DNA from: a virus
Strand: one strand, 5' to 3'
IMG/VR virus record: IMGVR_UViG_3300045988_129816
Length of the DNA: 42,653 nucleotides
A model generated the notes under the pieces. That model was not told the DNA's origin, did no database searches, and worked only from the letters and a program-made list of their open reading frames with translations. Positions within the stretch are counted from its first letter, which is position 1, and each line of letters starts with the position of its first letter. The position numbers and the translations under genes were made by a program. Positions 1 to 42,653 of the stretch are shown piece by piece.

Positions 1-99
1 AAAGCCATTTCAAAATCAATGTCAGACATATCATCCAATATTAATTCATTAGACAGTACACTGCAAATAATGAATACACAATTAGGTACTATGTCAGAT
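1..99. repeat. Terminal direct repeat: 1-99 identical to 42555-42653, so the genome unit is about 42,554 bp
   Basis: Exact 99-nt identity between window start and window end, read directly; reading frame of a gene continues across it. Confidence 0.9.
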
Positions 100-141
100 A
101 TGTTAGATGAATTAAATGGTGTGACGGAGGAAACATCATGA
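1..141 (+). CDS. 3' part of the junction-spanning small coiled-coil tail-fibre-associated gene that starts at 42450 (stop TGA 139-141)
   Basis: Frame from 42450 runs through the window end and continues in-frame from base 1 (…KAISKSMSDISSNINSLDSTLQIMNTQLGTMSDMLDELNGVTEETS*). Confidence 0.5.
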   Translation, partial: KAISKSMSDISSNINSLDSTLQIMNTQLGTMSDMLDELNGVTEETS

Positions 142-164
142 CGATTTGCTAAAAATTCAAATTA

Positions 165-1235
165 ATGATGGCATCATTTGCAGACATCAAGGCGGCTATC
201 ATTGAAAAGGGAGGTACTGTTACAGGCGGATATGCCGATTATGCTAAAAATATCCGAAATTTATATTCTAATGATATATACACATCACAGTATCAATATC
301 CGACTGAAAAACCACCGATTATGCAGTATTTAATCAATTTGTATAATCGCATAACATTCTGCTATGCGGTCAAACAGGAAATACGGCAGGCAATTATAGA
401 CGGTGGTGTTGATGTTCCTGATGATACACCGTTTTCAGAATATGGCGATAAAATTCGACAGATTCAGTTGTTTGAGATAACAACAAATTTAATCAAATTT
501 CGCCAAAATGAAAATTTTTCAATTCAGCTGGAGGCGGTTGGGGGAAAGCCACCATACAAATGGGAACATTCAGGATATGCCCCGAAAGGTATGAATTTTT
601 CAGAAGACGGATTACTGTCCGGTATAGTAAAAACCGGTGGAGGTTCAGCATATCCATCAAACGACTGGACAGTGACAGATAGCACAGGAAAAAGCGTAAC
701 AAAACAAATCACTGTATCTGTCCTACAAGAATTGGTGCACATAAAAGTCGTTAAGGACACATTTATTTACGATGGAACACCGAAACAAATGGAGCTGCAC
801 TGTGAAGAATATCCCGATATGACGCTAACGGTCAAATACGGGATAGATAAATTGACAGCACCGATAAATGCAGGAACATATTATGCACAGTTATCCACAC
901 CATATGCCTATCGTGCGGAGGATTTTTCGCCACATTATTTAACAATAGAACGAAAATTAATATCATTCAATGCAGTTGAAAATCAATTTGCTGTGTATGA
1001 CGGACAACCCAAGGAATATACATTGGAATTATCAGACACTGATGCAACATTCAACATCAGCTATAAAAAATATTCGTCAGATGATAAAAATAATCTATTA
1101 CTTGCCGCCAAGGAATGTACACAGAATAAACCAACTGAAATAGGCAAATACAGCGTAATTTTTGGGTTTTATGGGAATTACCGAAGTAGTGCCTATTATC
1201 ATTACGGAACGTTGGAAATAACGGAGGGACAGTGA
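165..1235 (+). CDS. Adhesin-like protein: one putative Ig domain (GGKPPYKWEHSGYAPKGMNFSEDGLLSG, He_PIG-like) plus two tandem 'YDGtPK…AGTYY' MBG-like repeats; possible receptor-binding or accessory tail-fibre protein
   Basis: Motifs read in translation; position immediately after gpH-like fibre genes. Confidence 0.45.
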   Translation: MMASFADIKAAIIEKGGTVTGGYADYAKNIRNLYSNDIYTSQYQYPTEKPPIMQYLINLYNRITFCYAVKQEIRQAIIDGGVDVPDDTPFSEYGDKIRQIQLFEITTNLIKFRQNENFSIQLEAVGGKPPYKWEHSGYAPKGMNFSEDGLLSGIVKTGGGSAYPSNDWTVTDSTGKSVTKQITVSVLQELVHIKVVKDTFIYDGTPKQMELHCEEYPDMTLTVKYGIDKLTAPINAGTYYAQLSTPYAYRAEDFSPHYLTIERKLISFNAVENQFAVYDGQPKEYTLELSDTDATFNISYKKYSSDDKNNLLLAAKECTQNKPTEIGKYSVIFGFYGNYRSSAYYHYGTLEITEGQ

Positions 1236-1236
1236 A

Positions 1237-1656
1237 ATGAGCAGATATTTTAAATTTGTATGGGTAGGATTGTTTATAAAACCAACAATGATGTTTTGGC
1301 TAATAATATCATTCATTGCGATTATGTTTATCATCAATGATGTGTTACGGGATAAATTAGATGACAGTTATTATGATGCAGAACAGCAATACAAAATATC
1401 GGTAGGATTTTCGGTTAAAAACGGAATTGCTAAACCGGAAAAAATATTTTATATTGATGAAAACACACATCAAAAAATAACAGTTCCTAATAAAAATGTA
1501 ACTATTGAAAAATGCGGAAATGTATATGAAACATATGTGCGTATCAAACGTAACGATGGTGATGGATATGATTATGTAATCGCTACAATGAAAAAAATAT
1601 CGGACATAAAATATGAAACGGTGGAAGTAGTGACAGGAAGAGAGGTAATTATATGA
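1237..1656 (+). CDS. Membrane-anchored hypothetical protein (N-terminal TM helix, extracytoplasmic domain)
   Basis: Hydrophobic N-terminus FVWVGLFIKPTMMFWLIISFIAIMFII; abuts previous gene stop. Confidence 0.4.
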   Translation: MSRYFKFVWVGLFIKPTMMFWLIISFIAIMFIINDVLRDKLDDSYYDAEQQYKISVGFSVKNGIAKPEKIFYIDENTHQKITVPNKNVTIEKCGNVYETYVRIKRNDGDGYDYVIATMKKISDIKYETVEVVTGREVII

Positions 1657-1865
1657 TAAAAAGCAGTACATTGGCGGCGGTAATTAATTGTTTGTTGCCT
1701 ATGCTATTATTAATTATGTTGGGAGTTAGAGTTAATGCAGAGTGGTATTATTATGCCGGTGTAATAATATTATCTGCTGCTGATTTGATGAACGGGTTGA
1801 TAATATGTCAACATAACGCACGTCAATTAAAATACCGCAGATGTCGAATGCGTGGTAAAAAATGA
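1653..1865 (+). CDS. Small two-TM protein, holin-like
   Basis: 70 aa, two hydrophobic segments, basic C-terminus (RRCRMRGKK), translationally coupled to neighbours in the lysis region. Confidence 0.35.
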   Translation: MIKSSTLAAVINCLLPMLLLIMLGVRVNAEWYYYAGVIILSAADLMNGLIICQHNARQLKYRRCRMRGKK

Positions 1866-2353
1866 ATTACGGTGAAATCATCAATAAATTAAAAAAACAA
1901 GGATGCAGTGCATTGGAGATTATAAATAATTTTATATGTACCGGACTATTATGCCGAACAACAGTGAATGGGAGAAGTATGAACCCGACAATACAAGACG
2001 GTGAAAGACTGCTATACAATCCGTTTGTAGGTAAAATAAATCATGGGGATATATGTATTGTAAATGTAAATGAAAAATTACTGATTAAACGTGTCATTGC
2101 GATTGGTGGCGACCATCTGACTATAAGTATTTATGGCAGTGTAGCCATAAATGGCGAATGGCAAGATGAACCGTACATAAATCCGCAAGAAACGGACGGT
2201 CAAAGCATTGATATTATAATCCCTAATGGTGAATTATGGATTATGGGTGATAATCGTGGACATAGTACAGATAGCCGCAGTTTTGGAACAGTGGAAGTGT
2301 GTGATGTGTTGGGAGTAGTGATAATACAGAAACGTGGAGGCAATGATGGATAA
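1862..2353 (+). CDS. Signal peptidase I (S26 family, SipS/LepB-like) homologue lacking a clear N-terminal TM anchor
   Basis: Catalytic Ser box GRSMNPT, Lys box LIKRVIAIGGD, box E GDNRGHSTDSR; co-linear with B. subtilis SipS from memory. Confidence 0.8.
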   Translation: MNYGEIINKLKKQGCSALEIINNFICTGLLCRTTVNGRSMNPTIQDGERLLYNPFVGKINHGDICIVNVNEKLLIKRVIAIGGDHLTISIYGSVAINGEWQDEPYINPQETDGQSIDIIIPNGELWIMGDNRGHSTDSRSFGTVEVCDVLGVVIIQKRGGNDG

Positions 2354-2627
2354 TGAACAAAAAGAAATGTGGGAACGTCTGACGGCAGTCGAGCAATCGA
2401 CTAAATCAGCACACCACAGATTGGATAGTCTTGACAAATTGACGGAAAGTGTTCACATATTGGCGGTGGAAACCAAAGCTATGCGTGAAGATGTTTCTGA
2501 CATTACGTCAAGAGTAGATGAAATTGAAAAGAAACCTAACAAACGATATGAAACAGTAGTCACCGCTATTATTACGGCGTTAGTAGGCGGTTTGATAGGT
2601 TATTGTGTTAAAATATTAGGATTTTAG
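2346..2627 (+). CDS. xhlA: XhlA-like phage lysis-associated membrane protein
   Basis: Coiled-coil N-terminus plus C-terminal TM (VVTAIITALVGGLIGYCVKILGF); GGAGG 5 nt upstream of ATG 2346; precedes holin and amidase as in PBSX. Confidence 0.65.
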   Translation: MDNEQKEMWERLTAVEQSTKSAHHRLDSLDKLTESVHILAVETKAMREDVSDITSRVDEIEKKPNKRYETVVTAIITALVGGLIGYCVKILGF

Positions 2628-2640
2628 GAGGTATGTAAAA

Positions 2641-2838
2641 ATGAAAGAATGGTTTAAATGTGCAGGTATTCGTGCTATTAAGACAGTAGCACAGACGGCT
2701 GTTGCAACAATCGGAACGGCAGTCGCAATGGGTGATGTTAATTGGGTATTGGTAGGTAGTGCATCTGCTTTGGCAGGTGTACTGTCGTTGTTGACTTCTG
2801 TTGCAGGTTTGCCGGAAGTAAACAATGAAAAGGAGTGA
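2641..2838 (+). CDS. Holin (phi-LC3/LL-H small holin family)
   Basis: 65 aa, KTVAQTAVATIGTAVAMG…LAGVLSLLTSVAG TM pattern typical of TIGR01598-like holins; AGGAGG RBS; directly upstream of endolysin. Confidence 0.7.
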   Translation: MKEWFKCAGIRAIKTVAQTAVATIGTAVAMGDVNWVLVGSASALAGVLSLLTSVAGLPEVNNEKE

Positions 2839-2844
2839 TGATTT

Positions 2845-3654
2845 ATGCGAATTGGTATAAACTGCGGACACACTGTAAGCGGCACAGTCGGTTGCGGTGC
2901 AGTCGGGGACATAGATGAAAGCGTAGAGGCTCGAGAAGTCGGCTATGCTCTCGAAAATTTATTAAAAGATGCAGGTCATACGGTGTATGACTGCACCAAC
3001 GACCATGCCGACAGTGTCGGTAAAAACCTAAGCAATATTGTAAATATGGCAAATGCACAGCCGTTGGATTTGTTTGTATCGATACATTTCAATAGCGGCG
3101 GCGGACAAGGTACTGAAGTTTGGACATATAACGGGAAGTCATTTGAGGAGGCAACTAATACTTGCAAGGCTATAAGTGCGTTAGGTTTTAAAGACCGAGG
3201 CATTAAGGACGGCTCGAAGTTATATGTTGTACATCATAGCAATGCAAAGGCTATGTTGGTAGAGGTGTGTTTTGTAGACACAGACGATGCCAAAAAGTAT
3301 ACAGAAATCGGTGCAAATAAATTTGCGGAAGCCATTTACAAAGGAATTACAGGACAAACAATAGAGGAGGATTTTACAATGTCACAGTATAATGAATTGA
3401 AAAACTTAATTGAAAAACAGGCGGTGGATATATCGGCGTTACAGGAAGAAAATAAACAGTTGAAAGCCGTTTTACAAAATACAATGGTGTATGATTATGT
3501 TGATAAGAATATGCCACCATGGGCAAGAAAAGCCGTACAAGCGGCAATGGATTACGGTGCAATTCAAGGTGATGAAAATGGTCGCCTTGGACTATCCTAC
3601 AAGGATTTGAGAGCAATTTGCAGAGAGTACCGCTGCGGATTGTATAATAAGTAA
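2845..3654 (+). CDS. Endolysin: N-acetylmuramoyl-L-alanine amidase (Amidase_3/CwlD-type) with C-terminal coiled-coil/binding region
   Basis: MRIGINCGHT…VSIHFNSGGG…EVCFVD amidase_3 signature; RBS AAAGGAG. Confidence 0.85.
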   Translation: MRIGINCGHTVSGTVGCGAVGDIDESVEAREVGYALENLLKDAGHTVYDCTNDHADSVGKNLSNIVNMANAQPLDLFVSIHFNSGGGQGTEVWTYNGKSFEEATNTCKAISALGFKDRGIKDGSKLYVVHHSNAKAMLVEVCFVDTDDAKKYTEIGANKFAEAIYKGITGQTIEEDFTMSQYNELKNLIEKQAVDISALQEENKQLKAVLQNTMVYDYVDKNMPPWARKAVQAAMDYGAIQGDENGRLGLSYKDLRAICREYRCGLYNK

Positions 3655-3658
3655 CTTT

Positions 3659-3688
3659 AAAGGTGGCAAATAGCCACCTTTATTTTTT
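3659..3688 (+). terminator. Rho-independent terminator after lysis cassette
   Basis: AAAGGTGGC-aaata-GCCACCTTT stem followed by ATTTTTT. Confidence 0.8.
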
Positions 3689-3700
3689 GAAAAAAATTTG

Positions 3701-3729
3701 TTGAAAATTTGATGATTATAAATTATAAT
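3701..3729 (+). promoter_or_regulatory. Sigma-A-type promoter of the moron gene (TTGAAA-17 bp-TATAAT)
   Basis: -35 3701-3706, 17-bp spacer, perfect -10 3724-3729; AGGAGGG RBS then ATG 3749. Confidence 0.6.
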
Positions 3730-3748
3730 ATTGTTAGGAGGGAATTTT

Positions 3749-4843
3749 ATGAATAATAAAATTATTAGACGATTTGACATTAAAATATCAGTTCCCATTA
3801 TAGGCGATTCATCAATATCAAAGCTTAAACCGCCTACCGGGTTTCAATATAAAAAAATCAAATTAGATGAATATGAATATAGGAATAAAATAACTGACGC
3901 AAATAACGAACCATTAGAAGAATATAAAAGTGCTATAATAGAAGAAGATAATGGAAAGTACCTAATGACGTTTGACTTAGACGAAACATTAGAATATGAT
4001 TTATCAATTCCATGTAATAACTCAATAACGAGGGATTATATAACATTTGAAAAAGAATTTTTATTGTTTAAATATTTCTCTTTATTGCATCTAATTAAAG
4101 AAGGCGATATTTCATGGCATTATAAATTTTTTTCGATTGATTCTACAACTCCTGCAGGAAACAACTGCGAGCTGAAAGATAAAGAGAAAATTAATAGTTC
4201 ACCAGCAGATATGACTACTTATTTTTCTGAACCTATGAAGATAACAGACGAAGACGTTATAGAATTTGATGAATTATTGTCTTATGATGACAGAGTATAC
4301 CAGATGTTAAAAAATGTTGCTTTAGACGATTTTACTTTCAACTATTGCATATATGATAGCACTACTAATTTTAAAAGCTTGATTACAATTTTGGAGGTGC
4401 TTTTTATAGAAAAATCGGAATGTAAATATAAAAAAAGTTTGTTATCTAAAAGAATATCTAATTTTATCGGAGTCGACGATAAAGAGATTGAAGAAATAAA
4501 GAATAATATAAGTAATTTATATGAACTAAGGAATTATGTGGTACATGTCGGGGAAGAAGTGCCGAGAGAAAAATTAAATATGCTTAGGGATTATACAAGA
4601 AGATGTATAAAAAAATATATGAAATGCATTTCTAAAATATTAAAAGAACATCCTAAGATGAAGTTTGATAATGTAAGAAAATATATAGTAAAACAAATAT
4701 ATAATATAATAAAAAACAGAGAGAATGAAAAAAATCTTAAAATGTTTTCTGTGATATTAGACGGTTGTAAAAATTTAGACGATGCAAAAGAAAAAGTTAA
4801 ACAGTTAATAGAAACGGGAAAAAAGAAAAGTCTGCTTGTTTAG
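3749..4843 (+). CDS. HEPN/Abi_2(AbiD/F)-like protein; candidate single-gene abortive-infection/defence moron
   Basis: C-terminal ELRNYVVHVGEE = Rx4H HEPN motif resembling the Abi_2 'RN..AH' signature; very low GC versus flanks; own promoter and terminators. Confidence 0.45.
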   Translation: MNNKIIRRFDIKISVPIIGDSSISKLKPPTGFQYKKIKLDEYEYRNKITDANNEPLEEYKSAIIEEDNGKYLMTFDLDETLEYDLSIPCNNSITRDYITFEKEFLLFKYFSLLHLIKEGDISWHYKFFSIDSTTPAGNNCELKDKEKINSSPADMTTYFSEPMKITDEDVIEFDELLSYDDRVYQMLKNVALDDFTFNYCIYDSTTNFKSLITILEVLFIEKSECKYKKSLLSKRISNFIGVDDKEIEEIKNNISNLYELRNYVVHVGEEVPREKLNMLRDYTRRCIKKYMKCISKILKEHPKMKFDNVRKYIVKQIYNIIKNRENEKNLKMFSVILDGCKNLDDAKEKVKQLIETGKKKSLLV

Positions 4844-4850
4844 CAGACTT
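4828..4850. terminator. Bidirectional hairpin terminator between moron (+) and int (-)
   Basis: AAGTCTGCT-tgttt-AGCAGACTT; on the minus strand followed by TTCTTTTTT, on plus preceded by A-run; moron stop codon lies in loop. Confidence 0.65.
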
Positions 4851-4931
4851 AATTAAAACATCATGAAATGGTGAGATTTATCGACACGTCTTTTATTATA
4901 GCATATATATTCATACAACAATATTTAAATA

Positions 4932-6539
4932 TTATTGTTGTATAGTAAATATTTGATATGCAATATTTTTGTACATATATAGTTGCAAAAATTCGGATAT
5001 TAATAAATATGGCGTACCATATTCTACGCTATCCGAACTTGACGCATTAGGCTCGGATAGCGTTTTTATTATTGTATTTACGTCTGTATCATCAACTGAA
5101 ATTTCATTATCACACAAGTTTGACTGATTAAATACTATTAATATTTTATCTTGCCATAAATATATTCTATGTATTAATAGGTCTATAATATTTTGTTTTT
5201 CGGGATTGGTAGCGTCTTTGGAGAGGTCTAAGTTTTTTAATATTTGTTTCAATGTTGTTCTTGGAATTTTCGTTGAACTTTGATTTTTATAATTTAATTC
5301 TTGGGTTAGTCTTGTCTTTTGATTTTCTAATTCTTGCAATCTATTCTTTGTTGAGTCTGTAAATATGCCGGCTTCGATAGCGGATAATATATTTGAAATC
5401 TTTCGTTCTATTTCTTTAATGGTGCTTTCAATATCTTTTATTTCGTTAATATGTTCTACGTCATTTTGCTGATAATTGATAGCCGTTTCTATTATTTTAT
5501 TTATGGCGTATTCATCATTTAACAGACAGGATATAGCATTGATAACATACTGTTCAATATCTTTCTTTTTAATATTTTTGCGATTGCATATATGCTTTCT
5601 TTTACGTCCGACACAGGTATAGTAATGATAGGCTAATCCGTTTTGATTTTTACCGCATTCACCAATCATTTTATTATGACAATATCCGCAATACAACTTA
5701 TTTGACAGTAAATAACGCTCGATAGCCTTACAACTTCCTCCGTGTTGGTTTGCAATGGCTTTTTGTTGTGCCTTATAAAAAATGTCGTCAGTAACTATTC
5801 TTTGCGTTTCGTCTGTGTATTCATTATCAGCATAGTAATATTTGCCGATATAGCGTGTGTTTTTGATAAGAGGTGTAATAGCCGTCAAAGTGAATTGATT
5901 GCCGTATGACGTCTTATATCCGTTGCTATTTAACCAATCTGCAATATCGGATTTACGAAAGCCTGTAATATACATATCAAATACTTTGCGAACGGCATTA
6001 GCTGTATGAGGGTCGGGAATGTATGTATCTTCTTCTGATTTACAATATCCGAATGGGATACGGTTTGTAATTTTATGCTTGGCAGCGGTTTCTCTCATAC
6101 CACGCTTAACTTTTTGTGAGAGGTCTTTTGAGAAGTATTCCGCAAAACCTTCCAAGACAGACTCCATCAAAACACCCTCGGGAGAGTCTGTAATGTTTTC
6201 CATAGCGGACATAACTCGAACACCATTATCTTTTAACTTTTTCTTGTACATGGCACTGTCATATCGGTTTCTTGAAAACCTATCCAATTTCCAAACAAGA
6301 ACAACATCAAAAACACATTGTTTACTATCTGCAATCATTTTCAAAAATTGCGGACGTTTGTCGGTAGTGGCGGTTGTCGCACGGTCAATATACGAATTGA
6401 CGATTTGCAAATTGTTACGAGCGGCAAATTGTTCGCAATCGTGCATTTGTCCCTCTATTGATTGTTCCGTTTGGTTGCTGCAAGAATATCTTGCATAAAT
6501 TACACATCTGTTACCTATACTTTTATTATTTTTTTGCAT
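4932..6539 (-). CDS. int: Integrase, large serine recombinase family
   Basis: N-terminal resolvase catalytic domain (VIYARYSCSNQ…S), recombinase domain and zinc-ribbon (CGYCHNKM…C) typical of large serine recombinases. Confidence 0.9.
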   Translation of the reverse strand: MQKNNKSIGNRCVIYARYSCSNQTEQSIEGQMHDCEQFAARNNLQIVNSYIDRATTATTDKRPQFLKMIADSKQCVFDVVLVWKLDRFSRNRYDSAMYKKKLKDNGVRVMSAMENITDSPEGVLMESVLEGFAEYFSKDLSQKVKRGMRETAAKHKITNRIPFGYCKSEEDTYIPDPHTANAVRKVFDMYITGFRKSDIADWLNSNGYKTSYGNQFTLTAITPLIKNTRYIGKYYYADNEYTDETQRIVTDDIFYKAQQKAIANQHGGSCKAIERYLLSNKLYCGYCHNKMIGECGKNQNGLAYHYYTCVGRKRKHICNRKNIKKKDIEQYVINAISCLLNDEYAINKIIETAINYQQNDVEHINEIKDIESTIKEIERKISNILSAIEAGIFTDSTKNRLQELENQKTRLTQELNYKNQSSTKIPRTTLKQILKNLDLSKDATNPEKQNIIDLLIHRIYLWQDKILIVFNQSNLCDNEISVDDTDVNTIIKTLSEPNASSSDSVEYGTPYLLISEFLQLYMYKNIAYQIFTIQQ

Positions 6540-6580
6540 TAAAAAAACACTCCTTTAATTTGATTTTTCTTGTATTTATC

Positions 6581-6631
6581 GGAGTGTTATGATATAATAT
6601 ATTTGGTTTTTGGTGTTATATCATAACACTC
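6581..6631. other. Candidate attP or int operator: perfect 16-bp inverted repeats GAGTGTTATGATATAA flanking a 19-bp core, 40-90 bp upstream of int; a third GGAGTGTT copy overlaps the int RBS (6546-6553)
   Basis: Read directly; 6583-6598 is the reverse complement of 6616-6631; 6613-6629 is itself palindromic. Confidence 0.4.
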
Positions 6632-6637
6632 ATCAAT

Positions 6638-6676
6638 CCCTTTTGCTATTGGCGTAGCAATGGGGATTTTTTATTT
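6638..6676 (+). terminator. Plus-strand hairpin plus T-run terminator, antisense to the lysogeny operon
   Basis: CCCTTTTGCTA-ttggcg-TAGCAATGGGG followed by ATTTTTTATTTATT. Confidence 0.5.
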
Positions 6677-7490
6677 ATTGCAGTTTTTCTATATCTCCAT
6701 TGTCAGTATATATTTGGAATTTAGATAATATAGTTCCACTACCTAAAGTATCAGCATAATGTTCCTCACCGTCTACATATTCGTGTACATCAACCCAAAT
6801 TAGATTCCCCGAAACAGAGATACAGGTTGTTGTTTTTAAAGTAAAATTGACAATCCAATGAATTTCACTATCATTTTTAAAATATTTTTTGTAATAGCTT
6901 AATGCGTATTCTTCCATATTTATATTTTCGGAAATTTTTGATATTCGCCAATTCCCTGTTTTATCATTACGAACATTTGTGGCGGAAAAAGTATCGTTGA
7001 CATTATTAATATCTTTATTGCTAATTCCGTACATATTATCACGGTGTGTTTCTGATTGTTGTTTCTGTTCGGCTACTTGCTTAGCATTTTCAGCAGCTTT
7101 TTTATTTTGATCTGCGATAGCTGCTTGCTCGGCATTTGCTTGCTGCTCTTCGTATGGTTTCATTTTTTGTTTATATGTATCATATTCTTTTTGTAAATCA
7201 TCTTTTGCAGTGGATAATTCATCATATTGTTTTTGCAACTCTTCATTTTTAATTTTTAGATTAACATACTCGGTTCGTTTTACACCTATAATACTTTTAA
7301 ATCCAATACCCAAAACAAAGGCAGCCACCAATGCTCCGATAGTAATTAATTTTCGTATTTTTTGCTTTTCAATTTCTTTATCATCTTTTTCTTTGTCATC
7401 AGAGGTATAGTCCGATAGAGCAACATCACATTGCGGACATTTCTCAAAGTTATCAGAGAATATACCATTACAGTGTGGACATTTTTTCAT
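6675..7490 (-). CDS. Zinc-ribbon/TM/coiled-coil/extracytoplasmic-domain membrane protein A (superinfection-exclusion candidate)
   Basis: N-terminal CPHC…CPQC zinc ribbon, TM LITIGALVAAFVLGIGF, long coiled coil, C-terminal beta-rich domain; located between int and cI. Confidence 0.5.
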   Translation of the reverse strand: MKKCPHCNGIFSDNFEKCPQCDVALSDYTSDDKEKDDKEIEKQKIRKLITIGALVAAFVLGIGFKSIIGVKRTEYVNLKIKNEELQKQYDELSTAKDDLQKEYDTYKQKMKPYEEQQANAEQAAIADQNKKAAENAKQVAEQKQQSETHRDNMYGISNKDINNVNDTFSATNVRNDKTGNWRISKISENINMEEYALSYYKKYFKNDSEIHWIVNFTLKTTTCISVSGNLIWVDVHEYVDGEEHYADTLGSGTILSKFQIYTDNGDIEKLQ

Positions 7491-7514
7491 AAGTAATTCC
7501 CCTTTTATAATTTA

Positions 7515-8381
7515 TTATTGTTCAGTATAAAATTTTTTAATATGCACATTTGAACTTTTTATATTATCAGGAGCATTTTCTAAAAAAGCTTTAGCATAAC
7601 CTGATTCGCCGGGATTTAATACAAAGAGGTTATCCTCATCATCAGTTTTGACAATTTCAAAGTCATTTTTTACTGGCATTTTGCTACCGTCAGTCAATGT
7701 AAATACAGTAGATAATTCAATTAAACGATATGACCGTGTACCTGTATTTGTTACCTTATACTCTGCATTAAACATACCTTTTTCATCTACATCAGCTGAC
7801 ATAACTTCAATTTTTAAAACAGCTGCTGGTTCTTCAATGTTCATTGGAAAATTTCTTTGTTGATATACATATTCGTAACTACCGGAATTGTATATTATAT
7901 CTCCCGATTTAGAAACTACATATTTTCCGCCTTGCAAGTCAAAAGTACCTCGAGAAGGGTGGAGAGTTATTTCATCACCAATGTTAAACATTCCATTATC
8001 AGAAATTATTTGTCCAAGTCCATAGTTGTAGATTATAAGATATTCATTGCGAGAAGTACTATCTAATTGCCAATTTTTACAGCCGGTTAAAAATTTATAC
8101 ATTTCATCTTCGGATTTAAAAGTTTTTCTTTTTGATAAAATTGATATATTAGCGATTAGACTAATTATAATAGTAACAACAATAATAGCAATGGGTATAA
8201 TAATTTTTAATTGTTGTTTTGTCTTTTCCCTTTTTAATGCTAATGTTTGTTGATATACGGCTAATGCTTTTTCTTTTTCAATGTCCTCAAAATGTTTTTT
8301 TACACCATATCCGCAATGAGGACAGGATACGGCGGTCAAGCTAACCTCTTTTCCGCATTCAGGACAGTTAATTAGTGCCAT
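7515..8381 (-). CDS. Zinc-ribbon/TM/DUF4352-like extracytoplasmic-domain membrane protein B (paralogous architecture to A)
   Basis: N-terminal CPEC…CPHC, TM IIIPIAIIVVTIIISLIANISIL, C-terminal Ig-like DUF4352-type pattern (KVTNTGTRSY…FVLNPGESGYAKAFLE). Confidence 0.5.
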   Translation of the reverse strand: MALINCPECGKEVSLTAVSCPHCGYGVKKHFEDIEKEKALAVYQQTLALKREKTKQQLKIIIPIAIIVVTIIISLIANISILSKRKTFKSEDEMYKFLTGCKNWQLDSTSRNEYLIIYNYGLGQIISDNGMFNIGDEITLHPSRGTFDLQGGKYVVSKSGDIIYNSGSYEYVYQQRNFPMNIEEPAAVLKIEVMSADVDEKGMFNAEYKVTNTGTRSYRLIELSTVFTLTDGSKMPVKNDFEIVKTDDEDNLFVLNPGESGYAKAFLENAPDNIKSSNVHIKKFYTEQ

Positions 8382-8467
8382 AAGTGTTACCCCCTTATAT
8401 AAATTATTTATTTTTTCTAACTAACCATAACTCATATACATAATTACGATTAGTCCATTGACGTATT

Positions 8468-8860
8468 TTAATCTTTATTGGTCTTAACCTTTGTATTAAT
8501 TGATACAGGAATAGCGGTATCAATATCAGAAGTTGAGTTTTCGATACTTTTACTTTCTTTCTGCGTATATTTTGGATTTTCAGATAATATTTCAATGTAT
8601 TCATCTGATTTTGCTTTTCCGAGAGCATTTAACTTGTTATATTTGCTATTGGTTAATTTATTTTCGTTACCGAAAACTAAATAGTCAAGACTTACATTAA
8701 AGAAATCTGCAATTTTTCTTAAAGTAGTTAATTTTATATTGTCACAGCCTTTTTTCCAAAAGTTATCTATTGTTTTATATGGAATATTGGCTTGCTGAGA
8801 AAAGGAATGTTTATTTAAATTATGTAATTTCATCAACTTTTCTAAATTTTCCAAAAACAC
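8468..8860 (-). CDS. cI-like repressor, XRE-family HTH (no S24 peptidase domain)
   Basis: HTH_3 pattern (QQANIPYKTIDNFWKKG…IKLTTLRKIADFFNVSLDYLV); GTG start with AGAGGTG RBS; divergent from cro-like gene. Confidence 0.75.
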   Translation of the reverse strand: MFLENLEKLMKLHNLNKHSFSQQANIPYKTIDNFWKKGCDNIKLTTLRKIADFFNVSLDYLVFGNENKLTNSKYNKLNALGKAKSDEYIEILSENPKYTQKESKSIENSTSDIDTAIPVSINTKVKTNKD

Positions 8861-8882
8861 AAATAATCACCTCTTTTACACT

Positions 8883-8911
8883 ATGATAACATACCTTTTT
8901 ATCTATGTCAA
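8883..8911 (-). promoter_or_regulatory. Leftward (cI/lysogeny operon) promoter TTGACA-17-TATCAT
   Basis: Minus-strand -35 at 8906-8911, -10 at 8883-8888. Confidence 0.5.
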
Positions 8912-8919
8912 GAAAGAAA

Positions 8920-8999
8920 TTGCCCCAAAGGGCAAAAAAAGTATTGACAACTTGCCATATATGGCATATAATATAAAATAAATTAGCCATACAGGGCAA
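8920..8999. promoter_or_regulatory. Tripartite operator: O1 TTGCCC-caaa-GGGCAA (8920-8935), O2 TGCCATATATGGCA (8953-8966), O3 TAGCCA-taca-GGGCAA (8984-8999); centres 32 bp apart
   Basis: Palindromes with shared half-site TTGCC/GGCAA read directly; O2 lies in the spacer of the rightward promoter. Confidence 0.6.
8944..8972 (+). promoter_or_regulatory. Rightward early promoter, perfect consensus TTGACA-17-TATAAT
   Basis: -35 8944-8949, -10 8967-8972; followed by AGGAGG RBS and cro-like gene. Confidence 0.7.
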
Positions 9000-9015
9000 A
9001 TAGGAGGTGAGAACC

Positions 9016-9228
9016 ATGTATAAAAATTTAGAAAATGTTCTTTCAAGTAAAAACATCAGTAAAAAAAGTTTGGCAGAGTTTTTAGGAGTAAATGAAAAGA
9101 CTATTCAACACAGATTTTCAGGCAAAACAGATTGGACATTAAAAGAAATTACAAAAATAAATAAGTTTCTATGTCCGGAATATAAGTTAGAGTATTTGTT
9201 TGATATAGACAGCAGTGACGTAGCATAA
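9016..9228 (+). CDS. Cro-like HTH regulator
   Basis: ISKKSLAEFLGVNEKTIQHRFSG HTH; AGGAGG 8 nt upstream of ATG 9016; divergent from cI. Confidence 0.65.
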   Translation: MYKNLENVLSSKNISKKSLAEFLGVNEKTIQHRFSGKTDWTLKEITKINKFLCPEYKLEYLFDIDSSDVA

Positions 9229-9440
9229 AAACAAATAATGAGGCGGAAAGGTGGGGGGAAGATGAATAACTATGACATAAGAATAGAAATTCAAGAGGCG
9301 AAGTTAAAGAAATTCTTGATAAATTGAACGAGGCACAGGAAACAATTTATAATTGCTACAATCGACTTCAAGAAATCGGAGTTTTGACATTAAAAGAAAA
9401 GCCGACAGTGGTAACTGATGTAAAGTGCAAGGGAAAGTAG

Positions 9441-9665
9441 GTGACGAAGATGCAAAAAGCTAAGAAAGTATTAAATCATTTTGGATATAATGAAAGTCAA
9501 TTTGATATATCCGATGTTTATACGGGACATCGTAAAAAAACAGTAAATGAAATATTTGAAAAGATAGCACTTGCAAATCTTTTGGAAAGTGATAAAAAAG
9601 TTAGGGTCACAATAGAATATGACCCCAACTATGAAGATTTCTTAATACTTGTTACGGACACTTAA
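9441..9665 (+). CDS. Hypothetical early protein
   Basis: ORF with upstream GAAAG(GT)AGGTG RBS. Confidence 0.4.
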   Translation: MTKMQKAKKVLNHFGYNESQFDISDVYTGHRKKTVNEIFEKIALANLLESDKKVRVTIEYDPNYEDFLILVTDT

Positions 9666-9694
9666 AGTATGTGCGGCGGAAAGGTGGGGTGAAG

Positions 9695-9892
9695 ATGTCA
9701 AAAATGAATACAATGACAAAAGTTAAAAAACTTCCTTTTGGTACTAATGTAAGAGTGGTTATAAGTTTAAAAGTTGACAATTTTAATTTAAACGACCAAA
9801 AGGAAGTGTGGAAATATTTCGGGGAATGTTCAGATACTTTTTCTCTATGTCGTATTCCTTGCGTTGTAGGAGAAGTAAAGGCAGTAACTTAG
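9695..9892 (+). CDS. Hypothetical early protein
   Basis: ATG 9695 preceded by GGCGGAAAGGTGGGGTGAAG RBS block. Confidence 0.4.
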   Translation: MSKMNTMTKVKKLPFGTNVRVVISLKVDNFNLNDQKEVWKYFGECSDTFSLCRIPCVVGEVKAVT

Positions 9893-9909
9893 TTACTGCC
9901 AATAATCAG

Positions 9910-10086
9910 TTAATCATTAAGTTGTTGTTTAATGCTTTCAATAACTTCACGAAATTCATCTTCAGCTATGTGCATTGGATAATTGCAGTTAGGACAATCC
10001 ACATAACCTTTTACGAATTTCCAAGTTACAATGATAGGTTGCTTGCATTTTGGACAACAACTACCATAGGACATTGAAGATATTTC
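9910..10086 (-). CDS. Small zinc-ribbon protein on the opposite strand (CPKC…CPNC)
   Basis: Minus-strand ORF VEISSMSYGSCCPKCKQPIIVTWKFVKGYVDCPNCNYPMHIAEDEF…; GGAAAGGAGG 7 nt upstream of GTG; below the 60-aa cut-off of the ORF track. Confidence 0.45.
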   Translation of the reverse strand, partial: EISSMSYGSCCPKCKQPIIVTWKFVKGYVDCPNCNYPMHIAEDEFREVIESIKQQLND

Positions 10087-10281
10087 CACAAAAAGACCTC
10101 CTTTCCGCTTGATTATATCATAGAGGAATGGAGGCGGTCAATAAAGTTGATGTACAGTAAAATAAAAAAGCCTGCAAGGTTTTCACCTCACAGGCAGACG
10201 GCATATAAGATATACCACAATGTAGCAATTAAAGTATATCATATTATGCCGAAGATTTCAATAGAAACGGAGGACATTGTT

Positions 10282-10425
10282 ATGGATTTGAAAGAATACA
10301 GTACAGCGGAAACGGTAGATATAAAATCTATTCCGGCAGAAGTATATGACATTATTGCTCAAATTCTTATCAGAGAATATACAGAGCAGTTTTACGAAGA
10401 AGATGAACAAGTAGCAGTATGGTAA
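10282..10425 (+). CDS. Small acidic hypothetical protein (ORF-track 5' extension to 10147 doubtful)
   Basis: ACGGAGGA RBS 7 nt before ATG 10282. Confidence 0.3.
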   Translation: MDLKEYSTAETVDIKSIPAEVYDIIAQILIREYTEQFYEEDEQVAVW

Positions 10426-10441
10426 AAGGAGATATTAAATT

Positions 10442-10645
10442 ATGAATGGATTGGCATTTTTATTAATGATGTTGTCACAAATGAACCCGGAAGACTTGGT
10501 AATGCAGTTAAAAGAGCCGTTAAAAAACGACCAAAGAAAAGATTTTAAAGAAAAAAATCTAAGCACGGAGGCTCAAATTTTAACGTGCCGTCTTTTGAAA
10601 ATGGTATTCAGCGAGTTGGAAGAGGAGATAAGCAATGAAAAGTAA
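10442..10645 (+). CDS. Hypothetical early protein
   Basis: ORF; AAGGAG-like RBS upstream. Confidence 0.4.
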   Translation: MNGLAFLLMMLSQMNPEDLVMQLKEPLKNDQRKDFKEKNLSTEAQILTCRLLKMVFSELEEEISNEK

Positions 10646-10886
10646 TGAAATACATATATATCCGCAGACGGAGGGGGAATTTTTTCGCCGCCGATTAAAG
10701 CGATTGAAGAAAGAAAATCGCAACAGAATATTTTTGATTTCGGTTATTTGTGCTTTGGAGTTTGTATTGATTTTAGCAATATGCGGAATATGCAACGACA
10801 AGCAAAACAGTATAGACCAACAAACATATCAAATTAGGCAGCTTGAACGGCAGCTTGAACAATTCAACAGAGGTGAGTCTGAATGA
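10635..10886 (+). CDS. Small membrane protein
   Basis: TM IFLISVICALEFVLILAICGI; overlapping start/stop with neighbours. Confidence 0.4.
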   Translation: MKSNEIHIYPQTEGEFFRRRLKRLKKENRNRIFLISVICALEFVLILAICGICNDKQNSIDQQTYQIRQLERQLEQFNRGESE

Positions 10887-11242
10887 GTTGGTATCAGATA
10901 CTTCTGCAAATTCTTGCGGCGGTAACAGCAGATGCAATTATATGTTGTATCTGTTTATTTATCTTCTTTCGCTGCAAGAAAATAATAAAGGACAGGCAAC
11001 AAAGGAAAAGACATATCAAACAGAGAGAAATTGAACGAAAGCGAGCATTGGCACATCACGAATATGAAGTACAATTCCGAATGGCGTTGCGTATATGGGA
11101 CTTAGAAAATAAAAAAGTCAATAAACAAACGGTAATTTTAAAGGGCATCTATGCGACACCTGAAGGTGAAAAGGTAATTCGTGAGTATGAAAAAGAGGGA
11201 GTGCAAAATGGAGTACATAGAGTTTCTAAAATCGAAGATTGA
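10883..11242 (+). CDS. Small membrane protein with basic coiled-coil tail
   Basis: TM ILLQILAAVTADAIICCICLFIFF. Confidence 0.4.
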   Translation: MSWYQILLQILAAVTADAIICCICLFIFFRCKKIIKDRQQRKRHIKQREIERKRALAHHEYEVQFRMALRIWDLENKKVNKQTVILKGIYATPEGEKVIREYEKEGVQNGVHRVSKIED

Positions 11243-13715
11243 TATTGCACCAAAAACAGGGATAGAAATTTCAGAGGAAGATGTAAACCCGATATTGAAA
11301 CCGCACCAAAGAGATGCGGTTATATGGGCGGTCAGAGGCGGCAGACGTGCCTTGTTTGAAAGTTTCGGTCTTGGAAAAACCGTACAAGCGTTGGAATGGT
11401 GCAATATCATAACAAGAAAAGAGGGCGGACAAGCATTGATTGTCTTACCTCTTGGGGTAAAACAAGAATTTAAGAGAGATGCGGTAGAATTGTTAGGCTT
11501 GGACGAGCCTCAATATGTCCGCAATATGAATGAAGTACAGGCAGCTACAAGTCGAATTGTGCTTACAAATTATGAGAGAGTGAGGGACGGAGATATAGAC
11601 CCGACATATTTCAAGGCGGTGTCACTTGACGAGGCGGCAGTGTTGCGAAGTTTCGGTAGTAAGACATATCAGACGTTTTTACAGAAGTTTAAGGGAATAC
11701 CGTATAAGTTGGTTAATACGGCGACACCATCGCCGAATAAATATAAAGAATTGATACATTACGGCGGTTTCTTGGAAGTGATGGACACAGGTCAAGCCTT
11801 AACAAGATTTTTTAAGCGTGACAGTACCAAAGCAAATCATTTAACGCTATATCCCGAGCGTGAAGATGAATTTTGGGTTTGGTTGTCATCGTGGGCGTTG
11901 TTTATAACAAAACCGTCCGATTTAGGCTATGATGATACGGGGTACGATTTGCCGCCGTTAAAAATCAATTATCACAAACTGTCAGATAGCGGAGTTACTG
12001 TTGACCGTGACGGTCAGTTTGAATTAACAAGAGATTTGGCACTGTCATTATCTGAATGTGCGGCGGAAAAGCGGAACAGCATTGACCGTAGAGTAGCGGT
12101 TGCCAAAAGCATTATAGACAGTGAACCCGACAACAATTTTATAATATGGCACGATTTGGAGGCGGAAAGACACGCAATCAAAAAGGCAATTCCGAATGTT
12201 GTAGATATATACGGCTCGCAAGATTATGATTTGCGTGAAAAGCGTGTTATAGATTTTTCAAATGGAAAAACAAGACTATTTGCCACCAAAAAAGAATTGA
12301 GCGGCAGTGGCTGCAATTTTCAAAAACATTGTCACAGGGCGATATTTTTGGGAATAGACTATGAGTTTAACGATTTCATACAGGCGGTACATAGAATATA
12401 TCGTTTTCTTCAAACCGAGCAGGTTGTTATTGATATTATTCTCACCGAAAATGAGGAGGGTATTTTAGATGTGTTGCTGAAAAAGTGGCAACAACATAAT
12501 TATTTAACAAAGAAAATGACCGATATTATAAAAAGATACGGTTTATCAAATGCGAATACTTCGCAATTAGAAAGAAAGTTAGGTGTGGAAAGAGTGCAAG
12601 TAAACGGGGATAACTATACGGCAATACTTAACGATTGCGTGGAAGAAACGAAGAAAATGAAGAAAAATAGTATTGATTTGATACATACGAGTATCCCGTT
12701 CAGTAACCACTACGAATACTCTGCAAACTATAACGACTTCGGGCATAATGCAACAACGGCGAAATTCTTTGAGCAAATGGACTTTTTAACTCCGGAACTT
12801 TACAGAATTTTAAAACCGGGCAGAGTTGCGGCAATTCATGTTAAAGACAGAGTTTTGTTCGGTAATGCGACAGGTACGGGAATGCCAACAATAGAACCGT
12901 TTCACGTCTATACAATAGAGCATTACATAAAACACGGTTTTCAATATTTCGGTATGATAACGGTCATAACCGATGTTGTGCGTGAAAATAATCAAACCTA
13001 CCGATTAGGGTGGACTGAAAACTGTAAAGACGGCAGTAAGATGGGTGTCGGTTGCCCTGAATATATTTTGTTATTCCGAAAGCTACCGACAGATACCTCA
13101 AAAGCGTATGCGGACGTTCCGGTGGTAAAGTCGAAAGATGAATACACAAAAGGACAATGGCAGATAGATGCACACGCATTCTATCGCAGTGACGGTAACA
13201 GACTTGTAAGCAAGGAAGAACTATCGAGAATGTCACAAAGTGCATTGCAAAAATTGTATAAGAAATATAGCCGTAATAATGTTTACGACTACAAAAAACA
13301 CGTTGAGTTGGCAAATGAGTTAGACAAAAACGGAAAGTTGCCGTCAACGTTTATGTTAATTCCGCCTGCTTCGTGGTGCGATGAGGTGTGGGACGACATA
13401 AACAGAATGAACACGTTAAATACGCAACAGAGCAGACGGAAAGCAACAATGCACGTTTGCCCGTTGCAGATTGATATTGTTAAACGAATTATAAACCGAT
13501 ATTCAAATGCCGGCGATACGGTGTTTGACCCGTTTGCAGGATTATTTACTGTACCGTATATTGCGGTAAAAATGGGTAGATACGGAATAGGAACAGAATT
13601 AAATGCTGACTATTTCCGTGACGGTGTGGGTTATTTGAAATCTACGGACGAAGTAACAGACCAACTCACACTGTTCGATTTAATGGAAAGTGAGGAAAGC
13701 CAAAATGCAAGTTAA
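11208..13715 (+). CDS. Fusion protein: N-terminal SF2/SNF2-like helicase domain plus C-terminal beta-class N6-adenine/N4-cytosine DNA methyltransferase
   Basis: Helicase motif I FGLGKT, II SLDEAA, III TATP, VI QAVHRIYR. MTase motif IV SIPFSNHYEY precedes motif I VFDPFAGLFTV (beta-class order). AAAGAGGGAG RBS before ATG 11208. Confidence 0.75.
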   Translation: MEYIEFLKSKIDIAPKTGIEISEEDVNPILKPHQRDAVIWAVRGGRRALFESFGLGKTVQALEWCNIITRKEGGQALIVLPLGVKQEFKRDAVELLGLDEPQYVRNMNEVQAATSRIVLTNYERVRDGDIDPTYFKAVSLDEAAVLRSFGSKTYQTFLQKFKGIPYKLVNTATPSPNKYKELIHYGGFLEVMDTGQALTRFFKRDSTKANHLTLYPEREDEFWVWLSSWALFITKPSDLGYDDTGYDLPPLKINYHKLSDSGVTVDRDGQFELTRDLALSLSECAAEKRNSIDRRVAVAKSIIDSEPDNNFIIWHDLEAERHAIKKAIPNVVDIYGSQDYDLREKRVIDFSNGKTRLFATKKELSGSGCNFQKHCHRAIFLGIDYEFNDFIQAVHRIYRFLQTEQVVIDIILTENEEGILDVLLKKWQQHNYLTKKMTDIIKRYGLSNANTSQLERKLGVERVQVNGDNYTAILNDCVEETKKMKKNSIDLIHTSIPFSNHYEYSANYNDFGHNATTAKFFEQMDFLTPELYRILKPGRVAAIHVKDRVLFGNATGTGMPTIEPFHVYTIEHYIKHGFQYFGMITVITDVVRENNQTYRLGWTENCKDGSKMGVGCPEYILLFRKLPTDTSKAYADVPVVKSKDEYTKGQWQIDAHAFYRSDGNRLVSKEELSRMSQSALQKLYKKYSRNNVYDYKKHVELANELDKNGKLPSTFMLIPPASWCDEVWDDINRMNTLNTQQSRRKATMHVCPLQIDIVKRIINRYSNAGDTVFDPFAGLFTVPYIAVKMGRYGIGTELNADYFRDGVGYLKSTDEVTDQLTLFDLMESEESQNAS

Positions 13716-14823
13716 ATTTATGAGAGAAGAAATAATGAGGGCAATTAATATTGTTAATCGAGGTGTAACCAAAGATACGGTTGTAGCTTTGGGCGGCATT
13801 ATGATACAGGCAAACAGTGATAATACTGTTGCGATAACAAGTTATAGTGCCAATATTTGCGTTAAGTATATTATGAATGCGGAAGTAAAAAGTGCAGGTA
13901 GTTTTGTTGTAGATGCAAAGCTATTTGATAACATTGCCAAAAAGTTTAACGGTGAGTATATAAATCTTGATTGCGATGATAAATTTGTTGTCAATTTGAA
14001 AAGTGGTAAATCAAAGATTAAAATTCAAGGACAATCGGCAGAAGCATATCCGAAGATTGAAAATGTTAAAGATACTTCATCTTTTAGTCTGTCGTGCAGT
14101 CAGTTAAAAAACATTTTAAAAAAAACAATTCCTTTTGCGGCGGTAAGTGCGGCAAAAAAGCCGATTTTAGTGGGAGTATTGTTTGAAATCGAGAACGGCA
14201 CATTGCATAATGTTGCAAGTGACGGTTTGAGAGTGGCATATACACAAACTTCCGTCAATGCGGATTGTGAAAATAATTCAATGGTGATTTGCTTAGAGGC
14301 GTTGAAAGAAATCGCAAAGGTGACACCCGATATTGATACTAAAATAAAAATTCGTTTTGATAGCCGCAACGTTGTATTTGAATATGAAAATTATATCATA
14401 ACTGCTCGAATATTGAGCGGACAGTATTTGAAATATAAGAGCCTAATGAATAACACACCAACCGTCAAAGCAACGGTGGACAAGCACAAATTTAAAGAAA
14501 CTTTGGAGCGTGGTTTGTTAATTGTTAATACGGATATGCTGCTTGACGGCAAAAAGTTTCAGAAAACACCTGTCGTTTTGTCTATCGGTAATGACAAAAT
14601 ACAACTTGAGGCGGAAACTCAAAAAGGCACTGTAAAAGATGATTGTGCGGCGGAATGCGAGGGTGAATTAAGGATAGGTTTTAACTGCGAGTATTTGATT
14701 GATATGATTTCAGTGTGTGACAGTGAAACTATTACACTTGAGATGTCAAATGCAGTGTCAGCAGTATATGTACATGACACGGAAAATACAACATATTTAG
14801 TGTTGCCGGTAAGATTGAAGTAA
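13705..14823 (+). CDS. dnaN: DNA polymerase III beta sliding clamp homologue
   Basis: Co-linear with E. coli DnaN from memory (ALGGIMIQA…, ASDGLRVA versus ATDGHRLA, C-terminus YLVLPVRL versus YVVMPMRL); about 373 aa. Confidence 0.8.
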   Translation: MQVKFMREEIMRAINIVNRGVTKDTVVALGGIMIQANSDNTVAITSYSANICVKYIMNAEVKSAGSFVVDAKLFDNIAKKFNGEYINLDCDDKFVVNLKSGKSKIKIQGQSAEAYPKIENVKDTSSFSLSCSQLKNILKKTIPFAAVSAAKKPILVGVLFEIENGTLHNVASDGLRVAYTQTSVNADCENNSMVICLEALKEIAKVTPDIDTKIKIRFDSRNVVFEYENYIITARILSGQYLKYKSLMNNTPTVKATVDKHKFKETLERGLLIVNTDMLLDGKKFQKTPVVLSIGNDKIQLEAETQKGTVKDDCAAECEGELRIGFNCEYLIDMISVCDSETITLEMSNAVSAVYVHDTENTTYLVLPVRLK

Positions 14824-14841
14824 GCGAGGGAGTGATAACAG

Positions 14842-15117
14842 ATGTCAAAAAAGAGAGTTAAAATCGGTGCGATGTACCGCGAATATGGTGAATTGGAGGG
14901 AGTGGTATGTCGTAATTGCTGCAATTTCACAGCAATAGCAGTTGACGGAAAACGTCACTGCAAATGCAGGGCATATGGCATAACGCATGACATCAATACA
15001 AATTGGAGTAATAGATATACGGCGTGTGGATTGTATAACACGCCGATAGACAATAAAAAGTACAAACCACTGGTAAGAGATAGGGCAAGGAGTGATGGTG
15101 ATGAACGCACAAATTAA
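14842..15117 (+). CDS. Cys-rich small protein, possible zinc-binding
   Basis: CRNCCN…CKCRAYG…C; GAGGGAG RBS. Confidence 0.4.
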   Translation: MSKKRVKIGAMYREYGELEGVVCRNCCNFTAIAVDGKRHCKCRAYGITHDINTNWSNRYTACGLYNTPIDNKKYKPLVRDRARSDGDERTN

Positions 15118-16744
15118 TTTATCAGATGAAATAACTGTTGATGGATTTTGTGGTGGCGGCGGTTGGTCTACGGGTTTTGAATTTGCTATAGGCAGACCTG
15201 TCGATATAGGTATAAACCATGATAAATATGCTATTGCAATGCACAAGAAAAATCACCCGTTCACAGAACATTATAATGAAAATATATTTGAAGTTGACCC
15301 ATATAAAGCAACAAAGGGCAGACCTGTAGGGTGGGCACATTTTTCGCCTGATTGTACACATTTTAGCCGTGCAAAAGGTGGTACGCCTGTTAAAAAATCA
15401 ATTCGAGGTCTTGCGTGGGTTGTAACCAAATGGGCAGGAACTGTACACCCTCGCATAATTTCAATGGAAAATGTACCTGAATTTATGTCATGGGGTTCAT
15501 TATGTGCAAGAAGAAATAAGGACGGCAGAATATATAGAATGGACGGTACATTAGCTGAAAAGGGGACATATGTGCCGTATTCCGAACAACAACTTGTGCC
15601 GAATAAAAAGAAACAGGGAAAAACATTTAAACGATTTATAAATGTTATGAAATCTTTCGGATATAAATGCGAGTGGAAAATATTAACCGCTTCTGATTAC
15701 GGAGCACCGACAATACGAAAACGATTATTTATTATATTTCGTAATGACGGCAAATCGATTATATTTCCTAATCCGACACACGGAAACCCCGAAAGTGAAG
15801 AAGTTAAAAGCGGAAAGCTGTTACCTTGGCATACTGCTGCCGAATGTATTAATTGGGATTTGGAATGTCCGTCAATATTTGAACGAAAAAAACCTCTTGC
15901 AGAAAATACATTAAGAAGAATTGCAAAGGGTATACAGAAATTTGTAATTGAAAATCCTAATCCGTTCATAATACAGGTTAATCACGGTGGCGATAATTTC
16001 AGAGGGCAAGAAGTTGATAAACCTATGCCGACAATAACAGCTAAACATGGGTTTGGTGTTGTAGCACCTACATTAATACAATATCATGGCGAACAATCAA
16101 AAAATGAAGTGCGTGGACAAATCCTTGAAAAACCATTACAAACAGTTGATACAGCAAATAGATACGGACTTGTTACTGCATTTATGTCAAAATATTTTGG
16201 TGGAAACTATCAAGGCTGCGGAAGTTCTGTTGATGAACCATTACATACTATAACGGCAGTAGACCATAATGCACTTGCGGCAGTACATATAACGCAATTT
16301 AATAATCATTGCATAGGACAAAAAGTAGATGAACCACTTAAAACTATTACTTGTGGTGAGGGGCATTTCGGAGAAGTAAGAGCATTTTTAATAAAGTATT
16401 ATAGCGGTGAGAGTGGACAGAAAGTGAACGAGCCGTTGCACACTATCAGAACAAAGGATTGTTTTGGTTTAGTAACAATTAAAGGTGTTGACTATGCGAT
16501 TGTTGATATTGGGTTAAGAATGCTGACACCGAGAGAATTATACAATGCACAGGGATTTCCGACTGATTATGAAATTGAAACTGATTGTTATGGTAATAAA
16601 TATCCCAAAACAAAACAGGTTGCAAGGTGCGGAAACAGTGTACCGCCTCCGTTCGCAACTGCTCTTGCAAGAGCAAATGCACCGGAATGGTGTACAAAGA
16701 AATTTGATACAATGAAAGACTTTATATCAGAAGTTGCAATATAA
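15101..16744 (+). CDS. DNA (cytosine-5)-methyltransferase with five tandem TRD-like repeats
   Basis: Motif I FCGGGGWSTG, PC motif FSPDCTHFS, ENV motif ISMENVPEF, motif X RCGNSVPP. Variable region has five repeats of (D/E)xPLxTIT…G(x)V between about 16016 and 16480. Confidence 0.85.
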   Translation: MNAQINLSDEITVDGFCGGGGWSTGFEFAIGRPVDIGINHDKYAIAMHKKNHPFTEHYNENIFEVDPYKATKGRPVGWAHFSPDCTHFSRAKGGTPVKKSIRGLAWVVTKWAGTVHPRIISMENVPEFMSWGSLCARRNKDGRIYRMDGTLAEKGTYVPYSEQQLVPNKKKQGKTFKRFINVMKSFGYKCEWKILTASDYGAPTIRKRLFIIFRNDGKSIIFPNPTHGNPESEEVKSGKLLPWHTAAECINWDLECPSIFERKKPLAENTLRRIAKGIQKFVIENPNPFIIQVNHGGDNFRGQEVDKPMPTITAKHGFGVVAPTLIQYHGEQSKNEVRGQILEKPLQTVDTANRYGLVTAFMSKYFGGNYQGCGSSVDEPLHTITAVDHNALAAVHITQFNNHCIGQKVDEPLKTITCGEGHFGEVRAFLIKYYSGESGQKVNEPLHTIRTKDCFGLVTIKGVDYAIVDIGLRMLTPRELYNAQGFPTDYEIETDCYGNKYPKTKQVARCGNSVPPPFATALARANAPEWCTKKFDTMKDFISEVAI

Positions 16745-16764
16745 AAGAGAAATGGAGAAAGTCA

Positions 16765-17280
16765 ATGGCAAGAAAAAAATATAGCGGCGGATTTGAGGAA
16801 TACGAAAGCAAGTTAAAGCGTGTTATGGAACGTTTGGGAGTAAAGCAATATAAGTATGATTGGAGTAGAAATGAATGCTTTATTGAATTTACTTATAAAA
16901 ATCAATATTACCGTTTTGAACATTCGCTTCATAAGGCGGCGGAACATAAACAGAATATACATTATTCATCGGACCTATTTGCACAATTAGTCAAAACATT
17001 GGAAGATATTGCTCGAATGGTTGAGCGTGGTATATACGATTTGTCTACTTGGATAGAGGGTATGAAAACTTTACCGCCTAAAAAACAAATTCCACAGTGT
17101 TTTGTAACGTTGGGATTTGACAATATTCCATCAATGGACGAATTAAAAAATCGTTTCCGTATATTAGCAAAGGAAAGCCACCCCGATAGCGGCGGCAATC
17201 CTGAATTATTCTGCTTGTATAAATCCGCTTATGAAGAAGCGGAAATGTGTTTGAGGGAGGAACAGAAAAATGAAAAATAA
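16765..17280 (+). CDS. J-domain (DnaJ-like) protein
   Basis: C-terminal ELKNRFRILAKESHPDSGGNPELFCLYKSAYEEA with the HPD tripeptide. Confidence 0.65.
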   Translation: MARKKYSGGFEEYESKLKRVMERLGVKQYKYDWSRNECFIEFTYKNQYYRFEHSLHKAAEHKQNIHYSSDLFAQLVKTLEDIARMVERGIYDLSTWIEGMKTLPPKKQIPQCFVTLGFDNIPSMDELKNRFRILAKESHPDSGGNPELFCLYKSAYEEAEMCLREEQKNEK

Positions 17281-17941
17281 TAAATTAAAACCGTGTCCGT
17301 TTTGCGGCAGCACAGAAGTAGCATTTCTTGACGGTGGTGTGTATGATGAAATGCGATTTCAAGTTGAGTGTCAAAATTGCGGTGCGACTGTAGGTTTTAT
17401 TAATGAAAGTAGGTCAGGTGATGAACTCGGAGAAGCGTGGAATATGCGTTCAACTACAGAAATAAAATCAAAGACTATGACACTCGATGAAGCAATAGAA
17501 TATTGCGAAGAAGTCACAACTAAAAATTGTTTGGAGTATGTAGAAGAACACCAACAGCTTGCGAATTGGTTACACACGCTAAAGTATTTGGAAGAAAACG
17601 CAGTTATGCCAATATACAAAAAGCAAGATTGGTTGGGAATAGCAAATTATTACGGAAGAAAACAAATTCCATTGGTGATTGAAGAAATGGCAGAACTGAC
17701 GCAAGCATTGACTAAGTATATGAGAATAACGCAATTTGGTCAGCCTGTACGAAAAACAATAGACGAAGTGCAAGACAGCATAAAAGAAGAATTATCGGAC
17801 GTGATTGTAATGCTGATACAGTTGCAACATTTATTTAACATAGACAATGCTACAATAAATAAAATTGCGGACGAAAAGTTGAAAAGAACATTACAATTAA
17901 TGGAGGAGCAAGAATGCCAGAGGAGCAATTTGAAAAATTAG
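17270..17941 (+). CDS. Lar-family zinc-finger (restriction alleviation-like) N-terminus fused to a MazG-like NTP pyrophosphohydrolase domain
   Basis: KPCPFCGSTEV…VECQNCGATVGF…EAWNMR Lar signature; C-terminal EEMAELTQAL…EELSDVIVML MazG EExxE pattern. Confidence 0.65.
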   Translation: MKNNKLKPCPFCGSTEVAFLDGGVYDEMRFQVECQNCGATVGFINESRSGDELGEAWNMRSTTEIKSKTMTLDEAIEYCEEVTTKNCLEYVEEHQQLANWLHTLKYLEENAVMPIYKKQDWLGIANYYGRKQIPLVIEEMAELTQALTKYMRITQFGQPVRKTIDEVQDSIKEELSDVIVMLIQLQHLFNIDNATINKIADEKLKRTLQLMEEQECQRSNLKN

Positions 17942-18159
17942 CCGAAAGCAATACAATAGAAATACTGACAGATTTTAAGAAATATCTGAAGCCGAAGATG
18001 AGAACATGTGATGAATGCAGGTTTCTCAGAGTTTTAAACGATGGTACAACTGGTGTATATGCAAAATGCCCGACGAAAACATTTTTGCTATGGAAAGAAG
18101 ATACACGGCATACGACTTGCGATTATTGGGAGGATAAAAATGTTGACAAAAAAATATAA
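17914..18159 (+). CDS. Small Cys-containing hypothetical protein
   Basis: ORF with CDEC…CPTK…C. Confidence 0.35.
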   Translation: MPEEQFEKLAESNTIEILTDFKKYLKPKMRTCDECRFLRVLNDGTTGVYAKCPTKTFLLWKEDTRHTTCDYWEDKNVDKKI

Positions 18160-18448
18160 AAACGGTTTTGTTACACTTGACGCAGAAAAGTTTCCGTCTG
18201 TGGCACAAGAAACCATAGACAGAGAAATACGCAATTTCGAGCCAGTGAAAAAGGCGGTAGAGAAATTATATGAGCATGAGCGGAGAGACATTCCGATGAA
18301 AATAACTATTGACGAAGAATATGGATTAAGTCATTGCCCAAATTGTGGCGATAGTAAACATATACTATTCGGCGATAAACTTTGCGTTGAATGCGGGCAA
18401 GCATTGGATTGGAGTGCCACTGGGAGAGTAAAGGCAACGGAGAATTAA
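18140..18448 (+). CDS. Hypothetical protein with C-terminal zinc ribbon (CPNCG…CVECG)
   Basis: GGGAGGA RBS before ATG 18140. Confidence 0.45.
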   Translation: MLTKKYKNGFVTLDAEKFPSVAQETIDREIRNFEPVKKAVEKLYEHERRDIPMKITIDEEYGLSHCPNCGDSKHILFGDKLCVECGQALDWSATGRVKATEN

Positions 18449-18462
18449 AGGAGGATTTTATT

Positions 18463-19002
18463 ATGAAAAAGATTAAAGTATTGTGGTTTTCACGCCACGC
18501 AATGACGGCAGAACAGAGAGCTACACTGGGAGATGTTGAGATTTTTCAAGTAAACAAGACAATTAAATCTGCATATGAGTTAAAGGCAGAAATAGATGAC
18601 TGCGACATTATCGCCGTGGTTGCACCAATCGGACTGCAGGAACAATTCCTACGATTGGCAGGCGATAAGCCAGTAATAACTGCGGTCAATGACCGTAGAA
18701 TTATCAAAAATGACGACGGCTCGGAGGATAAGGTTGAATTCCACTTCGTTAAGTGGGAACGTTTGCTAAAAATCGAAGTTGTCAAGGAAAATTTTCCTAA
18801 TCAAACACCAATAGAAAATTGTGTTTTTTCGGTTTGTACATACAACTGTTTAAAACGTGCAATGATTGATAAAATCAGTGATATTGAGAGTATTGAACAG
18901 TTGATGATGGTAAGAGGTTTAGGTCAAAACAGTCTGAAAGAAATAGTAAACAAGTTGAGTGAATATGGCATTAAGTTGCCGGAAAGTGCGGTAAAGGGGT
19001 GA
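18463..19002 (+). CDS. Protein with C-terminal RNA-polymerase alpha-CTD-like helix-hairpin-helix domain
   Basis: VFSVCTYNCLKRAMIDKISDIESIEQLMMVRGLGQNSLKEIVNKLSEYGI resembles the RpoA CTD HhH; AAAGGAGG RBS. Confidence 0.45.
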   Translation: MKKIKVLWFSRHAMTAEQRATLGDVEIFQVNKTIKSAYELKAEIDDCDIIAVVAPIGLQEQFLRLAGDKPVITAVNDRRIIKNDDGSEDKVEFHFVKWERLLKIEVVKENFPNQTPIENCVFSVCTYNCLKRAMIDKISDIESIEQLMMVRGLGQNSLKEIVNKLSEYGIKLPESAVKG

Positions 19003-19116
19003 CATTGCAGGAATTATATGAATTTGCAGAAAAATTCGTTAAAGTTGGTAAGGGCAGTGGTACAGTGTCAGCTGATATTAATTTATATGCTGCGTTCGGG
19101 AAAGTGAGGGATAACG

Positions 19117-19359
19117 ATGAATAAAAATTTTACACCACCAAGTAAGAAACCTACGGAAAAAATTGAAGAAAAATTAAACATTGAACCGGACAGACATTTT
19201 GTAGTGGCATTACAAACCGGTCATTGTTTAGACTTCCACAATAAGTGCAGTTTTGTTAAGTTTGAAAGGAGATTAGCTTTTTTTCAAAATCAGAAAAAAG
19301 AAATCATATTAGCAATCCCAATAAGCAATATTAATTACATTTCATGTAAAGAAAATTAG
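19117..19359 (+). CDS. Hypothetical protein
   Basis: ORF, GAGGGA RBS. Confidence 0.35.
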   Translation: MNKNFTPPSKKPTEKIEEKLNIEPDRHFVVALQTGHCLDFHNKCSFVKFERRLAFFQNQKKEIILAIPISNINYISCKEN

Positions 19360-19371
19360 TGAGGTGAAGAA

Positions 19372-19635
19372 ATGAATAATATAATGAAGAAAATTAAGCA
19401 ATTATGTCAAAATAAACGAAAGTTAAATGCAGAAAAATACATAAATAAATTAAAAGATAATTTGCAAAGTTCAGGAAGCCCGGAGCAAGTATATATTCGT
19501 TATGGAATTATACAAGGAGCGTTGGATATGGCAATTATGATGGATATAATATGTGATTATGATTATTATAAAGAACAGACAAATGAGGTTGACAAAATTG
19601 CGGAAAACCTACTTGATAAACTAATGGAGGAATAA
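19372..19635 (+). CDS. Hypothetical protein
   Basis: ORF, GAGGTG RBS. Confidence 0.4.
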   Translation: MNNIMKKIKQLCQNKRKLNAEKYINKLKDNLQSSGSPEQVYIRYGIIQGALDMAIMMDIICDYDYYKEQTNEVDKIAENLLDKLMEE

Positions 19636-19638
19636 TAA

Positions 19639-20067
19639 ATGCTGAACAATGAAACAATCTATGAACTAACACAGGGCATTGAATTTATTGGGTATGAGCA
19701 TATGATGTTTTATTGCGAAAATGTGATAAAAACGAAATCAGAAAGAGATGTATACCGAAAGGCATTCTTTTATACGCTCGGGATTTTAGTAACCACAAGA
19801 ACTAATATTGACAGTTTATATGATTTTCAATCAAACTGTCCAAAGTTAGACGGGTTCGGGCAAAAGTGGCAAACAGAATATACTCTTAAATTATGTCGAT
19901 TGGCAATAAATCTATACAATGGTTTCCATCAAAACGGGACATCATGGGAAGATGCGACAACTGATACTGACGGCAAATATACACCTTATGAACTATTCTC
20001 AATGCCGTTTGTGAAATATATGGTTGAAGCGATTAAAATTCGTTATCCTCAATACATGAAATGTTAG
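19639..20067 (+). CDS. Hypothetical protein
   Basis: ORF, GGAGGA RBS. Confidence 0.4.
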   Translation: MLNNETIYELTQGIEFIGYEHMMFYCENVIKTKSERDVYRKAFFYTLGILVTTRTNIDSLYDFQSNCPKLDGFGQKWQTEYTLKLCRLAINLYNGFHQNGTSWEDATTDTDGKYTPYELFSMPFVKYMVEAIKIRYPQYMKC

Positions 20068-20081
20068 GAGGTTAAAGTACC

Positions 20082-20240
20082 ATGAGTAAAAAGAATTTAA
20101 CAAGCAAACAAAAAACATATATCGCATCGTGCGGACTTAAGCCGAATAATTGGTACATAGAAACGGAAACAAAAGATGCTTATTACCTTGTCAGCAAGAC
20201 TGGGCAGCACCGACTGATAAAGAAAGAGAACTGTAAATAA
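20082..20240 (+). CDS. Small hypothetical protein (52 aa, below ORF-track cut-off)
   Basis: AGGAGG RBS 10 nt before ATG 20082. Confidence 0.35.
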   Translation: MSKKNLTSKQKTYIASCGLKPNNWYIETETKDAYYLVSKTGQHRLIKKENCK

Positions 20241-20254
20241 ATAGCAATAAACAT

Positions 20255-20321
20255 TGATTTATAGTTGAGTTTCTTCATATATAATAGATAAATTTTAAAA
20301 GTGTCCATTGCGGCACTTTTA
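20255..20321 (+). promoter_or_regulatory. Putative promoter (TTGATT-17/18-TATATA) plus 5' hairpin upstream of the rep-like gene; possible origin-associated structure
   Basis: Read directly; hairpin AAAAGTG-10 nt-CACTTTT. Confidence 0.3.
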
Positions 20322-20358
20322 AGGTTTATACAGAATATTAATAAATCGACGAGGGCAG

Positions 20359-21186
20359 GTGGTACAAATGAAAAAATGTAAAGGCAAATATATTCAAAGA
20401 GAAAGAAGAATATATCACGGAGATTATTTAGACGTAAATATATTTCCTGTTTTTAAAAAGCCGGGTAAAAGAAAAAAGAAAACCAATCCATCATCTGAAA
20501 TACAGAAAAAGTTAAATCAAACTTACAGAGAAAATAAAGTGACATATTTAATCAACAATAATTTCTCAAAGAAAGATTTAGAGATTGGATTGGGATTTGA
20601 TGATGAACACCTACCTGAAACATATGCAGATGTACAGAGAATTATTCGTAATTATATCAGACGTATAAAACATTACATATCAAAAAATGATTTATCCGAA
20701 TTAAAATATTTGTATGTGATTGAACGTGGTGCAACTAATGGACGTTGGCACATACACATGATTTTAAGCGGCGGCATAGATAGAGATTTGTTGGAGGATA
20801 TGTGGGGACAAGGATATGCACATACTTACAGATTGGAATTTGATGATAATGGATTGAAAGGTTTGGCGAAGTATAAAGTTAAAGAGCCGACAACAGATAT
20901 TGAAGTCATAGATGAAAAAATACATAGATGGGCGGCGAGCAAGAATTTAAAAAAGCCGACCATTCCAAAAGACAGAGATGGATTTATAAGCAAAGATACC
21001 GTCCGAGATATTCGTAAGGGTGATATATGTGAACGAGAGATAGAGCGTTTATATCCCGGATATACAATTACAGATATAAGTCCATATTTGAATACAATTA
21101 ATGCAGGTGAATATTTAACTATTCGCTTGCGGAAAACGAAGAATAGCAGAGTTACAAAGGAGGTATTTTATAAATGCAGAAAATAA
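20359..21186 (+). CDS. HUH-endonuclease superfamily Rep-like replication initiation protein
   Basis: HUH motif GRWHIHMIL and candidate catalytic Tyr motif GLAKYKVKEP; upstream of VRR-NUC. Confidence 0.5.
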   Translation: MVQMKKCKGKYIQRERRIYHGDYLDVNIFPVFKKPGKRKKKTNPSSEIQKKLNQTYRENKVTYLINNNFSKKDLEIGLGFDDEHLPETYADVQRIIRNYIRRIKHYISKNDLSELKYLYVIERGATNGRWHIHMILSGGIDRDLLEDMWGQGYAHTYRLEFDDNGLKGLAKYKVKEPTTDIEVIDEKIHRWAASKNLKKPTIPKDRDGFISKDTVRDIRKGDICEREIERLYPGYTITDISPYLNTINAGEYLTIRLRKTKNSRVTKEVFYKCRK

Positions 21187-21629
21187 AGGCAAGCGACCTA
21201 CCGTGTCCGACTGAAAGTCAAGAGCAACAAACATTGTTCAGATTTTGTTCGGTGGAGTTATCTCGTTATCCCGAATTGGAAATGTTGGCACACATTCCAA
21301 ATGAGGGCAAGCGTACCAAGACAATGGGCGGCAGATTAAAAAAAGAGGGGTTGAGAAAAGGTTATCCCGATATTGTTTTGAATGTTTCAAGACAGGAGTA
21401 TCACGGATTATTCTTAGAGTTAAAGCGGAAACGTGGAAGTAAGATAACTAAGGAACAGAAAGAGTGGATAATAAAGTTGAACCGTCAAGGCAATGCTGCG
21501 GCATTCTGCTACGGTTGGGAACAGGCGTGGGAATTTATATACGCCTATTTAACGTGCGATAAATCTGACGGCAGTAAGAGTACAGTCAAAGATTATATTT
21601 CAAAAAGTTTAAAGGAGGCGGCGGAATGA
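21174..21629 (+). CDS. VRR-NUC domain nuclease
   Basis: ESQEQQTLFRF…HIPNEGKR…GYPDIVL…LELKRKRGSKITKEQKEW pattern of PF08774. Confidence 0.6.
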   Translation: MQKIKASDLPCPTESQEQQTLFRFCSVELSRYPELEMLAHIPNEGKRTKTMGGRLKKEGLRKGYPDIVLNVSRQEYHGLFLELKRKRGSKITKEQKEWIIKLNRQGNAAAFCYGWEQAWEFIYAYLTCDKSDGSKSTVKDYISKSLKEAAE

Positions 21630-21775
21630 TTGACAAAACAAAAATCTTCCCACTGCTTTTAATTATTCTTGATTTAGGTGCGGCGGTTATGTTCGTACCT
21701 CGCAAGGATTGGGGAAACATTATATATTGGTTAGCCGCAGCGATATTAAACATCGCTGTAACTTTTTTGATGTAG
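21626..21775 (+). CDS. Small membrane protein (49 aa)
   Basis: GGAGGCGGCGGA RBS; two hydrophobic helices. Confidence 0.35.
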   Translation: MIDKTKIFPLLLIILDLGAAVMFVPRKDWGNIIYWLAAAILNIAVTFLM

Positions 21776-21795
21776 TAGGTTGAGGAGGTAGAGGA

Positions 21796-22152
21796 ATGCA
21801 ACAAGATAACATAAAGGACTTTGCGATTGCGGCATTTCGCTATCGAGGGCATTTAAACGACACAGATATATTATCGCTTGAAGAAGTCTATATTAATATG
21901 GCGGTAACGTCAACCATTCGCCATTTGGAGATAGAGCGAGATTATATTGCAATAGAGGGCGTTAAGCGTGTTTACTATCAGTTACCGTTGGGAAACTTGA
22001 AACGTGGATTGCTTACCGAAAATACAAAGCGTGTAGCAATAGATATGCACATAGAAGAACGAACTCTATGGCGACATCTCGCAAGAGCGAGGAATATATT
22101 TAATTGTTATTATGAAAAGTTTACTGACACAAAATTGTCAGGAGTAACTTAA
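21796..22152 (+). CDS. ArpU-family / sigma-region-4-like late transcriptional regulator
   Basis: C-terminal EERTLWRHLARARNIF HTH; position immediately before terS. Confidence 0.55.
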   Translation: MQQDNIKDFAIAAFRYRGHLNDTDILSLEEVYINMAVTSTIRHLEIERDYIAIEGVKRVYYQLPLGNLKRGLLTENTKRVAIDMHIEERTLWRHLARARNIFNCYYEKFTDTKLSGVT

Positions 22153-22162
22153 TTTTTTATTA

Positions 22163-22200
22163 TATAATAGACCATGAACGATATGCCCGTATCGTTCATG
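22163..22200 (+). terminator. Strong rho-independent terminator
   Basis: CCATGAACGATA-tgcccg-TATCGTTCATGG followed by CTTTTTTC. Confidence 0.8.
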
Positions 22201-22204
22201 GCTT

Positions 22205-22574
22205 TTTTCATTTGCGGCAGTGAAATTTCTCTGTTTCACTGCTGCGGCGAAAAAAAGTAGGTTCTTCCCGTGGGGGGCATACCCTGCGGGGCTAAAGAGG
22301 TCCGGAAATTGCCCCTTTTTGAAAAAATTTTTAAGGGGACTTCCTTCCGCTTTTGGATATTTTGAAAAAGATATAGAGAGCGAGGAAAAATTAAAAGTAA
22401 AAAACATGAAAAACAAGTATAAAATTTGCGGTTTTCAAAATCACAAATTTAAAAATTTTAAGAAACAAAATTCATTACAAAAAGTTGATATAAAAAATCG
22501 GTTAAATTTTTGGAACATTAATTTGTAGAAATTTCAAAATTTAATTTTTTGCATTTAATAGGAATAAAAAAACC
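22205..22574. promoter_or_regulatory. Structured non-coding leader upstream of terS: second hairpin (22205-22236), GC-rich island (22262-22330), TTTTCAAAA/TTTTGAAAA repeats; candidate cos/terminase recognition plus late promoter region
   Basis: No credible ORF; composition shift; location before a lambda GpA-type terminase operon. Confidence 0.35.
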
Positions 22575-23084
22575 ATGGAAGTAAATCAAAAACAGCTTGC
22601 GGCACTACTTGGAATTTCGTCACGACAGGTCAGAAATTTAAAAGAACAAGGCTTATTTGAATTTGTTACCGACAGTCGAAAATATAACGCTGAAAAGTGT
22701 GTACAAGAGTACATAGATTTTAAGATAAAAGCGGAAGTCGGCAACGGGACAAATCTGCAAAAAGAAAAAGAGCAGGCAGAACACGAAAAATATAAAAAGG
22801 AAATCACAAAATTGAAGTTACGGAGGCTGCGAAAGGAAACGCATGAAGCAGGTGATGTAGAACAATTTTTGAATAATATGCTTATAGATTTCCGTAATCG
22901 TCTGTTATCAGTTCCGGCAAAAATCGCACCGATTGTTATAGGACAAACTGATATACATATAATCATTTCAGAATTGGAGAAAGAGTTGGAAATGACATTA
23001 GAGGAATTATCAAATTATGACCCTGATGTTATAAACGGAACAGAACCGATTGATTATGATGTCGAAACTGATGAAGAAGAATAA
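22575..23084 (+). CDS. terS: Terminase small subunit (HTH)
   Basis: N-terminal QKQLAALLGISSRQVRNLKEQG HTH, acidic C-terminus, immediately upstream of terL region. Confidence 0.6.
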   Translation: MEVNQKQLAALLGISSRQVRNLKEQGLFEFVTDSRKYNAEKCVQEYIDFKIKAEVGNGTNLQKEKEQAEHEKYKKEITKLKLRRLRKETHEAGDVEQFLNNMLIDFRNRLLSVPAKIAPIVIGQTDIHIIISELEKELEMTLEELSNYDPDVINGTEPIDYDVETDEEE

Positions 23085-23132
23085 TTTGTTGTAAAACAAT
23101 TATTATATATAAAATTTTAGGAGGTTTAAGAA

Positions 23133-23537
23133 ATGTCAAACGAAAAAAGTACAGATGAACAGAAAAAGATTGTAGAGGTTAAAAACGTGGCAACAGACAC
23201 AAAGAAGGTAGTTGATATTATTATCCCAGAGGAAGAAGAAAAGGTCGATAATATTATCAAATTATCGCAGACATACAATTTTGAGGGAGAGCATATCAGC
23301 GAGGTTGATTTAACCAATCTTGAAAATTTAAACGCACTGCAAATGCAAGATATTGAAAAACTATATCGCAAAATTGCAAAATCGGCTTCTTCTACACCGG
23401 AATTAACGATAGAATATGCAATGGCAACGGCATCAAAGCTAACGGATTTGCCATTGGAATTTTATCAAAGAATAAGCGGTAAGGATATAACCAAGATTAA
23501 AAATCGAATTATAAATTTTTTATACAGCGAGGATTAA
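23133..23537 (+). CDS. Acidic hypothetical protein
   Basis: AGGAGG RBS. Confidence 0.4.
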   Translation: MSNEKSTDEQKKIVEVKNVATDTKKVVDIIIPEEEEKVDNIIKLSQTYNFEGEHISEVDLTNLENLNALQMQDIEKLYRKIAKSASSTPELTIEYAMATASKLTDLPLEFYQRISGKDITKIKNRIINFLYSED

Positions 23538-23711
23538 CAGCGGAAAATATCAGAAAATTATGCGTAAATTTAGGCATGGCAACAAACACATCAATAGAAT
23601 TTATGTTTCAAAGACCGCAACAAGAATTATTGGATATAGCAGATGATTTGTCGGAAAGAGCCGAAAGGCTTGAACGACTACGAAAGCAAAGAAGATAGCG
23701 AGGGGCGGAAT

Positions 23712-25526
23712 ATGTCAAGTGAAAAATTGAGGTCAAGAGAAAAAACAAGAAAATTATTTATGAGGTGTATTCATAAATCATTATCTCGACCGGAAAGGCT
23801 GACAGTTTCGCAATGGGCGGAGAAATACCGTATATTGACGGATAACTCCGCTTTGCCGGGTCGTTGGAGCAATGCCATTACACCGTATTTGGTTGAAATA
23901 ATGGACAGTTTCAATGACCCGTATATCCAAAATATTAATTTTGTGAAATCAACGCAAGTCGGCGGTACAGAAACATTAATTAATGCGACAGGGTGGATTA
24001 TAACACAAAATCCATCGCCAACAATGATTGTGTATCCGAATGATGAATTAGCAAAAGACGTGTCGAACGACAAATTAAAACCGGCATACCAAAAAACGAG
24101 AGAAATCAAATCAAGATTTTTTCAAACAAAATCATCTGAAAAGAATTTGCGTTTCAGAGGTATGAATTTATATTTGCGTTCGGGTAATACTCCGGCTGCA
24201 TTGGCTTCTAAAGCGATAAAATATTTGTTTTTTGATGAAATTGACAAAATGGCAGGTGCTACGAAAAAAGAAGCAAATCCATATAATTTGGCGGTAGAGA
24301 GAACTAAAACATATGGATATAGCAAAAAAATCTATACTTGTAGCACTCCAACGCTGAAATCTAATTATATTTGGAGATTTCATGAGAGAGCAGAAGTACA
24401 AAAATATTATTTTGTACCGTGTCCGCATTGCGGTGAAATGATAATTTTAAAATGGCAGCAAGTTCGTTTTCAGAATGATGAAGATAATAAAATGACGATA
24501 GAAGAACGTGCAGAAACGGCAAGTTACTATTGTCAAGAATGCGGTGCAGAGATAACCGACAGTGAAAAACGTGCGATTATTCGCCAAGGTGAATGGCGAG
24601 ATATGAAAAAAACGTGCAGAGAAAAACCAACGAGCGTAAGTTTTCATATTAATGCGTTATATTCATTTTTTGTATCGTGGAAAGATATAGCACTTGAATT
24701 TTTACGAAGCAAAGACGACCCGGAAGAATTACAGAATTTTATCAATTCGTGGTTGGCTGAACCGTGGGAAGATACCACGGTAAAGACAAGTGAAGAATTA
24801 GTTATGCAAAGGCAGGCGGAAGAACCGCAAGGGGTAGTACCTGATTGGGCGGTTATGCTTACGGCAGGTGTGGACGTACAAGAAACATCTGTATATTATG
24901 ACATTGTTGCTTGGGGTGCAGAGTGGACAAGTCAATCAATTATACATGGACAGTTATTATCATTGAACGATTTGGAAATGTATATGAATGCCGAGTATAA
25001 AAATTCTTCGGGCGAACAATTCTATGTTAATCTATGTTTAATCGACAGTGGCGACCAAACAACAGAGATATACGCATTTTGTTTGCGGCACGAGTGGGCG
25101 ATACCCGTTAAGGGTATAGATGGCGGTAACAATCATTATAGGGTAACAAAAATAAACCGTAAGGGTGCAGAATATGACGGGCAACAGTTGATATTGGTTG
25201 ACGGTGGCAAGTACAAAGATAGTATCGCAAGGCGATTGCAAAAAGAGAATGGTATTGGTTCTTGTATGGTTCATGCAGATTGTGATTTGGAATACGCAAA
25301 GCAATTAACAGCAGAGCATAAAGTGGCAGAGGGTTCAGGACAAAGGCGGCGATTAGTTTGGCGACCAAAAGTAAGTCACGGTGACAACCATTTTACGGAT
25401 TGTAGAGTATATGCGTCAGCGGCGGCGGATATTTGCGGTGTAAGAACTATCGGATTGTATGATGCGAACGAAGATGCGGCGGAAGAAACACCACATAAAA
25501 AATCAAGTTGGATAAACGGATATTAG
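23712..25526 (+). CDS. terL: Terminase large subunit, lambda GpA-like
   Basis: GpA-family co-linearity (…RWSNAITPYLVEIMDS…VKSTQVGGTE…), internal zinc ribbon CPHCGE…CQECGAE; start at ATG 23712 behind GAGGGGCGGAAT RBS. Confidence 0.8.
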   Translation: MSSEKLRSREKTRKLFMRCIHKSLSRPERLTVSQWAEKYRILTDNSALPGRWSNAITPYLVEIMDSFNDPYIQNINFVKSTQVGGTETLINATGWIITQNPSPTMIVYPNDELAKDVSNDKLKPAYQKTREIKSRFFQTKSSEKNLRFRGMNLYLRSGNTPAALASKAIKYLFFDEIDKMAGATKKEANPYNLAVERTKTYGYSKKIYTCSTPTLKSNYIWRFHERAEVQKYYFVPCPHCGEMIILKWQQVRFQNDEDNKMTIEERAETASYYCQECGAEITDSEKRAIIRQGEWRDMKKTCREKPTSVSFHINALYSFFVSWKDIALEFLRSKDDPEELQNFINSWLAEPWEDTTVKTSEELVMQRQAEEPQGVVPDWAVMLTAGVDVQETSVYYDIVAWGAEWTSQSIIHGQLLSLNDLEMYMNAEYKNSSGEQFYVNLCLIDSGDQTTEIYAFCLRHEWAIPVKGIDGGNNHYRVTKINRKGAEYDGQQLILVDGGKYKDSIARRLQKENGIGSCMVHADCDLEYAKQLTAEHKVAEGSGQRRRLVWRPKVSHGDNHFTDCRVYASAAADICGVRTIGLYDANEDAAEETPHKKSSWINGY

Positions 25527-25537
25527 GAGGCGGAAAG

Positions 25538-26680
25538 ATGTCAATATTGGATAGTATTCCTGATATATCATTCATTGGTGATATATCGGTTGAAAAATTA
25601 AAAGAGATTGGTATAAATGAATATAAATCCGCCTTGTCGGAAATCACAAGCGAAACAGTTACGCAAATAAGTGATGAAGATAAAGCAAAAATATATGCAC
25701 AGGCACAGATTATGTATCAAGTAGCAGAGATTATTAATAATCGAGCAAGGCAAAATTCGTTGAAATATGCAAGCGGAGCATATCTTGACAATAAAGCAAT
25801 AAGCCGATTATTACAACGAAAACAAGAAGAATATGCAGTGACAACAATACGATTTACATTATCGGCGGTCAGAGAAAATGTTATTGCTATTCCTGTCGGG
25901 ACAAGAGTTACCGGAGAAAGCGGAAACGTTTATTTTGCAACAAGCGAATATGCGGAAATACTTCCGGGAAATTTGTATGTTGACGTTTTATGTACTGCAA
26001 CAGACGGCGGCAGTGCTGCAAATAATTATGAAATCGGGGAACTTTCGACATTAGTAGACCCGATAGCATACATTGATAACGTAAAAAATATTGACAATCC
26101 GTTAGGCGGTGCAGATGTAGAAGATGATGATACACTTCGAGAACGTATATATAATTCACGTTATTTATACAGTACAACAGGTTCGGAGGGTGCATACATC
26201 TATTATGTCAAATCGTATTCTTCGTTGATTGATGATGTGGTTATTGATAATCCATCAGATGCGGAAATTGAAATTTATATATTGCTGAAAGACAGAGATT
26301 TAGCAACTGAAAGTTTTATTGAGGGACTTTCAGAATATATAAATAATCCCGATATAAAGGCAATCACAGACCATATAACAATAAAAAATGTGGAACGTGT
26401 TGAATATAGTATTGATGTTGAATATAGCATTTGTAATTCAGATATATCGGCATTAAATATTATACAACAAGATGTTAAAAGCAACATATACGAATATACA
26501 GAATGGCAAAGCCAAAAAATCGGCAGAGATATTGATATTCAAAAACTAATATCATATATCATTCAAGCAGGTGGACGAAAAATCAGAGTAAATTCTCCGT
26601 CTGTAAAAACCATAACAAATACGCAAATTGCGTACTGTACAGGTGTTAATATCACTTACAAAGGTACAGTTGAAGAATAG
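25538..26680 (+). CDS. Baseplate J-like protein (P2 gpJ / XkdT family)
   Basis: GGADVEDDDTLRERIYNS…GSEGAYIYY, …VERVEYSID…, …IGRDIDIQKL… co-linear with P2 gpJ from memory. Confidence 0.65.
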   Translation: MSILDSIPDISFIGDISVEKLKEIGINEYKSALSEITSETVTQISDEDKAKIYAQAQIMYQVAEIINNRARQNSLKYASGAYLDNKAISRLLQRKQEEYAVTTIRFTLSAVRENVIAIPVGTRVTGESGNVYFATSEYAEILPGNLYVDVLCTATDGGSAANNYEIGELSTLVDPIAYIDNVKNIDNPLGGADVEDDDTLRERIYNSRYLYSTTGSEGAYIYYVKSYSSLIDDVVIDNPSDAEIEIYILLKDRDLATESFIEGLSEYINNPDIKAITDHITIKNVERVEYSIDVEYSICNSDISALNIIQQDVKSNIYEYTEWQSQKIGRDIDIQKLISYIIQAGGRKIRVNSPSVKTITNTQIAYCTGVNITYKGTVEE

Positions 26681-26751
26681 AATACAAACGGGCAACTTTT
26701 AGATTATGTTTATAATCTTTAATTTGCCTGTTTTTTTATGGAGGGGTATAA

Positions 26752-26970
26752 ATGACAGATAAAGAGCAAGAATTGGTAGAGATAAAAAAGGCAATATCTA
26801 AAATTTTAAATGGCGGACAATCATATAGGATTGGAAACCGAACAATGACAAGAGCAGATTTAAAAACTCTGTACGATATGCAGACCAAAGTTGAGAACGA
26901 AATCGCCGAGAGTGAAAAAGGCGGCATACTCGGACGAAACGCATCGGCAGCGGTTTTTGATAGAAGGTAG
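26752..26970 (+). CDS. Lambda gpW-like head-tail joining protein
   Basis: About 70 aa; pattern MTxxExEL…G…R…L…GG…A…F resembling lambda W. Confidence 0.45.
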   Translation: MTDKEQELVEIKKAISKILNGGQSYRIGNRTMTRADLKTLYDMQTKVENEIAESEKGGILGRNASAAVFDRR

Positions 26971-26974
26971 AGAG

Positions 26975-27187
26975 ATGTTATATACGACAAAACAAGGCGA
27001 TACATGGGATAAAATCGCATATGAACAGTATAACAATGAAGAATTGATAAAGACGTTATTAACTGCAAATCCGCAGTATATTGACATAGCCGTTTTTGAT
27101 TATGGTGTAGTTTTAGAAATACCGACTATATCAAAAACTGATGATGAAATATTCTTACCACCGTGGAGGAAAAATAATGAGTTATGA
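26975..27187 (+). CDS. Tail protein X-like (LysM-like, P2 gpX / XkdP-type)
   Basis: YTTKQGDTWDKIAYEQY…LLTANPQY…GVVLEIP LysM-like pattern. Confidence 0.5.
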   Translation: MLYTTKQGDTWDKIAYEQYNNEELIKTLLTANPQYIDIAVFDYGVVLEIPTISKTDDEIFLPPWRKNNEL

Positions 27188-28202
27188 TTTTGTAAATGCT
27201 CCTCGCAGAGCCTTGGCGAAAATTGAAATACAAGGTAGCACAGTGTGGGGCGGTATCAGTTCATACAACCGAGATTTAACATTTACAGAAGTCGCAAGCG
27301 GTGAAACCGACAGCTTGGATATAAAACTTCACGATTGCGATAACCATTGGTTAAATGATTGGTTAATCGATAAAGGTACACGACTTTTGGCAAGAATTGA
27401 ATTGGAAAATTGGGATAAACAGAATGAATATCGCACAATAGATTGTGGTGAATTTATATGCGATAGCATAAAAGTAACAGGCTATCCGATAGAAGTTGTA
27501 ATTCGTTCTATTTCAATTCCCATAAACGGTACGAAAAATACGAAAAAGTGGGAAAAAGTTTCAGTCAGTGCCATAGCACAAGATATATGCAACCATTTAG
27601 GGGTAGGTTTGGAGTATTATGCCGATAGCATTGTTATTAAATCTCAAACGCAATCGCAGCAGACAGATATAGATTTTTTATTTAAAGTATGTCAAGAGTA
27701 TGGATTTGGAATGAAAGTGTATAAAAATAAAATCATTATTTTTGATAGGGCAAAACAAGACGAAGCGGAAAGTGTCGGCAGTTTTGAAGTGGGGGCTATT
27801 TCTGAAAGTTTTGAATTGTCCGACAATGAGGAGGGTTTTTATACCGGAGTGAAAATGAAGTATAAAAACGAGGGTGAAGATACTGAAAGGGAGTATATAT
27901 ACGGCGAAAAAGAAAAAATGCTGACACCAAGTACAACCGCATCGTCAATACAAGAGGCACAAATAAAAAGTAAAGCAGCGTTGTATAATGCAAATTCCAC
28001 AGCTATTAAATTAAAAATGAACTGTATGGGAGGTACGCCGATATATCCCGGCTCAAATTATTATTTTTCAGGATTAGGAAAATATAGCGGGAAATATGGT
28101 GTAGACAAGGCAACACATTATATTGATGAAAATGATTTTTATACAATTTCGGTAGAGGCACACGCAATAAATCTTGAAAAAGACGATGCGGCGGCAGATT
28201 GA
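27177..28202 (+). CDS. Late-control gpD / XkdQ-like baseplate hub protein
   Basis: DSLDIKLHDCDNHW, …SVSAIAQDICNHLGV…, …SQTQSQQTDIDFLFKVCQEYGFGMKVYKNKIIIF co-linear with P2 gpD from memory. Confidence 0.6.
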   Translation: MSYDFVNAPRRALAKIEIQGSTVWGGISSYNRDLTFTEVASGETDSLDIKLHDCDNHWLNDWLIDKGTRLLARIELENWDKQNEYRTIDCGEFICDSIKVTGYPIEVVIRSISIPINGTKNTKKWEKVSVSAIAQDICNHLGVGLEYYADSIVIKSQTQSQQTDIDFLFKVCQEYGFGMKVYKNKIIIFDRAKQDEAESVGSFEVGAISESFELSDNEEGFYTGVKMKYKNEGEDTEREYIYGEKEKMLTPSTTASSIQEAQIKSKAALYNANSTAIKLKMNCMGGTPIYPGSNYYFSGLGKYSGKYGVDKATHYIDENDFYTISVEAHAINLEKDDAAAD

Positions 28203-28286
28203 AAATGACGAGGAAAAGAAAACCGTAGGTAACTATGTTATGGGTTATATAGACGGTAAATATATGATAATTCGGAGGCGGAATAT

Positions 28287-29738
28287 ATGGGTTTTATAGA
28301 GAAAATCTCGCCCAAATGGGCGTATAAACGAGAGGCTTGGCGACAGGCGAATGAAATTCAAAAGAGAAATTATGATGCCGGAATGTATGACAGACAAAAT
28401 CGAAATTGGTTTGCACATAATGAGAGTGGTGAACAAACCGATAAATATTTTAGAGGAACTGTACGTGCGAGGAGCAGAGACCTCGAACGAAATAGCGATT
28501 TAATGAATGCCAACATACACCCGTGGGTAAGGAATGTAGTCGGTAAGGGGTACACCCTTGAGGCTAAAACAGACGATGAGGAATTTAACGATAATATTGA
28601 AAAGCTATGGGTAAAATGGTGCAAAAAAGATAATTGTGACGTAACAGGTTCACAGTCATTTTGGGAAATGGCACGAATGGCAATCAGACGAAAACGTGTA
28701 GACGGCGGTATTTTGTTTATAAAATGCTATACAAGGGGCGGCATAGTTCCGTTTAAATTACAAGCGTTAGAGGTTGACGAATTGGACGAAGTTCAATCAA
28801 AACCGAATTATGAGGGCGATAAGGTCGTTGGCGGTATCGAATATAACAGCTATAACAAGGCTGTCGGATATTGGATAAAAGAATATGACATTGAGGGTTA
28901 TTTAAAGCCTGTAAGTAGGTTTGTTGAAAGAAAAAACGTGATTTTTTATTTCTCTAAGACACGTCCATCTCAAATACGAGAAATGCCCGAAATGTCAGCG
29001 ACAATCGGAAGAATAAAAGAAGTAAACGGCTATATCGAGGCGGCAACCATCAAAGAAAGAATTGCAGCTTGTCTATCGGTATTTATAAAAAAGGAATTAC
29101 CGACAGGCGGTATAGGTCGTACAAACACGGTAAAGGGAAATCGAAAGTATGATGATTTGGAACTGACACCGGGTTTAATTACCGATTTGAATGCCGGTGA
29201 CGATATTCAAGTTGTAAATCCGGGTAATTCAGCTACAAACGGCAGCGACTTTATAAAAACAACTCAACGTTTAATTTCGGCAGGGCAAGGCATAAGCTAC
29301 GAGTCAACATCACGAGATTTGAGTAGTGCAAATTATTCATCTGCAAGGCAGGCGACAATCGAAGATGAAGAAACGTTTACACCCGAAGTTCAAAAATTAC
29401 AAGATGAATTTTTGGACGAAACATACGAAACATTTGTTATATCGGCAGTTTTATCGGGTGCAATTCAATGCCCTGATTTTTGGACAAATAAAGAAAAATA
29501 CTTAGAACACGAATGGAACAGAAAACCGAAAAAGTGGATAGACCCTCAAAAAGAGGCTAATGCAAATAAAATTGCTATCACAACGGGGCAGAAAACTCTA
29601 AATGATATTTGGAGGGAAGACGGAAAAGACTTCAAAACTGTTCTTGACGATATGAAAAAAATTGAGGAATATGCAAATCAAATCGGACTTGATTTGAACT
29701 TTCCTTACTTGAAAGGAGGTGGGGAAAATGCAAAATGA
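28287..29738 (+). CDS. Portal protein, lambda gpB type
   Basis: RARSRDLERNSDLMNANIHPWVRNVVGKGYTLEA matches the lambda-B portal signature. Confidence 0.75.
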   Translation: MGFIEKISPKWAYKREAWRQANEIQKRNYDAGMYDRQNRNWFAHNESGEQTDKYFRGTVRARSRDLERNSDLMNANIHPWVRNVVGKGYTLEAKTDDEEFNDNIEKLWVKWCKKDNCDVTGSQSFWEMARMAIRRKRVDGGILFIKCYTRGGIVPFKLQALEVDELDEVQSKPNYEGDKVVGGIEYNSYNKAVGYWIKEYDIEGYLKPVSRFVERKNVIFYFSKTRPSQIREMPEMSATIGRIKEVNGYIEAATIKERIAACLSVFIKKELPTGGIGRTNTVKGNRKYDDLELTPGLITDLNAGDDIQVVNPGNSATNGSDFIKTTQRLISAGQGISYESTSRDLSSANYSSARQATIEDEETFTPEVQKLQDEFLDETYETFVISAVLSGAIQCPDFWTNKEKYLEHEWNRKPKKWIDPQKEANANKIAITTGQKTLNDIWREDGKDFKTVLDDMKKIEEYANQIGLDLNFPYLKGGGENAK

Positions 29739-30327
29739 AAGATTTAAGGGTATGCAAACCCGAGAAATGCAGCTAAGCGGAATTAGAGTGCTGAATGAAG
29801 ATGATAGAACTGTTGAGTTATCTTTTTCTTCCGAAACACCTATTGAGCGTTGGGGAGCATTTGAGGTGTTGTCGCATACCAAAAGTGCGGTACAGTTGAA
29901 CAGAATATTGACAACAGGCTGTTTATTATATAACCATAACCGAGATACCGTTATTGGTAAGATATGCTCGGCGAAAGTCGAAAATAAGCGAGGCGTTGCG
30001 GTAGTTCAATTTGATGAAGATGAAAAAAGCGATATTATTTTTCAAAAAGTCAAAAATGGTTCATTGAGAGGTGTGTCGGTGGGATATACAATTCAAGACT
30101 ATAAAAAAGACGTAACCGGGCAGGGAGAGGCACGACAAGTTACCTATACTGCAACAAAATGGGAACCGTATGAAATATCTATTGTTTCTGTTCCGGCAGA
30201 CATATCTGTTGGAGTCGGGAGAAGTATGGAAGATGACATAACCCAAAAATCAAACATAAGAATGTTTGAAAACCAAATTAAACTAAATGAAAATTTATTA
30301 ATGGAGGAGGCAAAATCAGATGCTTAA
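29728..30327 (+). CDS. Prohead protease (HK97 family)
   Basis: LLYNHNRDTVIGKI (His) and VSVGY (Ser) motifs; AGGAGG RBS before ATG 29728. Confidence 0.6.
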   Translation: MQNERFKGMQTREMQLSGIRVLNEDDRTVELSFSSETPIERWGAFEVLSHTKSAVQLNRILTTGCLLYNHNRDTVIGKICSAKVENKRGVAVVQFDEDEKSDIIFQKVKNGSLRGVSVGYTIQDYKKDVTGQGEARQVTYTATKWEPYEISIVSVPADISVGVGRSMEDDITQKSNIRMFENQIKLNENLLMEEAKSDA

Positions 30328-31831
30328 AAAGTTAATTGCGATGCAAAAAAGAATAATGGACACCGCTAAGGCGGAAAAAAGAGAACTAAATGAAGGCGAA
30401 CAACGTGAATTTAATTTATTGCAGAGTTTGATTGACAACATTCGTTCAGAAGAAAATAACGGTCAAGGAAACGCAGAACCAACAGAAAATCAAGGCGAAC
30501 AACCAACAGAACCTGAAGGTGCAAGACAGTTTGATACCGGATATTCTGCTAATGATGCCGCACAAATCACATCATTGTGTAGAAGTTTTAACGTAGATGC
30601 CACGGAATATCTTCAAAAAGGTATGTCGTTAGATAGCGTAAGAGCGGCAATAATTGATGAATTGATGAACCGTCAAAAACCTGTAAGCAGTCATATGCAG
30701 GTTACAGATGATGAGGGTGACAAATTCAGACGAGCAGCGACAGACGGTATTTTGTTGCGTTACGGAGTAAGTGTACAAAATCCGTCAGAGGGTTCAAACA
30801 TTTACAACGGTGTAACAATCCGTGAAATTGCCATTGAGTGCTTGGAGCGTGAACACGGTGGACAAGATTTTAGACATATGAATATCGAAGATATTTATAG
30901 CCATTGTTATAGAGAATTTTATAATCCTACATCGGCATTCCCGTCAATACTTGACGATGTTGTAAAAAAATCATATGTTGCAGGATTACAGAAACAAAAG
31001 ACACAGTTTGATAAATGGGTAGGCGTGGGTTCGTTACCGAACTTCAAAAAGACAACAAATCATGAATATTTAATGTCACTTGGCGGTGAACTTGAACAGG
31101 TCAAAGAAAACGGCGAATTGCCGGCATATACACCGGTTGATGTTCCAATGCCTGAACGTCAGCTAAAGACATATGGTCGTCAATTCACAATGACCCGTGA
31201 GGCATTTATTAATGATGATATTGGACTATTGACAACAATGCCGCAAAGATATGCTGCTCTATCTGCAAATACTCAAAATAAACTTGTGTATCAAATCTTG
31301 ACACAAAATAAGAAGATTTATGACGGTAAAGTATTATTCAGTGCCGAAAGAGGCAATACACTTCAAAAGGGTACAAAGCCAACGATAGAGTCCATCGAAA
31401 GAATGATTTATCTGTTGGGAATGCAAAAAGATGAGGCAGGCGACCAACTTATGCTTATGCCGGATTTGTTTATTGTTCCGTTGGGTATGGGAACAGACCT
31501 AAGAACAATTCTATATTCACCTACTATACATACACCGGAAAACACACAAGCCGTAAATCCGTATTTGGGAATGAATTTCACTGTTGTTGAAGATACAACA
31601 TTGAATGCACAGGTGAAAGCCGGAAATCCTGTACCTTGGTTTATGGGCGTCAAGGGCGAAACTATCCAAATTGATTATCTAAACGGTCAAAAAGAGGCTA
31701 CAATCCGCAGGTCTGAACAGGCAGGTAAATTGGGATTTGTATGGGATGTATATCACGATTTCGGTATAACTGTAAAACACCCTCAAACAATAATCAGAAA
31801 TCCGGGTGTAGTGATAGATATGAGTGAATAA
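30320..31831 (+). CDS. Major capsid protein (HK97 fold) with N-terminal coiled-coil delta/scaffold region
   Basis: Position after protease, N-terminal coiled coil, length, HK97-like C-terminal region. Confidence 0.65.
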   Translation: MLKKLIAMQKRIMDTAKAEKRELNEGEQREFNLLQSLIDNIRSEENNGQGNAEPTENQGEQPTEPEGARQFDTGYSANDAAQITSLCRSFNVDATEYLQKGMSLDSVRAAIIDELMNRQKPVSSHMQVTDDEGDKFRRAATDGILLRYGVSVQNPSEGSNIYNGVTIREIAIECLEREHGGQDFRHMNIEDIYSHCYREFYNPTSAFPSILDDVVKKSYVAGLQKQKTQFDKWVGVGSLPNFKKTTNHEYLMSLGGELEQVKENGELPAYTPVDVPMPERQLKTYGRQFTMTREAFINDDIGLLTTMPQRYAALSANTQNKLVYQILTQNKKIYDGKVLFSAERGNTLQKGTKPTIESIERMIYLLGMQKDEAGDQLMLMPDLFIVPLGMGTDLRTILYSPTIHTPENTQAVNPYLGMNFTVVEDTTLNAQVKAGNPVPWFMGVKGETIQIDYLNGQKEATIRRSEQAGKLGFVWDVYHDFGITVKHPQTIIRNPGVVIDMSE

Positions 31832-31833
31832 TC

Positions 31834-32223
31834 ATGATAGGTTATTGGGGATATTTGCAGTTTGAAACCAATGACGATTGGTTACAGTATCCATCCGACA
31901 TAGAACGTACCGTCAAAGGGCGGTACGCTACGTTCTATCCAGGTGACGGCAGCAGAGCAAAGCGACAATTCAAAGGAGCAGAAACAGGTACACTCACATT
32001 TACAATGTATTTAGACCAACGTTTTAACTCAAATCTGCGAGATTTGTTGGCGGAGATGGCAGATTGGGTTAATACAGGTGTAGCAGGTGAATTGGTTATA
32101 GGTAATCGTTCTTACGGATATAATATGTGGGTTTGTACCAAAATGGTTGAAAAGTTCAAAGAAGTAATACACGGCGGTATTATTACGAGAGCAGAAGTAG
32201 AAGTCACATTGGAGGAGTGCTGA
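31834..32223 (+). CDS. Hypothetical head-module protein
   Basis: ORF in structural operon. Confidence 0.4.
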   Translation: MIGYWGYLQFETNDDWLQYPSDIERTVKGRYATFYPGDGSRAKRQFKGAETGTLTFTMYLDQRFNSNLRDLLAEMADWVNTGVAGELVIGNRSYGYNMWVCTKMVEKFKEVIHGGIITRAEVEVTLEEC

Positions 32224-32511
32224 ATGTTCACTGTTGATTTATCTGTTGAAAAAACTCAAATGACATCTGATGAAGTGTCATTATTGCAAAAAAATATTGC
32301 ATTTTGGTTAAACACCCCGAGGGGAAGTCTACCGCAAATGCGTGATTTCGGATTGAATTATGATGTTATAGACGAACCACTTCAAACATTTAAAATGAAA
32401 ATAACTGTTGATACAATTAGCAAAGTGCGTGATTTATACGGGGTGAAAATAAAAACAATCAATGTAACTGCCGATGAAAACGGCAAAGCAACTTTAAAAA
32501 TAACGATATGA
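32224..32511 (+). CDS. gp25-like baseplate wedge protein (P2 gpW / GPW_gp25 family)
   Basis: IAFWLNTPRGSLPQMRDFGLNYDVIDEP and C-terminal NGKATLKITI co-linear with P2 gpW. Confidence 0.55.
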   Translation: MFTVDLSVEKTQMTSDEVSLLQKNIAFWLNTPRGSLPQMRDFGLNYDVIDEPLQTFKMKITVDTISKVRDLYGVKIKTINVTADENGKATLKITI

Positions 32512-32524
32512 GGAGGAGTAACAA

Positions 32525-32851
32525 ATGAAAGCTACATATGTGCAAAAAGGCGAAAATATCAATTATAAAAATCCGACAGAGGATAAAATAACACTCGGCA
32601 CACTGATTATAATTGGTGCGATATGTGCCGTTGCAGCAGATGATATTGAACCGGGCGAAATCGGAACTGTTGCAACTACAGGTTCTTGGAACATTCCAAA
32701 GGATAACACAGCAATAGAAATCGGTGATAAAGTCTATTACGACAGTGAAAATGATGTTGCAACAAAGACCGCTAAAGACAATGTTATAGGTTATGCAATC
32801 GAAAGTGCAGATGCCGAAAGTTCTACCGTAAAAGTTAAATTGAATGGTTGA
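32525..32851 (+). CDS. DUF2190-family head-associated protein
   Basis: Pattern …PGEIGTVATTGSW…AIEIGDKVYYD…VKVKLNG typical of DUF2190. Confidence 0.5.
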   Translation: MKATYVQKGENINYKNPTEDKITLGTLIIIGAICAVAADDIEPGEIGTVATTGSWNIPKDNTAIEIGDKVYYDSENDVATKTAKDNVIGYAIESADAESSTVKVKLNG

Positions 32852-32855
32852 TAAT

Positions 32856-33191
32856 ATGGATTTCAAGGAAATATTGCAAGATGATATTAACAATGCGTTT
32901 TTGGATAGTTCGGAATTTGCAGAAGTGCATAACGTGAACGGTCAAGAAGTTAATATTGTTATTGATGACAATGTGACTGACGGAACAGAAACAGGAATAT
33001 ACGGAATATCTCAAAAAATTGATGATGGATTGTACAAGGGAGATAAGGTCATTTATATCTCGACAGAAGATACCAAAAGACCTCCGCCCGGCAATATGTT
33101 AGTATTGGATAATATCAGATATACCATTGTTTCAACGACCGAACAATGCGGAATGTACATGGTCGTAATCAGGAAAATAGGCGTGAGGTAA
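32856..33191 (+). CDS. Head closure / head-tail adaptor-like protein
   Basis: Size, position and C-terminal beta pattern. Confidence 0.35.
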   Translation: MDFKEILQDDINNAFLDSSEFAEVHNVNGQEVNIVIDDNVTDGTETGIYGISQKIDDGLYKGDKVIYISTEDTKRPPPGNMLVLDNIRYTIVSTTEQCGMYMVVIRKIGVR

Positions 33192-33196
33192 AGACA

Positions 33197-33733
33197 ATGG
33201 AAGTAGTAGTTCTTGTTGAAGTTGATGAGGCATTACAATATGCCCGTCAAAAGTTGGGTGCAATGCAAAAGAAAGCACCGCAAGCGGTGAGAACCGCATT
33301 GAATAAAACTGCACGAGAGGCAAAAAAACAAGATGAAAGAATAACCAAACAGACATATACCGCCAAGGGTGATATACATTCATTGCAATTCAAAAAGGCT
33401 ACAACGGCTAATTTGCAAGCAATTTTAAAGGATAAAGGTTCTAATATATCAATGTCACATTTCAGAACGTATGTCGGCAAAAAAAGAATTTCTGCGGTGA
33501 TTAATACAAAACACGGTAGAAGAAACCTCGGCAAATACGGAAATAAAGCATTTTTTTGGAATACAATATTCGTTCGTGAGGGGCAATCAAGATTGCCGAT
33601 TGAAAAAATGGCATCTATATCATCTCCGGTTATGCACGGTAACGATAATACTTGGGGAACAATCGAAGATGATGTAAGAAGCAAGTTATATGAAAACATT
33701 GATAAAGAAATTGAAAGGATATTAGGATTATGA
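33197..33733 (+). CDS. HK97 gp10-like head-tail joining protein
   Basis: Size and position; weak pattern match. Confidence 0.4.
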   Translation: MEVVVLVEVDEALQYARQKLGAMQKKAPQAVRTALNKTAREAKKQDERITKQTYTAKGDIHSLQFKKATTANLQAILKDKGSNISMSHFRTYVGKKRISAVINTKHGRRNLGKYGNKAFFWNTIFVREGQSRLPIEKMASISSPVMHGNDNTWGTIEDDVRSKLYENIDKEIERILGL

Positions 33734-34206
33734 CGGAAGTTGATTTGCAAAAAGAAATACGAAAAATCATAGTTCAAGAATTAATACCCGATATGAAAAT
33801 TTTTGAGCCGAATACATTTAAAGGATTTCTTCAAGATATACCACTTGACCTTGGTTACGGTGATGAAACTGAAATTGTTGATAAAAACGTTCCGTGCTGC
33901 ATTGTAAAAATAAATGCAGGGGAAATAAACGGAGCAAGTAAACCCGAAACAGTTACGGTTGAAATAATCATTGTAATAAAAGATGAAAGCGAAGATATGT
34001 CGGGTTATCAGACGTTGATGGTGGTTATCAATCGTATACGAGATTATTTTACTGCAAATGTTGGCATTCAAAACAAATATCGTATGAAATATCCGATAAA
34101 GTGGGGTATTAATGATAATACCATAGCACCGTATTTTGTAGGTAATTTGATTACACAATGGGATATTGAGCGTATGCCATTTCATGACATTGCAAGGTTT
34201 TTGTAA
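33730..34206 (+). CDS. Neck / tail-terminator-like hypothetical protein
   Basis: Position before sheath. Confidence 0.3.
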   Translation: MTEVDLQKEIRKIIVQELIPDMKIFEPNTFKGFLQDIPLDLGYGDETEIVDKNVPCCIVKINAGEINGASKPETVTVEIIIVIKDESEDMSGYQTLMVVINRIRDYFTANVGIQNKYRMKYPIKWGINDNTIAPYFVGNLITQWDIERMPFHDIARFL

Positions 34207-34221
34207 TAAGGAGGTTAAAAC

Positions 34222-34572
34222 ATGGCAAGAACGAAGAAAGTAGATACTGAAACGACCGTTCAAGAAACAGTATCGGAAGAAATAACAGAAGTTTCCGCAG
34301 TTGAAAATTCAAATGAAGCGGCGGAAAGTCAGGACAAGCCTGAACAAAAAGACGGACAAAAAATATATATAGGAGTATCAGTACCGGGAATGAAATCGGG
34401 AACGGTATTCACAGGGAAAATTCCGAAAGTGATAGATGTAGATTTTGTACGTGAATTATGTGTGCCAGTTAACAAATTAAGTGAAACGCTGAAAAAGAAA
34501 GCTGTTACCGGAAGTCGTGTAGCATACTGCTATCAGCAATCGGCAAAGTTGGCACAGCAACTAAAGAAATAG
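34222..34572 (+). CDS. Hypothetical protein with acidic, disordered N-terminus
   Basis: AGGAGG RBS. Confidence 0.4.
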   Translation: MARTKKVDTETTVQETVSEEITEVSAVENSNEAAESQDKPEQKDGQKIYIGVSVPGMKSGTVFTGKIPKVIDVDFVRELCVPVNKLSETLKKKAVTGSRVAYCYQQSAKLAQQLKK

Positions 34573-34586
34573 GAGGTTAAAATAAT

Positions 34587-36014
34587 ATGGCATATTTACA
34601 CGGAGTATATCCGACAGAAAAAAGCAAAACGGCGGTATCACTATCGACCACTACACAAGTACAAGTGGTTATCGGTACAGCACCGATACATATGTTAGAC
34701 AATCCGTCAGAGGCGGTTAATAAGCCTATACTTTGCGAAAGCAAAGAGGATTGCTATAAAAAGATTGGTTATTCAACCGATTTTTCAAAGTACACATTGT
34801 GTCAATCAATGTTTGCATCGTTCTTTAAAATAGGAGTTGCACCTGTTGTGTTTATAAATGTCTTAGACCCGGAAAAGCACAACAAAGAAGTAACGGACAA
34901 AGAATTTGTTGTACAGGATAATTCGATTTTGATTGACGATGCAGTTATTTTGTCAACGTTAAAATTAACGGCGGCAAGCAATACAATTTCTCACGAAGAT
35001 TATGTGACCGAGTGGGTAGATGAAAAGCTATCGATTATTTTCAAGAATAAAATCGAGGGCAATGTTACGGCAACATACAAGAGCATTGCACCCGAAAAGG
35101 TTACAGAAAATGATATTATCGGTTCATATGATACTGAAACGGGAGTAAGAACGGGTACAGAGTTAATTAAAATGGTGTATCCGATGTATGGCGTAATTCC
35201 GTTTGTGCTTATTGCACCGGGTTGGACAGAAACAGATACCGTTGGTGCGGTTTTAGAACAGAAAACCGAAGAAATCAACGGCTGTTTCAAAGGCATTACC
35301 ATTATAGATTTGGACAGTCAAACAAGCAAAACACGTTCAGCAGTTATAAAAGATAAACAAGCACGAACAGTAAATGCCAACACAATAGCCGTTTATCCAA
35401 AGATAAAAAAGGACGGATATGTATTATCATATTCTGCGTGGTTGGCTGCAATTATAATGAAACAGGCAACGGAAAATGAAGGCGTTTTCTGCAAGTCACC
35501 ATCTAATATCAATATTGATATTGACGATTGTATCACCGCAGACGGTACAAGAGTTTTGTATGATGGCGAAGATGGAAACGAATTGAACGGTGAGGGTATT
35601 GTAACAATCATTGCCCGAAACGGTTGGTATACATGGGGTAATAATACGGCGGTATATCCCGAAATTACCGACACTAAAAGCCGTTGGATAATGGCACGTT
35701 TGGCATTTGCATTTGTTGAAAATGAATTTATAATGTCAAAAATTCAGACCATAGATACAGAATTGTCACCGAAAAACATTGAAAACGCAGTAACCGAAGA
35801 AAATATCAGACTTGCTGCATTAACGGCAGGCGGATATATTTTGGGCGGTACAATGTTATACGACAAGGCAGATAATTCAAATGATTCTATCCTAAACGGA
35901 CAGTTTAAATTCAGAACGCAAATTGCTACAAACATTCCGACAGAAGTTATAGAAAATACGTTTGAATTTGATGCGGAAACCGTGCAAAACGCAATATTAG
36001 GAGGTGAGCAGTAA
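34587..36014 (+). CDS. Contractile tail sheath protein
   Basis: 475 aa; XkdK/Mu-gpL-like sheath pattern; followed by tube. Confidence 0.7.
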   Translation: MAYLHGVYPTEKSKTAVSLSTTTQVQVVIGTAPIHMLDNPSEAVNKPILCESKEDCYKKIGYSTDFSKYTLCQSMFASFFKIGVAPVVFINVLDPEKHNKEVTDKEFVVQDNSILIDDAVILSTLKLTAASNTISHEDYVTEWVDEKLSIIFKNKIEGNVTATYKSIAPEKVTENDIIGSYDTETGVRTGTELIKMVYPMYGVIPFVLIAPGWTETDTVGAVLEQKTEEINGCFKGITIIDLDSQTSKTRSAVIKDKQARTVNANTIAVYPKIKKDGYVLSYSAWLAAIIMKQATENEGVFCKSPSNINIDIDDCITADGTRVLYDGEDGNELNGEGIVTIIARNGWYTWGNNTAVYPEITDTKSRWIMARLAFAFVENEFIMSKIQTIDTELSPKNIENAVTEENIRLAALTAGGYILGGTMLYDKADNSNDSILNGQFKFRTQIATNIPTEVIENTFEFDAETVQNAILGGEQ

Positions 36015-36529
36015 TGGCAACAACAACCATTCCAACACAAATTATTGATTTCAATATATATAACGGACAAAACAAATTAATGGGTACAGGTGATGAAGTT
36101 ACTTTGCCGAAAATTGTCAGTAAAGCATATACGGCGGCATTGGCAGGGGGAGATATTGACCTGCCGGGTTTAACTACGGAAAATATGGAAATGGAAGTGC
36201 CGTTTAATGTATTTGACAAAGAGGTTGCAAGTATAATGAGCATTTCTAAGGTAAATACATTAATAGTTCGTAGTTGTGAGCAGAAAGCGGACACAAAGAC
36301 ACACAATCTGTCTTATGACGGTATAAAAGTAACCGTTCGTGGTTTTACCAAAGAAGTTGATTTAGGAACATTAAAACGTTCCGACAAGATGGATAGTAAA
36401 ATCACAATGACATTAACGTACATAAAAGTTGAAGATAGTTCAACGGTATTCCTTGAAATTGACAAATTCAACGGAACATTTATTGTCAACGGAAAAGATG
36501 TCAGAGAGGGAATAAACAAGTACCTATAA
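36014..36529 (+). CDS. Tail tube protein (XkdM/Mu gpM-like)
   Basis: 171 aa directly after sheath. Confidence 0.6.
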   Translation: MATTTIPTQIIDFNIYNGQNKLMGTGDEVTLPKIVSKAYTAALAGGDIDLPGLTTENMEMEVPFNVFDKEVASIMSISKVNTLIVRSCEQKADTKTHNLSYDGIKVTVRGFTKEVDLGTLKRSDKMDSKITMTLTYIKVEDSSTVFLEIDKFNGTFIVNGKDVREGINKYL

Positions 36530-36554
36530 TGATGCAACGATTGCGGAGGCTACT

Positions 36555-39500
36555 ATGGGAAAAGAATTAGAATTGGCGATTAAAATCGGCGGTAAAATTG
36601 ATAAGTCGTTAGGTTCGGCAATCAACGCCGCCCAAAGTCAATTAAATACCATAAACAAGAGTTTAAACGGAGCAGGAATGGCGATAGCCGCAGGAGTGGC
36701 AACGGTAACGACCAAATTAGTAGTAGACAGTGTTAATACATATAAAGATTATCAATCAGCATTAAACAGTGCGGCGGCAACGGCAGGTGTAGAACGTAGT
36801 ACAGCGGAATACGAAGCTATGGATAAGGCGGCACGAGAGGCAGGGCGTACAACCGTGAAAACGGCACAAGAAAGTGCAAATGCACTTGAATATATGGCAC
36901 TTGCAGGATGGAGTGTTGAAGATAGTACAAAGGCGTTAATGCCCGTATTAAAACTATCTGCTGCAACAGGTGCTGACCTTGCGACTACTTCCGATTTGGT
37001 TACTGACAGTATGGCAAACCTCGGATTAGGTATTGGCGACTTAAACCATTATCTTGATGTGTCGGCAACAGCAAACAACAAATCAAATCAAACTGCTATG
37101 CAGTTACAAGAGGCGTATTTAGGTGTTGGTGGTGTACTAAAAAATCTAAATTCACCGATTGAGGAAAGTGCTGCGGTTTTGGGTGTATTGGCAAACAGAG
37201 GTACAAAGGGCAGTGAAGCAGGTACGGCGTTAAATGCAATTCTTGTTAATATGCAAAAACAAAGTGGTGATGCGTATGAAGCTATGTCAAAACTTGGTGT
37301 GTCAATGTATGACAGTAGCGGCAAAGCACGTTCAATTCTTGATGTATTCCAAGAAATATCAGATAAAACATCAGGAATGACAGAAGAAAATCGAAATTTG
37401 ATGTATCAAATGATAGGTGGCAAATCGCACTTGGACAGTTTTGCTAAAATTATGCAAGGTTTTACCACAGATACGGCAGACGGGCAAAAAGAAGTATACT
37501 CACTTGTAAATGCCTTTAAAGATTGTGACGGGGCATTAGACAAGCTATACGGTATAAAAACCGATACGCTTGAAGGTTCGTTAGCAACATTAAACAGTGC
37601 ATATGATGATATGAAAATATCAATAGGTGAGTCAATCGCTCCAATACTGAAAAATTCAGTTGAGAATTTAACGGCGAAAATACCCGATATTCAAAATATT
37701 ATCATAAATTCATTAGAGAAAATCATACCTGCGGCATCTAAAGTATTAGATTACGTTATTGATAATGCTGATAATATTATTTTAACAATAAAAAATATTG
37801 CCAAAGCGTTTGTGGGTTTTAAAATCGCAAGCGGAACAATTAGAGGTATCAATGATATTATAACGTTGTTTAAGGGATTATCTCAAATCAGTTCAAAGGT
37901 TGGACTTGCAAAAACCTTGAGCGGTGTTATCGGTTCACTTACGGGAATTTCAACTGCCGGAGGTACTGTATCGGGAGTAATAACAGGTATTGCAGGTTCA
38001 TTTGCGGCAGCCGTTGGACCTGCAACATTAGCGGCGGCGGCAATCGTTGGATTTGCAGCAGCAGTTAATGCAATTCATGAGCGTAAAATGAATTATGCAA
38101 ACGGTATGAATGAAGCGGCAGACGGCATAGAAAAAGCCTCTAATGCACTTGTCAAGTATAACGATATAGCGGCGGAAGTTCCTCAACTAAGAGAAGTTAT
38201 AAGCAATCCCGAAAGTTCGACACAAGATGTTGAAAATGCAAAAGCACGGTTACAGGAAATTGCGGATTTATTATCCAAAGAATACAATTTGACTATTAAT
38301 GCAGATACTTCATCTCTTGAAAATGCGGTTAATATAGCACAACAGCTAAGTCGTACAGAGTTGATAAATGACAGCAGCAAATTAATCAACAAAGCAACTA
38401 AAGGTGCATCGAAATATAAAAATGATGTTTCAAATATTCCGGCATTGATGAGTGAACAGCAAATATTAATAGAACAGCAAGGGGTATATCAGAGTTTGCA
38501 GGCAGAAGCAGGAACATATTATACGGCATTTGCCGAAGGGCAGACATCACAACAACAATATATTAACAGAATGAATGAACTGTACAATAGTGCTCGTAAG
38601 GCAGGAATAGAGTTTAATTATTTGGGAGATAAATTGACGATTGACAATGTACAAGGTTTTCGAGAGCAGTTAAGTGGTGGCTTTTTGAAAACAGGACAGG
38701 AAATTGACAATATTACAAAAAAACTCGAAACAGCTAATAAAAATGTAACAGAATTTGATGAAAGCACAAAAAAAGCAGGTGATTATCTTGCACAGGCACT
38801 TGCAAATGATGTGCAGAATAAAAATGTTTATGGTACTGGTTCAGATGTGCAAATGCTTGAACAACTCGGCGAGCAGATGGTTAGAGCAGGAGCAAATACA
38901 GATAAATTAGCAACTCAATTTGCCGCTGCAAAAGCAGGTTATACCGACTTTGAAAAGGCTGTCGGCGAGGGCAAAGCCGCAGAAATGGCACAGAATTTTC
39001 TAAGCTATAAAACTGCAATAGGCGATACTACTGAAAGTGCTGTTCAAGGTGCTGCATTAATTCAAAACGGTTTTGAAAATGTATCACAGGCAACAGCCAA
39101 AGGAAACGATGCAGTATTAGCCGTTATAAATAATATGAAATCTATCGGTGACGTACAAGGATTATTTGACGGATTGGATAATAACGGTGTTGCAGCCAAA
39201 CTAACGGATATGGCACACGCCATGAGTCTAATACCGGAAAATAAATCTATTTCGATAGATGCAAACGGTAATTTTCAAGTTATTCAAGAGGCGGAAAATC
39301 AAATTGCAAGTTTGCAGTCACAGGGAAATGTAAATGTTTCTGTAAATGCGAACGGTGATTTATCGGTTATTAATACGGCAACGAATGATGCGGAAACTCT
39401 AAGTGCCATTGGAGCGGTATCGTTGCAGGTAAATGCAAGCGGTAATATTGATGTACTTGATAATGCACAGCAGAAACTTGCAACGGTTGACTCTAAGACT

Positions 39501-40259
39501 GGTCAAGTAACGTTAGGTGCAAATGATAATGCAACACCAACAATTCAGAATGTACAGAATTTGGCGAATACATTCGGTGCAATGCAAGTTAAACCGACAT
39601 TATCAGCAACAGATAACGCAACTTCAACAATAAATAGTGTATCTCAAAAGTTATCTGCTCTGGACGGTAAAAAGGCAACTACAACGATTGTAACGAAATA
39701 TAAAACGACCGGAACACCGCCGGGACACAGTGCGAGAGGTGCAAACAGTTGGCGAGGCGGTTTGACGTATGTCAACGACCAAATGGTTAATGACCCGAGA
39801 GAAGTTATTGAATACAGAGGTATGCGATATTGGTACGAGGGTGAAAACGTACTTGCTAATGTGCCGAAGGGTGCAAGAATATATACGGCGGCGGAAAGTA
39901 AAGCATTTATTGACGGTTCACACCGCAACGGCTTAGATAGAGTTCCGTTTGATGGATATATTGCAGAATTGCATAAAGATGAGCGTGTGCTTACGGCTGA
40001 CGAGGCAGAGAATTACAGTGAAAACGGTTTATTCTCACAGGCGGTTGAACGTGTTAAGGCATATATGGGTGAAAGTAAATCTGACGGCGGCGGAAATAAT
40101 TCATCAGATGACGGTAGACAGATAATTTTTTCACCACATATTGAAATTAGCGGCAACGGCGATAAAGAAACTGTTATGCAAGGAGTACGAATGACATTTT
40201 CAGAGTTCTGTTCAATGATGGAAGAATATGAACGGGACAGACGAAGAAAACAATTCTAA
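36555..40259 (+). CDS. Tail tape measure protein
   Basis: 1234 aa, Ala/Gly-rich repetitive helical protein between tube and baseplate genes. Confidence 0.85.
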   Translation: MGKELELAIKIGGKIDKSLGSAINAAQSQLNTINKSLNGAGMAIAAGVATVTTKLVVDSVNTYKDYQSALNSAAATAGVERSTAEYEAMDKAAREAGRTTVKTAQESANALEYMALAGWSVEDSTKALMPVLKLSAATGADLATTSDLVTDSMANLGLGIGDLNHYLDVSATANNKSNQTAMQLQEAYLGVGGVLKNLNSPIEESAAVLGVLANRGTKGSEAGTALNAILVNMQKQSGDAYEAMSKLGVSMYDSSGKARSILDVFQEISDKTSGMTEENRNLMYQMIGGKSHLDSFAKIMQGFTTDTADGQKEVYSLVNAFKDCDGALDKLYGIKTDTLEGSLATLNSAYDDMKISIGESIAPILKNSVENLTAKIPDIQNIIINSLEKIIPAASKVLDYVIDNADNIILTIKNIAKAFVGFKIASGTIRGINDIITLFKGLSQISSKVGLAKTLSGVIGSLTGISTAGGTVSGVITGIAGSFAAAVGPATLAAAAIVGFAAAVNAIHERKMNYANGMNEAADGIEKASNALVKYNDIAAEVPQLREVISNPESSTQDVENAKARLQEIADLLSKEYNLTINADTSSLENAVNIAQQLSRTELINDSSKLINKATKGASKYKNDVSNIPALMSEQQILIEQQGVYQSLQAEAGTYYTAFAEGQTSQQQYINRMNELYNSARKAGIEFNYLGDKLTIDNVQGFREQLSGGFLKTGQEIDNITKKLETANKNVTEFDESTKKAGDYLAQALANDVQNKNVYGTGSDVQMLEQLGEQMVRAGANTDKLATQFAAAKAGYTDFEKAVGEGKAAEMAQNFLSYKTAIGDTTESAVQGAALIQNGFENVSQATAKGNDAVLAVINNMKSIGDVQGLFDGLDNNGVAAKLTDMAHAMSLIPENKSISIDANGNFQVIQEAENQIASLQSQGNVNVSVNANGDLSVINTATNDAETLSAIGAVSLQVNASGNIDVLDNAQQKLATVDSKTGQVTLGANDNATPTIQNVQNLANTFGAMQVKPTLSATDNATSTINSVSQKLSALDGKKATTTIVTKYKTTGTPPGHSARGANSWRGGLTYVNDQMVNDPREVIEYRGMRYWYEGENVLANVPKGARIYTAAESKAFIDGSHRNGLDRVPFDGYIAELHKDERVLTADEAENYSENGLFSQAVERVKAYMGESKSDGGGNNSSDDGRQIIFSPHIEISGNGDKETVMQGVRMTFSEFCSMMEEYERDRRRKQF

Positions 40260-40277
40260 ATGAAAGAGGTGGCAACC

Positions 40278-40658
40278 ATGAACGGATATTATACAGGAAA
40301 AATATCAAGTATTGATAAACAAAACGGAAAGGTCAAGGTGACATTTCCGCAAGAAAGTGATGTAGTATCTTCGTGGTTGCCACTACTTGCATTTGAATAT
40401 AATATGCCGGATATTGGCGATTTTGTTGCGGTTATTTTAGACGAAAATGATAACGGAATTTGCTTGGGGAAAATATATTCCAACAGTCAAAAACCATTTT
40501 CAACTGAAAAATATGCAAAGAAGATTGGAAATGTATCTATAATTCAAAAAAATAATGATTTTTCAATTAGATTTGATAATGACAGTTATATAAATTATAG
40601 CAACGGAACAATTACCATAAAGGCTAAGAACGTTAAAATCGTACAGGACGAGGAATAA
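40278..40658 (+). CDS. Baseplate spike gpV-like protein (N-terminal OB-fold part)
   Basis: SSWLPLLAF…PDIGDFVAVIL…CLGKIYS and …FSIRFDNDSYINYSNGTITI co-linear with P2 gpV. Confidence 0.5.
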   Translation: MNGYYTGKISSIDKQNGKVKVTFPQESDVVSSWLPLLAFEYNMPDIGDFVAVILDENDNGICLGKIYSNSQKPFSTEKYAKKIGNVSIIQKNNDFSIRFDNDSYINYSNGTITIKAKNVKIVQDEE

Positions 40659-40661
40659 AAA

Positions 40662-41408
40662 ATGATAAAGGTAAGAGATGTTACAATAAGTGATTTGCTA
40701 CCATACACAATGAAAACACCGAAAAATATCGCATTATCCAAGGCATTTGGTGAAATGACAAGATATTTATATGATACTCTGCAATCTGTTATATTTTGGG
40801 CGGATATTAATTCGGCAGATGATATGTTATTAAATTCAATGGCAGCGGAAATTGATTGCCCGTTTTATGAAAACGGTATGAGCATTGAACAAAAACGAGA
40901 ATTAATTGCGGTGAGTGATATATATAACAGTCGAACGGGAACAACATCGGCTGTTGATAAATTAATTGCCGCCGCATTTAAAAACGGAAATATTCAAGAA
41001 TGGTATGAATACGGCGGAAATCCGTATTGTTTTAAAATCAATATGGATAGCAGTTCGAGTAAATCCGAAATGAATGATTTTAACTATTTTTTTTCAATGC
41101 TGCGGAAGATAAAAAATGCACGTTCAAAGTTGGAAGTAATAAATATATCAAAAGATTTACCTACTTCTGATTTGTACAGTGCTGGTGTCATTACATACAT
41201 TTGTGAAGATGTTACCGTCAAAGCTGATACTACATCTGAAAATGCTATTGCATATTCAGTAGCTAATATTGGCATATATATTTCGGACGTTGAGCAAGGA
41301 CGAAAATATCCGGCACAAAGATATAATACATATGACGATATTAAAAATCTTACAAATGAGCAGATAAAGGACAAAACATTTGCAGAGTTACTATATAAGG
41401 AGGATTAA
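40662..41408 (+). CDS. Tail protein I-like (P2 gpI / XkdU family)
   Basis: DLLPYTMKTPKNIALSKAFGEM… and …SIEQKRELIAVSDIYNSRTGTTSAVDKLIAAAF co-linear with P2 gpI. Confidence 0.55.
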   Translation: MIKVRDVTISDLLPYTMKTPKNIALSKAFGEMTRYLYDTLQSVIFWADINSADDMLLNSMAAEIDCPFYENGMSIEQKRELIAVSDIYNSRTGTTSAVDKLIAAAFKNGNIQEWYEYGGNPYCFKINMDSSSSKSEMNDFNYFFSMLRKIKNARSKLEVINISKDLPTSDLYSAGVITYICEDVTVKADTTSENAIAYSVANIGIYISDVEQGRKYPAQRYNTYDDIKNLTNEQIKDKTFAELLYKED

Positions 41409-41413
41409 TTAAC

Positions 41414-42439
41414 ATGGCTAATATACCGACAATAGATACCGTAAAATTAACGGCGAAAGGTTTGCGACTGTTGGCAAAAGTACAATCGGGAGCAACAATG
41501 TATTTTGTGAGAGCGGCAATCGGTGACGGATTTATGCAAGACGGGCAAGATGTCGCTGATTTGACAGAAATGGTTCACGAAGTACCATCACACCAAACAG
41601 GAACAACCGCATCATCAGCTACTGTTGATTTGACGAAAGCAGTGGTTGAAAAAGACGGAACTGTTTCAGTGCGTGTGAAAATAAAAAACGGTGATACCGC
41701 ATTTTATATGCGTGAATTAGGTATTATCGCAAAGGACCCTGACGAGGGAGAAATATTGTACGCATATATTAATTTTGGTGATGGTGCGAGTGCTATGCCG
41801 GCATTTGACGGAAGTACATATATTGTGCGAAATATTCAAATGTCTTTTATTGTTTCAAATGCTGCAAACGTTGAGGCAAATATAACATTAGCAGCGGAAG
41901 TGTCGTATGACGATTTTATGGCACATAAAAATGCAAATGTTTTAGACCACCCGGACGGTTGTGTTACCACAGAAAAACTTGCAAACAGTTCTGTTACGGG
42001 TTTAAAACTTGCAGGCAGTGTGGTAACATTGGATAAACTCAATAATGATGTTCACACAAAATTTGATGGATTGGAAAAAGCAATTCAAAAAATCAATTCA
42101 ACCAAAAAAATTGATTTGGAATATTCCATAAGCCAAGGCTCAAGCGGTTATAATTTTGTTATAAAACCTAAAGTGAATTATATAGCAAGAAAAGAAGTAT
42201 CAGGTACTGCAACATATCCTTCGCAATCAATAGATAAATGCTATATGTATATATGTTATAACTATGACAGTGACAGTATATCGTTGATATGCGGTACAAC
42301 TGTATCGGGCAGAGGACCACAACCACCGGATAACTATATTCTTTCGGCTGAAATTTCATCAAGTTCGGATTGCGGCAATTTTGAATATCACAGCTTAATT
42401 CAAAAAGATGACGATGGCAATGCCGAAGTCGTGCAGTGA
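41414..42439 (+). CDS. Tail fibre protein (P2 gpH-like N-terminal domain)
   Basis: …AAIGDGF…LTEMVHEV…FYMRELGIIAKDPDEGEILYAY… co-linear with P2 gpH N-terminus. Confidence 0.6.
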   Translation: MANIPTIDTVKLTAKGLRLLAKVQSGATMYFVRAAIGDGFMQDGQDVADLTEMVHEVPSHQTGTTASSATVDLTKAVVEKDGTVSVRVKIKNGDTAFYMRELGIIAKDPDEGEILYAYINFGDGASAMPAFDGSTYIVRNIQMSFIVSNAANVEANITLAAEVSYDDFMAHKNANVLDHPDGCVTTEKLANSSVTGLKLAGSVVTLDKLNNDVHTKFDGLEKAIQKINSTKKIDLEYSISQGSSGYNFVIKPKVNYIARKEVSGTATYPSQSIDKCYMYICYNYDSDSISLICGTTVSGRGPQPPDNYILSAEISSSSDCGNFEYHSLIQKDDDGNAEVVQ

Positions 42440-42449
42440 GGTGATTGTT

Positions 42450-42653
42450 ATGGCAACGACAACAGAAAAGGGATTTAAAATTCCGGGATATGCTGACAAG
42501 GCAGACGTTCCCGGAATGGTAAAAGACAATGTAGAAACTGCGGAAGAACACCTAAAAGCCATTTCAAAATCAATGTCAGACATATCATCCAATATTAATT
42601 CATTAGACAGTACACTGCAAATAATGAATACACAATTAGGTACTATGTCAGAT
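42450..42653 (+). CDS. 5' part of junction-spanning small coiled-coil protein (continues at 1-141); tail-fibre assembly/accessory candidate
   Basis: ATG 42450 behind GTGAGGTGATTG; frame continuous across the 99-bp terminal repeat. Confidence 0.5.
   Translation, partial: MATTTEKGFKIPGYADKADVPGMVKDNVETAEEHLKAISKSMSDISSNINSLDSTLQIMNTQLGTMSD

Follow-up and report, generated by a model that had tools for sequence, protein, structure and literature searches.

Tail-morphogenesis genes interleaved with packaging and head genes in Epona-like temperate myophages of gut Clostridia

The stretch of DNA analysed here (IMG/VR record IMGVR_UViG_3300045988_129816, 42,653 nucleotides; hereafter the window) is the complete circular genome (42,554 bp) of a temperate myophage, its circular assembly being marked by a 99-bp terminal overlap. 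Among known phages, Faecalibacterium phage FP_Epona is the nearest to it. The late genes form a co-oriented string with the order TerS-chaperone-TerL-J-W(lambda-like)-X-D-portal-protease-MCP-U-W(gp25-like)-deco...sheath-tube-TMP-V-I-H, where MCP is the major capsid protein and TMP the tape measure (Table 1). All core baseplate families of the P2/Mu type (X, D hub, V spike, U, gp25/W, J and I) were found in the window; these, with a LysM-type X and with H, are the families of P2, Mu and R-type pyocins. However, the baseplate genes are not contiguous with the sheath, tube and TMP genes. Instead, six tail genes are displaced in four blocks (chaperone; J; X and D; U and gp25-like W), which occupy the slots TerS|TerL, TerL|W, W|portal and MCP|decoration.

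The original prediction, made from the sequence alone, had placed inner-baseplate genes amid the packaging and head genes: J between TerL and a lambda-W-like gene, X and D between that gene and the portal, and a gp25-like wedge gene among head genes, with only V-, I- and H-like genes after the TMP. The order read from the window bears this out at every position, and all four family calls (J, X, D and gp25-like) hold in Pfam and phrog profile searches and by hhalign. The extent of the displacement was under-counted, as gpU and the tail assembly chaperone had been missed. A search for additional baseplate genes across the circular join found none, and scanning the genome with Rfam and for tRNAs gave no hit.

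Table 1. Features of the late structural region, with positions in the window and the matches on which assignments are based
Feature	Position	Strand	Match or remark
Strong terminator-like hairpin with T-run, upstream of TerS	22172-22201		
TerS	22575-23084	+	phrog_57 5.2e-34; first gene of late structural operon
Tail assembly chaperone, lambda G/GT or P2 E/E' type	23133-23698	+	phrog_3140 6.1e-19; displaced block 1
TerL, lambda gpA type	23712-25526 (likely start)	+	Pfam GpA_ATPase 1.6e-67, GpA_nuclease 3.5e-68
J, baseplate wedge (P2 gpJ, Mu gp47, pyocin Tri1)	25538-26680	+	Pfam Baseplate_J 2.9e-35, phrog_6 1.9e-55; displaced block 2
Extended stem-loop then T7, J-to-W spacer	26686-26737	+	
Small head-tail adaptor, lambda gpW position	26752-26970	+	phrog_118 'head-tail adaptor' 1.3e-14; resident head gene
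X, LysM-type tail protein	26975-27187	+	Pfam Phage_tail_X 1.5e-08, phrog_46 1.2e-17; displaced block 3
D, baseplate hub	27177-28202	+	phrog_52 8.8e-56; displaced block 3
Portal, lambda-family	28287-29738	+	Phage_portal_2 3.2e-88
S78 prohead protease	29719-30327	+	Peptidase_S78 6.6e-12
MCP	30320-31831	+	Phage_capsid_4 4.4e-32
U, P2 gpU family	31834-32223	+	Pfam Phage_P2_GpU 1.5e-12, phrog_76; displaced block 4
gp25/P2-gpW-like sheath initiator	32224-32511	+	phrog_43 2.6e-11; displaced block 4
Cement/decoration protein	32525-32851	+	Phage_cement_2 3.2e-24
Head closure	32844-33191	+	
Neck	33146-33733	+	
Tail completion	33730-34206	+	
Unknown gene	34222-34572	+	
Sheath	34587-36014	+	
Tube	36014-36529	+	Phage_tube 6.9e-30
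TMP	36555-40259	+	Epona TMP N-terminus, tblastn match at 36549-37811
V spike	40260-40658	+	weaker evidence: phrog ~1e-4; Epona gp52 tblastn 2.6e-9
I	40662-41408	+	Tail_P2_I 1.6e-13
H-like fibre gene	41414-42439	+	

Each displaced gene is single-copy, full-length and co-oriented with the late gene string, within which its spacing is only 0-11 nt or an overlap. J starts 11 nt past the TerL stop and has its own ribosome-binding site (GGAGG), X and D overlap by 11 nt, U begins 2 nt past the MCP stop, and the gp25-like gene follows directly after the U stop. J and D match solved pyocin R2 baseplate chains: J matched Tri1a PA0618 (PDB 6u5b_m, 8.9e-15), and the profile of D homologues matched chain 6u5h_C over its full length (8.9e-10). 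With D, U or the gp25-like protein as single-sequence queries, PDB searches returned no significant match. The gp25-like protein aligned by hhalign with canonical-order homologues that themselves match Pfam GPW_gp25 (96% probability, E 1.5e-9), its profile match to T4 gp25 was marginal (E 0.035), and its single-sequence AF2 model was poor (pLDDT 48). D of the window species is without the C-terminal extension of ~80-110 aa found in other clade members; an exact-protein look-up of its 353-aa ORF gave no match, the longest ORF probably not having the start that was called elsewhere. Displaced genes with sufficient substitutions had pN/pS of 0-0.35, while within-species values for J, X and the lambda-like W are uninformative because substitutions were too few.

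The displaced chaperone matched Epona gp48 (tblastn, 2.8e-22). Its zero-frame ORF (23133-23537) carries near its 3' end a slippery heptamer of the X_XXY_YYZ type, T_TTT_TTA (23516-23522), followed by a -1 frame extension of 58 aa that ends at a TAG stop (23696-23698). The signal and the conserved extension are also present in 11 further scrambled-order and 6 canonical-order loci, and the slippery site TTTTTTN and the extension are kept in every displaced chaperone checked; a programmed -1 frameshift is predicted from these two features. TerL, whose longest ORF begins at 23643, is likely to start at the ATG at 23712, past the chaperone extension. The ancestral place of the chaperone is between tube and TMP, as is usual for lambda G/GT and P2 E/E', between the tube (major tail) and TMP genes. 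In contrast, the window gene is placed between TerS and TerL, with ~13 kb separating it from the TMP gene downstream, and the 25-nt spacer between tube and TMP contains no ORF and no chaperone gene.

The remaining genes have stayed in place. The adaptor at the lambda W position matched Epona gp36 (Ad1; tblastn, 3.8e-13) and had no significant gpW match in Pfam, only a sub-threshold DUF6148; in canonical relatives a small adaptor likewise lies between TerL and portal, a lambda-like position. Genes across 32525-36529 keep their ancestral order, and besides cement and tube their assignments are based on phrog_2551, phrog_27, phrog_2581 and phrog_23 (1.6e-58). From the TMP onward, where TMP, spike V, wedge I and fibre H have not moved, the phrog matches are phrog_9992, phrog_6142 and phrog_7037. 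The TMP also has a full-length 60% match to that of a diverged clade member (L096).

How does this order compare with that of known phages? FP_Epona (Eponavirus epona, NC_047910), Dulem virus 34 (PP511788) and MT835543 share the packaging-to-baseplate gene set of the window one-to-one: lambda-type TerL, W-position adaptor, lambda-type portal, S78 protease and cement, and also sheath, tube, a chaperone with a predicted frameshift, TMP, X, D, V, U, W, J, I and fibre. Proteins of the window and Epona are 26-56% identical, X and D correspond to Epona gp50 and gp51 (tblastn), and these three phages are the best phage-collection matches for both J and portal. The whole structural module is homologous, but genus-level nucleotide similarity is absent and the gene order differs. 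Megablast of the region against GenBank phages, including the Epona-like ones, gave no nucleotide-level match. The Epona group has the canonical order TerS-TerL-W(lambda-like)-portal-protease-MCP-deco...sheath-tube-chaperone-TMP-X-D-V-U-W-J-I-H, with chaperone to I contiguous 3' of the tube, whereas the window is scrambled by the four blocks. The ancestral place of X and D is thus immediately 3' of the TMP, and that of U and the gp25-like W between V and J.

In Mu and the pyocins the baseplate genes form one unbroken run with the tail genes. In P2, X comes after the head gene L, V-W-J-I-H-G before the sheath, and U-D after T; the claim that P2, Mu and PBSX-like phages all keep these genes contiguous is therefore slightly too strong for P2, whose X is apart from D. 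We know of no baseplate genes between the terminase, portal and capsid genes of P2, Mu or the pyocins. T4-like phages have dispersed baseplate genes, some near head genes. However, T4 is large and lytic and has many separate late promoters, whereas the window phage is small and temperate with a single co-oriented late string, and it is scrambled gene by gene, unlike the dispersed baseplate clusters of T4.

The scrambled order is not confined to the window. Its exact junction sequences recur in 8-9 contigs of IMG/VR, which come from five or more metagenomes and represent strains collinear with the window at 97-99% nucleotide identity, and the TMP-V-I-H order in 9 further contigs. The full scrambled order also occurs in ~15 diverged lineages (J 47-57% identical), drawn from ENA, Logan, IMG/VR and GTDB genomes, with an isolate assembly and a MAG contig of 105 kb among them. 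Relatives integrated as prophages occur in MAGs of Monoglobus and Ca. Ornithomonoglobus, in 'Lachnospiraceae bacterium MD329' and in other Clostridia. In an NJ tree, 41 J clusters group as a single clade, between whose members MCP is 51-78% and J 49-73% identical with the order unchanged. All of the >80 loci outside it are canonical (chaperone-TMP-X-D-V-U-W-J-I). The GenBank phage collection searched contains no member of the clade, and we found no description in literature searched for this gene order, Eponavirus genomics, Monoglobus prophages or displaced chaperones.

The original prediction had offered a genuinely rearranged mosaic, a mis-assembly or a second use of the proteins. Recurrence among many independently made assemblies and throughout a deeply diverged clade supports the first as far as 'genuinely rearranged' goes. 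'Mosaic' is misleading: head and displaced genes share their nearest known relatives, FP_Epona and Dulem virus 34, and co-diverge (pairwise identities co-vary with rho 0.91 across 8 genomes of the scrambled clade), and therefore point to an intragenomic reshuffle of one module, not a patchwork. We consider it very probable that the rearrangement of gene order is genuine, arose once and has been inherited vertically in Epona-like temperate myophages of gut Clostridia with lambda-type packaging.

To reach this order, the six tail-morphogenesis genes would have quit their ancestral places around the TMP gene in at least four block moves or at least three rounds of duplication and loss. The likeliest path would be stepwise: tail genes of the phage itself would have been duplicated into permissive intergenic slots of the moron type, and after each such insertion the original would have been lost, so that one working copy would always be kept. 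No intermediate between the scrambled and canonical orders was seen to support this path, the >80 loci outside the clade being all canonical. A search for repeats bordering the displaced blocks, as footprints of recombination or mis-assembly, also found none. A single tandem-duplication/random-loss event was rejected as the origin, as the permutation comprises 5 increasing runs and therefore requires at least three such rounds. Three or more rounds are no more parsimonious than four block moves.

What do the displaced proteins do? Single-copy, intact, co-oriented, tightly packed and co-diverging with the head, their genes most likely still encode builders of the baseplate. They would remain co-transcribed in one late operon, and their products would assemble in trans into an ordinary P2/Mu/pyocin-type baseplate; with co-expression kept, gene order would be dispensable for function. 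A consensus promoter scan did not exceed shuffle background and yielded no usable internal promoter.

The hairpin after J bears on whether this operon is uniform. Its free energy is -19.4 kcal/mol (z -4.3; matched by none of 200 shuffles), and it resembles an intrinsic terminator, an attenuator or an RNA-stability element. Of 13 clade members, 10 carry a comparable hairpin plus T-run at the J|W junction, and the Epona TerL-W spacer is without one, so the element is specific to the scrambled clade and could subdivide the operon.

Such an element would fit a reading in which the interleaving is adaptive and maintained by selection, not a neutral accident, as either a dosage/timing programme or a recombinational 'module lock'. 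In the dosage version, the hairpin or attenuator would split low-output TerS, chaperone, TerL and J from high-output head genes, and the hub and initiator proteins would be produced together with the head proteins. In the lock version, essential baseplate genes would be lost whenever the head module was exchanged with a phage of canonical order, which would be lethal; head and tail would therefore be forced to co-evolve and the clade would be genetically isolated. The constancy of the order despite deep divergence, the co-divergence of head and displaced genes (within the scrambled clade only) and the conserved hairpin all argue for selection. However, neutral fixation with vertical descent predicts stability and co-divergence equally, two members (L018 and L107) keep the order without the hairpin, and the distance from the hairpin to the W ribosome-binding site is too short for a promoter. 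We regard an adaptive origin of this stability as unlikely.

Much less probable still is a second use, in which the relocated proteins would have head or packaging roles and V, I and H alone would form a reduced baseplate. Only the position among packaging and head genes points this way. A genome that encodes sheath, tube, TMP and spike needs a baseplate, and no sheath/tube/TMP tail is known to do without hub, sheath initiator and wedge J. Each displaced gene occurs once in a complete genome, family signatures and full-length matches to solved pyocin baseplate proteins are retained, and the chaperone keeps the predicted G/GT-type frameshift, whose role in TMP and tube assembly has been described (PMC5009743). 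A second use is therefore unsupported. Finally, although the window, with its 99-bp overlap, is a circular contig of the short-read kind and metagenome assemblers can mis-join repeats, mis-assembly or chimerism is refuted to the point of being negligible by blocks without flanking repeats, seamless coding junctions with ribosome-binding sites, identical junctions across many independent contigs and samples, and an order shared by ~50%-identical proteins in different projects' assemblies, including an isolate genome.

The virion gene order of tailed phages (terminase, portal, protease, capsid, connectors, tail, chaperone, TMP, baseplate, fibres) is regarded as among their most conserved features, and genes that cannot be recognised are routinely annotated from it; for example, the two ORFs that precede the TMP are called 'the chaperone'. 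The scrambled clade breaks this order at four places, and has kept the break through deep divergence and in the guts of several animals. The break is real, inherited and stable in the clade. Assembly would not need adjacent genes for interacting proteins such as chaperone and TMP, W and J, J and I, or X, D and TMP, and synteny-based annotation and module-based phage classification would mislabel such genomes. The scrambled and canonical sister groups provide a system for testing why gene order is conserved, whether through co-adapted modules, recombination or expression order. If selection does maintain the interleaving, the clade would be a natural experiment on gene order versus virion assembly, including that of a G/GT-type chaperone acting on a TMP encoded 13 kb away.

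The nearest GenBank phages to the window, for J and portal alike, are FP_Epona, Dulem virus 34 and MT835543, in which the window's genes are found one-to-one; the window phage is Epona-like. By tblastn, Epona proteins each had exactly one match in the window. The synteny comparison showed that the order in these three phages is canonical (TerS-TerL-(hyp)-W-portal-protease-MCP-deco-...-sheath-tube-chaperone-TMP-X-D-V-U-W-J-I-fibre), whereas the window has a scrambled order: TerS-[chaperone]-TerL-[J]-W-[X-D]-portal-protease-MCP-[U-W]-deco-...-sheath-tube-TMP-V-I-H (displaced blocks in brackets; the displaced W is a gp25/P2-W-like protein, the resident W a lambda-W-position head-tail adaptor). 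Identity to Epona was 26-41% for displaced genes and 27-56% for resident genes. As these ranges are similar, the displaced genes were not imported from another type of phage. Canonical-order FP_Epona (locus L001, 24383-25537) and locus L019 (19637-20755) have a reverse transcriptase just 3' of the fibre genes, which may be part of a diversity-generating retroelement; none was seen in the window.

The original prediction, made from the window sequence alone, had placed baseplate genes among the head genes. Profile searches bore out each of its family calls (Baseplate_J, phrog_118, Phage_tail_X, phrog_52 and phrog_43), and its statement that only gpV-, gpI- and gpH-like genes follow the tape measure gene: V, I and an H-like fibre gene alone lie 3' of TMP. 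The interleaving was correct, but the count was too low, as gpU, directly between MCP and the gp25-like gene, and the tail assembly chaperone had been overlooked. Since these are also displaced, the rearrangement totals six tail genes in four blocks. For the gp25/P2-W-like protein, the hhalign targets were canonical-order homologues matching Pfam GPW_gp25. The slot between tail completion and sheath holds a 116-aa ORF; in the MD329-like relative L013 the same slot (18915-19202) holds an unrelated gene matching Pfam Cpn10 (GroES-like).

Features of the window, with the evidence for each assignment
Feature	Position	Evidence
Terminal direct repeat	1-99 and 42555-42653	exact, 99 bp
ORF across circle join	42408 to 141	~95 aa
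Early region	11181-16744	
Rolling-circle-type replication initiator	20359-21186	
VRR-NUC-like nuclease	21174-21629	
Hairpin and promoter-like site 5' of TerS	22135-22202	perfect 13-bp stem
TerS	from 22575	
Tail assembly chaperone	23133-23537	Epona gp48 tblastn 2.8e-22; phrog_3140 6.1e-19
Slippery heptamer T_TTT_TTA	23516-23522	
TerL, lambda gpA type	23643/23712-25526	profile search
J	25538-26680	Baseplate_J 2.9e-35; pyocin R2 Tri1a PA0618 8.9e-15
J-W hairpin and T-run	26686-26737	-19.4 kcal/mol, z -4.3
Small head-tail adaptor, lambda-W position	26752-26970	phrog_118 1.3e-14
X	26975-27187	Phage_tail_X 1.5e-08
D	27177-28202	phrog_52 8.8e-56; profile versus pyocin R2 6u5h_C, full length, 8.9e-10
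Lambda-type portal, S78 protease, MCP	28287-31831	profile search
gpU	31834-32223	Phage_P2_GpU 1.5e-12
gp25/P2-W-like protein	32224-32511	phrog_43 2.6e-11; hhalign 96%, E 1.5e-9
ORF between tail completion and sheath	34222-34572	116 aa
TMP	36555-40259	

The chaperone ORF sits between TerS and TerL. Its -1 slippery heptamer is followed by a 58-aa -1 extension, which ends at 23698 and runs into the annotated start region of the longest TerL ORF (start 23643); the real TerL start is probably the ATG at 23712, just past the extension, rather than 23643. The tube-TMP gap is only 25 nt and TMP aligned with its relatives from residue 1, and therefore there is no chaperone at the usual site. A slippery site (TTTTTTN, or AAATTTT/GGGTTTT) and a conserved extension motif (RGL..RKLC.NL...T.TS.EF) were found in all 11 further displaced chaperones and in the 6 canonical ones examined.

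The protein search returned the window's own species, a cluster with 344 member sequences, at 99% identity and then, after a gap, relatives at 47-57%. Every inspectable relative in the latter range, drawn from ENA, Logan, IMG/VR and GTDB (loci L013-L018, L020/L096, L021, L106-L115 and L122), had the scrambled order. All four displacements were present wherever the contigs extended far enough, and L096 had TMP-V-I-H as well. The genome records give as hosts Monoglobus and Ca. Ornithomonoglobus MAGs, the isolate 'Lachnospiraceae bacterium MD329' and other Clostridia, and the samples came from human (Hadza), rabbit and chicken guts; the GenBank phage collection searched contained no member of this clade. 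In a neighbour-joining tree the 41 J clusters with at least 46% identity to the window were monophyletic, with J identities of 44-99.7% inside the clade and at most 47.5% to sequences outside. Outside the clade, more than 80 loci showed tube-chap-TMP-X-D-V-U-W-J-I wherever flanks permitted, and no partial arrangement was seen among these or the scrambled relatives. Thus, the scrambled order is a clade-wide trait with a single origin.

The spacer between J and the lambda-W-like gene contains an extended hairpin and T-run, present in 10 of 13 clade members (the window, L013, L016, L096, L106, L109, L111, L112, L113 and L122) and absent from the spacer of Epona. Its base is conserved (ACGGGC/GCCCGT) and its interior variable. 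Its role may be that of an attenuator, of an element for RNA stability, or of a moron-type terminator brought with the J insertion; it is inessential to the arrangement, because L018 and L107 lack it and retain the order. In L114 (Monoglobus sp. MAG; 2549-2933), a 383-nt GC-rich insert, which may be an extra small gene, occupies the J-W slot where others carry the hairpin, and suggests that this slot tolerates insertions.

Mean pairwise identities of head and displaced genes were correlated across eight diverged genomes (Spearman rho 0.91; the pairs are non-independent, and a p-value is not meaningful), and three sister pairs recurred in every gene. This co-divergence, the stability of the order and the hairpin all fit an adaptive order, whether it would programme dosage or timing or serve as a recombinational 'module lock'. 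The data are compatible with such an advantage but do not require it, as neutral fixation covers the same facts.

Judged from their sequences, the displaced genes are functional: each occurs only once in the complete genome, alongside genes for sheath, tube, TMP and spike. Within the species, pN/pS was 0 for the chaperone (12 synonymous and 0 non-synonymous changes), 0.08 for both D and U, and 0.35 for the gp25-like gene, while changes in J and X were too few for judging. A second use of these proteins, which the original prediction had allowed for, would, if head-related, be in keeping with their gene position, but was not borne out, being contradicted by the single copies and the retained family features.

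The hub protein D (27177-28287 with the spacer after it) is shorter in the window's species, at 341 aa, than in the rest of the clade (369-457 aa) or in canonical relatives (417-432 aa). The C-terminal extension is missing, and an 84-nt non-coding spacer follows. The D/portal junction differs among strains, and an exact probe matched just 4 loci. Between the window and the near-identical strains L098-L105 (otherwise 97-99% identical; 36014-40259), TMP was 83-98% and tube 92-100% identical in amino acids, with steadier neighbours (V 95-99%, sheath ~99%), which suggests local recombination or diversifying change in TMP and tube.

The exact terminal repeat shows that the window is a circular assembly and that the phage genome, at 42,554 bp, is complete. 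Probes of 40 bases spanning the TerL/J, J/spacer, W/X, D/spacer and MCP/U junctions had exact matches in 4-9 IMG/VR contigs from at least 5 metagenomes. These contigs aligned collinearly with the window (97-99% nucleotide identity) and are separate strains, because their upstream early genes differ; nine further contigs had the TMP-V-I-H order. The junctions are tight coding junctions carrying ribosome-binding sites (spacers: TerL-J 11 nt, W-X 4 nt, MCP-U 2 nt, U-W and TMP-V 0 nt; X/D overlap 11 nt), and no repeats flanking the displaced blocks were found. Mis-assembly is therefore refuted by identical junctions in independent contigs, the lack of flanking repeats and the same order in a diverged clade, and the genuine rearrangement that had been proposed alongside it is established.

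With the canonical order numbered 1-23, the window reads 1,14,2,21,3,16,17,4,5,6,19,20,7-13,15,18,22,23. This permutation has five increasing runs and needs at least four block transpositions or at least three duplication-and-loss rounds. The least disruptive path would be one in which the phage duplicated its own tail genes into permissive sites between other genes and then lost the original copies; in the TerL/W slot, Epona has an unrelated small gene and L114 the insert. No intermediates are known.

The genome also has a minus-strand serine-recombinase integrase, and lysogeny and replication genes. The early region has genes for a large helicase-methyltransferase fusion (844 aa), a processivity factor resembling sliding clamps and another DNA methyltransferase, of 550 aa; the replication initiator and nuclease lie 5' of the late operon. 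tRNA and Rfam scans of the genome gave no matches. The late genes form a single long co-oriented string beginning at TerS and continuing beyond the circle join with fibre, unknown and lysis genes. Just upstream of TerS is a strong hairpin that is terminator-like on both strands, with an adjoining promoter-like site. The early/replication genes probably end and the late operon probably begins here, and the site could lie near cos, given the lambda-type terminase.

The displaced proteins are ordinary members of the P2, Mu and pyocin baseplate families; the feature is real, and its novelty lies in the order, not the proteins. P2 keeps X apart from D and has its tail genes split into blocks, and T4 has dispersed baseplate clusters. 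No small temperate myophage is known to us in which baseplate genes and a frameshifting chaperone are interleaved singly among terminase, portal and capsid genes, and literature searches for such an order found none. As the structural genes are one co-oriented, tightly packed string with a strong terminator-like hairpin and a promoter-like site only 5' of TerS, their co-expression is presumably kept. The proteins would come together in trans as an ordinary baseplate, and the G/GT-type chaperone, a class whose role has been described (PMC5009743), would act on a TMP whose gene lies 13 kb further downstream.
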